Notes: a model not told the origin generated them from the sequence alone. DNA of 64,000 nucleotides from Alphaproteobacteria bacterium (GCA_965228775.1 OZ245840.1:773326-837325); one strand, 5' to 3'. Positions 1 to 64,000 are shown, numbered from the stretch's first letter. Translations and numbers: made by a program.

Positions 1-73
1 CCATCCGCATTATCTGCTACGTTCCTTGAAAGAACTGCATATCGAATTCAAAAGGAAATAGGGAGACATCGGT

Positions 74-577
74 TTGGCAAAGGCAGACAAATACGTCGTC
101 CGGACATCCGAAAAGACGGCAAACGACAGTTTTCCTTTCCAGCACCCCTTCAATCCCGATTCTCAACTGGGACTTCTGCCTCTGTCCGATTTCGTCGGCA
201 TGGAAAGACTTGGCGTCAGCGTAGGGCGCATCCCTCCGGGTAAGGAGGGTTTTCTTCCCCATGCCCATATGGCACAGGAAGAATTCATCTATATCCTCGA
301 AGGCACCGGCACCTTGTCTCTGGACGACGAGGTAACAACGCTTAATCCGGGCGACTTTGTGGGATTTCCAACCGACGGGCTGGTGCATCACCTTGCGAAC
401 AATGGCACCAACGACCTTGTCTACTTAATGGGCGGCGAGCGGACCACAACGGAGGTGTCCGATTTTCCTACCCTGGACATGAAAGGCTTCTGGGCCAATG
501 GCGAGATGCGCTATGTCAAAAACGAACATGCCGCCCCGCTGAAACCCGAGGACTTCGTCGCGAAGGACGACGGTTAG
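74..577 (+). CDS. cupin domain protein
   Basis: 167-aa ORF with the two cupin-type His/Glu-containing motifs (GFLPHAHMAQEEFIYILEG ... GDFVGFP). Small beta-barrel size class. Confidence 0.55.
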   Translation: MAKADKYVVRTSEKTANDSFPFQHPFNPDSQLGLLPLSDFVGMERLGVSVGRIPPGKEGFLPHAHMAQEEFIYILEGTGTLSLDDEVTTLNPGDFVGFPTDGLVHHLANNGTNDLVYLMGGERTTTEVSDFPTLDMKGFWANGEMRYVKNEHAAPLKPEDFVAKDDG

Positions 578-1100
578 GCCACTTCCGTGAACAAGCCACC
601 AAGCCTTCGTTGAAACTACGTCCGAAAATCAGCTGCGTTAACCCTGTCACGCCCATGTATTTCGCATGGGCGCATGGGGTTGATCCAATTTTTCGAGAAA
701 TACCCCCTTTCCACCGTCTTCGCCGCGCGCGCAAAAGCGGACTCACGAACGCTTGTTGTAGGGAGGTGGTCGCAGTTCACTAAAGGCTGTCATCCCAAGG
801 AGCGCCGCAATGGCGCGAGCTTGGGATCCATACTCCGCAGCGAGGGCCGCTTGGATCGCTCTGGCTTTTGAAGCGCAAACGGACCAGCACAACAGCAGTG
901 ACGGTGGTTATGGACCCCAGACAAACGCGCTCAACTTCTTTGGCGCGTTTTCTGGGGTGACAAGATTAATAAGTCTCCAGCGCCATGGATTTTCTCCCGC
1001 TGACGCGTGAGCTTCACTTATCAAAGAGCGGCCTCCGAAAAGAAGCTTACGCCCACTTGCCTGTAACAACAAGCGGCGCCTGCCTAGCCCGACTTTCGGA

Positions 1101-1123
1101 AAAAAGGGGTCAGAGCCCTTTTT
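1101..1123 (-). terminator. putative intrinsic terminator downstream of metG
   Basis: AAAAGGGG-tcagag-CCCTTTT stem-loop immediately 3' of the metG stop (minus strand), flanked by T/A runs on both strands. Confidence 0.4.
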
Positions 1124-1133
1124 GCTCTTTTTA

Positions 1134-2873
1134 CTAAGTTGCAGCGCCTTCCGTTTCCTCCGGCGCACCGCCGAAGCGTTCGACCCAGGCAGCCAAGTCG
1201 TCGTCCTCAATCTTGCGGAAGAGAACATCAGGCACCTCAAACGAGGTGCCGGGCTTGAGCGCAGTCAGTTCCGCCGCCACATCGCCCGACGGCCAGGCGA
1301 GCGGCTCGCCGTCGATCCCTAACGCTTCCCGCAGTTTGAGAGACGTGTTTGGAATAACCGGCGCGGACAGCAAGGCGAACAGACGGATCAAATTGATGCC
1401 CGTGCGCACGCCCACGGCGGCGGCATCCTTATCTTCCTTGAACACGGCCCAGGGCGCCGCCTTAGTGAGGTATTCATTTCCAGCCGCCCAAATGGCCCGC
1501 AGCTCGCTGAACGCTTTGCGGAACTGCATTTCCTCCAGAAGATCCGTATACGCCTTAACTCTTGTGGAGAGTTCGCGTTCAAGTTCCGCCTCATTATCGC
1601 CTGGCGCACCGCCATCCGGCACTTGTCCGTCAAAACGCGACCGCGTGAACTTCAAAATACGGTTCACGAAATTACCCAACACGTCGGCCAGGTCTTTGTT
1701 TACGACGCTTGCGAAATGATCCCAGGTGAAAGACACATCGGACCCTTCCGGCGCATTGGCCATCAGGTAATAGCGCCAATAATCCGCCGGCAGAATATCC
1801 AACGCATCCTGCATGGAAACGCCACGTTTCTGGCTCGTCGAAAATTGACCGCCATAATAATTGAGATAATTGAACCCTTTGATCACATCCACGCGCTTCC
1901 AGGGTTCGCGGCTGCCGATCAATGTGGCCGGAAAGCCCACTGTGTGGAAAGGCACATTGTCTTTCCCCATGAACTGGACATAACGCACATCATCCGCCGC
2001 CTCGCCATACCACCAGGATTTCCAATCGCGGTTTTCCCCTTCCGGTGCCGCTTCGGCCCATTCCTCAGCACAGGCGATATATTCGATGGGCGCATCGAAC
2101 CACACATAGTAAACCTTGTCTTCAAAGCCCGGCCACTTGCCGTCATGGGACACCGGAATACCCCATTTCAAATCCCGCGTGATGCCGCGGTCCTGAAGGC
2201 CTTCGTCCAGCCATTTGTACGCAATGGACGACACCAGATGCGGCCAGTCTTTCTTGCTGTCGATCCAAGCCCGCAACTCGTCCACCAGGGCCGATTGCTT
2301 CAAATACAAATGCTTGCTTTCCCGCACCTCCAGATTGGAGGAGCCGGACACCGTGGACCGCGCATTCAACAAATCGGTCGGATCCAACACACGGGTACAG
2401 TTTTCACACTGATCGCCCCGGGCAAATTCATAGCCGCAATGGGGGCACGTGCCCGTGATATACCGGTCCGGCAGAAAGCGTCCGTCATCGATGGAATATA
2501 CCTGGCTGATCACGCGCTCTTCGACGAAACCGTTCTCCGCCAGCGTATCGGCGAAATGCTGCGTAAGCCTGTGGTTCTGCGGATTCGAGGAACGCCCCCA
2601 ATGATCCCAGCTCAAGCCGAACCGGGCGCCAATCTCCTTCTGCACCTCGTGGCGTTCGGCACAATATTGTTCCACGGAAAGGCCTGCTTCCAACGCCCCC
2701 AGCTCCGCCGGCGTGCCATGTTCGTCCGTCGCACACAGGCACAGCACCTCATGGCCCCGCTGCCGCTGAAAGCGGGCATACACATCCGCCGGCAGCATGG
2801 ACCCCACCAGATTGCCGAGATGTTTGTCGCCGCTAATGTACGGCAAGGCGCTTGTGATCAATATGCGTGTCAT
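1134..2873 (-). CDS. metG: methionine--tRNA ligase
   Basis: 579 aa. N-terminal class-I aaRS HIGH-type motif ([13 protein letters not shown]). Zn-knuckle CPHCG...CENC. MetRS-like anticodon-binding region. Confidence 0.88.
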
Positions 2874-3036
2874 AATTCGTCTCTACACCCCATGAGGGGC
2901 GGTTGGGGAAAGCCGGGTCAAAAGCGTTGCCAGGGCGGTCAAATCGCCTCATCCTACTCTCTTTTGATGGCGCTGGACCTTATCCCCTCACCATCAAATA
3001 GCAAGTTATATGAGACCTTAAAAAAGAGGCATCAAG

Positions 3037-3444
3037 ATGGATTTTTCGGGCATTAGCATTTGGGCGGTTTTGGCGGCATCGGTGCTGGGCATGGCCATCG
3101 GAGCGGTTTGGTATTCTCCCATCCTGTTTGCCAATCCTTGGATGGAGGCGTTGGGGAAAAAGCCTGAAGAGATGGGCGACCCCATGAAAGCCATGGCGGC
3201 CATGCCCTTTAACGTGATTGCCACCGCCTTCGTCATCGCCTTCTTGATGAGCGCGCTCAGCCTATCAGGCGCTTTGTCCGGTATTATATTAGGGACACTG
3301 GTGTGGGCGGGGTTTGCGCTGACGAGCCACGTTAACCTGTTTTTGTTCGAGGGCAGAAAAACATCTCTGTTTTTGATTAATATTGGTCATTTGTGGGTCA
3401 CCTACGTGCTGATGGGCATCGCCATCGGGTTGATTCAAGGTTGA
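3037..3444 (+). CDS. small polytopic membrane protein (DUF1761-like)
   Basis: 135 aa with 3-4 predicted TM helices. The N-terminal WAVLAASVLGMAIGAVWYSPILF stretch resembles the DUF1761 family. Confidence 0.4.
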   Translation: MDFSGISIWAVLAASVLGMAIGAVWYSPILFANPWMEALGKKPEEMGDPMKAMAAMPFNVIATAFVIAFLMSALSLSGALSGIILGTLVWAGFALTSHVNLFLFEGRKTSLFLINIGHLWVTYVLMGIAIGLIQG

Positions 3445-3454
3445 TATGGCATCA

Positions 3455-3526
3455 CCTGCCCACTCCCCCTCCCAAACCACCCACAGGGTACCCTTAACGG
3501 GTGGTTTGGGAGGGGGAGCGGGCAGG
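3455..3526. repeat. 72-nt near-perfect inverted repeat (28-bp stem, 1 mismatch, ~16-nt loop)
   Basis: CCTGCCCACTCCCCCTCCCAAACCACCC ... GGGTGGTTTGGGAGGGGGAGCGGGCAGG, lying between the DUF1761-like and DUF502-like genes. Confidence 0.7.
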
Positions 3527-3617
3527 CCGAGCCGATAATTTTATGCCTAGACAGAAGCCGGGCCAGCAGGCAGGTTTGCCGCTGTTTCCATTTGTACGCG
3601 TCACATTACGAGACTGA

Positions 3618-4340
3618 ATGAACCAACAAGCCCCCAAACAGCGGCGGACGTTTTCCGCCCACCTCCAGCGCAACCTATTCGTCGGTGTACTGACGCTTAT
3701 CCCCATCGCCGTCACCTGGTTCGTCATCAACATCCTGTTGGGATTGATGTCGCAACTGGGCACACCGTTCGTGCGCATTTCGGTAAGCTTCATCGAACCC
3801 TACCTGCCCAGCGCCATTGACTGGTTGGAGAACCCCACTTTTCAGTCCGCCGTGGCGATCTTAATGGTGATCCTTCTGATTTACTTTATCGGCTGGGCGG
3901 CCACCTTGGTCGTCGGCGCCAGGGTCATTCGCGCCTTCGAACGGATCTTGGAGCGCATTCCCTTCGTTCAAACCATTTATGGCGCCACAAAGCGGCTGAT
4001 GGGCGCCCTTCAGCAGAAACCGGACGGTGTGCAACGCATTGTTCTCATTCAGTTTCCAAGCGATCAAATGCGCACGGTAGGTCTCGTGACCCGCACCTTC
4101 CGGGATGAAGCCACAGGCGAGGAACTGGCGGCTGTGTATGTGCCCACCACCCCCAATCCCACATCCGGCTATTTGGAAATCGTCCCTGTGTCGAAAATCG
4201 TCTCCACCGAATGGACCATGGACGAAGCCATGGGCTTTATTATGTCGGGAGGCGCCGTCGCACCGTCCGACGAAATCACCTATTCCAAGAGCCGGGGTGG
4301 ACAGATCACCGACATAAAGCCGCCAGAGCAAGATGACTGA
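3618..4340 (+). CDS. DUF502-like membrane protein
   Basis: 240 aa. N-terminal TM segment LTLIPIAVTWFVINILLG followed by a soluble domain. Architecture typical of the DUF502/COG2928 family. Confidence 0.5.
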   Translation: MNQQAPKQRRTFSAHLQRNLFVGVLTLIPIAVTWFVINILLGLMSQLGTPFVRISVSFIEPYLPSAIDWLENPTFQSAVAILMVILLIYFIGWAATLVVGARVIRAFERILERIPFVQTIYGATKRLMGALQQKPDGVQRIVLIQFPSDQMRTVGLVTRTFRDEATGEELAAVYVPTTPNPTSGYLEIVPVSKIVSTEWTMDEAMGFIMSGGAVAPSDEITYSKSRGGQITDIKPPEQDD

Positions 4341-5112
4341 ACCATCTGCACCATCGCTGTCCGCGTTGGTGGTCATTCACAATGAAGAAGAGAGCCTGCC
4401 CGCCTGCTTGGACAGTTTACAGTTTGCCGATGAGATCATGGTCGTGCTTGACCGCTGCACGGACGGCTCAAAGGCCATCTGCGACCGATACAATGCCAAA
4501 ACCCTTGAAGGGGCATGGGAAATCGAACATGACCGGCGCAATGCGGGTATCGATGCCTGCACTGGCACATGGATACTGGAAATCGACGCGGATGAGCGGG
4601 TGACAACAGGCCTTGCTCAAGAAATCCGTGAGCGGATTAAATCCGCCGATCCCGGCTGTTATCTGATCTGGTTCAACAATTTTGTCGGCAAAAGGCACAT
4701 CGCTCATGGCTGGGGCGCCTATAATGGTGTGTCCGCGAAATACGCTCTCTTTTCAAAAGGCAACAAGGTGTGGGGCAAAGCGCGCGTGCACCCGCCGATC
4801 ACGCTTACCGGCGCCAAGGGTGAACTGTCCGGACGCATCGACCATTATGTAGACAACGATCTCACCGACATGTTTGCGCGCCTCAACGGATATTCCCTGC
4901 GGGCGGCCCAAGACATGGTGGAGCACGGTACCATCCCAACCAGATGGAAAATCTTCCGCCGCTTCTTTTCCCGCGGATATAAGTCGTATATCGCGCGAAA
5001 GGGGTATAAAGAGGGCGGTATGGGTATTGCCCTTGCCCTATTTTCGGCGCTCTACCCTGTTTTGAGTTATCTCAAGGCAAAGGAGTTTGAGGCAAAAGGC
5101 GATTTGAGCTAA
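4333..5112 (+). CDS. family 2 glycosyltransferase
   Basis: 259 aa. N-terminal LSALVVIHNEEESLPACLDSL ... VVLDRCTDGS is the GT-A/GT2 signature (DxD-type). Overlaps the upstream gene by 8 nt, so probably translationally coupled. Confidence 0.7.
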   Translation: MTEPSAPSLSALVVIHNEEESLPACLDSLQFADEIMVVLDRCTDGSKAICDRYNAKTLEGAWEIEHDRRNAGIDACTGTWILEIDADERVTTGLAQEIRERIKSADPGCYLIWFNNFVGKRHIAHGWGAYNGVSAKYALFSKGNKVWGKARVHPPITLTGAKGELSGRIDHYVDNDLTDMFARLNGYSLRAAQDMVEHGTIPTRWKIFRRFFSRGYKSYIARKGYKEGGMGIALALFSALYPVLSYLKAKEFEAKGDLS

Positions 5113-5131
5113 CAGCCCCCCAGATCTTCCC

Positions 5132-6169
5132 ATGGCGCATATCGTATTTGCAGATGACGGCATTGTCTTCGACGGCACGACGCCCGAGAAAGGCCCTCTT
5201 GGCGGGGCGGAATCGGCGCTGATCTGTCTGGCCGAAACCTTAGCCGCGCGTGGTCACCGGGTCTCGGTCCGCAACAATTGCCAGGGTGCCATTGAGCACA
5301 AGGGTGTTCATTGGGCGCCGATCGATCAACCGGTTTACGACCCTATAGACCTCTATATCGCGAACCGCAACGCCATGTTGCTGGACCGTTTCGCGGAGGC
5401 CAAGCGCACCGTATTTTGGATTCACAACCCGGCTCAGTTCTTAGTGAAGCCACGCTATTTGTGGCCCTTGTGGCGCCACCGCCCGGCCATCATTTTTTCA
5501 GGTGCCTATCACAAATCCACCTATCCCGGATGGGCACCCAGCGGCGACCGTTTGATCATTCCCTATGGCATCGATCCGATTTTTCTGGATGGAGCCACAC
5601 GCAACGCGCCCCCGCCCTGCGCCATCTTCACATCCAATCCGCTGCGTTCGCTGAATTGGCTGCTCGATCTTTGGGAAAACCAAATCCACCCCCAAGTACC
5701 GGATGCCGATTTGATGATCTTTTCCGGCCAGCGCACGTACGGCACCGCCGGAGACGCCAAAGCCGCGCGCATGGCGGATGTGCTGGTGCGGGCGAATGCC
5801 CTTAAAGAATATGGCGTGAAACTGCGCGAGCCGGTTTCCAAAACCGAGCTGCGTGAAGCGCTCACCGCCTCACGTGTGATGCTCTACAAAGGCGACCCGG
5901 GAGAGACGTTCTGCCTGGCATTGGCGGAAGCTCAAGCTATGGGCGTGCCCGCGGTGGTGCAGCCTATCGGATCCGTGGGCGAACGCGTCGCCCATAACCA
6001 AACCGGTGTTGTCGCCACATCCGATGAGGATTTTGCGGCGGCCGCCATTCAACTGCTGCGCGACGATAGCCACTGGCAGCAATTTCATGACGCTGCATTA
6101 ACGACACAGAAACAGTGGACCTGGCAAAAAGCAGCTTCCGGATTCGAAAATTTGATTGGCACTTTCTGA
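5132..6169 (+). CDS. family 1 (GT4-type) glycosyltransferase
   Basis: 345 aa. GGAESALICLAETLAARGH (GT-B N-domain) and C-terminal EXFCLALAEAQAMGVPAV match the glycosyl transferase group 1 E-x7-E region. Confidence 0.7.
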   Translation: MAHIVFADDGIVFDGTTPEKGPLGGAESALICLAETLAARGHRVSVRNNCQGAIEHKGVHWAPIDQPVYDPIDLYIANRNAMLLDRFAEAKRTVFWIHNPAQFLVKPRYLWPLWRHRPAIIFSGAYHKSTYPGWAPSGDRLIIPYGIDPIFLDGATRNAPPPCAIFTSNPLRSLNWLLDLWENQIHPQVPDADLMIFSGQRTYGTAGDAKAARMADVLVRANALKEYGVKLREPVSKTELREALTASRVMLYKGDPGETFCLALAEAQAMGVPAVVQPIGSVGERVAHNQTGVVATSDEDFAAAAIQLLRDDSHWQQFHDAALTTQKQWTWQKAASGFENLIGTF

Positions 6170-6456
6170 TCCGCGTGGAACACTAAGGTGCATCAAGCTG
6201 GGGATTCGGGGCAAATACGCCTGCGTTGGGACGCGTCCGTATATTGGGCGCGGAAAAACGCCCATGGAGCGCGCAACTACAAAAGACGTTCGCCGTGTGG
6301 GCTAACAGGCAGGTTCGGGAGACAGAGTGAGGCTCGGCCACAGTGTTGTCAGTGTTGTCCATGCCTAAACATCGCCGGTTGCGACTTTCCTGGTTCTTGA
6401 GACGATGTCTCTCAAGCGGTGAAGGTGTGCGTCGATGTCATCTAAAGCAAGTTACC

Positions 6457-6852
6457 GTGCCCTTGGCGGCGCTCTTTTGCGCCGGTTGCATCTACACGGT
6501 GGAAGAAGTGTTCTACGCCCAAAACCACGCGACGGAAGCGTTGATGTGGGCCCTGAGCAATCCTGACCTTGCCGAAAAAGACCTTGAGAAGCTGGTAAAA
6601 GCGGAAGAAAAACTGATAGCCGCTTGCCACCCGGTAAACCGTCTGGCGACCACCACGCTGGACGGCAAAAGCGTGACCGTGACGGAAGGCGTGGAGGCCA
6701 ATTCCGCCAAAACCTCTTGCGCAAGACAGGTCAAAAAGGTGGAAAAAATGCTTTGGGAAATCGATCCGGAAGTGGCCGCCGCCTATTGGGAGTGTAAGGG
6801 ATGCGCCCTGAAAACAAAGGTAGCGGACAGCGAGAGTGCGTCTGACGGATAA
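6457..6852 (+). CDS. hypothetical lipoprotein (start uncertain)
   Basis: The ORF-track frame runs 6343-6852. It contains a lipobox-like LFCAGC shortly after a possible GTG start, and the remainder is a charged soluble domain. No family recognised. Confidence 0.3.
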   Translation: MPLAALFCAGCIYTVEEVFYAQNHATEALMWALSNPDLAEKDLEKLVKAEEKLIAACHPVNRLATTTLDGKSVTVTEGVEANSAKTSCARQVKKVEKMLWEIDPEVAAAYWECKGCALKTKVADSESASDG

Positions 6853-6933
6853 TGTCCGGCCGCCCGGACATGAAAATTCAGTTGCGTTGGCGGACAAACT
6901 GCCGTATCCGAGGCTCCTTCTCTCGCCCTATGG

Positions 6934-7009
6934 GCCGGCTTAGCTCAGCTGGTAGAGCACCTGATTTGTAATCAGGGGGTCGGGTGTTCAAGTCACCCAG
7001 CCGGCACCA
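6934..7009 (+). tRNA. tRNA-Thr (anticodon UGU)
   Basis: Cloverleaf read manually. Acceptor GCCGGCT/AGCCGGC, D-arm GCTCAGCTGGTAGAGC, anticodon stem CCTGA/TCAGG with loop TTTGTAA (anticodon TGT), T-arm GGGTG-TTCAAGT-CACCC, and 3' CCA encoded. Confidence 0.85.
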
Positions 7010-7053
7010 TAACACCCCCCCCCCGAAAATCCAAGAAAAACAGTAGTCTAGCT

Positions 7054-7266
7054 TTGAGTCGTAACGCGATTGTTTATGCGTCGAGTACGCAGGAATACGC
7101 ACCAAAACGTGAACATGCCGTTGCTGAGCCGTTGCTAGAAATGAAAAAGAAACTTTCTGTTCCTCTGATCACCAAAACGCCCCCCGGACCGAAGGACAAG
7201 TTGTTCTGGGATACAGATGCCCATGGTTTGGGTCTCAAGATCACACCGGCGGGACGATCCGCCTAA
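7054..7266 (+). pseudogene. tyrosine integrase N-terminal fragment (P4-type arm-binding/DUF4102-like)
   Basis: 70-aa ORF ending GPKDKLFWDTDAHGLGLKITPAGRS, matching the conserved N-terminus of P4-family integrases (..KD..l.D..g.GL.lrvtPsG.k.w). No catalytic R-H-R-Y domain follows. The next ORF (7217-7462) is in another frame and unrelated. Confidence 0.5.
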
Positions 7267-7565
7267 GGAACTTCTCGATCTCCTCAACATCAGAGCAAGC
7301 GAAGAGACAAAACGCAGCCGGGCGTGGCCTAAGACACCGCAAGCTATGGGGATGGCTCTTGTCAGAATCTGTCCGATGCTTCGCCGCTTGGGCTACACTA
7401 TTGAGAAGCCCAAGAAATCGGGAAATCGGACTTGGATTATCCGTAGCATTAAACCGACCTAATGATTGTACGGGAGTTAATCCTGTCAGCCACGCGTCAG
7501 CGAGTCGAAACACACACAACAATCGACGACGACGCTATCGGCGAGGCGACACCAGTAGATCCTAA

Positions 7566-10500
7566 CTATGGACTTGGTACGATATCCAAGTAATCGACCC
7601 TTACCATCTCACCTCCCGCACGCGTTCCGACAATCTGAATTGAGTCGCCTGGGGCTAGAGACACATTGGTCGCGATGACCGCCGAGGTCTTATTCGCCGC
7701 CGATGCCGTCGAAGAGCCAAGGGATTGATCGAACACCTTGCTGCCAATCGCGCTGCCGTTAACATTCACCACCGCGGACGCTGTTCCGTCATTTTCATCA
7801 AAGTACCCAAGGGTGATGTCATACGTTCCAGCAGACCCTGCGAATGTCGATGTTGCCGTTCCAACCGTGGCACCGGTTCCTGTTTCAATCCCGAAGAATA
7901 TGAACGAGGGCAGCCTTACGATTTGATTGTTCGAGGCAACACCAGAGACCGTGTCTGTCTGGAACCCGGTCAGGCTCATATCCTCTGTTTCAATGCGGAC
8001 GGGTTGTGCCGCCGCTTGAACATCGACGCTCACCGTAACAGCAGAACTTGTTCCACCATTCCCATCGTTGGCTGTGTAATCGAAACTGGCAGCTCCAGTG
8101 TAACCGGTGTTCGGCGTGAACAAGACATCGCCGTTTACATCCAACGAGGCGGTACCATTCACCGCGTTGGCCACCGATGCGATCGTTAGAGTATCATTTT
8201 CCGGATCGGTATCATTCGCCAATAAAGTAGAGGCCAGGAATGTCGTCGCTGTGTCTTCTGTCGCAGTCACCGAATCCGCGACCGCCGTTGGCGCATCGTT
8301 CACCGCGGTTACACCAATCGATACCGTCGCCGAACTCGCACCCCCGTTTCCATCGGAGATGTCATAGGTAAAGCTGTCGGAGCCCGCATAATTCACATTC
8401 GGCGTGTACTGCACATCTCCATTTACGTCCAGCGAGGCGGTTCCATTCGTGGCGGCCCCCAGTGCCGTAATGGTCAATGTATCGTTTTCCACATCCGTGT
8501 CATTGGCCAACAAGGTCGATGCGAGAATTGTCGTCGGCGTATCTTCCGTCACCGTCAGCGAGTCGCCAGCCGCAACCGGCGCATCATTCACGCTGGTTAC
8601 GGTTACCGTCACCGTGGCCACATTCGTCCCACCGTTTCCGTCATCGGCTGTGTAGTCGAAACTGGCTGTACCGGCGAAATTCGTCGCCGGTGTGAACAGA
8701 ACATCACCATTCACATCCAGTGAAGCGGTACCATTTACGGCGTTCGCCACCGACGCAACGGTCAAAGTGTCATTTTCAGGATCCGTATCATTCGCCAACA
8801 AGGCTGACGCCAGAATGGTTGCCGGCGTGTCTTCGGTCACCGTTGCCGAATCCGCGACCGCCACTGGGGGATCGTTCACCGTTTGCACCTGGACACTCAC
8901 CGAAACAGAGCTTGTCCCGCCATTGCCGTCGTTTGCTGTGTAGTCGAAGCTTGCCGCCCCTACGTAGCCGGCATTCGGCGTAAATGCCACGTCACCATTC
9001 ACATCCAGCGAAACCACGCCATTCGTAGCGCTGCCTACGGCGGATATGGTCAGTGTGTCATTATCCGGGTCCGTGTCGTTGGCCAACAGCGCCGATGCCA
9101 AAATGGTTGCAAGCGTGTCTTCGGTCACCGCCACAGTATCGGCGACAGCTGTGGGAAAATCGTTCACAGCTGTCACACTAACCGTAACAGTCGCCGTACT
9201 GGTTCCACCATTACCGTCATCGGCCGTGTAGTCGAAACTCGCTGCTCCAGAGAAGTTTGCATTCGGCGTGAACAGCACATCGCCATTCACATCCAATGAT
9301 GCGGTGCCATTGGCCGCATTGGCGACCGACGCGATTGTCAGTGTGTCGTTATCCGGATCCGTATCGTTGGCAACAAGAGACGATGCCAGAATGGTTGTCG
9401 GTGTGTCCTCCGAAATCGTCGCAGTGTCCGCGACGGCCGTTGGCGGATTATTGTTGGCCGCTGCATTCACAATGATATCCAGATAGTCGATCCTGGCGAA
9501 CTCACGAACACTCGTATTACCGGAAATCTGGATCGTATCGCCGCTTGTAAGCGCTATTGCCGTTGCGACAACGGTTGAGGTTTTCGTTGCGGCCGTCGCG
9601 CGGGCGGACCCAAGCTGTTGATCGAAAGTCACCGATCCCACAGGTGAACCATTAACCGATACATCGACTGTCGACGTTCCGTCGTTCTCGTCGAAATACC
9701 CTAGAACAAGATCAAAGGTTCCGGCTTGACCGCTATACGTATAGGTCGCCGTGCCGGAAAATGGGGGCAGCGCGGATTCAAAGCCAATAAACTCCAGATA
9801 AGGCAAATGAATAATCTGGTCGTTTGACGCAACTCCAACGACGCTTTCCGTGTTGAAACCGGTCAACGTCATGGATTCCGCCTCAACACGAACCAATTGG
9901 GGCGCTGCCTGCACATCAACCGTCACCGTAGCGGAACTTGTGCCCCCATTGCCGTCATCGGCGGTGTAGTCAAAGCTTGCGGTACCAATAAAGGCCGCAT
10001 TCGGTGTAAACAACACATCACCACCGGCATCCAATGACGCTGTTCCATTAACCGCATTAGCAACCGAAGCAATTGTCAATGTATCGTTTTCCGGATCGGT
10101 GTCGTTCGCCAACAAGGCAGATGCCAGGATTGTCGTTGGCGTATCTTCCAAAATGGTTGCATTGTCCGAAACCGCCATCGGGGCGTCATTAACCGGCGAT
10201 ACATTGACGGTGACCGTCGCGGTGGCACTACCGCCATTACCATCGCCAGCTGTGTAATCAAAGCTCGCCACACCGGCATAATCGCTATTTGGGGTGAACA
10301 ATACGTCACCGTTCACATCAAGCGCAACCGAACCGTTGGTGCCATTCCCCACCGACGTAATTGTAAGTGGATCACTTTCGACGTCCGTATCATTCGCCAG
10401 CAGGGTCGATGCCAGAATTGTCTCAGGCGTGTCTTCCGTTGCGGTCACCGAATCCGCGACGGCAACAGGCGGATCGTTTACGGCTGTAACGTCAACAGCC

Positions 10501-13500
10501 ACCGATGCCGTGCTGGTCCCTCCATTCCCGTCATCTGCTGTGTAATCAAAGCTGGCCGCCCCCACATAGTCCGCGTCCGGCGTAAACAGCACGTCGCCGT
10601 TTACATCCAGCGAGGCGGTTCCGTTCACGGCATTCCCCACCGAAGCGATCGTGAGCGTATTGTTTTCCGGATCGGTGTCATTCGCCAGCAAAACAGATGC
10701 CAGAATAGTGGTTGGTGTGTCTTCGACCACTGTGGTTGAGTCAGCCACTGCCGTTGGCGGATCGTTGACCTCCTGGACCTCGACATTGGCGGTTCCGGTG
10801 CTGCTGCCCCCGTTGCCGTCGTCCACTGTGTAATCAAAGCTGGCCGGCCCCACATAACCCGCATTCGGGGTGAACTGAACATCCCCGTTCACATCTAAGC
10901 TGGCTGTCGCGTTGACGGCATTGGTAACCGACGTGACAGTGAGCGTATCGTTTTCCGCATCCGTATCATTCGAGAGCAATGTGGATGCCGGGATTGTCGT
11001 GGGAGTATCTTCGGCTGCCGTCAAGGAATCGGCCACCACTACCGGTGCATCGTTCACAGCCGTCACATCGACCGTGACGGTCGCGGTATCAGTACCGCCA
11101 TTGCCGTCATCCGCCGTGTAATCGAAACTTGCCGTGCCGAAAAAGTTCGAGTCAGGTGTGAACAGCACGTCCCCATTCACGTCCAGAGAGGCCGTACCAT
11201 TTGACAGGTTCCCGACCGACGCAATTGTCAGCGTATCGTTTTCCGGATCGGTATCATTTGCAAGCAAAGACGATGCGAGCAGAGTCGTTGATGTGTCTTC
11301 GACAACGGTGACGGAATCCGCAACTGCCGCCGGTGGGTCATTAACCGGTGTCACATCCACCGTTACTGTCGTTGTGCTGGTACCACCGTTACCGTCATCG
11401 GCCGTGTAGTCGAAAGCCGCGGCGCCAACATAACCAGCATCGGGTGTGAACAGCACATTGCCATCTAGGTCGAGCGCGGCCGTACCATTTGACGGGTACG
11501 CAACAGAGGCGATCGTCAACGTGTCGTTGTCCGGGTCCGTATCGTTCGCAACCAATGTCGACGCCAAGATAGTTGTCGGCGTATCCTCCGGCACCGCTAC
11601 GGCATCCGCCACCGCGGTTGGCACATCATTAACCGGTGTGACGTTAACAGTCACTGTCGTCGTATTCGTGCCGCCGTTCCCGTCATCGGCGGTGTAGTCG
11701 AAGCTCGCCGCTCCCGCAAAATCCGCCGCCGGTGTGAAAACAACATCGCCGTTCACGTCTAGAGAAGCCGTGCCATTCACGGCGTTGCTGACAGAGGCGA
11801 TCGTCAGCGTATCATTCTCCACATCGGTGTCGTTCGACAACAAGGTCGCCGCAAGAATGGTTGCTTGCGTGTCCTCTACTGTCGTTGCCGTATCGGCAAC
11901 TGCAACCGGAGCATCGTTGACCGGCGTGACATCAACAGTCACGCTTGCGGTACTTGTTCCGCCATTTCCGTCGTCAGCGGTATAGTCAAAGCTTGCGGCC
12001 CCAACATAGTCCGCATTTGGCGTGAACACGACGTCGCCGTTCACGTCCAGAGAGGCCGATCCATTCACGGCAGCTCCCACCGACGCTATCGTCAATGTGT
12101 CATTTTCCGGGTCGGTATCATTCGCCAGCAATGACGAAGCCAAAATGGTTGTTGGTGTGTCTTCAGCAAGAGTGGCCGTGTCTGCCACGGCTGTTGGCGC
12201 ATCGTTCACGGCATTCACAGTAACCGATACTGTTCCGGTCGCGTTGCCGCCATTTCCGTCCGTAACCGTGTAGCTGAAACTATCCGCGCCTGCAAAGTCC
12301 GCATTCGGTGTATAAGTGACACTGAGATTGTCCAAAGCGACCGTAACGGTGCCGTTCGTGCCGTTTGTCGCCGAGACAATGGTGAGTGTATCAGCCTCAG
12401 CATCCGTATCGTTGGCCAGCGGCGTCACAACTACAGCAGTTTCCTCGTCTGTCGTGACATTGTCGTTAACGGCCACAGGCGCATCGTTAACCGCGTTGAC
12501 AGTTACAGTCACTGTTGCAGAGGCACTACCGCCATTTCCATCGGATGCGGTGTACGTGAAACTGTCCGCACCGGCAAAATCCGCGTTCGGTGTGTACGTC
12601 ACACTAAGACTGTCTAATGCTACCGTTACAGTGCCGTTTGTGCCGTTCGTAGCTGAAGCAATCGTCAGAGGATCGTTTTCCGCATCCGTGTCATTCGCCA
12701 GAGGACTGATGGTGACGGCATTGTCTTCATCCGTCGTCGCGCTGTCATCGACTGCCACCGGTGCGTCATTCACGGCGTTGACAGTCACTGCCACGCTGGC
12801 TGTGTCGCTACCACCATTTCCATCAGAGACCGAATAGGTGAAACTGTCGGCGCCGCTGTAGCCAGCGTTCGGCGTATAGGTGAGGCTGAGATTGTCGGGC
12901 GCGAGACTGACCGTCCCATTGGCGCCGTCAGTTGCGGACGCAATCGTTAGATTGTCACCGTCCACGTCCGTGTCGTTTGCCAACGGCGTGACTGTCACCA
13001 CACTGTCTTCGTCAACCGTTGCCGTATCATTGGCCGCTGTGGGTGCATCGTTCACCGCAGCCACATCGATCGTCACTGTCGCCGAATTGGTCCCGCCATT
13101 GCCATCATCGGCGGTGTAGTCAAAATTTGCACTGCCAGCGAAATTTGCATCTGGCGTGAACAGAACATCACCGTTCACATCCAATGCCGCTGTCCCATTG
13201 ACAGGACTTGCTACCGACGACAGCGTTAGCGTGTCATTCTCGGGATCGGTATCGTTGGCCAACAATGTCGCCGCCAATATGGTTTCCGGCGTGTCTTCCG
13301 TTGCGGTCGCCGAATCCGCGACGGCAACAGGCGGGTCGTTTACCGGACTAACGGTCACAGAGACGTTGGCCGTGTCGCTGCCGCCATTCCCGTCTGAGAT
13401 CGTATAGGTAAAGCTGTCCGCCCCTGAATATTCAGCATTTGGCGTGTAGGTTACGCTCACCCCATCCACCGCCACGCTGACTGTGCCGTTGGTGCCGTTC

Positions 13501-16049
13501 GTCGCGGCAGTAATTGTTAGGGTGTGTCCATCAACATCCGTATCATTGGCAAGCGTTGTGATTACGGCCGCTACGTCTTCATCTGTTGTCGCCGTATCGT
13601 CATTGGCGACAGGTGCATCATTAACGGCGTTGACCGTGACCGAAACCGACCCGGTAGCACTGCCGCCATTCCCGTCGGATACCGTATACGTGAAGCTATC
13701 GGCCCCCTCATAGTTTGCCGCCGGCGTGTATGTCACGCTGAGATTATCCACAGCGACACTCACTGTTCCGTTCGCGCCGTTGGTCGCGGAGGCGATGGTC
13801 AACGTATCGCCTTCCACATCCGTATCATTGGCAAGAGGGGTGATCGTAACAGCCGTGTCTTCGTCCGTTGTCGCCGTATCATTATTCGCGACGGGGGCAT
13901 CGTTTACCGGGGTGACGGTTACCGAGATCGTAGCCGTCGCCGAGCCGCCGTTTCCATCAGAGATCGTATACGTGAAACTATCCGATCCGTTATATCCGGC
14001 ATTCGGCATGTAAAGAATACTGAGGCCGTCCACAGCCACGTCAGCGGTACCATTTGTGCCGTTGGTGGCCGAAGCAATCGTCAACGTATCATTGTCAATG
14101 TCTGTGTCGTTCGTAAGCGGGTTTATCGTCACGAACTCGTCTTCGTTCACAACCGCCGTGTCGTCGACCGCCACCGGAGCATCGTTGGCGGCGGATACAG
14201 TGACGGTAACCGTCGCCGTGCTCGTTCCGCCATTGCCGTCGTCAGCGGTATAGTCGAAGGCCGCGCTGCCGAAGTAATCAGCATTGGACGTAAAGACCAC
14301 ATTGCCATTCACATCCAACACAGCACTGCCATTGATGACGTTTGCAACCGAGGCGATCGTCAACACGTCATTATCAGGGTCGGTATCGTTCGCCAGCAAT
14401 GTAGCCGCCAATATGGTTTCCGGAATGTCTTCCGTTGCCGTGACGGCATCGGCCGCGGCGACAGGGTCGCCATTCACTGCTGAATTCACGGTGACCGTGA
14501 TGGCCCCTGTGGCGTGGCCCCCTTCACCGTCACTGATGGTGTACGTAAAGCTATCCGTGCCGGCGAAGGACGCAGACGGCGTGTAAGTGAGGCTTGCACC
14601 GCCTGCGGCCACCGCCACGGTGCCATAGCTGCCGTTCGTCGCCGATGTGATCGTCAGCGGATCGTTGTCCGGATCCGTGTCATTGGCGAGGGCGCTGATC
14701 GTCACCGCGACGTCCTGATCCGTCGTGGCCGTATCGTTGTTCGCCACCGGGAATCCATTCCCCCCCGCCCCTGCAGCCCCAATAAAGGCCATCTCACAGC
14801 CAATACCGGTGAACACATGTTCCGAACTGGCAAGCCATGCATTGCTGTCACAATAGCCAACCGTGGAGTCGTAAATGAGGGTCGTGTTCGCGGTGCGCAC
14901 CCTGTAATGCACGGTGCCGCCGATATTTTCCTGCACGGCGGAGAACGAACTTTGGACAACGCCGTCTGCATTGATTACCAGAAGAAACCCTTTAACCACG
15001 AGAACCGAGACCGTTCCCGTATCGGTCATGCCGTCCGCATCGGAAATCGAATAGGTGAATTCATCAAGCCCCACATAGGCCGTATTCGGCGTATACCGCA
15101 CAACACCGGGAGAGATGATCGACGTCGTCCCATGGCTGCCGGCCGCAACGCTGTCCAGCGTGATCGCGTCGCCATCCGGATCCACATCATTCGACAAAAC
15201 TGAAATATCGAGCGCGGTTTCGAACTCGACCCGCACGCGGTCCATCACCGCCACTGGCGTGCGCTTGAACTGCACCGTAATGTCGGCGGACGCCATGCCG
15301 CCATAGCCGTCGCTCACCGTGTAACTGACAGTTTTTGACCCGACAAATCCCGGATTTGGATCGAACTGAATCTGGGTTCCATTGTTGATGATCTGCGCCG
15401 TCCCGCCCGTGAATGGCGTGACGCCCGTAATCGTGAGCTGGTGACCGTCGGCATCCGTATCATTCTGCCGTGGATCGATAACCAATTGCGTATCCACCAA
15501 TCCGGTTATCTGGTCCGCATTGGCGACGGGAGATTGATTGGCGTTAATCGTCAGCGAGACCGTGGCGGTGTCACTCCCGCCCCGCCCGTCTTCGATCGTG
15601 TAAGTGAATGAATCCGGCCCCAGGAAATCCAAATTGGGCGTGTATTCAAGCGTATTCCCATTCACCCTTACCAAGGTGCCGTTGCCCGGCGCCGTAAACG
15701 AAGCGACGGTCAATACATCATTGTTGCCGTCTGTGTCATTATCTGTCGGGTTGAACCTTCTGGTCTCATTTTGCACCAGTGTCAGCGTATCGTCGGCGGC
15801 CACGGGCGGCACATTGACCGGCACGTTGGATACCGTCTCGGACACCCGGTTGCCGGCGGCGTCGTGCACATAGTCCACTTGCGACCCGTCATCGTAGATG
15901 ATGCGTATGAGCCGCCCCAATTCGTCATAATCGTATGTTTCCGCAACGGCAGCGCCCGCAAGGACCGTGAGTGCTGAAAATGCAAAGAGGGCCTGGCGGA
16001 CACGGGCCACCACGCCGTTCGATTTCGATCGACCGTTAAGTTTTTGCAT
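7566..16049 (-). CDS. giant tandem-repeat adhesin-like protein (cadherin-like/VCBS-type repeats)
   Basis: ~2827 aa from ATG 16049 (MQKLNGRSKSNG..., signal peptide ALFAFSALTVLAGAAVA). About 23 consecutive ~95-aa repeats of the form VNDAPxA.DDtaTt.EDT...I....LLaNDTDpDnDTLTI.SV.....GtA.LD.NGDV.FTP.A.Y.G.ASFDYTADDGNGG....TVTV. An RHS-type YD motif (YDYDELGRLIRIIYDDGSQVDYVHDAAGNRVSE) lies near the N-terminus. Two non-repeat beta-sandwich-like inserts are present. Confidence 0.8.
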   Translation of the reverse strand: MQKLNGRSKSNGVVARVRQALFAFSALTVLAGAAVAETYDYDELGRLIRIIYDDGSQVDYVHDAAGNRVSETVSNVPVNVPPVAADDTLTLVQNETRRFNPTDNDTDGNNDVLTVASFTAPGNGTLVRVNGNTLEYTPNLDFLGPDSFTYTIEDGRGGSDTATVSLTINANQSPVANADQITGLVDTQLVIDPRQNDTDADGHQLTITGVTPFTGGTAQIINNGTQIQFDPNPGFVGSKTVSYTVSDGYGGMASADITVQFKRTPVAVMDRVRVEFETALDISVLSNDVDPDGDAITLDSVAAGSHGTTSIISPGVVRYTPNTAYVGLDEFTYSISDADGMTDTGTVSVLVVKGFLLVINADGVVQSSFSAVQENIGGTVHYRVRTANTTLIYDSTVGYCDSNAWLASSEHVFTGIGCEMAFIGAAGAGGNGFPVANNDTATTDQDVAVTISALANDTDPDNDPLTITSATNGSYGTVAVAAGGASLTYTPSASFAGTDSFTYTISDGEGGHATGAITVTVNSAVNGDPVAAADAVTATEDIPETILAATLLANDTDPDNDVLTIASVANVINGSAVLDVNGNVVFTSNADYFGSAAFDYTADDGNGGTSTATVTVTVSAANDAPVAVDDTAVVNEDEFVTINPLTNDTDIDNDTLTIASATNGTNGTADVAVDGLSILYMPNAGYNGSDSFTYTISDGNGGSATATISVTVTPVNDAPVANNDTATTDEDTAVTITPLANDTDVEGDTLTIASATNGANGTVSVAVDNLSVTYTPAANYEGADSFTYTVSDGNGGSATGSVSVTVNAVNDAPVANDDTATTDEDVAAVITTLANDTDVDGHTLTITAATNGTNGTVSVAVDGVSVTYTPNAEYSGADSFTYTISDGNGGSDTANVSVTVSPVNDPPVAVADSATATEDTPETILAATLLANDTDPENDTLTLSSVASPVNGTAALDVNGDVLFTPDANFAGSANFDYTADDGNGGTNSATVTIDVAAVNDAPTAANDTATVDEDSVVTVTPLANDTDVDGDNLTIASATDGANGTVSLAPDNLSLTYTPNAGYSGADSFTYSVSDGNGGSDTASVAVTVNAVNDAPVAVDDSATTDEDNAVTISPLANDTDAENDPLTIASATNGTNGTVTVALDSLSVTYTPNADFAGADSFTYTASDGNGGSASATVTVTVNAVNDAPVAVNDNVTTDEETAVVVTPLANDTDAEADTLTIVSATNGTNGTVTVALDNLSVTYTPNADFAGADSFSYTVTDGNGGNATGTVSVTVNAVNDAPTAVADTATLAEDTPTTILASSLLANDTDPENDTLTIASVGAAVNGSASLDVNGDVVFTPNADYVGAASFDYTADDGNGGTSTASVTVDVTPVNDAPVAVADTATTVEDTQATILAATLLSNDTDVENDTLTIASVSNAVNGTASLDVNGDVVFTPAADFAGAASFDYTADDGNGGTNTTTVTVNVTPVNDVPTAVADAVAVPEDTPTTILASTLVANDTDPDNDTLTIASVAYPSNGTAALDLDGNVLFTPDAGYVGAAAFDYTADDGNGGTSTTTVTVDVTPVNDPPAAVADSVTVVEDTSTTLLASSLLANDTDPENDTLTIASVGNLSNGTASLDVNGDVLFTPDSNFFGTASFDYTADDGNGGTDTATVTVDVTAVNDAPVVVADSLTAAEDTPTTIPASTLLSNDTDAENDTLTVTSVTNAVNATASLDVNGDVQFTPNAGYVGPASFDYTVDDGNGGSSTGTANVEVQEVNDPPTAVADSTTVVEDTPTTILASVLLANDTDPENNTLTIASVGNAVNGTASLDVNGDVLFTPDADYVGAASFDYTADDGNGGTSTASVAVDVTAVNDPPVAVADSVTATEDTPETILASTLLANDTDVESDPLTITSVGNGTNGSVALDVNGDVLFTPNSDYAGVASFDYTAGDGNGGSATATVTVNVSPVNDAPMAVSDNATILEDTPTTILASALLANDTDPENDTLTIASVANAVNGTASLDAGGDVLFTPNAAFIGTASFDYTADDGNGGTSSATVTVDVQAAPQLVRVEAESMTLTGFNTESVVGVASNDQIIHLPYLEFIGFESALPPFSGTATYTYSGQAGTFDLVLGYFDENDGTSTVDVSVNGSPVGSVTFDQQLGSARATAATKTSTVVATAIALTSGDTIQISGNTSVREFARIDYLDIIVNAAANNNPPTAVADTATISEDTPTTILASSLVANDTDPDNDTLTIASVANAANGTASLDVNGDVLFTPNANFSGAASFDYTADDGNGGTSTATVTVSVTAVNDFPTAVADTVAVTEDTLATILASALLANDTDPDNDTLTISAVGSATNGVVSLDVNGDVAFTPNAGYVGAASFDYTANDGNGGTSSVSVSVQVQTVNDPPVAVADSATVTEDTPATILASALLANDTDPENDTLTVASVANAVNGTASLDVNGDVLFTPATNFAGTASFDYTADDGNGGTNVATVTVTVTSVNDAPVAAGDSLTVTEDTPTTILASTLLANDTDVENDTLTITALGAATNGTASLDVNGDVQYTPNVNYAGSDSFTYDISDGNGGASSATVSIGVTAVNDAPTAVADSVTATEDTATTFLASTLLANDTDPENDTLTIASVANAVNGTASLDVNGDVLFTPNTGYTGAASFDYTANDGNGGTSSAVTVSVDVQAAAQPVRIETEDMSLTGFQTDTVSGVASNNQIVRLPSFIFFGIETGTGATVGTATSTFAGSAGTYDITLGYFDENDGTASAVVNVNGSAIGSKVFDQSLGSSTASAANKTSAVIATNVSLAPGDSIQIVGTRAGGEMVRVDYLDIVPSP
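8080..14800. repeat. ~285-bp intragenic tandem repeats (about 23 copies) within the adhesin gene
   Basis: Highly similar protein repeats are mirrored at the DNA level. They produce many spurious antisense ORFs with an SPFTS...VPF...SVSFSGSVSFA periodicity. Confidence 0.75.
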
Positions 16050-16816
16050 TCCGTAAAAGATCCTCGCACTCAAATAGTCAAAGGGGTGCATCAGGCACAC
16101 CAATAGCGGCAACGTTTCCGGCATTCGAAAACGAACACAAACAAGCGCAAACCTGCTTACCGTGATACGCAATAGAGCGGCGATGCGCTCCGTACAAAGA
16201 TTATCAATCGAGGAAGTTTTGTGTGACGGCCCAATGAGCAAGACAGCTCAAAAATATCACACGATAGAAAATCCCCCCACTGCACGAAGCGCACAATCGG
16301 CGTGTCCTTCGCGCGGCAATTCACACACACCTGTTTAGCGTGTGTCAAGTTAAAGTTTCCCGAAAATCGTTCACATTCTGCGCGTGTATAAATTTTCTTA
16401 TTCAACACAGCAACATAGCGGAAAAAATAGTTATTCTGCTTACTGATTATTTTCATAAATCCGATTTCACAAAAACTTTGCAATTTCGGATTGTGAACTC
16501 AAAACGAGATTTTTCTGTTGACTCACTCATGCGTTGTGAGCAGCATTGCCGCCGAGAGTAACTTTGGGGGGACAGCTGTTTGCTTCCGGAATGGGAGCAA
16601 CGCTATCGACAGGGGTTCATCCAACTATTCGTGTTCATGCGTTCTTTGAACTCTCTCAACAGTGACACATAAGCAATTCTCAGGGGTAAATCTCGGGAGT
16701 AAATCTCGAGCGCAAATCTCGAAGATGAGTCCTGGCCGTGATGACGACAGTCATGCACGCGCGCATATATGTGCGGCGCGCGGCCGGGGAAGTTTTATTT
16801 AACGTGGAGGCCGTCG

Positions 16817-19800
16817 ATGTCCGCGAACGGTGGTGGTGTGTTTGGTTTTGGTGCGTTGACCTTAAAGAATCTTTGTCGGATGGGTACGGTTGGAACCGTT
16901 GCTCTGGCGGCCGCAACGGCCAATCTATTGTTGGACGACTATCCTGCGGCCGCGCAAGTCGTTGTTGAGGTTGATGGCACCCCGCCTCCACCGCAATCGT
17001 TTATTGAAGACACACTTCCAGCCATGCGGCTGCGCTCTATGCCGCTTATATCGCCTACAGATGCGTGGACATACTACCAAGCAAACGGAGGCAATACATC
17101 GCCGGCTGACCCGACACCAAACTATAGAATTGGCAGCTATGCGGCGAACGTTCTGGCAGCCCCATCCCTAATCCAGGAAAACATTCATGACAGTGTCGAG
17201 CTAACCCCCCTATTTGGTCTCCAGAAAGGCGCGGTGGGAGCGATTACGAATGGTACCGGCACAACGTTTGACATGGCGCACTTGGCCGTCAGCTTATTGC
17301 GGGTAAGCAGTGTTCCGGAGAGACCGATAACAGCCAACTATAAGTTTGGGACCGTGACGCTCAATGCGGAACAATTCGGCAAATGGTTTGGTGTTTTCGA
17401 TAACCTTGATGAAGCGAATCAAACATTCACGGTTTCGGCCACAGCCGCCTGCAAAATCCTCGCCGATGGTGGATTTCCAGCCCAAATTAATGGCAACAGC
17501 CCATCAGATTGCAATATCAGCGGTAATCTCAGCACGGTTACCTTCTCTCACGTTTGGGTTAGCGGAACCATTGATGGCGCCCCATTCGAGTTCGACCCAT
17601 CTTATAAGCAACACCGTTTGCATGCCGGTATCCCAAACTTAGCGGGCGCCTTAGGTCACTCGAGTGCCAAAACAACGGCATTGATGAACCTTATAAGCTG
17701 CTCCGCAAGCAACTGCACAAACTTCAATGCCAATGCCGTTAAGCCGGAGATTCAAACTCTCGCCGATAATCTGCTCACCTACATCAAAAACAACGATGAG
17801 AGTCTGCGTTTAGAAGGTTTGCTGGGCGGCAAAACGATTGAACATCTCACGAATGCAGATTTGTCGCTCCCAACCGGCCCGACCTATCAAGCAACGGCCA
17901 CCTGGACTCAGCATATTCCCAACGTCTTCAGAACAACGGTTGTGATTGAAGACAGCGCGACAGTATATCAAAAGAGAGCCACTCAATCCGCGCCGCCGAC
18001 AAACGGCTTTATCATCACAACGGTGACTTTTCCGCACGAGCTGAGATCAAACGTCTTTAACTTTTCAAAGACATTCTATGCCGATGAGATCAACGGCGAG
18101 CGCATTTGGATTGATCCCAAAAAAGTTTTCATTCTCCAAGACAACACGGTAACTCCTAACCGTTTCTATCCGGTGGCTCAGCATAAGCTCCGGATCGATA
18201 CGGATATCTTCGAAATGAATCCATTGGACGGTGGTTTTTTCCTCAATCCGTATGCGCACTACAAATATGATATTGGTGCGATTGCCGAAGAACTCGGTGT
18301 TCCAGACGGGCAAAATTACAAAGGCCAGTTTCCGGTCCGCCTGACGTCGGTTCCGTTTAAAATCACGGTAAATCATCCCTATGCAGCAAATAACGGCACG
18401 GGCATGGACCGTGTCTATAAGCGCAAAGTCGATATTACGCATCCCGCCGTTCTTGTGGTTGGCCTTGGCGATACCACAGACCGTTGGGTCGAAGAAATCG
18501 CCCGCTACGCGTCTTTCCCGATATCGGCACGTACGGATATTCAGAATCAGAACAACGACAACTGGGCCGGATTCGAGCCCTATTCCACGGAAGCCTCACA
18601 TGTAACCGGGGCCACCTGGCTGTCAGGTTTTTCAAAACTCGCAAAAATTCAAGAAGCCATCTCAAAATCAACGATACAGCATCACCACACAATCGGGTTT
18701 GTGATGCGCGACACCCAAAGCACCACAGTATCCGGGAACACTGTCGCTGGGTCGTTTGCGGAAACAATATCTCTAGATACAGCCGTAAGCGTTAATACAC
18801 AGATAGACGCATCAAACCTGCGCCTGCCAACATTTCGCGTGCTTGCAAGTGGGGGCGCCGCGCTGGAAGGACTGGCCATTAGTGAGGTTTATGACTTCGC
18901 ACAACCGTCAACGGTTGGTGGCTACGTGGCCGATTTGGGCGCGTCGAACAAAACTTTCCAAAACTACACCGCATCAGGCTCGGTGGTTGCGGCCCGCACA
19001 TCTGCAATGGATGGTCAAAGCCCGGCGTTTTCCCTCGAAGAAAAAGACTACGTCAACCGCTACTACACCGGCGGTTTTGATGTCTTCATGGCCCTAAACC
19101 AAACGGGTGGGTCAGCCAACGCCCCGCAGCTTGGTTTTGGAACCGCTTCACCCAACAATTTCCTTCACAAGTTCCGAACCCTTATTGCAACCAAGACAGA
19201 CGGAACCGAGATCGCTCATGCTCTCATTGACCGTTGGAACATTTTCAAAGGTGGCGCGGGCATACCGGAAGTCACTCATGATGGGTTTTCAAACCTTGGC
19301 CTCAACTATTCAGGTGCCCGCGCAGCCTCGGGAGCTGCTCTGACGGGTTTTGACGCAATCAGCGGAACACTTACGTACTCGCCGCCGGCCTATATTTCGG
19401 TTGGCAATGGCAGTTATCCTTACACCCTTAGTTTCCGGCAACATTTTAACTCCCACGACCTGAACAACTGGACGCACAATCTGGACAGCAAGGTTACCGT
19501 GGGCACAAATGTGTCGGTGTCGCTTGGGCGCAACCGCGCGCTTGATGCCGTCTGGGCCATTGCAGCCAGCTTCGCTGCCCTTGATGTTTACAGCGACGAT
19601 GCCATCGACCATATGCTGGTCGGCGCCGTGGTGATGGACCAATGGGCGCGCGCCTCCGTTCATAATGTCGCCACGGTGAAACGCGGCACGGACGTGATAC
19701 AGTTTTCCCGTGCCAGCGATGGCGCATTCATGGCCCCTCTTGGGCGCACGGAGTCGTTAACAATGGTCGGCACGGGGCCTGCCCGTTTCGCGCAAGATCT

Positions 19801-22800
19801 TTCGGGACAATCCTACGCCCACAATGTTTTCGACTACCGCAATGCGGAATTCGATCTGACAACCACCGACGGACAGACTTATCAATTTAGACATGCACCA
19901 TTGGTCGGCGGTTCCGCCAGCAATGTGCGCACGGCCTCTATTCCGTTGGCGGATCATCTGTTTGCCAACGGCATGACTGTTGCCTACGATAACGAATATA
20001 CGCCCTACCAAAACGATTTACCCACCGGCGGCACCACCTCTCTCACCCGCGTCTCCAATTCATTGGGGCATTCACTTGAATTTGCTTACAACCGAAACGA
20101 CTCCTCTTCCGGCGCCTATGGGTCCGGAGCGCTGGCTGGTGTTATTCGCGGTGTGCGCGATGCCAATGGCCGGGAAGCCTTTCTTCACTACGACTACAAC
20201 GCAAACTACGACAACAAGCCACACCTGGCCTTTTTCCCAACAGGTGTCACATTGCCGGATGGCGAAAGATATAACTATTTCTTTCAATCTCATGACCGAA
20301 GCTTACCACCGTCAACGAATGGGCGTCTGACTCCGACCGCAACCCAACTTGTTCGTGAATATTGGAAACCCAGGCTCTTTGCGATTACCACGCCGAGCGC
20401 GCCAACGTTTCTTTTTTTGGATTTCACATATGACGGCTTCGGTAAGATCCGAATGGTTAAAGATGCCTACGGAAACCCTTCCGGCTTCTATCGGGCGCCC
20501 GGACGCAGCCAAGTGCTTAACTCGGAAGGGGAAACCACTGCCCAATACTTCGACAAAGATGGCAACGTATTCGGCGCATTCGATTCGCTCGGAAACCTCA
20601 CGACGGCTGAATATGACGGGTTCAACCGTCTGACGAAGGTGACCCGTCCCGAAGGCGACGAAACCCATTACGAATACGATGGCGGCGCCACGGCATCCGC
20701 CTCCGTCAATCACAACCTGACAAAAGTAACACGCAAAGCCAAACCCGGTACCGGCGACAGCGACCTTGTCGCCACCTATGAATACACGGATACCAACTGG
20801 CCCAATGCCGTCACCGCATCGGTAAACCCAAGAGGAACGCGCAGCGAAGTCACCTACGACGCTACGTCGGGACTTCCCACCAGCACGAAAGCGGCTGTCA
20901 GCCTGCCGGAAGAGGTGACAACCCAAACCACCTACATCAATTTAGGCCGTGTCGATAAACAAATTGTCGACCCCACCGGCCTTAATGAAATTACGCAGTT
21001 TACGTATTACCCGGTTTCCGGCGCGTCCAATACATTCCACACCAATGGCGAACTACAAACGGTCACCGTTGACCCGACCGGATTGGCTCTTGGAACGTCT
21101 TACGAATACGACGATGTGGGCAACACCACCAAAGTGACCGACCCCAACACCAACTTTGTCACCACCACCTATGACGCCATGCGGCGGCCATTGCAGGTAG
21201 ACGCACCGCTCAATGCCGTCACCAAGAACATATATGACGTGGATGGCCGTCTGATCAGAACCGAACAGGCCACGGACGATTCACTCAACCCTTGGGCCAT
21301 CACCAACTTTACCTATGATGCACTCAACCGTCTGCGGCAGGTGGCCGATCCCACCGGGGCCGTTACACAGACCGATTATGACAAAGTAGGCCGGCCCACA
21401 GTGGTCACCGACGCCCTTCTGCGCAAAGTCAAGAACGTATACGACGCCGGTGGTCAGCTTATCAAAGTGATCGCCGCCTATCAGGGCACCACGGATGATT
21501 GCGTAGACGGCACCACATTGCAGCAATGCTATCAGCGCAACACCTATTCACCGAACGGCCGCTTGCTCAGCGTTCAGGACGCGAACGATAACATCACCAC
21601 CTATGCCTATGACGGTCATGACCGGCTATTCACATCCACCTTCCCGGACACGTCGTTTGAGCAGTTCACTTACGACGCCAACGGCAATGTTATTGAGCGG
21701 CGCACCCGTGCGGGCGAAACCATCGATCTTACTTACGATGCGCTGGACCGGGTGGCGGCCCGCGAGGTGCCCCAGCCGGGCACGCCCACACCGATTACGT
21801 ATACCTCGGCCTACGACAAGGCGGGGCGCATCGCCTCGCTCATGGGCGATGGCAAGACGCTTACCTTCTCTTACGACAAAGCCGGGCGCCTCACCGCCAA
21901 GCTGCACGGTCTGGGCGGCGGCGGAGGCACCACCAGCATCGGCTATGCCTATGATGCCGCCAGCAACGTCACCCAGCTCACCTATCCCGATGGCTGGTTT
22001 GCGACCCACGAATACGATGCGCTCAACCGGCTCGACCGCATTCTGGAAAACGGCACGCGGGTGCTGGCGGATTATGCCTATGACAAACAATCCCGGCGCA
22101 CCTCCGTTGCCTATGGCAATGGCGCAAACTCCGCTTATACCTTCACCGCACGGGGAGATCTGACGGACCTTACCCTGAACTTCGCCGTTCAGCAGGCGTC
22201 GTTCACCCATGCCTATGACGGGGTGGGACAGCTCACCGGGCGCACTCTGTCCGATCCGGCCTTTGCTCCGAAAGCCCTTCAAGCCGGTGCCACCAATTAC
22301 ACCGCCAACACGCTTAATCAGTATGCGTCTGTTGGCGGGTCCGCCTATACCTATGATCAGAACGGCAACCTCACCGGCACGCCCATCGGCAGTTTCGCCT
22401 ATGACGCGGAGAATGTGCTGCGCAGCGGCACGGTGAACGGCCAGGCCTTCTCCTACACCACCTGGCCCGACGGCAACCGCGCCTCCAAGACCGTGGGCAG
22501 CCTGGACACGGTGTTCTATCTCAATGGCAATCAGGTGATCGCTGACTACGACGGCGGCGGCACCCTCCTGCGCCGTTATGTGCGCGGGCCCAGCGTGGAC
22601 GAAGCCTTCCTGATGATCGACTACACAGGCGCCTCCCCGCAAGAAACCTGGGCCCACCAGGACCGGCTGGGCTCCACCATCGCCGTCAGCGACGATACCG
22701 GCGCTGTACAGGAAAAGATCACCTATGCCTCCTTCGGGGAGACGCAAGCGCAGACCGGCTTCCCGTTCAAGTTCACCGGCCAGCGTTTCGATCCGGAGAC

Positions 22801-23491
22801 GGAGCTTTACCACTACAAAGCCCGATACTACTCCCCCACCCTCGGCAGGTTCCTACAAACCGATCCAATCGGCTATGGATTGGACACCAACCTTTATACG
22901 TATGCACGCAACAACCCACACAGCTATACAGATCCAAGTGGAGAAATCCTGGATACAATACTTGATGCGATTTTTATTGTTTACGACGTTGCTGTGCTGG
23001 CCGTCGATGAAATATTCAATGGAGGAGCAAATAGAACTGAAAACCTGATCGCATTGGGAGCCGATGTTGCCGGCGCGGCGACGCCATTTGTAACAGGCGC
23101 CGGTTTGGGGGTTCGTGCAGCAAACAACGTGGGAGATGTCGTGAAACAGGTGCCCGGGGATAGGGCGCTTGACGCATCTAGCTCAGTCAATCAAGTATTG
23201 TTGCGCAATCAACTTAGTGCAGAGCAAATCGCCAAAGGCCATGCTTTCGACAAGCATGTTGTAACTCGCGGGGAGTATGTTGGTCTTGGGATACGAACCA
23301 GAGCCCAGTTTCAAAATCATGTTGAAAGCGTTATAAACAATCCATCCGCCTCCAGACAGCTGGCAAACGGCAGGGAGGCTTTTTGGGACGACGCGACAGG
23401 CACCGTTGTTATTCGTGATCCTAGACACCTAGATGGCGGGACAGCATTCAGACCCGATCTTGGACGTGAGTACTTCATGCAACTAAAGTAG
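16817..23491 (+). CDS. Rhs/YD-repeat polymorphic toxin with variable C-terminal toxin domain
   Basis: ~2224 aa from ATG 16817 (GGAGG 7 nt upstream). The ORF-track frame opens at 16769. Many YD repeats (YDALNRL, YDVDGRL, YDAGGQL, YDGHDRL, TYDANGNVIERR, YAYDAASNVTQLTYPDGW...). Canonical RHS repeat-associated core (...DRLGSTIAVSDDTGAVQEKITYASFGE...FTGQRFDPETELYHYKARYYSPTLGRFLQTDPIGYGLDTNLYTYARNNPHSYTDPSGE) ending in the DPxG autoproteolysis-type motif. It is followed by a ~190-aa divergent C-terminal domain. Confidence 0.9.
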   Translation: MSANGGGVFGFGALTLKNLCRMGTVGTVALAAATANLLLDDYPAAAQVVVEVDGTPPPPQSFIEDTLPAMRLRSMPLISPTDAWTYYQANGGNTSPADPTPNYRIGSYAANVLAAPSLIQENIHDSVELTPLFGLQKGAVGAITNGTGTTFDMAHLAVSLLRVSSVPERPITANYKFGTVTLNAEQFGKWFGVFDNLDEANQTFTVSATAACKILADGGFPAQINGNSPSDCNISGNLSTVTFSHVWVSGTIDGAPFEFDPSYKQHRLHAGIPNLAGALGHSSAKTTALMNLISCSASNCTNFNANAVKPEIQTLADNLLTYIKNNDESLRLEGLLGGKTIEHLTNADLSLPTGPTYQATATWTQHIPNVFRTTVVIEDSATVYQKRATQSAPPTNGFIITTVTFPHELRSNVFNFSKTFYADEINGERIWIDPKKVFILQDNTVTPNRFYPVAQHKLRIDTDIFEMNPLDGGFFLNPYAHYKYDIGAIAEELGVPDGQNYKGQFPVRLTSVPFKITVNHPYAANNGTGMDRVYKRKVDITHPAVLVVGLGDTTDRWVEEIARYASFPISARTDIQNQNNDNWAGFEPYSTEASHVTGATWLSGFSKLAKIQEAISKSTIQHHHTIGFVMRDTQSTTVSGNTVAGSFAETISLDTAVSVNTQIDASNLRLPTFRVLASGGAALEGLAISEVYDFAQPSTVGGYVADLGASNKTFQNYTASGSVVAARTSAMDGQSPAFSLEEKDYVNRYYTGGFDVFMALNQTGGSANAPQLGFGTASPNNFLHKFRTLIATKTDGTEIAHALIDRWNIFKGGAGIPEVTHDGFSNLGLNYSGARAASGAALTGFDAISGTLTYSPPAYISVGNGSYPYTLSFRQHFNSHDLNNWTHNLDSKVTVGTNVSVSLGRNRALDAVWAIAASFAALDVYSDDAIDHMLVGAVVMDQWARASVHNVATVKRGTDVIQFSRASDGAFMAPLGRTESLTMVGTGPARFAQDLSGQSYAHNVFDYRNAEFDLTTTDGQTYQFRHAPLVGGSASNVRTASIPLADHLFANGMTVAYDNEYTPYQNDLPTGGTTSLTRVSNSLGHSLEFAYNRNDSSSGAYGSGALAGVIRGVRDANGREAFLHYDYNANYDNKPHLAFFPTGVTLPDGERYNYFFQSHDRSLPPSTNGRLTPTATQLVREYWKPRLFAITTPSAPTFLFLDFTYDGFGKIRMVKDAYGNPSGFYRAPGRSQVLNSEGETTAQYFDKDGNVFGAFDSLGNLTTAEYDGFNRLTKVTRPEGDETHYEYDGGATASASVNHNLTKVTRKAKPGTGDSDLVATYEYTDTNWPNAVTASVNPRGTRSEVTYDATSGLPTSTKAAVSLPEEVTTQTTYINLGRVDKQIVDPTGLNEITQFTYYPVSGASNTFHTNGELQTVTVDPTGLALGTSYEYDDVGNTTKVTDPNTNFVTTTYDAMRRPLQVDAPLNAVTKNIYDVDGRLIRTEQATDDSLNPWAITNFTYDALNRLRQVADPTGAVTQTDYDKVGRPTVVTDALLRKVKNVYDAGGQLIKVIAAYQGTTDDCVDGTTLQQCYQRNTYSPNGRLLSVQDANDNITTYAYDGHDRLFTSTFPDTSFEQFTYDANGNVIERRTRAGETIDLTYDALDRVAAREVPQPGTPTPITYTSAYDKAGRIASLMGDGKTLTFSYDKAGRLTAKLHGLGGGGGTTSIGYAYDAASNVTQLTYPDGWFATHEYDALNRLDRILENGTRVLADYAYDKQSRRTSVAYGNGANSAYTFTARGDLTDLTLNFAVQQASFTHAYDGVGQLTGRTLSDPAFAPKALQAGATNYTANTLNQYASVGGSAYTYDQNGNLTGTPIGSFAYDAENVLRSGTVNGQAFSYTTWPDGNRASKTVGSLDTVFYLNGNQVIADYDGGGTLLRRYVRGPSVDEAFLMIDYTGASPQETWAHQDRLGSTIAVSDDTGAVQEKITYASFGETQAQTGFPFKFTGQRFDPETELYHYKARYYSPTLGRFLQTDPIGYGLDTNLYTYARNNPHSYTDPSGEILDTILDAIFIVYDVAVLAVDEIFNGGANRTENLIALGADVAGAATPFVTGAGLGVRAANNVGDVVKQVPGDRALDASSSVNQVLLRNQLSAEQIAKGHAFDKHVVTRGEYVGLGIRTRAQFQNHVESVINNPSASRQLANGREAFWDDATGTVVIRDPRHLDGGTAFRPDLGREYFMQLK
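21670..22867 (+). repeat. ~1.2-kb direct repeat copy A (inside main rhs, YD/RHS-core region)
   Basis: Near-identical at nucleotide level to 24576-25771. Encoded peptides are identical apart from a few substitutions (e.g. DALDRVAAREV vs DPLDRVATRVV). Confidence 0.85.
22915..23491 (+). other. Rhs C-terminal toxin (CT) region: hydrophobic/Gly-rich pre-toxin segment plus unclassified toxin domain
   Basis: Downstream of DPSGE: ILDTILDAIFIVYDVAVLAV (hydrophobic), Gly/Ala-rich TPFVTGAGLGV (PT-TG-like), then a basic His-rich domain with AKGHAFDKHV ... GTVVIRDPRHLDGGTAFRP. No recognisable known toxin family by eye. Confidence 0.5.
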
Positions 23492-23500
23492 AAGATAAAG

Positions 23501-23827
23501 ATGGCTGTAGTCTCTGATAAAATTCTTCAAATAATTAACCGCTCAATTCAAACTATTACTACCACAGAGCTAATCGAAGATTGGGAGTTCGCCATTGTGC
23601 TCGGAATTGAACGAAGTGTTCTTTCTGAGATGAGGAAAATCAGCAATCCCCTAGATTCGAGCGATCTTGACACAAGCATCAATGTGCTTCTCAATCTCGT
23701 CGGCTACCCGCATGGCAAGAAAGCAATCGTTGAAGAAAGCGTCGGTTTTTCTACTAGCGAGTTAAAAGCTGTGTTGGATGAACTCATCAAGCTCAGAGAA
23801 GAGTCCGGCGATAATGGCAACTCTTAA
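23501..23827 (+). CDS. putative cognate immunity protein of the Rhs CT toxin
   Basis: 108-aa acidic ORF starting 10 nt after the rhs stop, in an AT-rich tract. Position immediately 3' of a polymorphic toxin CT is the canonical immunity-gene position. No family recognised. Confidence 0.5.
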   Translation: MAVVSDKILQIINRSIQTITTTELIEDWEFAIVLGIERSVLSEMRKISNPLDSSDLDTSINVLLNLVGYPHGKKAIVEESVGFSTSELKAVLDELIKLREESGDNGNS

Positions 23828-23870
23828 AATGGCCGATCGCCCCTCTGCGAACACTTAACAGGAACTAGAA

Positions 23871-24152
23871 ATGAACGACACTTCAACTCAATGGCACAGA
23901 TTTTCCGCTATTACTTGTGCGCTATCAGCAATCGGGGTTTTGTTTCTAGCGTCGGCGACATTGGCAACAGCTGATCCTGAAAGTTCTGAAACACCGCCAC
24001 AACAAACTGAAACAATCCCAACAGCACCCGTTCAGATCGATGCAGATCAAAACATGAGTATCGAAGACCAAGCTTCACCTGATGTCGATAATCGATCCGG
24101 TCAAACATTACAGAGACGGCCTGTCAGCCAAGAACAATCTCAGCAAAATTAG
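23871..24152 (+). CDS. hypothetical small secreted low-complexity protein
   Basis: 93 aa. N-terminal signal-like LSAIGVLFLASATLATA, then a Pro/Gln/Ser/Glu/Asp-rich tail. Weak coding support. Confidence 0.25.
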   Translation: MNDTSTQWHRFSAITCALSAIGVLFLASATLATADPESSETPPQQTETIPTAPVQIDADQNMSIEDQASPDVDNRSGQTLQRRPVSQEQSQQN

Positions 24153-24469
24153 ATCGCATTAGCTTATTGAGGGGGCATCAATCGAGCAGAATCAATTTTC
24201 TACTCCTCGCTCGAAAAGAACCGGCAAAGCTGCTACAATCTCCTCCGAGGGAGGCACCATATACTGAGCGCCTCAAAATGAGACAGCGTAAGAATACGCG
24301 TTCTTTGATTATCCAAAGGCCCCCGAAAATTGACCGGCGGGCCTTTTTTGTTAGGCGGATGAGAGGGTCTCACGCCAAAAGTTGGATCAACCCCATGCGC
24401 CCATCCAAGCGTGATCAGGTTAAGTGGGTACCGGTTAACCGTCCGATCACGCGTCCCACAAAAAGTCAT

Positions 24470-24506
24470 GGGCATGATCAATTCTTCAAGAAGAATGATC
24501 ATGCCC
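24470..24506. repeat. inverted repeat GGGCATGATCA-N15-TGATCATGCCC (near-perfect 18-bp stem)
   Basis: GGGCATGATCAATTCTTCAAGAAGAATGATCATGCCC. The same 11-bp arms recur at 61261-61295. Confidence 0.7.
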
Positions 24507-24575
24507 TTGGTCAAGCCTTTTTGTGCCCAAAAACGGCCACAGGATTGGCATTCCCCAAACCTTCTTCTGTTCGCT

Positions 24576-25771
24576 TTACGACGCCAACGGCAATGTTATT
24601 GAGCGGCGCACCCGTGCGGGCGAGACCATCGATCTCACTTACGACCCGCTGGACCGGGTGGCGACCCGCGTGGTTCCCCAGCCGGGCACGCCAACACCGA
24701 TTACGTATACCTCGGCCTATGACAAGGCGGGGCGCATCGCCTCGCTCATGGGCGATGGCAAGACCCTCACCTTCTCTTACGACAAAGCCGGGCGCCTCAC
24801 TGCCAAGCTGCACGATCTGGGTGGCGGCGGGGGCACCACCAGCATCGGCTATGCCTATGATGCCGCGAGCAATGTCACCCAGCTCACCTATCCCGATGGC
24901 TGGTTTGCGACCCACGAATACGATGCGCTCAACCGCCTCGACCGCATTCTGGAAAACGGCACGCGAGTGCTGGCGGATTATGCCTATGACAAACAATCCC
25001 GGCGCACCTCCGTTGCCTATGGCAATGGCGCAAACTCCGCCTATACCTTCACCGCAAGGGGAGACTTGACGGACCTCACCCTGAACTTCGCCGTTCAGCA
25101 GGCGTCGTTCACCCATGCCTATGACGGGGTGGGACAGTTGACCGGGCGCACTCTGTCCGATCCGGCCTTTGCCCCGAAAGCCCTTCAAGCCGGTGCCACC
25201 AATTACACCGCCAACACGCTTAATCAGTATGCGTCCGTTGGCGGGTCCGCCTATACCTACGACCAGAACGGCAACCTCACCGGCACGCCCATCGGCAGTT
25301 TCGCCTATGACGCGGAGAATGTGCTGCGCAGCGGCACGGTGAACGGCCAGGCCTTCTCCTACACCACCTGGCCCGACGGCAATCGCGCCTCCAAGACCGT
25401 GGGCAGCCTGGATACGGTGTTCTATCTCAATGGCAATCAGGTGATCGCTGACTACGACGGCAGCGGCACCCTGCTGCGCCGCTATGTGCGCGGGCCCGGC
25501 GTGGACGAAGCGTTCCTGATGATCGACTACACAGGCGCCTCCCCGCAAGAAACCTGGGCCCACCAGGACCGGCTGGGCTCCACCATCGCCGTCAGCGACG
25601 ACACCGGTGCGGTACAGGAAAAGATTACCTATGCCTCCTTCGGGGAGACGCAAGCGCAGACCGGCTTCCCGTTCAAGTTTACCGGCCAGCGCTTCGATCC
25701 GGAGACGGAGCTTTACCACTACAAAGCCCGCTATTATTCCCCCACCCTCGGCAGATTCCTTCAAACCGATC
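24576..25771 (+). repeat. ~1.2-kb direct repeat copy B (orphan rhs fragment)
   Basis: See copy A (21670-22867). Divergence begins at ACCGATCC | CAATCGG versus CGTAGGG. Confidence 0.85.
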
Positions 25772-25959
25772 CCGTAGGGTATGCGGATCAGATGAATTTA
25801 TACGGGTACGGTGGTAATGATCCGATAAATCTGAAAATCCGGCAGGCGAATAACGGTATCCATTCATGGACAAGTCACCCCAAAGAGACTACCTGTTGTG
25901 ATACGAGGCGTAACTCCTTATGTCATTCTTTGACATCTGGGAAAAGTAATCGGTATTGA
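24576..25959 (+). pseudogene. orphan rhs C-terminal module (promoter-less, no start codon, truncated CT)
   Basis: The reading frame begins abruptly inside YD-repeat sequence identical to main rhs 21670 onward. It retains the RHS core up to RFLQTDP, then diverges (VGYADQMNLYGYGGNDPINL...) into a ~45-aa Cys-rich tail before the stop. No immunity ORF follows. The 3' end overlaps the convergent gspC-like gene. Confidence 0.7.
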
Positions 25960-26453
25960 TCTCCTTCGGTTACAAAGTGGACGGCCTCTTTGTCGATTGA
26001 GGCCACCTTCCATCCCGCCACGGCATCTCCAACCGATAACATCTCCCCTTCGCTTTGGGGTGTTTTCTTAAAGATCGCCTTCTGATCATTCCCAACGACG
26101 ATCGTTCCCACCAAGATCATTCGAGATAGAATGGTCTTGGCATCGGGAGGCGCCGGTGAAGCGGCCTTATTCGCTACTCTATCACTTTTATCTTTAACCG
26201 GCCGTTCCATATAGGTTCGGCTGGCGTGAAAGATAGGCTTCTCCTTGACGCTTTTATATGCCTTCAGTTCGGGCGTCTCGAAAGCCCATTGGGTCGTCGC
26301 GAGTGCAGACTCGTTTCGGGCAGAAGACCCGTCTGTGACCTCCAAATCCACCTCTATCGATCCAATGGTCAGCATATGCCAAGCAGCAATCGCGCCAACC
26401 GTAATTATCGACCCGATCAAAAATTGCGTAGCGGCGGGTTTAGCCATTCGCAC
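25923..26453 (-). CDS. T2SS GspC/PilP-like component (short, no PDZ domain)
   Basis: 176 aa. N-terminal TM (FLIGSIITVGAIAAW). The C-terminal EGEMLSVGDAVAGWKVASIDKEAVHFVTEGDQYRL resembles the GspC/PilP homology region that contacts the secretin. Last gene of the gsp operon. Confidence 0.4.
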   Translation of the reverse strand: MRMAKPAATQFLIGSIITVGAIAAWHMLTIGSIEVDLEVTDGSSARNESALATTQWAFETPELKAYKSVKEKPIFHASRTYMERPVKDKSDRVANKAASPAPPDAKTILSRMILVGTIVVGNDQKAIFKKTPQSEGEMLSVGDAVAGWKVASIDKEAVHFVTEGDQYRLLFPDVKE

Positions 26454-27027
26454 TCGCCTCTACATTTTGAACAAATCCGGAAACACCAAGCGTAACGTTT
26501 AGGACCGGGTTCCGGTCGCGGTTTGCCTCTCCTGCTCTTTGCTGTTTTACAGCCAAGCTATCCACGATGAGATATGGAACGGTCTTCTCAATATCGTAGA
26601 GAACCTTTTCCAACACTTGCATGTCGCCGTTAAAGGTAATGACGACAGGCACGCGCAAATTCTTGCCCGCCGGCGCCGAGGGGCGCCCTTGCGAACTGGT
26701 TACCTGACCGCCATGGTCCAAAATCCATTTCTTTAGGTCAGCTTGAATGGACGCCACAGCCACTGTGGGCGTCGCCGCTGATCGCAGAAAGGTTTGGTCA
26801 AAATCGGAGGCGTTTAAATCAGAAAGGCGCGCTGACAGATCGCCCGTGCTGCTGGCAATACGTTTGTATTGCGCCAGTTGGTGTTTTGCGTCGGCAATCG
26901 CATCTGTGTGGTCCATATATTCAGTCAACACTGGCCTCACAATAGAAACCGCAGCCACCCAAACCACAAGCGTCAAGATCATGAGAGCAAGCGTCTTTTG
27001 CTGCCAGCCGGAAAGCATGTTCATCAT
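26440..27027 (-). CDS. gspM: type II secretion system protein M
   Basis: 195 aa. Single N-terminal TM (LALMILTLVVWVAAVSIV) plus periplasmic domain. Position after the gspL-like gene and size typical of GspM. Confidence 0.55.
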   Translation of the reverse strand: MMNMLSGWQQKTLALMILTLVVWVAAVSIVRPVLTEYMDHTDAIADAKHQLAQYKRIASSTGDLSARLSDLNASDFDQTFLRSAATPTVAVASIQADLKKWILDHGGQVTSSQGRPSAPAGKNLRVPVVITFNGDMQVLEKVLYDIEKTVPYLIVDSLAVKQQRAGEANRDRNPVLNVTLGVSGFVQNVEASANG

Positions 27028-27032
27028 GTTCG

Positions 27033-28094
27033 TTAATCCCGCTTAAGGTTGACCATCAAGTCATATCGCTCACCTTTTTGCCGAGGGTCCTGCCGCACAG
27101 GTGATTGGAACCTGGCATTCGCAAACAATGGGGACTTCTCCAATAACTCCGGCAATATGGCGGCATTTTCGGCATACCCCATCAATCGTACCGAAGTCCC
27201 CTGCAGCCTCATTTCGGAAACCCAAGCCGTCTTGGGTATGATGCGAGAGAGTTCCGCCATTATAGCAAGCGGTGACGGTGCGATCTTCTGCTGGATCAGA
27301 GTGAGTCTGCTTTGCTCTAAGACATTCAGCTCCCGCTCAATGTCTGCAGCATGCTGAGCCTCGGCTTTCGCCCCCACAATCGCCGACTGCCACACTGAAA
27401 TGTCCTGCTGCCATCGATCTTGTACGACGCCCCAGGTAAACAACGAGGCCGAAACAAGTAATGCAAAGAGCAGAGCATTCAGCCGAAAAGTCGTTAGTCC
27501 GCTGGCTTTTCCGTCATGGGGTAGAAAATTATACCGGATATCTGATGTGCTTTTCTCCAACAGTCCGATGCCGGACGGCTTTACCCCCCAACTTGCAACC
27601 TTGTTCAGTACATCTTCAATGGCGTTTCGGCGAACGATTGCCAAATTGACCGCGACTTTCTCACTCACGGGTTTCCGTTCCAGCACCATATGATCGAAGA
27701 AAATCTGATCCGCCTTAACCGGTGACAACCGATCAATCTGCAATGCGATTACGCTTCTTAGGTTGGCTGACGCCGCGGTCGGAAAATCAAGTTGTCGGAC
27801 AAATGCTTGATCTGCTGAGATCGCGACTTGAAATGATTTCGCATTCTTGAGTGCCGCAAGCTGCCTTGGACGCTTAGCCCCCGCACGCACGCGCTCCAAA
27901 ACCGAAACGGTACCTCGCCTCCTTTTATAGATCGTGATCTCATCCCCGTGGAAATCAACAAACACACCGGACGAGCGACCGCCCGTTCTGGCGATGGGGG
28001 GCACCATCGACAGCAGCTCATTAGTCCACCATTTCCAGGCAGTCTCCAACAGGTCAGCAGACCTCGACAAGGTTCCAGTCTCAACGGGCATCAT
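27033..28094 (-). CDS. gspL: type II secretion system protein L
   Basis: 353 aa. Cytoplasmic actin-like N-domain, central TM (LLFALLVSASLFTWGVV), periplasmic C-domain. Sits between gspJ and gspM. Confidence 0.6.
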   Translation of the reverse strand: MMPVETGTLSRSADLLETAWKWWTNELLSMVPPIARTGGRSSGVFVDFHGDEITIYKRRRGTVSVLERVRAGAKRPRQLAALKNAKSFQVAISADQAFVRQLDFPTAASANLRSVIALQIDRLSPVKADQIFFDHMVLERKPVSEKVAVNLAIVRRNAIEDVLNKVASWGVKPSGIGLLEKSTSDIRYNFLPHDGKASGLTTFRLNALLFALLVSASLFTWGVVQDRWQQDISVWQSAIVGAKAEAQHAADIERELNVLEQSRLTLIQQKIAPSPLAIMAELSRIIPKTAWVSEMRLQGTSVRLMGYAENAAILPELLEKSPLFANARFQSPVRQDPRQKGERYDLMVNLKRD

Positions 28095-28766
28095 TTACCT
28101 CCGCCGACAGTTCCGGCTGACCGGATCGTATTGGCATTGTGAATCCATATCGATACGCGGATGAACTACAAGGGGGACCCAATCACGTTCATCAAATTCT
28201 CTTTTCAGATTAACCCTCACCAACTCCGGAAGACCGTTCTTCGCGTTCCATCGGTTGCCCCATCGGACTCCGTCAAAATACTCCAATTCGAACTTCTCAA
28301 CCTGGTCAAGCAATACTTTGCTTTCCGTCGCCGCATCGTAGCGCGGGTCGCGCCGACCATTGCGATCGACAATCCAGTCAAGCATCAACGTCCTGGCGTC
28401 TGTTCCGGACTGCTCATATCGCAAACGAAAACGGTGCAACCCTTTCAGCTGAAACTGCCGTGGCGCATCAGCCGAGAAAATCAGTTCCTGCGGCTCACCA
28501 ATAAACGGCGGCGCCCCGTCGGATTTTGATGTCTCGTGATAATAAGGATAGCTCCGGGCCACCAGATCGTACACAAGCTGCCGCACGACGCGAATTTCCT
28601 CGACCGACTCTGAAGTCGATTGAGATCTCTCCCATACCCTGGTGCCAAACTGCATCCCCCCCAAGATCATAGAGGCCATGAGAGCCACCAGTGTCATGGC
28701 CACCAAAAGCTCCATGAGGGTGAAGCCCGCCTCCTCGGGTTCTATCGTTGTCCATTCAATCTTCAC
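28095..28766 (-). CDS. gspJ: type II secretion minor pseudopilin J
   Basis: 223 aa. Prepilin leader plus GFTLMELLVAMTLVALMASM (class III signal with E+5). Size fits GspJ. Confidence 0.6.
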   Translation of the reverse strand: MKIEWTTIEPEEAGFTLMELLVAMTLVALMASMILGGMQFGTRVWERSQSTSESVEEIRVVRQLVYDLVARSYPYYHETSKSDGAPPFIGEPQELIFSADAPRQFQLKGLHRFRLRYEQSGTDARTLMLDWIVDRNGRRDPRYDAATESKVLLDQVEKFELEYFDGVRWGNRWNAKNGLPELVRVNLKREFDERDWVPLVVHPRIDMDSQCQYDPVSRNCRRR

Positions 28767-29185
28767 ATGGGGTCCCCAGAAAACTTCACCGTACTCATTT
28801 CAAATAATAACCGGCCGGAGCTTTCTTCATGTACAGACACATGGGCGCGGTAAAGACGAGTCTCTCGGTTTTTGCTCTCCTCCCCTTGTGGAATTATCTG
28901 CATCAGCTCAGGATCAAATGGGTCTATGACAACCCTCCAACCAAAACCATACGGTTCATAAACGCCAACGACTTCCTGACGCCTGAGCTCGATAGACGGC
29001 CCTACTTCTTCGAGCTTAGACTGGGCAAAATAGCCTGCGTCCAACAAAAGTTCGGAATGGGATATTTTTTTTTGCCCCAATGAAAAGCTCTGCAGGAGGA
29101 CGGTCACCGACATAGCGAGGATGGCAAACGCAACAACCACCTCCGTCAGCGAAAAGCCCGATTGCCCGTGCCTCTTATCGACCAT
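28763..29185 (-). CDS. gspI: type II secretion minor pseudopilin I
   Basis: ORF-track frame extends to 29236. Likely start MVDKRHGQSGFSLTEVVVAFAILAMSV (prepilin motif G-F-S-L-T-E), ~140 aa. Confidence 0.55.
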   Translation of the reverse strand: MVDKRHGQSGFSLTEVVVAFAILAMSVTVLLQSFSLGQKKISHSELLLDAGYFAQSKLEEVGPSIELRRQEVVGVYEPYGFGWRVVIDPFDPELMQIIPQGEESKNRETRLYRAHVSVHEESSGRLLFEMSTVKFSGDPM

Positions 29186-29639
29186 ATTCCATGACCGCTC
29201 GTCCCGTGAGCCAATCAACCAAGATCGTTTTCTCATTCCCGTTCGATTTCAGAACTATCCTGCCGTTGTAGGCACCACCATTTTCAATGAACCTTAGAGC
29301 CTTGTAGTTTGGTTGCCCCACATGACGTTCCGTATCCATTGAGAGGTTGATCCCATCCGGTACGGAATTCCAAGATTTGCCAAAATCAATACTGTAGCGT
29401 TGATCGATTTCGTCCAACCAAAACTCTTTCACCACTCCCTCCCTATGAGCTGTAAACCTCAAGTGTTTGATGTCGCCCAACAGATCTTGCGTTGCCTTGT
29501 TCAGTTGAACACCTGGAACGAATTGATTGTATGCAACTGGAATCAAGGATATCGCCAGAATCAAAATGGCCATGGAAACAAGCAGTTCCACGAGCGTGAA
29601 ACCCGCCTGAGCATCAATTCCAGCTCGTGATATCGGCAT
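29175..29639 (-). CDS. gspH: type II secretion minor pseudopilin H
   Basis: Frame extends to 29744, overlapping gspG. Probable start MPISRAGIDAQAGFTLVELLVSMAILILA (prepilin motif). Confidence 0.5.
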   Translation of the reverse strand: MPISRAGIDAQAGFTLVELLVSMAILILAISLIPVAYNQFVPGVQLNKATQDLLGDIKHLRFTAHREGVVKEFWLDEIDQRYSIDFGKSWNSVPDGINLSMDTERHVGQPNYKALRFIENGGAYNGRIVLKSNGNEKTILVDWLTGRAVMEYGR

Positions 29640-30051
29640 TCTCCCCCTCACCGCCTTCTTTCTTGTCAGGTCCCAGTGAAAAGAGATCGAACCTTCCATA
29701 CTTACCCGGATGTGAATATCGATAAGGTGTCCCCCATGGATCAATCAGGCTGGCTTCCTTACGGACATATGGGCCGTTCCATGTTTCTGCGCTGGTCGGT
29801 TTGACGACAAGGGCTGCAAGCCCTTCCTCCGTTGACGGAAGACTGCCCGTATCCAAATAATAGAGATCCAATGCGTTCACGAGGTTTTCGATTTGGATCG
29901 TCGCCGCGTCCGATTTGGCCTTGCCCAGATATCCAACGACCTGGGGCGCCACGAAACCAGCAATCAACACCAGGATCACCATCACAGCAAGAAGCTCGAC
30001 TAAGGTGTAACCGTCTTGTCCTTTCCATCTATGACTCTTCTGCTTACTCAT
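29614..30051 (-). CDS. gspG: type II secretion major pseudopilin G
   Basis: 145 aa. GYTLVELLAVMVILVLIAG prepilin N-terminus and the GspG-specific C-terminal block DPWGTPYRYSHPGKYGRFDLFSLGPDKKEGGEGENADITSWN. Confidence 0.9.
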   Translation of the reverse strand: MSKQKSHRWKGQDGYTLVELLAVMVILVLIAGFVAPQVVGYLGKAKSDAATIQIENLVNALDLYYLDTGSLPSTEEGLAALVVKPTSAETWNGPYVRKEASLIDPWGTPYRYSHPGKYGRFDLFSLGPDKKEGGEGENADITSWN

Positions 30052-30077
30052 TGCCCCCTCGTTAATTGCTCACGTAA

Positions 30078-31295
30078 TCACAATGCTAATTGGTTGATGC
30101 TGAGTATTCCGACCAACACCGCAACAATCAAACCACCGACAACAATTCCCATCCCAATAGTCAAAACCGGTACAAGCAGCGTCAACAGCCGCTCCACCGT
30201 ATTTTCCACTTCACGCTCGTAGATATCAGCAACCTGCAGAAGCATTTCGTCTAGCCGTCCTGTTTCCTCCCCCACGGCGGTCATTTGGATAAGAAGATCC
30301 GGAAAGACGTTTGTTTTTCGCAGTGCATTGAGGAACCGGCTTCCTTCCCTCACCTGCTCCCGCATATCGAGACATGCATTTCGGACGACCAAGTTGCCCG
30401 CCGTTTCACTCGACCTTTGCAATGCCACGTGGAGCGGTAGACCGTTCTGCAGAAGCATGCCAACAGTCCTTGCGAATGCTGCACTTTCGGTTTTCAAGGC
30501 CAGCCCAAAGAAGGCTTTCTTACCTAGGATCGCTCGATCGACAAGTTTGCGGGTAGGCGGATGACTGAAGCTCCTAATTGCGACGACTGCAAACACCGCC
30601 AAAGACAGCAAAACGAGCCAGCCCCATTTCTCGAAAAACGTTCCGACACCCATGACCAACTGGGTCACCAACGGCAGCTGCGATCCGGCATCGTCAAATA
30701 CTTCCTTAAACTGAGGAAGAACGTATCCGACGACCAGAACCATCGTTACGCTGATCATAATCAAGAGGAATATAGGATAAATCAGAGCAGACGTAATCCG
30801 TGTACGAATTGCTTCAGTTTTCTTAAGATGCAACGATAGCCGCTCAAGCACTTCACTCAATGTTCCGCTCGCTTCGGCTGCACTTACCAGACTGGTGTAG
30901 TAGCGGGGAAAATCTGAGGAAGTCTTTTCTAATGCCCGAGCAAACGATGTGCCGTTTCGCAAGAGGTCTAGCATACGCTCGATTGACGTTCGCACCCCCT
31001 TACGGTCCGAATTGCTGCTAATGATCCGCAACGCCCGCTCCAGTGTAAGGCCGCTTCCAATCAAATTTGAGAGATCTCGTGTAATAGCGGTCAGCTCCGT
31101 AGTCGAGATATCACTTTGCCGGAACAAACCACCCAGCCCGGCAGGAGTACCGCCCTCAGGCATAAGATCTATTTGCAATGGGGTGTGACCTTGCCCCAAC
31201 AGCCAGTCCACAACAGCCGCTTCCGTGGCGGCATTTGTGTTGCCCGAAATGGTTTCCCCAGAAGACGTGAGAGCAGAGTATGAAAATCTCGCCAT
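30078..31295 (-). CDS. gspF: type II secretion inner-membrane platform protein F
   Basis: 405 aa. Two GspF-type repeats, each with a cytoplasmic domain followed by TM helices. Conserved LAL/GLPL motifs. Confidence 0.85.
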   Translation of the reverse strand: MARFSYSALTSSGETISGNTNAATEAAVVDWLLGQGHTPLQIDLMPEGGTPAGLGGLFRQSDISTTELTAITRDLSNLIGSGLTLERALRIISSNSDRKGVRTSIERMLDLLRNGTSFARALEKTSSDFPRYYTSLVSAAEASGTLSEVLERLSLHLKKTEAIRTRITSALIYPIFLLIMISVTMVLVVGYVLPQFKEVFDDAGSQLPLVTQLVMGVGTFFEKWGWLVLLSLAVFAVVAIRSFSHPPTRKLVDRAILGKKAFFGLALKTESAAFARTVGMLLQNGLPLHVALQRSSETAGNLVVRNACLDMREQVREGSRFLNALRKTNVFPDLLIQMTAVGEETGRLDEMLLQVADIYEREVENTVERLLTLLVPVLTIGMGIVVGGLIVAVLVGILSINQLAL

Positions 31296-31296
31296 C

Positions 31297-32982
31297 TTAG
31301 ATGTCTCGCGTCACCCGAAAGACTTCTTCAATAGTCGTTTCACCCCGAAGCGCCTTTATGAGGCCATCCTCAAATATCGGTCTCATGCCATCTTTGATAG
31401 CTTGACCTTTGAGTTCCGTCTGTCCTGCACGTTTTAATACGAGCGCACGAAACTCGTCGGTTGTCTTTAGGATCTCAAAAATCGCAATGCGTCCGCGATA
31501 ACCGGTACCGTGACATTCAGAACATCCTTTAGATGCAAAAAGCTGTATGCGCTTCTTCCCCGAGCGTTCGTGCAAGTTAAGGCGACGGACCAGTTCTGGG
31601 GGGGCATCATAGGCCGTTCGGCAGTTGGGACACAACTTGCGGACAAGCCTTTGGGACAAAAGACCAACAACAGCTGAAGTAATAAGGTAATCATCAACGC
31701 CCATATCCATCAGCCGGATAACGCCACCGATTGCATCATTCGTATGTAACGTCGACAGCACCAGATGACCGGTTAGAGCTGCTTGGATACTGATGTCGGC
31801 GGTTTCCCTATCACGGATTTCCCCAACCATCATGACATCCGGATCTTGCCGCAGGAACGACCGCAACCCATTGGCAAAGGTTCGACCTATATCCGGATTA
31901 ACCTGCGACTGATTAACCCCGCCGAGAACGTATTCAATGGGGTCTTCAATTGTGAGGATCTTGCGTGCGCTGGTATTCAGTTTGGTAAGCGCGGTATAAA
32001 GCGTGGTTGTCTTCCCGCTGCCGGTAGGACCGGTAACAAGAAGGACACCATGCGGATGACTGATTAGCTCTTCAATATTTTCTTGTGCCTTATCGTCAAA
32101 ACCAAGTGAGTGGAAATCAAGCTCAAGCGAACCGCGATCCAAAATACGTAGAACGACGCTCTCGCCGTGACTCGTCGGCACGGTCGAGACCCGAAGGTCT
32201 ATCGGTTTACCGCGTATTACGACCTTAATCCGGCCGTCTTGTGGTAGACGTCTTTCAGCAATGTCGAGGTTTGCCATTATTTTTGCACGCGAAACTATCG
32301 CAGCCGCCGCCGCCAAAGGCGGGCTTTCAATTTCACTCAACACGCCATCGATGCGAAGCCGTATACGCAATCGCCGCTCCAACGGTTCTATGTGGATATC
32401 CGACGCGCCGGCATCAACAGCGCGGGCGATTACTGCGTTTACAAGCCGGACAATGGGCGCTTCGCTCGCAAGATCTCTTAGTCGGCTCGCCTCATCGGAA
32501 ACATCAATTTCCTCATCAGCATCACCCGTCAAATCCTCTCCCGGCCGCGGAAGGTCATAAAGCCGATAGACTGCTTCCTCAATTTCACTTCTCGTCCCAA
32601 CTGTTGGAGTGACGGGCCTAGAGAGCGCAAATGAAACGCCCTCTATCGCGGACTCATCTCGTGGATTCGACAGCGCGACTGCGACATAATCATCTTCTAT
32701 CGCCAATGGAAGCACGCGAGATTGCAGCAAGTACTTTGCGCTAAAAACGTCGGCCCCCACCCCTTCATCCGGGTAGTCGTCCGGACCTGACCTGACTAAA
32801 CCAAGCGCTTCGCAGTAAATCTCGGCGAGATCGTTTTCCGTCATCGCTCCCAGTTGCACAAGTATCTGTTCGACGGCTTCTCCAGTCTCAAGAGACAAGG
32901 ACGTTGCCCTTTCGAAGTCTGACTCCTCGACACTAGGGATTTGTGCGATTGCATCTAGGACGACGTCGCTTTCTTGTTCCAA
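31297..32982 (-). CDS. gspE: type II secretion ATPase E
   Basis: 561 aa. GspE N1 domain, Walker A GPTGSGKTT, Asp/His boxes, and the C-terminal tetracysteine CPNC...CSEC motif typical of GspE (versus PilB). Confidence 0.9.
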   Translation of the reverse strand: MEQESDVVLDAIAQIPSVEESDFERATSLSLETGEAVEQILVQLGAMTENDLAEIYCEALGLVRSGPDDYPDEGVGADVFSAKYLLQSRVLPLAIEDDYVAVALSNPRDESAIEGVSFALSRPVTPTVGTRSEIEEAVYRLYDLPRPGEDLTGDADEEIDVSDEASRLRDLASEAPIVRLVNAVIARAVDAGASDIHIEPLERRLRIRLRIDGVLSEIESPPLAAAAAIVSRAKIMANLDIAERRLPQDGRIKVVIRGKPIDLRVSTVPTSHGESVVLRILDRGSLELDFHSLGFDDKAQENIEELISHPHGVLLVTGPTGSGKTTTLYTALTKLNTSARKILTIEDPIEYVLGGVNQSQVNPDIGRTFANGLRSFLRQDPDVMMVGEIRDRETADISIQAALTGHLVLSTLHTNDAIGGVIRLMDMGVDDYLITSAVVGLLSQRLVRKLCPNCRTAYDAPPELVRRLNLHERSGKKRIQLFASKGCSECHGTGYRGRIAIFEILKTTDEFRALVLKRAGQTELKGQAIKDGMRPIFEDGLIKALRGETTIEEVFRVTRDI

Positions 32983-33826
32983 GGAACACCCCCAAAACGA
33001 CGCAAAGTAACAAAGCGTTCAGTTAACTATAAGTTTAACGCCATTCTGTTTTTAATTCATGCGCGAGTCAACCGTAAGTTATAGGGCTTTTGGGGATATC
33101 GTTTTTGAAGCTTGTTGTAGTGCGCCGAGAATACACAGTGTTCGTATAAGGTTATGCAGGAACAATAAATCTTTTCTCACACCTACCTGAAGACCATATG
33201 TCACAAACAATTCGTAAAAAGGAATTTGGTTGACAACAACCCGCAATGCTTCGGCGCTACATATGTGGGAAACTTGCACACCACACAAAGATGAGTCAAT
33301 AGATTTTGCATCAAAAACGTCTATCAAAGGCAGGACGCAGAGATTGAGAACAACCACGCGCCAAATTACTTCGTATACGGAAATATAACGCCATTTATGG
33401 AACAGAAGTCATTCAATCGGAAGAGATTCCTGATCCGAAAAATTGTGAACCGCAGCCGCGTGGTAATCACTTGACTCTCGCTTAAAGAGTGTGCGTCAAT
33501 CAGCAATTAGTTGTTCCAGGTTTAGTTGAGTTTGGAACGTTCTAAGTGGGGGTATTAAGTGGCCATCGAGAGGTCTGCCGAATCCGATCTTTCCGTAATC
33601 TCTTTCCCTTTTTGCCAAGTCGTACCGAGCTAGATAATCCCGCCGCATAAGTGCATCGGCCTGCCTGGCAAGGTAATCGGCGTCAAGACGAACTGTGTCG
33701 CTGTTCACGTCGTCTTTTGTATGTTGCGTTTGAAATAGTGCTTTTACACACACCGAGTCGCGTGCAAAAAGCTGGCGTGGTTGGGCGAGTGGTTGAGAAA
33801 AAGTGAAGCTCGTCCGAGGGGGAATT

Positions 33827-35944
33827 ATGGGTCCGGCGATTGCCCGAACATTTTGTATTTTCGTAATTCTACTCTTGGCTGCTTGCGGAACAAAACAACA
33901 AGACACGAAATCATCGAGCACTGAGGCTTCGCAGCAAACCGACCTCGTGAGCATGCCACCAGCGGAAAAGAATGCGATTTCGTTTGGACCGGATATCGAC
34001 TCCAAGACAGAGATTGAGAACGAGGCCCTCGCCCGTAAAATTAGAAACGATGATGTGGTATTGGGGACTGGTCAGTTCTTCTCTGGCCTAAAAGGTAAAC
34101 CTGTTTCCGAAGTCATAGATGCCGGCGACGGCATAACTCTGAACTTTGTTGACGCCGAAATCAAAGACGTCATGCGTGCGGTTCTGGGCGAAACGCTCAA
34201 CATGAACTACGTACTGGATCCCGAGGTTCGTGGCAGGGTTACGCTCAAGTCAAACAATCCGATCCCTAAGGAAGCAGTTCTTTTTGCGGTGGAGGGCGCC
34301 CTTCAGCTCAATGAAGTTGCGCTGGTAGAGGACAACGGGGTGTTTCAGGTAATGCCCATGCAAAAGGCCCGGTCCCGCATGACGTCGCTCAAACCCTACA
34401 TTCCACCACGGGGCAAGTCTGAAGGATACAGCGTGCGTGTTGTGCCTCTACAATTCACAACAGCACAAGCGATGGAGGAGGTACTTAGGCCGCTCGCGCC
34501 CCAAAACGGCATTTTGCGCGTCGATCATGACCGGAACCTTTTCCTCATTGCAGGCACGCAGTCAGAACTCGACGCCATGCTCGATACCATTGACGTTTTT
34601 GATGTTGACTGGCTTTCAAGCATGTCGTTCGCAATTCTAAGACCTGACAATGTCGATGCTAAGACGCTAGCAAATGAACTTGGTTTCGTTTTCGAGGATC
34701 GTGAAAGTCCAATCTCGGGACTTGTAAAGTTGATCCCAATTCCCCGCATCAACTCGATCCTAGTAATGTCTAAACAGCCCTACTACATCTCACAGATACA
34801 AGAATGGGCAATACGTTTAGATCGTAGCGCTGATTTGCAGAAAAGAAGGATATATATTTATCGTGTTCAGCACTCGCGCGCTGAAGACCTTGCTGGGTCT
34901 CTGGGCGATCTACTTGGAGCGGGAGGAGAAGGCTTCTTTGCCAGCGGTTCCGTAACGCAAACAATATCCGCGACGACACCCGGAAGCTCTACGATCGACG
35001 CAACGAGGCCTGCAACTGTCCCCACCGCAGGCCGAAACAGCGCTGCACCAGATGGCGGTCTCAGGATTGTCGCGGACGACAAAAACAATGCGTTGATGAT
35101 ATTGGCAACACCGCACGAATATAAACTCATTGAGACTGTATTAGATCAGCTAGACGTGGCGCCGGATCAGGTTTTGATTGAGGCTTCAATTGCCGAGGTC
35201 GCGCTAAATGACGACCTCGCTTACGGCGTCCAATGGTTCTTTCAAAAGAATGACAGCACGTTCACATTCAGTGACGCCGCTTCCGGCGCAATCGCTTCAG
35301 CTTTCCCAGGGTTTTCATATACCTATCTTCTGGACGATCGCGAGATCGTGTTGAATGCACTCGCATCTGTCACAGACGTTCAAATACTGTCTTCGCCAAA
35401 GCTAATGGTTGTTAACAATCAGACAGCCAGCCTCCAGGTGGGGGATCAAGTGCCCATAGCCACTCAATCGGCTGTCAGCATCTCCGATCCTGACGCCCCA
35501 ATCGTGAATAATATCGAGTTTCGCGATACGGGCGTCATACTGGAAGTAACGCCGCGCATTAACAAAAGCGGAACTGTACTATTGGATGTGTCTCAGGAGG
35601 TAAGCGACGTTGCTGATACTGTAACGTCTGGTATCGACTCGCCAACAATTCAACAACGAAAGATCTCGAGTACTGTAGTCGTTCAAGACGGAGAGACTGT
35701 CGCACTTGGCGGGCTGATACGGGATACGGAATCTGTCTCTGAAAGCGGTGTCCCGCTGCTGAAAGACATTCCGGCTGTTGGAGAGCTTTTTAAATCAAAC
35801 GACAACAGCAGCCGGCGCACCGAACTTTTGATTTTCATAACTCCGAGAATAGCAAGCAATGTGGAGGAAACCCGCGCCATCACCGACTATCTCCGAAATG
35901 AGCTGTATAAGGTCGATGAACTTGCGCGCGGAAGAAAAAACTGA
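33827..35944 (+). CDS. gspD: type II secretion secretin D (lipoprotein-type signal)
   Basis: ORF-track frame from 33803. MGPAIARTFCIFVILLLAACG lipobox. N0-N3 domains. C-terminal secretin core (VVVQDGETVALGGLIRDTESVSESGVPLLKDIPAVGELFK...LLIFITPRI). Confidence 0.85.
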   Translation: MGPAIARTFCIFVILLLAACGTKQQDTKSSSTEASQQTDLVSMPPAEKNAISFGPDIDSKTEIENEALARKIRNDDVVLGTGQFFSGLKGKPVSEVIDAGDGITLNFVDAEIKDVMRAVLGETLNMNYVLDPEVRGRVTLKSNNPIPKEAVLFAVEGALQLNEVALVEDNGVFQVMPMQKARSRMTSLKPYIPPRGKSEGYSVRVVPLQFTTAQAMEEVLRPLAPQNGILRVDHDRNLFLIAGTQSELDAMLDTIDVFDVDWLSSMSFAILRPDNVDAKTLANELGFVFEDRESPISGLVKLIPIPRINSILVMSKQPYYISQIQEWAIRLDRSADLQKRRIYIYRVQHSRAEDLAGSLGDLLGAGGEGFFASGSVTQTISATTPGSSTIDATRPATVPTAGRNSAAPDGGLRIVADDKNNALMILATPHEYKLIETVLDQLDVAPDQVLIEASIAEVALNDDLAYGVQWFFQKNDSTFTFSDAASGAIASAFPGFSYTYLLDDREIVLNALASVTDVQILSSPKLMVVNNQTASLQVGDQVPIATQSAVSISDPDAPIVNNIEFRDTGVILEVTPRINKSGTVLLDVSQEVSDVADTVTSGIDSPTIQQRKISSTVVVQDGETVALGGLIRDTESVSESGVPLLKDIPAVGELFKSNDNSSRRTELLIFITPRIASNVEETRAITDYLRNELYKVDELARGRKN

Positions 35945-36812
35945 GGCAAAAGAGTCGGCGTCATCCCGCAATGCGGGGTTCGCGCTTGCAAGTGTTCTAT
36001 GGTCCGTTCTTCTCTTGGCCTTGCTAGCGGCAACCGTTGGTTCCGTTGCAAATACGGAACGAACGCTCACGACAAGACATCTCGATTTCTTGAACGACAG
36101 AGCCGCAGCAGAGGCTGGGCTTGCGATTGCTGTCGCGCGGCTGACAAACGCGACGCAGGAGCGTTCCGTCGGCATGAAAGCATTCGATGAGTCGTTGCTT
36201 TACAACGGCCGGACAATAGATGTTTCATTTCGGGATGAGCATGGCAAAGTCGATCTGAACACAGCTGACGCTAGCATTTTGGATAGCCTATTTCTGATGG
36301 CCGGCTTGGATCAAGAAGAGGCTAGCGATTTTAAGGATAGGCTTCTGGACTGGCGTGATCGAAATGAGCTTACCCATTTAAACGGGGCAGAAGCATCTGA
36401 ATATGCGTCCGTTGGCCGGCACTATGCACCTCGCAATGCCCCGTTTGAGACAACAGATGAAATATCCCAAATACTCGGTGTCAACGATGCGCTGATGGCC
36501 TGTCTTGCCCCGTCTTTAACGGTTCACTCAGGACGAAAAACAGCCAATGCTCTGACTGCGACAGCTTTAACGCGGCATGCACTTCAATCGCTTCAGCAAC
36601 AGCTAGATGGAAACGATAGCCGACCAGCGGCGAGTGCTCAGAAAAATACAGTTAGCCGCGTTTTCGAGATATCGGTAGAAGCCGGCTTCGCGCGGGCGAC
36701 AACGATCATAAAAGTAACGGGCAACAAAGAAACACCATATTGGCTAATGAGTGCCCGCCCATTCATACACTCGGAAAAATGTCCAAAGACCAGCAATCAC
36801 AGATCTCCTTAG
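35916..36812 (+). CDS. gspK: type II secretion minor pseudopilin K (start uncertain)
   Basis: N-terminal NAGFALASVLWSVLLLALLAA (GspK-type pseudopilin without E+5). Internal DLNTADASILDSLF...DWRD helix-hairpin-helix-like segments as in GspK. Overlaps the gspD 3' end. Confidence 0.55.
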   Translation: MNLRAEEKTEAKESASSRNAGFALASVLWSVLLLALLAATVGSVANTERTLTTRHLDFLNDRAAAEAGLAIAVARLTNATQERSVGMKAFDESLLYNGRTIDVSFRDEHGKVDLNTADASILDSLFLMAGLDQEEASDFKDRLLDWRDRNELTHLNGAEASEYASVGRHYAPRNAPFETTDEISQILGVNDALMACLAPSLTVHSGRKTANALTATALTRHALQSLQQQLDGNDSRPAASAQKNTVSRVFEISVEAGFARATTIIKVTGNKETPYWLMSARPFIHSEKCPKTSNHRSP

Positions 36813-36857
36813 TCACGATCCGCAGATCCACCTCTTCGCAGGACTAGAATACTGGAG

Positions 36858-37598
36858 ATGATCTTAGCAGTATCTGCTCTGTTAGCGGCGCCTTTTGTGG
36901 GAAGTTTTCTCTCTCTGCTCGTCCACCGCATTCCGCAATCTGCTCAATGGGTCTTCGGTCGCTCACATTGCCCGCAGTGTGGCCAGTCACTTCGCCCCTT
37001 TGATCTCGTGCCACTTGTTTCATTCGCTGCAATGCGCGGCAAATGCAGATACTGCGGCCAGTCCATTCCCATGATGTACTTGATTATAGAACTTTTGGCG
37101 GTTGCTGTTTGCCTGTGGGCAATCGCACAGGTACCGACACATCTTGTATGGCCAACATGTATTCTTGGTTGGACTTTGCTTGTATTGTCGGCAATTGATT
37201 TTCAACATCGAATATTGCCTGATGGCCTCAATATATTCCTTGCGTTAACGGGCGTCGCAACATGCGTTCTGTATTACAGCGATCAACTGCTCGTTCAGTC
37301 TGCCGGTGCACTATTGGGGTTCGCAATTTTCTTCGCCATCGGAGAGATTTACCAACGAGTCCGCGGTCGGCCGGGACTGGGTATGGGAGACGCGAAACTC
37401 ATGGCTGCCGGGGGGTTTTGGATTGGAGCACCCGGCATCCTCACCGCACTGCTTATCGCATCATTATCGGCGCTTACGTTCGTTGCACTAGCCAACGCGG
37501 CATGTAAACAACCGCTACAGCGACACAGCAAGATCCCCTTTGGGCCATTTTTATCTTTGGGTATCTGGACCGGTTGGATGTTAGGCCCCATCCTATGA
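36858..37598 (+). CDS. gspO: prepilin peptidase (A24 family)
   Basis: 246 aa. N-terminal CPQCG...CRYCG zinc-binding tetracysteine and conserved polytopic core with catalytic Asp residues (DGL, GMGDAKL). Confidence 0.85.
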   Translation: MILAVSALLAAPFVGSFLSLLVHRIPQSAQWVFGRSHCPQCGQSLRPFDLVPLVSFAAMRGKCRYCGQSIPMMYLIIELLAVAVCLWAIAQVPTHLVWPTCILGWTLLVLSAIDFQHRILPDGLNIFLALTGVATCVLYYSDQLLVQSAGALLGFAIFFAIGEIYQRVRGRPGLGMGDAKLMAAGGFWIGAPGILTALLIASLSALTFVALANAACKQPLQRHSKIPFGPFLSLGIWTGWMLGPIL

Positions 37599-37710
37599 AC
37601 AGCTTTCACTTACCAATAACAGCTGACTTTCGCCCCATTCTACGCGCAATATTTTTCCGCCGGGTACGAAGGATCGCGTCAGAGATTAACTGCATATTCA
37701 GCGCGACAGT

Positions 37711-37992
37711 TCAGCAACCTGCTATCGAGTTAGCCCTCGTTCGTAAGTTGGCTCTGGTACGATTTTGAAGAGTTGCCGATTGCACCCCCAATTTATGATA
37801 GAGTTTTCGGACATCATCAACAATATGGGCTGATTTCCTAAGCACCTCAGGTACATTTTTTCCAATAGCGCTTTGAGGCCGTCGCTCATTGTAGTCTCTA
37901 CGCCATGCCTCCAACTTTTCTGCCGGCCAAGCCCTAGAGTTTTCGCTTGACCTCTTCCTGGAACATCGCTTAATCGAGCAACAAATCGGCAA
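37711..37992 (-). pseudogene. IS3-family transposase C-terminal fragment
   Basis: Contains LEAWRRDYNERRPQSAIGKNVP, the conserved C-terminal tail of IS3 OrfB/rve integrase-domain transposases. No intact catalytic domain or inverted repeats seen. Confidence 0.5.
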
Positions 37993-38609
37993 AAATACTT
38001 TTAAGCCGACTGCTCTCTTTCTTCAGCTCGCGAAACCTCTTCGTTCCTCAAAGCACCATGCCCAAGTACTCTTTCCTCAAGTTGACGTGGTCGCTTGGCT
38101 GATCCCAGATTGCGGACAGACCTCCGCCACCGACGTGCCCTCTCACCTTGCTTCGCTATTCCATTCTTTCCCTCAGCCAGGAGACGCCCAGGGAAATTCT
38201 TACTCGTTTCGAGGTATTTAGCGGAAGTATATCAAAGAATGATCACGCACGCAGTTGTCAATACTCGACCTTCTATGCTCCTACGGGTCCTTCTGAGATC
38301 GCGATGTTATACGGGTGCTTTGCGCATGACACTTCGCTAGTTGAGATCAAAAGTTTTTCGTACACAGTTCTTGCATGCGCGGACATGCGCGCGGCATGTT
38401 TGTTATTCCGCAAACCATTCTGCCGCCTGCTCTTTTTCAAGCTGGACATGTTGGACATTTCTTTTCTCTTTTGAAGAAAGAGGAAAAGGAGTTATAGAGA
38501 ACGCGTGAATTTGAACCGTTTTCCGATCCGTTGCTACGCCGTTGCTAGCCAGCTTTGGGGCTCGGAATAGAGGTTCAACTTCAACGACTTAAAGCGAGAA
38601 GACCACTGC

Positions 38610-38654
38610 TTTGTAATCAGGGGGTCGGGTGTTCAAGTCACCCAGCCGGCACCA
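38610..38654 (+). repeat. exact 45-nt direct repeat of tRNA-Thr 3' end (putative attR of island 1 / attL of island 2)
   Basis: TTTGTAATCAGGGGGTCGGGTGTTCAAGTCACCCAGCCGGCACCA is identical to 6965-7009. Confidence 0.8.
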
Positions 38655-38770
38655 CCCAATCTGGTATTCATTCTTGTCACTTGGTTTACGGGTTTGTACC
38701 GGGAGACCTAGAGCGCGATCAGGTTACCTTGAAAAATGATCAAGCGCAGCTCTTACATACGCGGTGGGAT

Positions 38771-40009
38771 TTAGAAGGCATACCGCAACGATAGTTCTGC
38801 AAAATCGTTATCCCGGAATTCGCCCAAGTCGGAACCGGTTTGACCGCCGAACAGGAAGACGCGGGCCGTGAGTGTAACCGCATCATTGAATTCGTAATCC
38901 GCGAAAGTCTCAATGGTATACTGACCTTCATTCGCGACTTGCCCCCGCACACCGGCTTCCGTTGCGTCATCAAAGAAGGAGTTCGTGATCGCGAATGTAC
39001 CGCCATAAGTATCGTCCGCATCGCCGAAGCGGTCGAAAAACAGTTGTACATTGATATAGAGGTCGGTGAGAAACGTCCTGTCCCATCCAACAATCACCTG
39101 GCTGAGGTCCGTGGTCCGGCCAAGACCTAAGGGGAAGTCTGGCGTGTAGGCAATTTCTCCACGCCATGTGCTCTTCGCCTGGCCAATCGCTGCGCCAAGA
39201 CTCATTGTCGTAAACCGCGCCGGGGTTAACCGGACAAGATCCGGTGTTTGCAACGACAAAAGCGGAAAATCCGAAAGGCCGTTGAAAACGGCGAAGCTCC
39301 AGTCGAATCCTTCACCAAATCGCAAGAACCGGAATCCACCTTCGTGAACTTTTGGATTTCCGATGTTTAATTCGAACGTGCCGGCGTCATCCGCGGTTCG
39401 CAGATCAGAAAGAAAACCAATCTCCCATGGGTTCCCCTGTTCCGGAATCTTGCGATCGCGCCCTATAGGCAGCCATACCCCCTCAAACACGCCAATGGAC
39501 GTTGTATGCTCAACGCGGGCGACCCAAGACGGCCTGCGCGCGGAGGTGCGCGCATTTCCGATAGGATCGCGGAAATCGACCGCGTTTACACGATCGATCG
39601 TGCTGCGTCCATCTGCCGTCCCCCATGGAATACGCTGACGGCCAAGCGTTATGTCCGTCGACGGACCATCGAAAACGCCATAAGCCTCGATGACCTCACC
39701 GCGAAAGGGACTGCGGTAATCCTCGGTCGCTTGATCATACTCACCATAAGCGCTGGTGAAGAAACGCCATTTGTCAGACTTAGAGGCATATTTGATTTCA
39801 AGCTGCCCCCTCTGCCGTATGGACAAGAATGAGTCCTGTTCGATGAAACGCTGATTTCGCGACTCGAAAAAACCAGACACACGCCACTGTCGTTCCTGAG
39901 ACGTTTCCGCCGACAGATCAAACGCAAATGGGTCCTCTTGAGCGAACAATGCAGGGCTGCCGCAAATAAGCCCTCCAACGAACCCCAACCATGTTATGAG
40001 CCCCCGCAC
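38771..40009 (-). CDS. outer-membrane beta-barrel protein (DUF1302-like)
   Basis: 412 aa. Signal peptide, alternating amphipathic beta pattern, C-terminal ...LSLRYAF ending in Phe (OMP signature). Adjacent to the LolA-like and RND genes. Confidence 0.4.
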   Translation of the reverse strand: MRGLITWLGFVGGLICGSPALFAQEDPFAFDLSAETSQERQWRVSGFFESRNQRFIEQDSFLSIRQRGQLEIKYASKSDKWRFFTSAYGEYDQATEDYRSPFRGEVIEAYGVFDGPSTDITLGRQRIPWGTADGRSTIDRVNAVDFRDPIGNARTSARRPSWVARVEHTTSIGVFEGVWLPIGRDRKIPEQGNPWEIGFLSDLRTADDAGTFELNIGNPKVHEGGFRFLRFGEGFDWSFAVFNGLSDFPLLSLQTPDLVRLTPARFTTMSLGAAIGQAKSTWRGEIAYTPDFPLGLGRTTDLSQVIVGWDRTFLTDLYINVQLFFDRFGDADDTYGGTFAITNSFFDDATEAGVRGQVANEGQYTIETFADYEFNDAVTLTARVFLFGGQTGSDLGEFRDNDFAELSLRYAF

Positions 40010-40017
40010 CCTCAGAC

Positions 40018-40788
40018 CTAACGCTTGAGCGCCCCTTGTTCGAACGCGTCATCGGACAGTCCGACATTGTAGTCTACGTTAAAGTATTGCATGCGGGTTT
40101 TGGATTTGCGGCGGGGCGTTTCCATGATCAGCTTCGTCGCTGTCCAAATACCATCGACGTTTTCGATACCCCCTTGAACCATGGTCTTCAGCAAACGATC
40201 ACGGCGATCGTAATATTCAATCCGCAAAGGCAACCAATACTCTTGATCGACCCACAATTTTCGCTTGGCATAGTTTGAGTCCGTTGCCTTGATCGGGATT
40301 GGAACGGACTCGATCACATAGACCGCCCGCTCCCCCACTGCGGCTTCCTCGACCAGCGTATGGATGTCGTCATCGACGGCCCGTTGCTCGATATCTTCAT
40401 TGGCAAAATCGCTGCGCATGAAAGACCCTTTCTTGCCGCCGCCGCTAATCCTTCGGACGAGGTTCTCCGTTGGAAAATACACCCAGAGGTCATCATCTTT
40501 TTCCGTGTCATCGTAGACCCAGGAAAGGTATTTCGTGTCCCGAACATCGGCGGGCTCATCGAAGGTAATAAGCGAGCGCTCATCGACACCGTATTTCTTA
40601 TTCTGCATGCGAAGTTTGCGGACAAGTTTCTGCCCCCCGCGCTCGATGACCATTGTGGCTTCTCTTTGTCCGTCGTCGGACGTATCCACGTCGTCCATCT
40701 TGACCGCAATGTCCCTGCCGGTGAGTGCCTGAGCTTGACTACTCAATGCAACACTTGCGACCAAAATAAGAGCCGTTACATGCTTCAT
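40018..40788 (-). CDS. outer membrane lipoprotein-sorting (LolA-like) family protein
   Basis: Probable start MKHVTALILVASVALSSQAQA (signal peptide). The ORF-track frame extends to 40863. LolA-like fold family often paired with MMPL/RND exporters. Confidence 0.45.
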   Translation of the reverse strand: MKHVTALILVASVALSSQAQALTGRDIAVKMDDVDTSDDGQREATMVIERGGQKLVRKLRMQNKKYGVDERSLITFDEPADVRDTKYLSWVYDDTEKDDDLWVYFPTENLVRRISGGGKKGSFMRSDFANEDIEQRAVDDDIHTLVEEAAVGERAVYVIESVPIPIKATDSNYAKRKLWVDQEYWLPLRIEYYDRRDRLLKTMVQGGIENVDGIWTATKLIMETPRRKSKTRMQYFNVDYNVGLSDDAFEQGALKR

Positions 40789-40799
40789 CTCTGAACTCC

Positions 40800-43205
40800 T
40801 TAAGTTGCGGCAAATGCCGGTTGTCCTGTGGATGCCTGTTCCGAACCAAGCGGCCTGAGCCACCGCAGCAGAACCGGAGCCAAAAGAAACTCCGCCAATA
40901 GCGCACTGCTGAATGCAATTGCAGAGGAAATTGCGAAGTTTCGAGGGCCGTCATAGATCGTATAGGTGAAGCCCATGAAGCCGAGCACCAGCACCATTGT
41001 GGTGAAAAGCAATGGACGCCCTACCGTCCGCATGGTTTCACGATAGGCCTTTTCGTAACTGCCGAACTGATCGAAATAGCGCCGGTAACGGACAAAGAAA
41101 TGCACTGTGTCATCTACGGCCACACCAAGGATCATTGGTGCCAAGACAAGCCCAACCATGTTCAGCTGAAATCCAAGAAGCCCCATCGCGCCAAGGGCGA
41201 AAAGCACCGGCAGCACATTTGGCACCATCGCAATGAGCCCTAAGCTCACTGAGCGAAGCGTTACGATCATGATAAGGGCAATAGCGATGAAGGCGAGCAT
41301 GAAACTTTGCCCCTGCCCCACCTTAATGAGCTCACCGAGGCCGCTCATCAGGCTAAGCGTGCCTGTGACCTTAACATCCACAGAGTTTACGCTGGACGCG
41401 ACATACGCTTCCACATCCGCCTCAAGTTCTTGAACCTGTGCAAGCGAGAGCGACTTTGTACGGGCTTGTATGCGCGCGCTGTCATAAGCAAAGCTGACAT
41501 ACTTCTCAAGCTGAGACCCGCCACCGCTTTCGTAGAGAAGCAAATACTCTGCAATCTGAGAGCTCTTTTCCGGAAGCCGATAGAAGTCCGGTTTGTTTTC
41601 ATAGACGGCGCGATGCATCTGCTTGATTTGATCAACAACGCTTGAGGTTTGGGTGACATAAGGATGATCTTCCAGAAACGCCTGCAAGCGTTCCAAGTCA
41701 CGCATCACCTCAATATCTTTGATGCCCCCTTCACGGCCGGTCTCAGCCACCAATTCCAGAGACATGGAGCCGCCCATCTGTTCGTCCACATACTCAAACG
41801 CCACGCGCATGGGATAGTCTTCCGGCAAATCTTGAATGGTGTTGGTCTCAATCTCGACGATGCTCAGGCCATAAGCCGCAGCGCTAATGGCAACCAAAAA
41901 CATGGCAGCGACGAGAGCTGGAAACCTCAGTGTAAATGCGGTCAACAAACCAAGCAGACGATCAAAAATATCTTCGCGGGGCACGGATCTGTCCACGACA
42001 ATTGCCTTGTCTTTTCCAAAAGAAAGCAATGGCACGGCAAAAATGAACGTCAGCAACAGCGCAACCCACACCCCGATGGCGGCCTGAACGCCAAGTTCCC
42101 TCAACGGAACCAAGTCCGTTGCGAGAAACGCCAAGAAACCGGCCGCCGTGGTAATGGTGGTCAACAAGATCGGTCCCGTTACCAGCGACATTGTGTGCCC
42201 CAATGCAGCCTTGCGCGACATCCCCTCATTGAGGCCCTGGCGGAATTCGGCGACCACGTGCATGGCGTCACCAATTCCCACACAGAGCAGCAAGGTGGGG
42301 ACAAGAATGACGAACAGGTTGAGAGTGAATCCGATATAAGCAACGATACCCATTGTCCAAATGACACTGAGGATAACCGTAAGCGCCGGCACCAACACTC
42401 CTGAAAAACTTCGTGTGGTGAATATCAGCATCACGGTCATACCGAGCAGCGCCAATGACATCCAACGCGGGGCCTCACGCGCCGTCTCCGTGTCCATTTC
42501 GAAATCCATGATTGGGCCACCGACCACATGGGTTTCAAGATCTGCAAAATCAGCGATAATTGCCTTTATGACAGGCGGGACATCTTTACGCGGATCAATG
42601 CCAAGTTCCGGGTAGTTCTCGAATTCAAGCAGTATGCCCGCCGTTCGCCGATCAGACGATACGAGGCGATCCCGATAGAGGGGGTCCGAAGTGGCTTTGC
42701 GGGCGATCTGGTCAAGTTCCGATTGTGGGAGGTCCAAATTCGGAATTAGGTCATCGATAACAATGCCACCCGGCACCCCTTCTATGGATTCCACATTCCC
42801 GATCCAGGTCATTTCGAGGAGATGTGGCGTTTCAAATTCGAGCCTGTCAGCAAGCTCACCGACACGCCTCAATGTCTGCGGCGCAAAAACATCTTCGAGA
42901 TCAATCAGAACAAAGACAAAGTCGTCGTTACCAAAGGTTTCCTTGAAGTCATCGAGGCGCGTTTTCGTATCGTCGCCGGACCGAAAGAACGTCTCATTTG
43001 AGTTGTCGATCCTAAGGTTTGGCAATTGGCTCGCCGCCAACGCTGTGGCTACGGCGACGACAAGCAAACTCAGAAAACGAATGCGAATGATAAAAGCAGT
43101 AAGTCCGGATGGCGCCATCATGCTTTGCGAGCCACGTGTCATACGTGGCGCCCCCTTTTTTGCTCTACGGAGAGCTTTATTTTCGTTAATGAGACGCATT
43201 TGCAT
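40800..43205 (-). CDS. RND-superfamily exporter (MMPL/COG1033-type)
   Basis: 801 aa with two blocks of ~6 TM helices, each preceded by a large periplasmic loop. The TM cores resemble the sterol-sensing/MMPL-like domains. Confidence 0.65.
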   Translation of the reverse strand: MQMRLINENKALRRAKKGAPRMTRGSQSMMAPSGLTAFIIRIRFLSLLVVAVATALAASQLPNLRIDNSNETFFRSGDDTKTRLDDFKETFGNDDFVFVLIDLEDVFAPQTLRRVGELADRLEFETPHLLEMTWIGNVESIEGVPGGIVIDDLIPNLDLPQSELDQIARKATSDPLYRDRLVSSDRRTAGILLEFENYPELGIDPRKDVPPVIKAIIADFADLETHVVGGPIMDFEMDTETAREAPRWMSLALLGMTVMLIFTTRSFSGVLVPALTVILSVIWTMGIVAYIGFTLNLFVILVPTLLLCVGIGDAMHVVAEFRQGLNEGMSRKAALGHTMSLVTGPILLTTITTAAGFLAFLATDLVPLRELGVQAAIGVWVALLLTFIFAVPLLSFGKDKAIVVDRSVPREDIFDRLLGLLTAFTLRFPALVAAMFLVAISAAAYGLSIVEIETNTIQDLPEDYPMRVAFEYVDEQMGGSMSLELVAETGREGGIKDIEVMRDLERLQAFLEDHPYVTQTSSVVDQIKQMHRAVYENKPDFYRLPEKSSQIAEYLLLYESGGGSQLEKYVSFAYDSARIQARTKSLSLAQVQELEADVEAYVASSVNSVDVKVTGTLSLMSGLGELIKVGQGQSFMLAFIAIALIMIVTLRSVSLGLIAMVPNVLPVLFALGAMGLLGFQLNMVGLVLAPMILGVAVDDTVHFFVRYRRYFDQFGSYEKAYRETMRTVGRPLLFTTMVLVLGFMGFTYTIYDGPRNFAISSAIAFSSALLAEFLLAPVLLRWLRPLGSEQASTGQPAFAAT

Positions 43206-43352
43206 CTAATCTTCGAAAAAATATACCGCCGTTCCAAAAATCCCCACACGATTTTCATCCCCACTTCAAAACAAAAACAGCGCGAATTATCTAAAAAAAC
43301 AAAAGCTTAGAGCTCTACCGAAGAGGCCTGAGCCATTTTGTATACGCGTATA

Positions 43353-44015
43353 CTATTTCCAATCCGGGATGCCGTCAAGCATGACTTTTAGGTTTTCCAC
43401 ATATCGCTCGCGCCCGCGATGATCCGGATTGGGCGCCTCTTCCATCAGCGCTTTCAATGTCGGATATCCTTCTGCATGGGTCATCATAAATTGCCGGGCC
43501 ACCGACGGACCGTCGCTTCGTGCCTCGACGTCCGTTAGTCCTTGATCAATCATCAGAGTGCCTACGGAAAACTTCCAAACCATGTTGTAGGCTTGGCTGG
43601 CCTTCTTCAAGGGCAGCCCCCCGTCTACAAACGCTTTGATGATTTCCTCCACGAACCAGAGGATCGACGGGCCGATGGACATTTCTTTTGCCAAAACCTC
43701 CTGTGCCCATGGGTTGGCGGCCAAGCAATCGTACAGCGCCAGCCAAAGCACGACCAACCGCTCTTTCGGATCGTCCGCAAGTTCGGGCTTTGGAATTTCT
43801 TTCGCCAATTCATCCAGCACAAGAACGATAAGGTGATCCATGCTTTCTACATGACGATAGATCGACATGGGAGAGCTACCGAGTTCTTCCGCTATACGCC
43901 TCATACTTAGCGACGTGCCGCCACTGGCTTCGAGAAGACGTTTAGCAACCGCAACAATGTCGTCACGGGACAACCGCGCGGGGCGACCGCGGGTGCTGGG
44001 CCGGGATTTTGTCAT
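43353..44015 (-). CDS. TetR/AcrR family transcriptional regulator
   Basis: 220 aa. N-terminal HTH LSMRRIAEELGSSPMSIYRHVESMDHL (TetR_N). Upstream of and co-directional with the RND module. Confidence 0.8.
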   Translation of the reverse strand: MTKSRPSTRGRPARLSRDDIVAVAKRLLEASGGTSLSMRRIAEELGSSPMSIYRHVESMDHLIVLVLDELAKEIPKPELADDPKERLVVLWLALYDCLAANPWAQEVLAKEMSIGPSILWFVEEIIKAFVDGGLPLKKASQAYNMVWKFSVGTLMIDQGLTDVEARSDGPSVARQFMMTHAEGYPTLKALMEEAPNPDHRGRERYVENLKVMLDGIPDWK

Positions 44016-44132
44016 TTAACGGATGTATCACGGCCAATCTTCAGGCGCAAAACTCAAGAGAGTCTTCACGTGATACTTGAGAAATGATTCTTAGGGCAGC
44101 CTGCTCCAAGGGAATACGTGCCCCCGAAAGGC

Positions 44133-44645
44133 TTAGGCACGCCCCATCGCCCGGACCGACGCAAGGTCTACGACCGCACCAGCCACTGAATTTGGTGCTG
44201 GTGTGGGAATATTCTCAGGTGCGCCAATCATCAGCCCACGCCTTAAATATGCATCCGCCAAATCGCTCGCAAGGCCCTGGAGCTGTGGTGTGATGTTCTT
44301 CGCAAACAGAAACCCCAAATAGGCGTCACGGCTTTCAATCTCGTCGGATTGAGCGGCATTGAGCGCACCCAACAATGCCCCTTCATCCGGGGTAACCCCA
44401 AGGGAGCCCGGTCTCGCTATGGTGACACGCCGTCCACCTTCATTTCCGAAAATCCGAGCCATGCCGAGCATTCGCCTCAATACGACTTCGCCCTGTTCCG
44501 TCCCGAAAATCCGCTCAAAGCCGCCTACGAGGCATCCGCATTGTGTGTGTCCCAAGGCACACGCCCGAAACCCCCACATTACGGTTGCTGCACCGAACCC
44601 CAAATTTGGCAAGCGCACGTTTCGCAAAAAATCAGCTTGAGACAT
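44133..44645 (-). CDS. hypothetical protein
   Basis: 170-aa ORF with coding-like composition. No recognisable motif. Confidence 0.25.
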   Translation of the reverse strand: MSQADFLRNVRLPNLGFGAATVMWGFRACALGHTQCGCLVGGFERIFGTEQGEVVLRRMLGMARIFGNEGGRRVTIARPGSLGVTPDEGALLGALNAAQSDEIESRDAYLGFLFAKNITPQLQGLASDLADAYLRRGLMIGAPENIPTPAPNSVAGAVVDLASVRAMGRA

Positions 44646-45227
44646 TGACCATCCTTATACTGAGAGAAAAAAGGGCTGCGGCACACGGTGCAAAGTCCGG
44701 GGAGGAATCGTCATATAGGAACATTTGCCGCCGCTGGCATTAAGGGAGCTGCCCAAGGCGCCACAGCCCAAGCTGAATTCAACTATTGCAAGGAATCTCG
44801 CGGTCCCAAACAAGCCAATTGGCTTTCGAGCCACTCGCGATGCGCATCGAGTTTTTCAATCGTCGTAACGCACCTATTCTCCGGAAACCGGATGAGTTCA
44901 GCACGCCAGCGATCAATTTCGCCGATCTGTTCATGTAGCCACCAAAGCGTTTGTGCTTGGGAACTTTGTCTGGACATACGTGTCTCCCGCAACTTGGTGA
45001 CGAGATCAACATATTTGATAATGAGTTGCAATAGCGATATGTGCCGTATCCCAGTTTCTGACTGCGGCAATCACGCACACCAATCAAAGCGACCTGAATT
45101 GTCGGGTTTTCTGCAGCCCTGACCTTGCCCATCGAAGGAGGAAACCCTAAATTCACCCCTGCTTTTGCAAATCATTTGCATATTTTGAGGCGGTCTCACC
45201 CCCGCCCTAGCCGATGCGAGGCCAGTC

Positions 45228-46100
45228 ATGAGTCGTTTCTGTTTCAGGCAATTGTTGATCGGCCTGGTGTTGTCAGCAGGTATCACATTCCCCGCGCTGG
45301 CCAAGGACCGCGTGGTCTCTCTCGGCGGGGACATTACCGAAATTATTTATTTGCTCGGCGAAGGAGACCGCATCGTCGCCACCGATTCAACCAGCGTCTA
45401 TCCCGAAGCTGCAACGAAAACGCCAAAAGTTGGCTATGTACGGCAGCTTTCGGCTGAGGGCGTTCTTTCCGCGGAACCAGATCTCATTCTTATCAGCGGA
45501 GCGGCGGGCCCGGAACCGGCTTTGCAGCAAATTCGCGACTCCGGCGTACAGATCGTCATTATGGAAACAAACTACACGCCTGACGCTATCCTTGAAAAAA
45601 CCCGGCGGGTCGCTGCCGCGTTGGGCGTGGCGGCGAAAGGGAACGCACTGATAGCGTCGATCTCTGCGGATTGGCAGCGTGCCAAACAAGAAATTAACGC
45701 TATGGACTTATCGCCGTCCGTCCTCTTCTTCGCCACCTTGCGTGAAGGCGCCCCTCGGGCGGCAGGCAAACAAACCGCCGCCCATGGCATCATTGAGATG
45801 ATTGGCGGAACAAATATTTTCGGAGGCCAGAACGGTTACCAGTCTTTGTCCCTCGAAGCCGCGGTGGCAGCCAATCCAGACATTATTCTTGTCATGAAAC
45901 ACAATGCCGACCAGATGGGCGGTATTGATAAGGTGAAGCTTCACCCGGCGATATCTCTCACAACGGCCGTTCAGAGCGGACAGATCTTTCTGGTCGACCA
46001 AGTGACCGTCATGCAGTTCGGCCCCCGGACACCTGGTGCGGTGGCCGACCTTGCCCGCGACATAAACGACAACTTGAAAAAATCGGGCGATGGCAGCTGA
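45228..46100 (+). CDS. hmuT: heme/siderophore-type ABC transporter periplasmic substrate-binding protein
   Basis: 290 aa. Signal peptide. DRVVSLGGDITEIIYLLGEGDRIVATD and later blocks typical of cluster A-II (BtuF/HmuT) binding proteins. Confidence 0.7.
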   Translation: MSRFCFRQLLIGLVLSAGITFPALAKDRVVSLGGDITEIIYLLGEGDRIVATDSTSVYPEAATKTPKVGYVRQLSAEGVLSAEPDLILISGAAGPEPALQQIRDSGVQIVIMETNYTPDAILEKTRRVAAALGVAAKGNALIASISADWQRAKQEINAMDLSPSVLFFATLREGAPRAAGKQTAAHGIIEMIGGTNIFGGQNGYQSLSLEAAVAANPDIILVMKHNADQMGGIDKVKLHPAISLTTAVQSGQIFLVDQVTVMQFGPRTPGAVADLARDINDNLKKSGDGS

Positions 46101-47190
46101 GACAGCCCTGCTGGCCGGAACCGGCCAGCTAAGGACAAAACGTCAACGTCAAGGACAAACGGTCCTTGTGGTTTGCGCCGCCTTGGCCTTGTTGGGATTT
46201 GTGTTGACCATCGTGATGGGGCCATTGGCGATTAGCACTTCGGACCTCTTGAGCGTGCTCGCCAAGAATCTTGGTTTGACGGACGCCAGCCATGTTTCAG
46301 CTGTTAAAGTCGGCGTGATTGAAAACATCCGTATGCCCCGTGCTCTCCTCGGTCTGCTGGTAGGCGCAGCATTGGGAACTGCAGGTGCCGCCATGCAAGG
46401 TTTCTTCAGAAACCCTTTAGCGGATCCAGGATTAATCGGGGTGTCATCCGGTGGCGCCCTCGCAGCGGTGGCCGTGATTGTTCTTGGCGGATCGGCCCTT
46501 GCCTCGGTTCTTAGTCTGCTGGGGTTATTCGCCATGCCTCTGGCCGCCTTTGCAGGCGCCTTGGTGACGGTGCTTTCAATCTACCGTCTATCGACCCATG
46601 ATGGCCGCGTTATCGTCGCCACCATGTTGCTCGCCGGCGTTGCGGCGAATGCTCTAGCGTTCTCCGGCATCGGCTATCTCACCTTTCTTGCCGATGACAC
46701 TCAATTGCGCGACTTAACTTTCTGGACGTTGGGCAGTCTCGGCGGAGCTGTCTGGGACCGCGTCTTGCCGGCGGTCTTGCTGATGATCATCTCTGTCGCA
46801 GGTTTGCTCACGCTCGCGCGTCCGATGAACTGCCTCCTCTTAGGTGAAGACGACGCCAAAACGCTGGGAGTGGACGTGGAAAGCGTGAAGCGGCGCGCGG
46901 CCCTTCTGACGGCCCTAGGTGTGGGCGCGGCAACCGCCGTATGCGGTATTATCAACTTTGTCGGACTGGTCGTTCCACACTTGGTTCGCCTTATGACGGG
47001 ACCGGATCACCGTTATGTTTTGCCCGGGTCTGCTCTTTTAGGCGGGGCGCTGGTTCTGTTTTCCGATCTCATCGCGCGACTTGCGGTTTCACCGGCAGAA
47101 CTCCCCCTTGGCGTCGTCACCGCGGCCCTCGGCGCGCCATTCTTTTTCTGGCTGCTCCTAAAAGACAAAAGACGGACCAATCTGGGATGA
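46090..47190 (+). CDS. hmuU: FecCD-family ABC transporter permease
   Basis: 366 aa. ~9-10 TM helices. Conserved FecCD motifs ([24 protein letters not shown]...LTAL). Confidence 0.8.
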
Positions 47191-47945
47191 GTGTAGAGCT
47201 GAAAAGCGCAAGCGTCGTCCGTACAGGGAACGCTATTCTCGACCAGGCCTCCGTCCAGTGCGTCGCCAGTCAGTTCACGGCGCTTTGCGGCCCCAATGGC
47301 GCCGGAAAGACTACTGCTTTGTCTCTGATGACCGGCGCCTTTCCACCGGATCGGGGGGGCGTTTTCTTCCACGGTCAGAGCGTCAAAAACTATAAACCGA
47401 TTGACCTCGCGCGGCGGCGCGCCGTCGTCTCACAAGCGTCAGTATTGAATTTTCCGTTTCAGGTCCATGAAGTGGTGGCCATGGGCCGTACACCGCATCT
47501 AGGCATCAGTTCACTGACGGAAGATGCAGACATCATCTCTGAAGCTATCGCACTTATGGACCTGCAGCCCTTCGCGGAACGGAACTACCTTACCCTGTCC
47601 GGCGGCGAGCGCCAGCGGGTAAATATCGCCCGTGCGTTGGCGCAAGTTTGGGACGCGGACAAACGGCTGGGCCATCCACCCTGGCTTTTTCTGGACGAAC
47701 CGACGGCGGCGCTTGACCTAAAATACCAACTCGCCTTGATGGATCTGCTGCGGCGACTGGCCGCCTCGGGTTGGGGCATCGTAGCCGTCTTACACGACCT
47801 TCATTTGGTCAACACTCATGCCGACCATGTGGTCTTATTCAACTCCGGACGCATACACTCAGCGTCCACCCCCGCAGAAGCCCTTACACCCGAACGCATT
47901 CAGGAAGTTTACGCGTTAGAAGCCCCCTTCGCGCTCACGGCCTGA
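47187..47945 (+). CDS. hmuV: ABC transporter ATP-binding protein (heme/iron-complex import type)
   Basis: Start MSVELKS overlaps the hmuU stop (ATGA). Walker A GPNGAGKTT, signature LSGGERQRV, Walker B LFLDEPT. The ORF-track frame extends upstream to 46941. Confidence 0.8.
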   Translation: MSVELKSASVVRTGNAILDQASVQCVASQFTALCGPNGAGKTTALSLMTGAFPPDRGGVFFHGQSVKNYKPIDLARRRAVVSQASVLNFPFQVHEVVAMGRTPHLGISSLTEDADIISEAIALMDLQPFAERNYLTLSGGERQRVNIARALAQVWDADKRLGHPPWLFLDEPTAALDLKYQLALMDLLRRLAASGWGIVAVLHDLHLVNTHADHVVLFNSGRIHSASTPAEALTPERIQEVYALEAPFALTA

Positions 47946-47948
47946 GGT

Positions 47949-48590
47949 TCAGTTTTCGGGCACCCGCTGGACCATATCCAGCCAACGATACTGGTTCTCT
48001 AGATAGTCTAAATAGAATTTGCAAAGCTCTTCGTCAGTGTGGGACGGAACTTCGTCGCTAAACTGCCGCTCAAGTTGATCGACCGCCCCGTGCCAGCCAG
48101 CCGCGACGGAAGGCCAAACGGTTCCAGGCCCGGCAGGCTGGCGATCAAAAGCCGTCGGCTTTCCTTCAACAGCTTCGGATGCAAGAACATCGGGTCCAAA
48201 TGTGTCTATGAACACGAATGTCGTTTCATGGTTGCCACTGGCCAATAGCTCGAACCGCATTCCTCCAGTAGCCCGATAAGAACCTGTCGGTTCGGCAATA
48301 TCGATGTATTGAGGTGCCTGAAAACTCGTTATGGTGTTGTCCCAATGATGGCGAAAAAGGCCGCCAACTTTGAGTTCAAAAACACGGGGCGGCGCGACCC
48401 ACCATTTGTTCAGGCCTTCCTTGGTACTGATCAGAGGCCAGACGTGGTCAACCGGCGCCTGCAAGTAGCGGATCCAGACCATCGCATGCTCGGTTAGCAA
48501 ACGGCCGGCTCGGTCAAGACGTATCTGATTGTCCCCAGCCATCACCCCACCTCCATTGGGTCTGGCCCTCGGCACATATCCGGCGAACAA
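47949..48590 (-). CDS. SRPBCC/AHSA1-like domain protein
   Basis: 213-aa frame. VDHVWPLISTKEGLNKWW matches the SRPBCC (START/Bet v1-like) N-terminal helix pattern. Start probably internal (MAGDNQ...). Confidence 0.4.
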   Translation of the reverse strand: MFAGYVPRARPNGGGVMAGDNQIRLDRAGRLLTEHAMVWIRYLQAPVDHVWPLISTKEGLNKWWVAPPRVFELKVGGLFRHHWDNTITSFQAPQYIDIAEPTGSYRATGGMRFELLASGNHETTFVFIDTFGPDVLASEAVEGKPTAFDRQPAGPGTVWPSVAAGWHGAVDQLERQFSDEVPSHTDEELCKFYLDYLENQYRWLDMVQRVPEN

Positions 48591-48623
48591 CCAATACCCG
48601 ACCGCCGGCTGTAAACTCTCGGA

Positions 48624-48941
48624 CTAGCCTTTCGCCGAGTCCAATACGACGGTGAACCCCTCGAATTCAGGATGGCCGAGATAGAGCACCTTATTGTCGC
48701 CCGCATTGCGATGGGCAGCCCGAAATGCTTCGGATTTTGTCCAGTCCACAAACGCGTCCTCGGATTCCCAAATAGTATGTGAGGCATAAAGCGTGTGATC
48801 TTCATGCTTCGGTCCACGCACCAACTGAAATTCCTTGAACCCCGGCACTGCATCCAAGTGCGTATCACGGTCTGCCCAAACCTTCTCAAATGCCGCCTCA
48901 CTTCCGGGCACAATTTTGAATCGGTTCATCGCGATGTACAT
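48624..48941 (-). CDS. ABM-domain monooxygenase (IsdG/HmoB-like, putative heme-degrading)
   Basis: 105 aa. Ferredoxin-like ABM fold signature. Placement beside hmuTUV suggests a heme oxygenase role. Confidence 0.5.
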   Translation of the reverse strand: MYIAMNRFKIVPGSEAAFEKVWADRDTHLDAVPGFKEFQLVRGPKHEDHTLYASHTIWESEDAFVDWTKSEAFRAAHRNAGDNKVLYLGHPEFEGFTVVLDSAKG

Positions 48942-49125
48942 AGTAGTTTAGCCTTTCTACTTCTAATGAACTGCGGGATCGCTCGAAGCGCCCAATTCCC
49001 ATCAGTCTCACAAGACTCTTGCGAATGATTAGCATTATACGAAATGCACTTCAACCAAGGTTTGCGCTGGGTACAAGAGGCCCAAAGCGCCTTAATGCCA
49101 AACGCATAAAGCGAGACACTAGAGA

Positions 49126-49172
49126 TTTGTTTAATCAGGAGATCGGGTGTTCAAGTCACCCAGCCGGCACCA
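49126..49172 (+). repeat. degenerate third copy of tRNA-Thr 3' end (old att scar)
   Basis: TTTGTTTAATCAGGAGATCGGGTGTTCAAGTCACCCAGCCGGCACCA has 3-4 differences from 6965-7009. The last 28 nt are identical. Confidence 0.55.
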
Positions 49173-49194
49173 CCCAAACCTGCTTCAGCCTCAC

Positions 49195-50622
49195 CTAGGA
49201 AGCCATCTTGCCTTGGGCGAGCCAAGATTCGCGCTTGCGGTAGATTGTCGATGGGCTGATTTCGAGCAAGCGCGCGGCCTGCTGAATATTGCCGCCGCAT
49301 TGGGCGATTGCCCCTTCGATGGCATCACGTTCCGTCATCCAAAGAGGTTGCACCGCTGTTCCAGCCAAATTGGCAACAACTTGCCGGCCTCCAACTTCGT
49401 CGCCCCCAGCAACCGATGACGGTGGAACAATTTCCGCATTGGGCGTTTGAGCGATGGCTTCAAGGACCGCGCCAGGTGAGATAACTTCGTTATCTGTTAA
49501 GACCACCAAGCGGCGAACAAGGTTCTCCAACTCTCTGACGTTTCCGGGCCAAGCATAATTCGCGAGAGCCGCTGACGCAGCCGGATCAAAACGACGCTCT
49601 TGTCCTCCCTCTTCGTCAGCAATCCGTCGAAGAAAAACTTCCGCGAGGCCCTCCACATCATCACCCCGTTCTCTTAGCGGCGGCATATGAATTGGGATCA
49701 CATGGAGACGGTAGTAAAGGTCTTCGCGAAAACGGCCTTCCTGAACTTCCTTGGCTGGTGCTCGGTTGGTCGCGCAGACAAACCGAATGTTTGTCATTCG
49801 CGCTTTGTCTTCACCCACCCGGCGGTATTCTCCCAATTGGATGAAACGGAGAAGCTTGCTTTGCAGATCTAAATCCATCTCACAGATCTCATCCAAAAAA
49901 AGCGTGCCGCCATCTGCTGTCGCAGCCGCGCCCCCACGGTCACTTGTGGCCCCCGTAAATGCCCCCTTTACATGGCCAAACAGTTCGCTCTCTAGAAGGT
50001 CTTTTGGTAGCGCGCCGCAATTGAGCGCCACAAACGGGCCGGCGGCGCGGTCGCTTTGGTCGTGCAGAGCACGGGCCGCAAGCTCCTTACCGGTTCCGCT
50101 CTCTCCAGTGACAAAAACAGACGCTGTGCTGCGCGCTGCCGCTTCAATTGTTTTATAAACAGCTTGCATGGCCGGAGAGTTTCCCACCATCGTACCGAGG
50201 CCATCCTGGGGCGATGATTTTTGAAGCGCCTTGACCGTCCGTACCAAGCGTATTTTTTCGACCGTGTTTGCGACTGTCGTCAGAAGGCGCTCGGAGTCAA
50301 ATGGTTTCACAATAAAGTCGCTGGCTCCTGCGCGCATGGCTTCAACGGCGGCATTCATGGACCCATTGGCCGTGATGACGACGACCGGCACCATTTGTTC
50401 GTGCAGTTGTTGCCATTCGCGAAGTAAGTCGAGGCCATTACCATCCGGAAGCTGAAGGTCCAACAAAACACAGTCCGGTTGGGACGTCCCCAACGAATTT
50501 CTCGCATCCGCGATGGTTTCAGAGACCGTGACCATATGGCCCGCCTTTTCAAGCTGCGCCTTATAGGTGCGCGCCAGGCTGGGGCTGTCTTCGACCAGCA
50601 ATAACTTTGCGGAGATAGTCAT
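49195..50622 (-). CDS. sigma-54-dependent response regulator (NtrC/LuxO family)
   Basis: 475 aa. REC domain (LLVEDSPSLA...DLQLPDGNG), AAA+ sigma54-activation domain (GESGTGKELAARALH, GAFTGA, ESELFGH), C-terminal Fis-type HTH. Confidence 0.85.
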   Translation of the reverse strand: MTISAKLLLVEDSPSLARTYKAQLEKAGHMVTVSETIADARNSLGTSQPDCVLLDLQLPDGNGLDLLREWQQLHEQMVPVVVITANGSMNAAVEAMRAGASDFIVKPFDSERLLTTVANTVEKIRLVRTVKALQKSSPQDGLGTMVGNSPAMQAVYKTIEAAARSTASVFVTGESGTGKELAARALHDQSDRAAGPFVALNCGALPKDLLESELFGHVKGAFTGATSDRGGAAATADGGTLFLDEICEMDLDLQSKLLRFIQLGEYRRVGEDKARMTNIRFVCATNRAPAKEVQEGRFREDLYYRLHVIPIHMPPLRERGDDVEGLAEVFLRRIADEEGGQERRFDPAASAALANYAWPGNVRELENLVRRLVVLTDNEVISPGAVLEAIAQTPNAEIVPPSSVAGGDEVGGRQVVANLAGTAVQPLWMTERDAIEGAIAQCGGNIQQAARLLEISPSTIYRKRESWLAQGKMAS

Positions 50623-53549
50623 ACTCCTTCTCCTTGTCGCCAGTAGGTTTCATCCGCTTGAACGCGGTCGACCTCGATCAAAGTTTTTTCCGCAATGTCC
50701 ACCACACGTTGCAATACCGGTTGCACATCGTCTCCGGTATCGAAGGCATGCTCGAGATTTGCGGCAGCTTCTGACAGGGCAACCGCCCCCACATTGGCCG
50801 AGGCACTCTTAAGGGAATGGGCTTCGCGCGTTGCCGTTGCCCGATCGAGATCGCCCCTCTGCAAATGCGCTACCCGGTTTTGGCATTCATTGCGAAAGAT
50901 CGTGATGATTTCGGCACGTGTGTCATGATCCAAATCTCGCCAGTTCGCGACAAAACTCTCCGTATCGAGAACGCTGCCCATCGATCCGTCGGCTTGGGAC
51001 GGGCGGGCTTGAACGCGAGAAGGTTCTGGAGACGGAAGCCAACGCGAGATCGTTGCGAATAAGGCTGATTTTTCGATCGGCTTCGCCACATAATCGCACA
51101 TACCCGCTTCGAAACAACGCTTACGGTCTTCCTCCGCAACGTGAGCCGTCATCGCAATAATGGGAACATCATGGCAACCGGGCAAATCCTTGATTCGTTT
51201 CGTTGCCTCCAGACCGTCGACCACAGGCATCGACACATCCATGAGCACAACGTCGTATGTACGTGCCTGCATCGCGCTTATCGCTTCGGCACCGTTAGAC
51301 ACATGATCGACACGGGCGCCCTTCTGCTTAAGCAGAGCGGTCGCTACATAAGCGTTGGTCTGACTGTCCTCCGCTAGAAGAATGCGCCCATTTAGCTTCA
51401 GTGGTTCCGCTTCAGGACGCGGCCGGGCTTGGACAATTGCGGAACTCCCCAGTTGAATTGGAACTTCAAACCAAAACAAACTTCCCTTGCCCTCGCTACT
51501 TTCGAAACCAATTTCGCCTCCCATGAGAGAACACAGACGTTTTGAAATCGCGAGGCCAAGACCGGTACCGCCAAATCGCCTGCGGTAATCCGACTCCAAT
51601 TGAACAAAATCACCAAACAGACGGTCTTCCATCCCCGCTGGGATACCAATTCCAGTATCCTCCACTTCAAAACGCAACGCAGACTGATCATCGCGTGAAA
51701 AAACCCGCACTTGTACCGACCCGGTTTCTGTAAACTTCACGGCATTGGAGACAAGATTGAGCAGTATCTGCCTAAGTCTCGATGCATCTGATTGCACAAA
51801 GCGCGGCACGCCGGAGTCGATCGTGATCAACACTGGAAGCTTCTTTTGCCGAGCGATTGGCTTGATCACATCCGCTACGCGGTGAACGCATTCCCACAGA
51901 TCGAAATCCGCAATTTCAAGTCCAACATGCCCTGCCTCGATCTTTTCGAAATCCAGAAGGTCATTCACGAGCGTTAAAAGGCTCTCCGCCGCATTTCGGG
52001 CAAGCTCGGTATGCGCATATTGCTCCGGGTCAAGACTCGTGTCCGCGAGCAAGCCAAGACCACCGATTACCCCATTCAAAGGCGTGCGAATTTCATGGCT
52101 CATTGTCGCCAAGAAATGAGACTTAGCTTCGCTTGCCGCCTCAGCTTCCTCTTTTGCGGTACGGAGGTTTTCTTCCGAAGACTGCAAGGCCTCTTGCTGC
52201 TGCTTCGCCTCTGTGATGTCTCGCAGATAGGCCGTAAAGAAGAGCCGCTGATCGACTTCGAACGGTGTTATCGCAAGTTCTACCGTTATTCGGGTGCCAT
52301 CCACCGTCACTGCCGGCACTTCAATGCGTTTGCGGAGCACGTTGTGCTCGCCCGTCTTAAGGTAGTGTTCTAAACCGGTCAGGTGTGCGTTTCGCAGATC
52401 CTCGGGAATGATTGTTTCGGCGAGCGGTTGACCAATGACTTGTTTGGCTTTGAAGCCAAATGTCTTTTCCGCAGCGGGATTGAATTCCCGAATAATTCCG
52501 TCGCTGTCAATCGTAATGACACAATCCAAAGCGGTTTCAGTTGCAGCTTGGCGAAAGGCAATATTCTCTTGAAGCGCAGCCTCGCGTTCGACGCGTTCCG
52601 TAATGTCCTGTACAATGCCAACCCGCATGATTTGTCCATCTGGACCTGTTGGCAGCGAAGCGTCAGTCAACCAAAGATGTTGGATACTGCCGTCGGCCGT
52701 AACGGTTCTAAACTCAATCGCCAGATCGATACCGCGGTCGATACTCGACCACGTCTCATGTGCCACGCGGTCAAGGTCGTCGGGATGAACGCGGTCGAGC
52801 AATTGCTGATAGTTTAATCCGCCGGCGGATGGGTCCAAACTCGTCGCGATACTGAAGATGCCAGGCGACATATGGGACATTTCGAGGTTATCTGTGTCAA
52901 ACACGAAATATCCCAGCTTGGCAAGTTTTTCGGCTTTCGCAATGACCATGTGAGCGCGCGCCAATGCCGCCTCTCTTTCGCTCACATCTATTTCGTTGTT
53001 TTGGATGGTGACAGAATAGCCATCTTTCATCGGCCTAACACGTTTGTAGCCAATGTCCTCTGTGCGGCTTTCTTCGCGCGCATGGTTTTCGACCACGACT
53101 TTGTTGTCTTCATTTCGCACGGTAATAGGATCAGGGATGGCATCGAGCGCGTTCGCGAGAACAGAGGAAACGCTCACCTGCTCAAGAAACAACGCAATCA
53201 TCTCCAAAAGCTGATCTAATTTTGGAATTTCCTGAAGATCACCGGAGCCGCTGCTCAAAAAACCCAAGCGTTCACCGGCGGGCGATACGAATGGAATGAC
53301 CGCATCTTCAACTCCATCCCGCCACGCCGCGATAACGGGCTCTGCTGCATCATGCAACTCACCGGCCGCACCGATGGCGGACCGAAGGTTTGCATCGTAG
53401 ATAAAAGCATCGGGGTGATCCAACAACTCTGCGGCCGCTCTGGCATAGACCGTAAGCGCCGCTTTCCTGTTCGTGAGGAGCTTTTCTTTCAAACGTTTCA
53501 TCCGAGCCTCTAATGGATTGCCCCTGCTGTGGAGCACGTGCCGGACCAA
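50619..53549 (-). CDS. hybrid sensor histidine kinase (PAS-PAS-HisKA-HATPase-REC-Hpt)
   Basis: 976 aa. Two PAS-like regions. H-box SHEIRTPLNGVIG. N/G1/G2 boxes. Receiver (VLMDVSMPVVDGLEATKRIK). C-terminal Hpt (HSLKSASANVGA). Start overlaps the regulator gene stop by 4 nt. Confidence 0.85.
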   Translation of the reverse strand: MVRHVLHSRGNPLEARMKRLKEKLLTNRKAALTVYARAAAELLDHPDAFIYDANLRSAIGAAGELHDAAEPVIAAWRDGVEDAVIPFVSPAGERLGFLSSGSGDLQEIPKLDQLLEMIALFLEQVSVSSVLANALDAIPDPITVRNEDNKVVVENHAREESRTEDIGYKRVRPMKDGYSVTIQNNEIDVSEREAALARAHMVIAKAEKLAKLGYFVFDTDNLEMSHMSPGIFSIATSLDPSAGGLNYQQLLDRVHPDDLDRVAHETWSSIDRGIDLAIEFRTVTADGSIQHLWLTDASLPTGPDGQIMRVGIVQDITERVEREAALQENIAFRQAATETALDCVITIDSDGIIREFNPAAEKTFGFKAKQVIGQPLAETIIPEDLRNAHLTGLEHYLKTGEHNVLRKRIEVPAVTVDGTRITVELAITPFEVDQRLFFTAYLRDITEAKQQQEALQSSEENLRTAKEEAEAASEAKSHFLATMSHEIRTPLNGVIGGLGLLADTSLDPEQYAHTELARNAAESLLTLVNDLLDFEKIEAGHVGLEIADFDLWECVHRVADVIKPIARQKKLPVLITIDSGVPRFVQSDASRLRQILLNLVSNAVKFTETGSVQVRVFSRDDQSALRFEVEDTGIGIPAGMEDRLFGDFVQLESDYRRRFGGTGLGLAISKRLCSLMGGEIGFESSEGKGSLFWFEVPIQLGSSAIVQARPRPEAEPLKLNGRILLAEDSQTNAYVATALLKQKGARVDHVSNGAEAISAMQARTYDVVLMDVSMPVVDGLEATKRIKDLPGCHDVPIIAMTAHVAEEDRKRCFEAGMCDYVAKPIEKSALFATISRWLPSPEPSRVQARPSQADGSMGSVLDTESFVANWRDLDHDTRAEIITIFRNECQNRVAHLQRGDLDRATATREAHSLKSASANVGAVALSEAAANLEHAFDTGDDVQPVLQRVVDIAEKTLIEVDRVQADETYWRQGEGV

Positions 53550-53647
53550 ACGCCATTATCAACGAAACTCCTTAAGAAAACTTAGTCTTTTGAGGCACTT
53601 AGTGTCTGCTTAGGAAAGGTAAGCGTACGCACCGATAGGTCGGCGCC

Positions 53648-53685
53648 TTGCATTATGCAACGGTCGCCATTGCATTATGCAACGG
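53648..53685. promoter_or_regulatory. two direct copies of dyad-symmetric 16-mer TTGCATTATGCAACGG spaced 22 bp
   Basis: 53648-53663 and 53670-53685, about 100 nt upstream of the hybrid kinase start (minus strand). Each copy contains the palindrome TTGCA-N3-TGCAA. Confidence 0.4.
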
Positions 53686-53734
53686 GGCCTGATGGTTAAG
53701 GACGCGTAATCAAGACCCCGTTGCAATCTGCACC

Positions 53735-55144
53735 TCACCAGCAGATACCGTCGTAAATCGCGCCACGCGGACTACTCTGCCAAGCACGTGCAAGGTCAAT
53801 TACCCGCTTCCCGCGAACGTTTTTCTCTACAGCCTCAACAAACTCCACCGCGTCATGGGCAACGATTATGGTGTCCGACAGGGCAACGGCTTCATCCGCT
53901 GAAGAAACCACCGCCTTTTTGAGCTGTTCCGTCGTGTCTTCTCCCCCCGCCGACTTGGCTTTCGCATGTTTGCAATGATGGTCCAATGCCGCTTCGAGAT
54001 CTAAGTTCGGGTCATACACGCGAACGTCGTAGCCTTCCGCAACCATCAGTTCCAGCAATGTGAGCATGGGACTTTCGCGCAGATCGTCAGTACCTGGCTT
54101 AAACGTAACCCCCAAAAGGGCGACTTTCTTTGACCGGGCCTTTTTAACGAGATCCAGCGCATGAATGATTTGACCATCATTGCTCATATGCAAAGAGTCA
54201 AACAACGGAACGCGAACACCTTTGGCACGGGCAAGTTTCGACATTCCCCGAACATCTTTCGGCAAGCACGAACCGCCAAACGCAAACCCCGGTTTCATAT
54301 AGTATGGTGAGATATTTAGCTTGGTATCCTGCACAAAAATAGACATCACTTCCCTGCTATCGACGCCGCAGGCTTTGGCAAGCCGCCCTACCTCATTTGC
54401 GAAACAGACTTTCGTCGCGTGCCATGTATTGTCCACATATTTGACCATCTCGGCCGCTTCGATACTTGTCAGAATGACGTCATCGTCAAGGCCGATATAG
54501 AGATCGGAAACGATAGACGCCGTGCGCGGATCCGTAGCCCCAACAACGGTTTTGGGCGGGTTATAGAAATCGTCAATCGCCGTACATTCCCTTAAAAACT
54601 CTGGATGAAAGGCAATGCCAAAGTCTTCAGCCAATACTTTGCCAGAGGCTTCTTCGATGATTGGACCCAATAAGCTTCTGCAGGTTCCTGGCGGAATCGT
54701 CGACCGAAACGCGATGACATGAAACTCATTTTTGCTGCGCAATCCCAGACCAATTTGTTTCGCGACCTCTTCCAAATACTTTGTGTCACAACTGCCGTCT
54801 TCCCGGCTGGGTGTTCCCACACACACAAAACTGATTTGGCTGTTTTGGACAGCGTAAGTCGGCGATGCAGTTACCGAAACGAAATTATTCTCCACACCCG
54901 CCGTCAGAAGATCATCCAAACCAGGCTCCACCAATGGCGCCTTGCCCGCGCTCACCAAGGTTGTTTTCCTTGTATCTGGATCCACGCCAATCACGTTGTG
55001 TTCACGTGAAGCGAGACATCCCATGGATACAGCACCCACATAACCAAGACCAAAGACGCTCACGGCGGCTTTCCGGGCTTGTCTAGCCGCAGGCGCCTTG
55101 ACTCTGGACTTATCGGTAAGCTGAAATTCGACGACGTTGTTCAC
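53735..55144 (-). CDS. nucleotide-sugar 6-dehydrogenase (GDP-mannose/UDP-glucose dehydrogenase family)
   Basis: 469 aa. N-terminal Rossmann GLGYVGAV, catalytic Cys region (GGSCLPKD), C-terminal UDPG_MGDP_dh domain. GDP-mannose specificity is suggested by the divergent ManC gene. N-terminal start uncertain. Confidence 0.75.
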   Translation of the reverse strand: MNNVVEFQLTDKSRVKAPAARQARKAAVSVFGLGYVGAVSMGCLASREHNVIGVDPDTRKTTLVSAGKAPLVEPGLDDLLTAGVENNFVSVTASPTYAVQNSQISFVCVGTPSREDGSCDTKYLEEVAKQIGLGLRSKNEFHVIAFRSTIPPGTCRSLLGPIIEEASGKVLAEDFGIAFHPEFLRECTAIDDFYNPPKTVVGATDPRTASIVSDLYIGLDDDVILTSIEAAEMVKYVDNTWHATKVCFANEVGRLAKACGVDSREVMSIFVQDTKLNISPYYMKPGFAFGGSCLPKDVRGMSKLARAKGVRVPLFDSLHMSNDGQIIHALDLVKKARSKKVALLGVTFKPGTDDLRESPMLTLLELMVAEGYDVRVYDPNLDLEAALDHHCKHAKAKSAGGEDTTEQLKKAVVSSADEAVALSDTIIVAHDAVEFVEAVEKNVRGKRVIDLARAWQSSPRGAIYDGICW

Positions 55145-55627
55145 TGCAATCTCCTTTGCTCAGGTCTTGCCGAGCGGATTGCAGCGTCCAGGCCAAAATT
55201 GACGCTCAATTTTTCTTTTTTAAATCAGGGACTTACAAGACTCCTCAATTTTCAATCAATCTGTTCTTCGCAGAATGCAGTAGCGTGGTTTGCATCCTGC
55301 ATTACTCTGGGAACTTTCGTCTGACGGCGGACAATATGCTCTATTACATTGTCCTTTTCTCCAATAGTCCGATTAGGGATGAAGTTGAGCAAATTGACCA
55401 GATCGCGATTGCAGAATGCGCATAAGCTTTCATTTTGCATTCGCGACTGTTGCAGATTGCGAACTCGACAAACTCACTGCTCCAATCGTCACGTATGCTG
55501 TTCAAGGGAAACTCCCGGTTTCTCACGTTTTTGAGAAAAGAATATCGCTACTGGAATTTCGATGAACGGTGGCCCCTTCTTTGCGACTTAGGGTGCAGTT
55601 GCACTTCAGTTCACAAGGGTAAGCACC

Positions 55628-57109
55628 ATGCAGTCAGTCATCCAAAACGTCCCGGTTGTGCCAGTCGTTCTTTGCGGAGGGGGCGGCACCCGCCTTTGGC
55701 CCGTTTCACGCAGCGCCTCTCCAAAGCAGTTTCACGCATTTGGAGGTACAAAATCCCTTCTGCAAGAAACCGTGGAACGTGCCTTCGCTATTGAAGGCGC
55801 GATTAACACCATTCTCGTAACTGGCAAAGAGACCGCTGACGTCGCTCAAGCACAGTGCAAAGGAGTTTCCCAGTTAACCCCTGATCTCATTGTCGAACCC
55901 GAAGGCCGCAATACAGCCGCGGCTCTGACAGCCGCGGCTGTCCATGCCCTTAGGTCCACCGGGCCGGACACGATAATTGTAGCGATGCCGTCTGATCACA
56001 AAATCTCGTCAATGTCAGAGTTTTCCAAAGCAATGACGAAAGCTGTTCAAGCTGCGACAGAAAACTGGATCGTCACGTTCGGCGTCGAACCCACCGCCCC
56101 CGAAACCGGTTTTGGTTACATTTGCCCAAGTGAAGAAGCTAGCCACGTCGCCGACTGCAAAAAAGTCTCGCGCTTCGAGGAAAAGCCTTCTGCCGCTAAA
56201 GCGGTAAGTCTTATCGAAAAAGACGGCGCGCTGTGGAACTGTGGCATTTTCATTGCCCGAGCAGATCAAATTTGCGCCCAAATGCTCCGCTTCGAACCGG
56301 AAACGATGCGAGCCGTCGAGGCATCCTATAATCTTTCTACAAAGAAAGGCACTCAGTTCCATCTGTCTGATCAGTTCCGTCGATCAAAAGCGCTGCCCTT
56401 TGATAAGGCTGTCATGGAGCGGACATGCAGCGCCGCGGTGCTGCCTGTAGATTTCGAATGGAGCGATGTAGGCACATGGTCGGCGATTGCGAACCATCCA
56501 GACATTCACTCTGCTGATGAAGCGATTTTGATCGATTGCGACAATGCCTATGTGGAAAGCCGGTCAAATCGCTTGGTGACTGGTGTTGGCCTTAAGGACT
56601 TGGTGATCGTCGACACCCCAGACGCTGTTTTGGTGGCTGATCAAAGCCGGTCCCAACAAGTCGGTGAGTTAAGCAAGCTGATTTCGAAGCAGCGCCCTGA
56701 ACTCACGGAACAATCTGCAAAAGTGGCCCGCCCATGGGGAACGTACCAATCCATCCACAGCGGATCACAACATCAAGTGAAACACATAGAGGTGGCGCCC
56801 GGCGGTCAACTGTCCCTGCAATATCATCACAAGCGGGCAGAACACTGGATCATTGTTTCCGGCACGGCGACGGTCACAGTTGGAGATAAAACAAGAGATT
56901 ATGACGCGAACGAGCATATCTACATTCCAAAAGGTGAAACCCATCGGTTAGAAAACAATACGTCAAATCCGATCCATTTGATCGAAGTTCAAATGGGAGA
57001 CTATCTTGGTGAAGACGATATTGTCCGTCTGGATGATGTCTACGGAAGAACCGACCACCCGCGCCGGAATACTTCTAGTGAAGAATCGACGATCGCGAGG
57101 GCATCCTAA
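55628..57109 (+). CDS. mannose-1-phosphate guanylyltransferase / mannose-6-phosphate isomerase (AlgA/ManC type)
   Basis: 493 aa. N-terminal VVLCGGGGTRLWPVSR nucleotidyltransferase motif. C-terminal cupin (HHKRAEHWIIVSGTATVTVGD...HIYIPKGETHRLEN). Confidence 0.85.
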   Translation: MQSVIQNVPVVPVVLCGGGGTRLWPVSRSASPKQFHAFGGTKSLLQETVERAFAIEGAINTILVTGKETADVAQAQCKGVSQLTPDLIVEPEGRNTAAALTAAAVHALRSTGPDTIIVAMPSDHKISSMSEFSKAMTKAVQAATENWIVTFGVEPTAPETGFGYICPSEEASHVADCKKVSRFEEKPSAAKAVSLIEKDGALWNCGIFIARADQICAQMLRFEPETMRAVEASYNLSTKKGTQFHLSDQFRRSKALPFDKAVMERTCSAAVLPVDFEWSDVGTWSAIANHPDIHSADEAILIDCDNAYVESRSNRLVTGVGLKDLVIVDTPDAVLVADQSRSQQVGELSKLISKQRPELTEQSAKVARPWGTYQSIHSGSQHQVKHIEVAPGGQLSLQYHHKRAEHWIIVSGTATVTVGDKTRDYDANEHIYIPKGETHRLENNTSNPIHLIEVQMGDYLGEDDIVRLDDVYGRTDHPRRNTSSEESTIARAS

Positions 57110-57684
57110 TGCAAATGCCGTCGAACAGCGTTGCAAGCGGCACTCTCTGGAAAGTTCTCACCGAAGAAGTCGTTTTTTCCGATTCCCCGTGGATAGAACT
57201 GCGTCGCCAAAGCGTCCGCCTTCCCGCCGGACGCGTTGTAGATGACTACTACCAAATAGAGATCCCCGATTTCGTTACCGTTCTAGCCATCACAGAGGAA
57301 AACGAAGCTGTTTGCCTTCGGCAATACAAACACGGTGCTCGCGAGCAGTGTCTAAGTTTTCCTGGCGGCATGGTGGACGCCGATGAAACCTCATTTACGG
57401 CGGCTCAGCGAGAGCTCTTGGAAGAAACCGGCTTTTCCGGCGGAACCTGGACCCATCTTGGCAGCCTGGTTGTCAACGGAAACTCTGGAATTTGCAAAGG
57501 ACATTTTTTCACCGCGAAGGGCGTCACCAGAACAAGCGAAACGACGACTGGCGCGGATTTGGAAGATATGACAATCGACCTTCTTCCCGTGACGAGCCTT
57601 AAGGATCACGTGGTTACGGGAGGCGTGCGCCTGCTAAATCACGTAGCGGTTCTTGGGCTCGCGTCTCTCTTCGGTGAAATCTGA
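57109..57684 (+). CDS. NUDIX hydrolase
   Basis: 191 aa. Nudix box GGMVDADETSFTAAQRELLEETGF (G-x5-E-x7-REUxEExGU). The start overlaps the upstream stop (TAATG). Confidence 0.7.
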   Translation: MQMPSNSVASGTLWKVLTEEVVFSDSPWIELRRQSVRLPAGRVVDDYYQIEIPDFVTVLAITEENEAVCLRQYKHGAREQCLSFPGGMVDADETSFTAAQRELLEETGFSGGTWTHLGSLVVNGNSGICKGHFFTAKGVTRTSETTTGADLEDMTIDLLPVTSLKDHVVTGGVRLLNHVAVLGLASLFGEI

Positions 57685-57691
57685 GGAACAC

Positions 57692-58069
57692 ATGGAGGTT
57701 AAAATGACTGACATGAAGGAACGCCGCAAGCAAACGCGATATGCAACTCCTGGATTGGCCATCATTGAGGGCGAACCTTATGTCCTCGTGGATTGGTCCA
57801 TGAAAGGCTCTGCCGTTAGCGGTTGGGATTGGCCGCGCCCTAAACGCGACTTCGCCATTGAAACGAACGCGACGTTTCTGGCCGGCGGGTTGACTTTCGA
57901 TGCAAAGGCAAAGCTCGTATGGGTCGATGAGGTCAACGAACAGGCCGGGTTTTCGTATGTGCCCAACTCCATTCGAAATATTCGCCTCAAAAAAAGGGAG
58001 GCGCCCATTTTGGATGGGGCACGTCACAAAAACAATCTTGGTACCGACGTCGAGGATCAGAGTTCGTGA
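57692..58069 (+). CDS. PilZ domain protein
   Basis: Start at MEVKMTDMKERRKQTRY. RxxxR-type N-terminal motif and DWSMKGSAVSG (D/NxSxxG) c-di-GMP-binding-like signature. The ORF-track frame starts at 57653, overlapping the NUDIX gene. Confidence 0.45.
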   Translation: MEVKMTDMKERRKQTRYATPGLAIIEGEPYVLVDWSMKGSAVSGWDWPRPKRDFAIETNATFLAGGLTFDAKAKLVWVDEVNEQAGFSYVPNSIRNIRLKKREAPILDGARHKNNLGTDVEDQSS

Positions 58070-59828
58070 GAGAGGACTTGTTTTGCGTACCCTTAGAAAA
58101 CAGAACAAATCGGCCGAAAACAATGTATCGGACATTCTTTATGGTCTAAGGCCTCACCTTGTCATCGCGTTTTGCATCGGCTTCTTCACGAACCTTCTCC
58201 TCTTGGTCGTGCCAATATACATGTTGCAGGTTTACGATCGTGTGTTGAGAAATGAAAGTTTCGAGACACTCACCTACCTTACCCTTATCGCGGTCATATC
58301 TGTCGTCTTTATCGGCATATTGGATATTTCGAAATCACTGCTGATCAACAAAGCGATCAGCGCGACGTCCCGGCGGTTGAGGCGGTACCTCACTGGCCGA
58401 TCTGTTGAAAAGAGGCCGGAAGAAAAGAAACTTCTGAAAGAAGCAAACTTACATGCTTCAAGACTGCACGCCTCACTTTCGGGACAAAGCCTTTTAACCC
58501 TACTGGATGCTTTTTGGGCCCCCCTTTTCGTTTTCGCGATTTGGTTGCTCCATCCTCACCTCGCATTTTTCGCCGTTGTCATCATTGCGATATTGGTTGG
58601 TCTTTCGTTCGCACAAAATGTTGTAACCGCAGAGCAGATGCGGAAACTCAATAGAAAACAACAAGAGGCAGAGCGGTATCGGTTCGCGGTTGCTCAGGAA
58701 AGTGACATCACCGAAACACTCGGTATCAGCCACCCCCTCAATCAACTGTGGGATAGATCAGATCGAAACGCGACACATCTAAATCAGGTAATCTCGCACC
58801 GATCACAGGTGGTCGCGAGCCTATCGAAAGCAATCCGCATGGCCGCCCAAATCGGCGTCGTTTGTTTGGGGGCAACCTTGGTGTTGATCAACGAATTGTC
58901 GGCAGGCGGGATAATCGCAGGGTCTATTTTATTAGCTCGTGCATTGCTCCCTTTCGAGCAGTTAATCGGTGCGTGGCAAACAACAGCAACCGCATACGCG
59001 TCATTGCAGTCTCTTTTGACGGTGGGCTCGAAACTCGGTGTTTCGCATCACATAGATGAGTTTCCAAAACCAGAGGGGCGCATCACCGTCAAAGGCGTCA
59101 CCTATCGGCCGGTGGCTCAGAGATCCTCCATACTGCAAGGCATTCAGTTTACCATGCAACCCGGTAAATGCGTCGGTATTATTGGCCCCGCAGGGAGTGG
59201 CAAGACCGCGATTGCGCGCTTAATGCTGGGCTTGGAACAGCCAACAACCGGCGAAATAGTATTGGATGATGTCTCCCTTTCCAATTGGCACAAACCCGCA
59301 TTAGGCAAATACATTGGATATCAGAGCCAGAGGCTAGAGTTTGCGCCAGGGTCAATCGCGGAGAACATTTCGCGCTTTTCTGATGCACCGCTGGAAACAG
59401 TCATCGAAATCGCAAAAAGTGTCGGCGCACATGCGGCGATTGCTCAGCTTCCGGAAGGATATGACACGCTTTTAGACGACGATACACACGCATTGTCGGC
59501 GGGGCTGAAACAACAGATAAGTCTGGCACGGGCATTCTTCGGAAACCCATCCCTGATCGTCCTTGACGAACCAACCAACAATTTGGATGGCGCTGCCGAA
59601 ACGTTCCTCACACATGCAATTGCAGACGCAAAGCAGAGGGGGGCGGCGGTCGCCATTTTCACCCACCGGCGAAACGCTTTAGCCTCGGCCGACAACTTAT
59701 TGGTCCTTCAGCAGGGCCGCCTCATAGATCAAGGTCCACCAGAAGACGTGTTGAAACGACTGCCGGCCAATCAAAATCTTCGACCTTTCGAGAACCAACG
59801 CAACAACCGTCTTCAATCGAGAGGGTGA
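58014..59828 (+). CDS. type I secretion system ABC ATPase/permease (PrtD/HlyB family, no C39 domain)
   Basis: The ORF-track frame opens at 57900. Likely start 58014 (ATG) or 58083 (TTG). TMD with LQVYDRVL motif, Walker A GPAGSGKT, signature LSAGLKQQISLARA, Walker B LIVLDEPT. Confidence 0.8.
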   Translation: MGHVTKTILVPTSRIRVRERGLVLRTLRKQNKSAENNVSDILYGLRPHLVIAFCIGFFTNLLLLVVPIYMLQVYDRVLRNESFETLTYLTLIAVISVVFIGILDISKSLLINKAISATSRRLRRYLTGRSVEKRPEEKKLLKEANLHASRLHASLSGQSLLTLLDAFWAPLFVFAIWLLHPHLAFFAVVIIAILVGLSFAQNVVTAEQMRKLNRKQQEAERYRFAVAQESDITETLGISHPLNQLWDRSDRNATHLNQVISHRSQVVASLSKAIRMAAQIGVVCLGATLVLINELSAGGIIAGSILLARALLPFEQLIGAWQTTATAYASLQSLLTVGSKLGVSHHIDEFPKPEGRITVKGVTYRPVAQRSSILQGIQFTMQPGKCVGIIGPAGSGKTAIARLMLGLEQPTTGEIVLDDVSLSNWHKPALGKYIGYQSQRLEFAPGSIAENISRFSDAPLETVIEIAKSVGAHAAIAQLPEGYDTLLDDDTHALSAGLKQQISLARAFFGNPSLIVLDEPTNNLDGAAETFLTHAIADAKQRGAAVAIFTHRRNALASADNLLVLQQGRLIDQGPPEDVLKRLPANQNLRPFENQRNNRLQSRG

Positions 59829-59832
59829 TCAC

Positions 59833-61191
59833 ATGAACACAGTTCAAACGGCTTCAAAAATGTCCGCGCAGAGAAAACAAGAGGATGACGACCCCACAAT
59901 CTCGACCAATATCGGTCGGGTATCGGTGCTTATCATCACATCAGCAATACTGTTCATCATGGCTTGCGTCTTATGGGCTGGTTTTGCGCAGATTTCCGGC
60001 GGTGCGGCAACGTCTGGTGTTCTGAAACATGTGGGGCAACGCACCACAATCCAGCATCTTGAAGGTGGCATTGTTCAACAAGTCATGGTCTCCAACGGAG
60101 AGATTGTTGAAGCGGGTCAGCCTCTTATGACGTTCGCAAAAGCGGAATATCGTGCGGAGCTGAGGGCAATTCTCGAGCGTCGTGTCAGTTTAGAAGCCCG
60201 TCTTGCGCGATTGCAAGCCGAACAAAAGGGCCAACAACAAATCGAATTCCCGAATTGGACCTCGAAAGAAACACCCAGCCACCAACGAGCCATCCGAGAT
60301 CAGTTGATCCTCCATGCGACGCGCATTGCCGCACGGGACAATCGTCGGAACATTCTCAAAAAACAAAACGATCAGTTATCTGCGGAGCTGTCCGGCATGA
60401 TGGCGCAATATGTGAGTCAGAAAAACGAACTCCGCTACCTCAAGGAGGACATCTCCAGCATTGACACCCTGGTCAAACAGGGGCACGCGCGTTTAAGCCA
60501 ATTGAGAAACCTTAAGAGACAACAAGTTGTGTTGGAGGGAGAAAGCGCTCAAAGCAAGGCGTCAATCGCGCGTATCCAAAAAGAGCAAAGCGAAATCGAA
60601 TTACAGCTGCTGCAGCTCGACATTGATGTCTTTGCAGAGATTGCCCGAGATATTGAGCGCACGCGATCGGAGCTCACAGAATTGCAACGGGAGATCGCGG
60701 CCTCCTCAGAAATCGTCAAACGGACAGTCGTGCTTGCGCCCGTTTCGGGTGAAATACTGGCCGAAAACCTTCCAACGGTTGGGTCCGTTATACGTTCGGC
60801 CGAGAAGCTGTTCGATATCGTTCCAACGGATCGATCGATGGTTGTTCAATCCCGCCTCTCTCCGAAAGACGTTGACGGAATTGCGCCGGGGTCTCGAACG
60901 CTTATCCGATTTGCGGGGATTAGTCAGCACGATGACTCAAACGTTCAGGGCTTGGTCCGGCGTATTTCATCAGACACGCTCATTGATCCCAATTCTGGCA
61001 TGCCCTACTACGACCTAGAAATCATTGTGGATAGTTCCGAACTTAAGCGGTTCCGTCAAAACGAAAACTCCGTGAAGAGCTTAGTTGCCGGCATGCCCGT
61101 TGACATCCTTGTTGTCAAAGAAAGCCGCACGATGCTGTCCTATCTGACAGCCCCACTGATGAAATCGAGCTGGAAAGCATTCAGGGAATAA
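59833..61191 (+). CDS. HlyD-family type I secretion periplasmic adaptor (membrane fusion protein)
   Basis: 452 aa. N-terminal TM, HLEGGIVQQVMVSNGEIVEAGQPLMTF lipoyl-like hairpin, long coiled-coil, C-terminal beta-domain. Start is 5 nt after the ABC gene stop. Confidence 0.85.
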   Translation: MNTVQTASKMSAQRKQEDDDPTISTNIGRVSVLIITSAILFIMACVLWAGFAQISGGAATSGVLKHVGQRTTIQHLEGGIVQQVMVSNGEIVEAGQPLMTFAKAEYRAELRAILERRVSLEARLARLQAEQKGQQQIEFPNWTSKETPSHQRAIRDQLILHATRIAARDNRRNILKKQNDQLSAELSGMMAQYVSQKNELRYLKEDISSIDTLVKQGHARLSQLRNLKRQQVVLEGESAQSKASIARIQKEQSEIELQLLQLDIDVFAEIARDIERTRSELTELQREIAASSEIVKRTVVLAPVSGEILAENLPTVGSVIRSAEKLFDIVPTDRSMVVQSRLSPKDVDGIAPGSRTLIRFAGISQHDDSNVQGLVRRISSDTLIDPNSGMPYYDLEIIVDSSELKRFRQNENSVKSLVAGMPVDILVVKESRTMLSYLTAPLMKSSWKAFRE

Positions 61192-61260
61192 ACTTCCCCG
61201 GCTCCATTCCACTTTTGTTGCCCTAACAAAATACGATCATCTTTGGCTCGTGTGCCCTAG

Positions 61261-61295
61261 GGCATGATCATTTTTCACAGAAACATGATCATGCC
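61261..61295. repeat. inverted repeat GGCATGATCAT-N13-ATGATCATGCC
   Basis: Shares its 11-bp arms with the 24470-24506 element. Followed at 61308-61370 by a second compound palindrome (GCCTGCCTGCGCGAAGC...GCTTCGGCGAAGGCAGGC). Confidence 0.65.
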
Positions 61296-61547
61296 TACGA
61301 TTCACCGTTGGTCGCGCCTGCCTGCGCGAAGCCGCAGCTTCGCTTCGGCGAAGGCAGGCGATCGGACGGTTAACCGCCAATGTCGGATTTTGGCACTTAA
61401 CCTGATCGCGCTCTAGGTCACAGATACTTCGTTCTCGCACGTCTTCCACTCTGCGATCAGAACAAGAAGATCACTACATTGAGCAAACTGGGACGAAGCG
61501 AATGCCCCCACACTTCTCTGACTAAGTAGAAGTAGTCAAGCTCACGA

Positions 61548-61585
61548 CAAAAAGGGGGGACGACAATGTCGTCCCCCAGGGGGTA
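61548..61585 (-). terminator. intrinsic terminator of the RTX gene
   Basis: On the minus strand, GGGGGACGA-CAUUG-UCGUCCCCC followed by UUUUUGUCG. Lies ~70 nt downstream of the RTX stop. Confidence 0.6.
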
Positions 61586-61658
61586 GCCGGAACATTATTA
61601 GGAAAGCGGTGTGTGCGACAGAGAACCGCTGAAAGTTCCAGCTAAACTGAGTACCCGC

Positions 61659-63845
61659 TTACGCCAGATATACCCACTCCGAAGACTGGGTGTCGTCGAA
61701 GACGACTGTCGCAAAGTCGTCCGCGGTCAAGCCTTCGAACAAAATGCTATCGCCGTCGGCCCCGTTAAACTCCGCAAGGGAAAGAAGCGCGCCGTCGTCC
61801 GTATCGGAGAGCGCCGCCAACAAGTCGGCTTCTTCATCAAACAGATCGTAGGAAAATGCGACCGTATCGATCCCCACTTCAAAGTCGGCAATCGTGTCAC
61901 CACCACTTCCGATATCGAAGAAGAAGGTGTCACTGGTGAGGTCGTTGATCCCATTTTGCCCGCCCCACAGCGTATCATTGCCGACACCGCCTGTGAGTTG
62001 GTCAGCACCTTTACCGCCTCTCAAGAGGTCATCGCCGATTTCACCAAAGAGAACATCAAGGCCACTGGCACCATTGAGGTAGTCGTTCCCAAGGCCACCG
62101 AAGAGGGTATCGTTCCCGGCGTGTCCGGCAATATAGTCATTGCCCCCCTGACCAGAGATCTCGTTAGCCCTGTTGTTGCCGACGATTTTGTCCGCATAGT
62201 CCGTAGCAAGAATATTCTCGATGGAAATGAGAGTGTCGGTGCCATCGCCAACCGCGGTACCGTCGGCCAGGTGAATTCGGACATTTGTCGTCCATGCGGA
62301 GTAATCTACCGTATCGATCCCAGACCCGCCATTGATGACATCATTTCCGCTGCCACCATCCATGACGTCATTACCACTGTTACCGAAAAGCGTATCGTTG
62401 CCCGACCCGCCTTTCACAGAGTCGTCGCCCGAGCCCGCTGTGAGGGTGTCTTCACCCGATCCACCGCCGAGTATATCGTCACCGCTACCGCCTTCCAGAA
62501 TGTCGTTGCCGGCCTCCCCGAATAGAGTATCGTCTCCACTGCCAGAAGTGAGCGTATCGGCACCATTGCCGCCGAACAGGTCGTCATCGCCGCTGCCGCC
62601 TAAAAGGACGTCTTGGCCCTGCCCGCCATACAGATCATCATCACCGGATCCGCCTTCGAGGCGATCATTGTTACCGCCACCTTCCAACAGATCATTGCCG
62701 GAGTTACCGAGGAGCCGATCGTCCCCATTGTCACCCCGAATGATATCGTTGCCGAGATTTCCGAAGAGGACGTCGTTACCGCTGCCGCCCCACAATTTGT
62801 CCTCGCCGCTACCGCCGTGCAGTTCATCTTCACCATTATCGCCGTGGAGCTCGTCATTGCCTTTGTGGCCCCAAAGCTCATCATTGCCGGTACCGCCCCA
62901 AAGGATGTCATTGTCGATGATTTCCAAGATCTGATTGACGGGTCCGTCCCCATCATATTCCACATCTGGAAGCCCTTGCTCGCTGCGATAATGCGCGTTT
63001 AGAACCGTAGCGTTGGACGGACCAAGGTCCACCGTAAAGACAGAGTCGTCAAAATCGCGATCGCCACCATTGTACAGATCCTCAAATCCAATGGTCAGCG
63101 TACCTGCATCAGTTTTCAGAACACCCACAGTGTGCAGAAGACCATCTGGGTTGAGGTCTGCTGTGTCGTCATAGGCGGCGGTATGATACTGATGCCGAAC
63201 GATCTCCGTCTGCGTGCCGTCCTCGGCAAAATGGATCAATTTCGGATCCTGACTTGTGAGCGTGGCGTTGGAGCCATCAGCCTCGACAAACCGAAGTTCG
63301 CCCGGGCCCAGGGCATCATAGTCATTGTAGCTAAAGCCGTTAGAGACAATGAAAAACCCGATTTGATCGCCGGACTCCACGTCCAGAAACACTCGAGATT
63401 CCCCGGCAACCAAATCACCGCCGCTTCCCTGCAACGATGCATTCTCCCAGATGATGTCAACGTCGGTGATCTCACCCGTTTCCGGATCAATTTTGTAGTA
63501 ACCAAAACTGTTCCGGTAGCCGGCCGTTTCGCCCTCGAAAACCACGCTGACGGGGTAATCATCTTCAATCGGAATACCGGTCACCTGGACAATGTTAGGG
63601 CCGCCGGATCCGTAGAGATAATCATTGCCGCTGTTGCCGTGAATCTCGTCATTTCCGCGGCCACCCCAGATTTCATCGTGACCGGTTTGGCCGGTCATAT
63701 AGTCATCTCCACCAAGGCCCGACATAACGTCCGAGTGCCGTGTTCCTTGTATTTGATCGTCTTCCGCTGTCCCGGTGACGGGATGGGTTGCAGGTAAACT
63801 TGGCATTGGTAACACTCCTTTTAGAAACCATTTGGAGTGCAGCAC
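61659..63845 (-). CDS. RTX calcium-binding repeat protein (probable T1SS substrate) with N-terminal non-RTX beta-domain
   Basis: 728 aa. More than 20 nonapeptide GGxGxDxUx repeats (GGSGNDTLFGNSGNDVMDGGSGNDVINGGSGIDTV...). N-terminal ~300 aa carries a distinct domain with NGGDRDFDDSVFTV (DUF4114-like). Acidic C-terminus consistent with a T1SS signal. No N-terminal signal peptide. Confidence 0.8.
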   Translation of the reverse strand: MLHSKWFLKGVLPMPSLPATHPVTGTAEDDQIQGTRHSDVMSGLGGDDYMTGQTGHDEIWGGRGNDEIHGNSGNDYLYGSGGPNIVQVTGIPIEDDYPVSVVFEGETAGYRNSFGYYKIDPETGEITDVDIIWENASLQGSGGDLVAGESRVFLDVESGDQIGFFIVSNGFSYNDYDALGPGELRFVEADGSNATLTSQDPKLIHFAEDGTQTEIVRHQYHTAAYDDTADLNPDGLLHTVGVLKTDAGTLTIGFEDLYNGGDRDFDDSVFTVDLGPSNATVLNAHYRSEQGLPDVEYDGDGPVNQILEIIDNDILWGGTGNDELWGHKGNDELHGDNGEDELHGGSGEDKLWGGSGNDVLFGNLGNDIIRGDNGDDRLLGNSGNDLLEGGGNNDRLEGGSGDDDLYGGQGQDVLLGGSGDDDLFGGNGADTLTSGSGDDTLFGEAGNDILEGGSGDDILGGGSGEDTLTAGSGDDSVKGGSGNDTLFGNSGNDVMDGGSGNDVINGGSGIDTVDYSAWTTNVRIHLADGTAVGDGTDTLISIENILATDYADKIVGNNRANEISGQGGNDYIAGHAGNDTLFGGLGNDYLNGASGLDVLFGEIGDDLLRGGKGADQLTGGVGNDTLWGGQNGINDLTSDTFFFDIGSGGDTIADFEVGIDTVAFSYDLFDEEADLLAALSDTDDGALLSLAEFNGADGDSILFEGLTADDFATVVFDDTQSSEWVYLA

Positions 63846-64000
63846 TCAAACACTGTGCCAGAAAGATACGACGCCGAATTTTTCAATCCGTACGGGGACT
63901 TAGATGGTTAACAAGATCTAAACGAAGTTTCTACGACCACCGGCCACTCCCCAATTGCTATTGCAGAGTTATCGAATTGCGAGCCGTTAAGTGGACGCGA

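Follow-up and report, generated by a model that had tools for sequence, protein, structure and literature searches.

A type II secretion system on a genomic island that may export a neighbouring Rhs toxin and its giant adhesin partner

In the 64,000 nucleotides of alphaproteobacterial DNA analysed here (hereafter the window; GCA_965228775.1, OZ245840.1:773326-837325), a type II secretion system (T2SS) lies beside an Rhs polymorphic toxin and a giant adhesin, which raises the question of whether the machine serves these neighbours or simply shares a locus with them. How Rhs proteins that bear a signal peptide cross the outer membrane is largely unstudied, the lone genetic precedent being Bcn-A, an RHS-family bacteriocin of X. 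perforans whose activity is lost in an xpsD mutant (PMC7259588). A preliminary description of the window had proposed a dedicated cargo relationship between T2SS and Rhs and had considered it undescribed. T2SS-dependent Rhs activity was already known from Bcn-A; beyond Bcn-A we found nothing in the literature on linkage of Rhs genes to a T2SS cluster. The present sequence comparisons give the proposed cargo relationship genuine support.

Analysis of the window between positions 25,923 and 37,598 revealed a 12-gene T2SS, with gspC-like, M, L, J, I, H, G, F and E on the minus strand and gspD, K and O on the plus strand (Table 1). The presence of all core gsp genes, as first described, is supported by family matches (Pfam, NCBIfam), and no frameshift was seen in the translations of the 12 ORFs. 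GspE carries a Walker A motif (GPTGSGKTT) and a CxxC...CxxC tetracysteine motif, GspO carries GxGD, and sites of the GF(T/S)L.E type, cleaved after the G, are readable in all five pseudopilins (G, H, I, J and K). The secretin has the Pfam domains N0, Secretin_N (three copies) and Secretin; its lipobox Cys is conserved in >90% of 27 secretins of the clade, and GspD is predicted to be a self-piloting liposecretin. The weakly matching gspC-like gene has a 37% identical ortholog at the matching position in the closest relative described below, where GspL also has an ortholog (P0147, 53% identical). Judged by its genes, the machine is a T2SS of alphaproteobacterial type with a predicted lipoprotein secretin and its own prepilin peptidase.

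The genes are arranged, as the preliminary description had it, in two divergent operons around a low-GC gap (848 bp, 44.9% GC), in which the promoters of both operons presumably lie. Counts of promoters and terminators in this gap equal the shuffle expectation, and its repeats, a single 15-nt two-copy repeat and a single 12-nt inverted repeat, are no better than chance. We found no homology of the gap to the closest relative, and the ORFs at 33,079-33,357 and 33,496-34,005 (both minus strand) have neither a family match nor a homolog there. No adjacent two-component regulator was found near the T2SS.

Table 1 Features of the island and its T2SS, with positions counted from the first nucleotide of the window
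Feature	Position	Strand	Basis or remark
tRNA-Thr(TGT), left boundary, attL side	6934-7009	+	ARAGORN
Giant secreted adhesin	7566-16049	-	Pfam; N-terminus; alignment with partner proteins
Rhs/YD-repeat polymorphic toxin	16817-23491	+	RHS_repeat E=3.9e-39
Candidate immunity protein, 108 aa, acidic, no signal peptide	23501-23827	+	Begins 9 bp downstream of the Rhs stop codon
Orphan Rhs C-terminal core fragment	24523-25959	+	96% nucleotide-identical to Rhs gene positions 4896-6098
gspC-like, TM segment and HR-like domain, no PDZ, 176 aa	25923-26453	-	NCBIfam GspC_delta, E=3.9e-6, below cut-off
gspM, XpsM type	26440-27027	-	GspM_XpsM, 136.7 bits vs cut-off 60
gspL, PilM-like cytoplasmic part, TM segment, PilN-like periplasmic part	27033-28094	-	PilN-like C-terminus, weak PilM-like N-terminus
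gspJ, minor pseudopilin	28095-28766	-	XpsJ-like; GspJ match below cut-off
gspI, minor pseudopilin, likely start ~29185	28763-29236	-	XpsI match below cut-off; length of the relative's ortholog
gspH, minor pseudopilin, likely start ~29639	29175-29744	-	XpsH match below cut-off; comparison with the relative
gspG, major pseudopilin	29614-30051	-	146.8 bits vs cut-off 88.85
gspF, inner-membrane platform	30078-31295	-	Pfam T2SSF E=3.8e-59; NCBIfam equivalog 345 vs 424
gspE, ATPase	31297-32982	-	Pfam T2SSE E=4.7e-143; NCBIfam equivalog 619 bits vs cut-off 630
Divergent intergenic region, 848 bp, 44.9% GC	32983-33829
gspD, secretin, lipobox LLAAC, Cys19	33830-35944	+	TIGR02517, 474.6 bits vs cut-off 351
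gspK, minor pseudopilin, likely start ~35919	35859-36812	+	GspK match below cut-off
gspO, A24 prepilin peptidase	36858-37598	+	Family match
Degenerate IS3-family transposase fragment	37711-37992	-	rve_3, E=1.3e-5, below cut-off; translation
Right boundary (attR), 45-bp exact direct repeat of the tRNA-Thr 3' half	38610-38654	+

The placement of the T2SS on an island beside the Rhs locus was borne out by the tRNA-Thr gene and the exact 45-bp repeat, which delimit 31.6 kb (window 7,010-38,654). Among the hallmarks of tRNA-associated islands, the tRNA with a repeat of its 3' part and a different location in a relative were both found. An integrase ORF was not found at the island ends (7,010-7,566 and 37,600-38,610), where the IS3-type scrap is the sole mobile-element trace. 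The visibly lower GC content reported for the cluster is present but small, a modest drop to 0.509 in the T2SS versus 0.560 in the left flank and 0.526 in the right flank. A T1SS is encoded in the same window, at 57,900-61,191.

The Rhs protein probably begins with a signal peptide of 46 aa, which is followed by a transglutaminase-like N-domain that lacks the Cys nucleophile (a pseudo-enzyme), a YD shell and a C-terminal toxin. Its core closes with ...YYSPTLGRFLQTDP...YTDPSGE near residue 2058 of the ORF, and a tip of 182 aa comes after it. The probable signal peptide is less canonical than in relatives, with a long n-region and a weakly hydrophobic core. Pfam revealed no PAAR, VgrG or other T6SS-associated domain on the protein, there is no vgrG, chaperone or TcA gene among the neighbouring genes, and the protein does not class with the T6SS-type Rhs effectors. 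Its position directly after the toxin gene makes the next ORF a candidate for the immunity gene. Searches of Pfam, NCBIfam and PDB sequences yielded nothing significant for the toxin tip and no known family for the candidate immunity ORF, so it is the architecture that points to an antibacterial function. The toxin tip of the orphan Rhs fragment is truncated where the fragment abuts gspC.

The adhesin ORF runs on to position 16,241, and the likely start is the ATG at 16,049 (MQKLNG...). From there the protein begins with a clear Sec signal peptide and a single YD-repeat hairpin, continues with some 25 Big_9/cadherin-like repeats and finishes in a C-terminal domain of about 150 aa for which Pfam, NCBIfam and PDB sequence searches gave nothing significant. 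The hairpin is what is conserved at this N-terminus: elsewhere it constitutes a separate secreted partner of 60-107 aa encoded beside Rhs, with a mature hairpin of 40 aa, and such a gene, aligning with the N-terminus of the window adhesin, adjoins Rhs in 45 of 58 informative loci.

Relatives of the window GspD are mostly from Alphaproteobacteria and at most 48% identical, with the exception of one metagenomic relative (GspD 76%, GspL 53% identical to the window), whose module lies on the 424-kb contig ERZ25074583 ctg9289. In this closest relative the genes run E F G H I J L M C, then two small ORFs and Rhs (reverse strand), then the cadherin gene followed by D K O; this order places Rhs and the cadherin gene inside the T2SS cluster, between gspC and gspD. 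The cadherin gene and gspD share a strand, with the cadherin gene 72 bp upstream, and Rhs is divergent. Flipping the relative's E-to-cadherin segment gives the window order exactly, so that one inversion separates the two, and the 848-bp gap is its junction. The flanks of the relative's module, which contain ParB-methylase, DUF5681, HTH and Mrr genes, have nothing in common with those of the window, and such unrelated, mobile-gene-rich flanks indicate that the module moves as a unit. The preliminary description had reasoned that the linkage would be coincidental if this were the organism's only T2SS and relatives carried the same layout at a non-island locus. The closest relative does not present that case: its module is in a different, mobile-gene-rich context, still with Rhs and adhesin.

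The layout itself, which had been called non-canonical for its gspK beside gspD and its co-encoded peptidase, turned out to be mostly normal for the clade. At least 30 of 76 relatives have gspK immediately 3' of gspD, and 39 of 80 clade loci have gspO linked to the gsp cluster, a linkage that is also standard in the T2SS clusters of Klebsiella, Erwinia and E. coli. Because gspK-gspD adjacency and a linked peptidase are usual in the clade, we regard the window layout as clade-typical plus one inversion.

Linkage of Rhs to the T2SS recurs beyond this pair. An Rhs gene is present at 15 of 80 genome loci of the GspD clade, each time no more than about 2.7 kb from a gsp gene, and most of the Rhs proteins at these 15 loci begin with a signal peptide. 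The converse search revealed gsp genes at 16 of 79 metagenome loci found with the Rhs N-domain, and at 14 of the 38 Rhs-N-domain loci that have at least 4 kb of upstream sequence; a further locus, L088, also combines the Rhs N-domain with a T2SS. Chance overlap is roughly estimated at <1% per locus, against an assumed background rather than a measured control. In a neighbour-joining tree of GspD (computed without bootstrap) the window clusters with L001, L004, L009 and L122, all of them Rhs-linked. Cultured carriers of the linkage are found in Mesorhizobium, Nitrospirillum, Aquibium and Pelagibius and in Sinorhizobium fredii USDA 205; Mesorhizobium montanum MSK 1335, Nitrospirillum viridazoti and Aquibium sp. 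ELW1220 are among them. The proposed dedicated relationship with Rhs and adhesin is thus backed by conserved synteny, with both genes between gspC and gspD in the closest relative and the linkage recurring in distant ones.

This co-travel of T2SS, Rhs and adhesin in related bacteria suggests that the T2SS exports the toxin and the adhesin. Our preferred reading, which we consider probable though well short of certain, is that window 7,010-38,654 is a horizontally acquired island carrying one functional module, in which the T2SS exports the Rhs toxin and its partner. The Rhs component of such a module would include the candidate immunity gene and the orphan fragment, and the partner would be the secreted YD-repeat hairpin, here lengthened by the cadherin/Big_9 repeats into a giant adhesin. 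Both proteins would cross the inner membrane by Sec; in the periplasm Rhs would fold as a YD shell round its C-terminal toxin; the G/H/I/J/K pseudopilus, powered by GspE, would push both proteins through the GspD liposecretin; and outside the cell the partner would present or target the Rhs capsule. We infer, beyond export of Rhs and adhesin by the T2SS, that the YD hairpin mediates contact between Rhs and its partner and that the Rhs toxin is antibacterial. Considerations that count against the export model are the less canonical signal peptide of the window Rhs, a linkage that is frequent rather than universal, and an Rhs capsule near the expected size limit of the secretin channel.

A general-purpose T2SS that shares its island with Rhs and adhesin through accessory-gene accumulation, these proteins leaving by other routes or Rhs staying periplasmic or on the cell surface, strikes us as unlikely, if worth serious attention. 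The majority of clade T2SS loci have no nearby Rhs, the majority of Rhs-N-domain loci with sizeable flanks have no gsp gene within 10 kb, and the T1SS in the same window fits this account as well. Accumulation sits poorly, however, with Rhs and cadherin genes embedded within the closest relative's gsp cluster and with close adjacency that recurs in distant lineages and emerges from both search directions; the adhesin, moreover, does not fit the pattern of a T1SS substrate, given its N-terminal Sec signal and the lack of any RTX-type family in the Pfam search. If instead the T2SS exported the cadherin-repeat adhesin only, and Rhs left by way of a T6SS or some other system with its genes elsewhere, the same-strand position of the relative's cadherin gene just upstream of gspD, with Rhs divergent, would be readily understood, and Gram-negative Rhs toxins are typically T6SS cargo. 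We nonetheless judge this division of labour quite improbable, given an Rhs protein devoid of PAAR or VgrG-related domains, the N-terminal signal peptides of the linked Rhs proteins, and a T2SS linkage that persists although the partner at most linked loci is just a 60-107-aa YD hairpin with no adhesin repeats.

Least credible, to the point of being very nearly dismissed, is the view that the gsp genes are a relic in decay or without function, or that they encode a system akin to type IV pili which has been mistaken for a T2SS. GspE and GspF do fall just under the NCBIfam equivalog cut-offs, GspL resembles a PilM-PilN fusion, the island integrase is lost and the neighbouring orphan Rhs is truncated; yet all 12 ORFs are intact with their catalytic and processing motifs, GspD, GspG and GspM exceed curated cut-offs, and orthologs are conserved in the closest relative. 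The type IV pilus reading was rejected because T2SS-specific families are present, namely GspG, GspJ, GspK, GspM(XpsM) and the N0-N3 domains of GspD.

Should the export model be correct, a mobile T2SS with its own Rhs and YD-hairpin partner would constitute a second delivery route for polymorphic toxins, contact-independent or adhesin-guided, and would offer a very large, structurally defined T2SS substrate for the study of cargo recognition and of the size limit of the secretin channel. The recurrence of the linkage makes export directly testable in those cultured relatives whose loci showed it. A broader conjecture, which we put forward tentatively and hold to be somewhat doubtful, is that the window belongs to a widespread and undescribed class of polymorphic-toxin systems, whose Rhs capsule depends on Sec and leaves the cell through a dedicated liposecretin T2SS; the conserved secreted hairpin would either dock on the shell of Rhs and so join it to adhesin stalks that vary in length, or be a structural feature common to both cargoes by which the T2SS recognises them.

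Among known machines, the Xps-type T2SS of Xanthomonas resembles the window system in that NCBIfam models specific to Xps recognise GspM, H, I and J of the window, and the backbone order E-F-G-H-I-J...L-M-C/N-D of Xps and related alphaproteobacterial clusters is found in the relatives. By contrast, gspK in the window follows gspD rather than gspJ and gspO is linked, the window secretin has a lipobox, the GspC is minimal (176 aa, no PDZ), and the E-to-C block is inverted relative to D-K-O. The alphaproteobacterial clusters related to Xps are poorly studied.

Txc of P. aeruginosa strain PA7, like the window T2SS, is on a genomic island. Txc/CbpE and Hxc/LapA are likewise accessory systems with a cargo gene beside the machine, a candidate cargo gene in the case of the window, and the window has both a lipobox secretin (predicted lipidation) and a signal-peptide-bearing candidate substrate gene conserved by the machine. 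The lipoprotein secretin predicted here to be self-piloting has its counterpart in HxcQ, a self-piloting liposecretin (Viarre 2009, as cited in PMC2996285). Whereas Hxc and Txc carry a phosphatase and a chitin-binding protein, the candidate cargo of the window is a 2,200-aa Rhs capsule and a 2,800-aa adhesin, and the window T2SS is without an adjacent two-component regulator.

On the side of the toxin, Bcn-A is, as we propose for the window protein, an Rhs/YD-repeat antibacterial toxin with an immunity gene downstream, and its extracellular activity needs a T2SS secretin (PMC7259588); the likeness is one of described features. Bcn-A differs in using the housekeeping Xps, with no report of being encoded inside a T2SS cluster, and in requiring the accessory ORF2 and ORF4, with no YD-hairpin or cadherin partner described. 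The T6SS Rhs effectors (Tse5, RhsA) and the TcB/TcC cocoons share with the window Rhs a YD-repeat shell round a variable C-terminal toxin, a conserved core-end motif, immunity genes (a candidate in the window) and orphan toxin fragments. What distinguishes the window Rhs from both is that it comes without PAAR, VgrG, chaperone or TcA genes and combines a probable Sec signal and a transglutaminase-like pseudo-enzyme N-domain with linkage to a T2SS.

ORF listing, profile searches and motifs revealed 12 intact gsp genes in the window, bearing out the complete type II secretion system (T2SS) of the preliminary description. GspD, GspG and GspM passed the NCBI curated equivalog cut-offs, GspE (619 versus 630 bits) and GspF scored slightly below theirs, and Xanthomonas Xps models were the best match for the minor pseudopilins. 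The translations contained G↓F(T/S)L-type cleavage sites in GspG, H, I, J and K, Walker A and tetracysteine motifs in GspE, and GxGD and paired CxxC motifs in the prepilin peptidase (GspO). The machine is a T2SS family member of the Xps/alphaproteobacterial type. The GspD N terminus carries a lipobox (LLAAC) whose cysteine is kept in >90% of 27 aligned clade members, so that a lipoprotein secretin is predicted, like self-piloting HxcQ. The divergent operons are separated by 848 bp (44.9% GC), in which promoter and repeat scans gave signals no higher than chance. Two minus-strand ORFs in this region have neither a family match nor a counterpart in the closest relative, making their coding status doubtful.

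A GspD search returned one identical protein, a single relative sharing 76% identity and, below these, a large family with ≤50% identity; in a scan of species-representative genomes this family was mostly alphaproteobacterial (members came from Rhizobiales, Micropepsaceae, Rhizomicrobium, Nitrospirillum, Magnetospirillum, Caulobacter endophyticus and some Gammaproteobacteria). By tblastn of the window proteins against 80 clade loci, the usual order is E F G H I J L M (C) D K, often with O next. At least 30 of 76 informative loci have gspK immediately after gspD, 39 of 80 include gspO, and gspE and gspF lie opposite in strand to gspD in 22 of 55, layout counts that are lower bounds because K similarity is weak. 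Both the "displaced" position of gspK and the linkage of the peptidase, previously taken as unusual, are therefore clade norms; gspO linkage is also standard in Klebsiella, Erwinia and E. coli clusters. What stands of the claimed non-canonical layout is one inversion relative to the closest relative.

This relative, represented by two overlapping loci (L001 and L084) on one 424-kb metagenomic contig, shares 76% identity in GspD and 53% in GspL. There, gspE F G H I J L M C (GspC, 171 aa) converges on two small ORFs and an Rhs gene (2184 aa), and a divergent gene for a cadherin/Big_9 protein (1021 aa) has the same orientation as gspD, which begins 72 bp after its end and is followed by K and O; gspC and gspD thus enclose the Rhs cassette together with the cadherin gene. 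The window order, adhesin(−), Rhs(+), immunity/orphan genes, C M L J I H G F E(−), D K O(+), exactly matches that of the relative with the whole E-to-cadherin segment inverted, so one inversion of a common 15-gene module accounts for the divergent two-operon split. The relative's flanks (upstream ParB-methyltransferase, DUF5681, HTH and Mrr genes; downstream fatty-acid hydroxylase and Lnt) bear no resemblance to the window and lack a tRNA, indicating that the module sits at different sites in the two genomes.

An Rhs gene occurs in 15 of the 80 GspD-clade genome loci, always at a distance of no more than ~2.7 kb from a gsp gene; among the carriers are Mesorhizobium, Sinorhizobium fredii USDA 205, Rhizobium chutanense, Aquibium, Nitrospirillum viridazoti and Pelagibius. 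A signal peptide is recognisable at the N terminus of most of these Rhs proteins, and the divergent cadherin/Rhs pair recurs in one locus (L016). In a GspD neighbour-joining tree (without bootstrap), the window groups with L001, L004, L009, L122 and L006, the first four all Rhs-linked. For the reverse search we used the N-terminal 840 residues of Rhs, which match no Pfam family. Among six homolog contexts, Rhs immediately follows a T2SS cluster in one (L088, with ParB-methylase and DUF5681 genes nearby), and the sequence at hand for the other five contained no T2SS. A metagenome scan with an alignment of this domain yielded 79 loci, 16 of them with gsp genes, which were present in 14 of the 38 loci whose upstream sequence spans ≥4 kb. 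By estimate, not by a measured control, a random 11-kb locus would overlap a 12-kb cluster by chance in <1% of cases when the genome is ≥3 Mb.

The Rhs gene most likely starts at ATG 16817, with GGAGG six bases upstream; the signal peptide predicted from this start, ending AAA↓Q, is long but plausible. The modelled N-domain of Rhs (pLDDT 66.5 overall, >80 over much of the first 340 residues) has a transglutaminase-like fold; the nucleophile Cys is missing in all 15 family members, whereas His and Asp are invariant at their positions. The probable role of this domain is binding, not catalysis. Beyond the YD shell, whose end lies at about residue 2058, comes a 182-aa tip that matched no known family. 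The searches detected neither PAAR nor VgrG nor chaperone features for Rhs. An orphan Rhs fragment has its toxin tip cut off where it meets the end of the gspC-like gene, probably a deletion or rearrangement junction.

The adhesin, likely starting at ATG 16049, has a clear Sec signal peptide (…ALFAFSALTVLAGAAVA↓ETYDYDELGRL…), followed by one YD repeat, ~25 Big_9/cadherin repeats and a C-terminal domain without family assignment. Related Rhs genes are adjoined by a stand-alone protein of ~60–107 aa comprising a signal peptide and a single YD hairpin (Y.YD.LGRL…Y.YDAAGNRT), which elsewhere is extended by a few cadherin repeats; this partner occurs in 45 of 58 informative metagenome loci, with cadherin repeats fused in 12. 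Its recurrence beside Rhs makes Rhs and a secreted YD-hairpin partner the conserved unit, and the giant adhesin is an expanded form of this partner. No description of such a partner was found in the literature searched, whose coverage was incomplete. A PrtD-type T1SS ABC transporter, followed by a 452-aa ORF, lies outside the island; it is an unlikely export route for the adhesin because of the Sec signal and because profile searches detected no RTX-type family.

The proposed island origin is supported by tRNA-Thr and an exact repeat of its last 45 bases, which place adhesin, Rhs locus and T2SS on one 31.6-kb island. The island contains a degenerate IS3-type fragment but no integrase. The lower GC attributed to the cluster is real, but the contrast is small (0.509 versus 0.560 in the left and 0.526 in the right flank). 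To the right lies a 10.5-kb segment bounded likewise by tRNA-Thr 3′-end copies, which points to islands in tandem. Its products are DUF1302, a LolA-like/DUF1329 protein, an MMPL/RND-type transporter, a TetR regulator and a BtuF/C/D-like ABC importer, with no integrase among the ORFs scanned. Immediately to the right of the second repeat are genes for a LuxO/NtrC-like sigma-54 response regulator and a 976-aa hybrid histidine kinase, which may have a regulatory link to the islands. On two metagenomic contigs unrelated to each other (L084 and L088) the T2SS–Rhs module is flanked by ParB_N-N6_N4 methyltransferase and DUF5681 genes, which hints at a common mobile-element carrier; the window's island has neither gene.

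Features of the window and of related loci
Feature	Position	Strand	Remark
tRNA-Thr	6934–7009		
Island	7010–38654		
Candidate immunity gene			108-aa acidic ORF, 9 bp downstream of Rhs
Orphan Rhs core fragment	24523–25959		96% nucleotide-identical to main Rhs gene
gspC-like	25923–26453	−	
gspM	26440–27027	−	XpsM type
gspL	27033–28094	−	
gspJ, gspI, gspH	28095–29744	−	
gspG	29614–30051	−	
gspF	30078–31295	−	
gspE	31297–32982	−	
Intergenic ORFs	33079–33357, 33496–34005	−	
gspD	33830 (ATG)–35944	+	
gspK	35859–36812	+	
gspO	36858–37598	+	A24 prepilin peptidase
IS3-type fragment	37711–37992		
45-base tRNA-Thr repeat	38610–38654		
Second segment	38655–49172		
Shorter tRNA-Thr 3′-end copy	49143–49172		30 bp
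Regulator and kinase genes	49195–53549		
T1SS transporter and ORF	57900–61191		ORF 59833–61191
YD hairpin, window	15939–16049		adhesin N terminus
YD hairpin, L087	9668–9850		
YD hairpin, L088	9672–9893		
YD hairpin, L089	9652–9909		
YD hairpin, L090	9586–9855		
YD hairpin, L092	9000–10004		
ParB_N-N6_N4 methyltransferase/DUF5681, L084	1102–2460, 254–1109		
ParB_N-N6_N4 methyltransferase/DUF5681, L088	21124–22841		

Genetic linkage and signal peptides are the observed parts of a route in which Rhs and adhesin would cross the inner membrane via Sec and fold in the periplasm, Rhs enclosing its toxin, before the dedicated liposecretin T2SS expels both. Outside the cell, the YD-hairpin partner, presumably contacting Rhs, might present or target the Rhs capsule by its cadherin array, and the toxin may be antibacterial. 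The dedicated cargo relationship put forward earlier is substantially strengthened by comparative genomics (the genes embedded in the relative's cluster and the recurrent linkage) but unproven. It had also been called undescribed; the activity of X. perforans Bcn-A is lost in an xpsD mutant (PMC7259588), one experimental precedent for a T2SS-dependent Rhs-family toxin. The literature searched, again with incomplete coverage, contained no account of Rhs genes lying inside T2SS clusters or repeatedly linked to them. In its adjacent candidate cargo, the system resembles the accessory T2SSs Hxc/LapA, with its HxcQ liposecretin, and Txc/CbpE, which is likewise island-borne.
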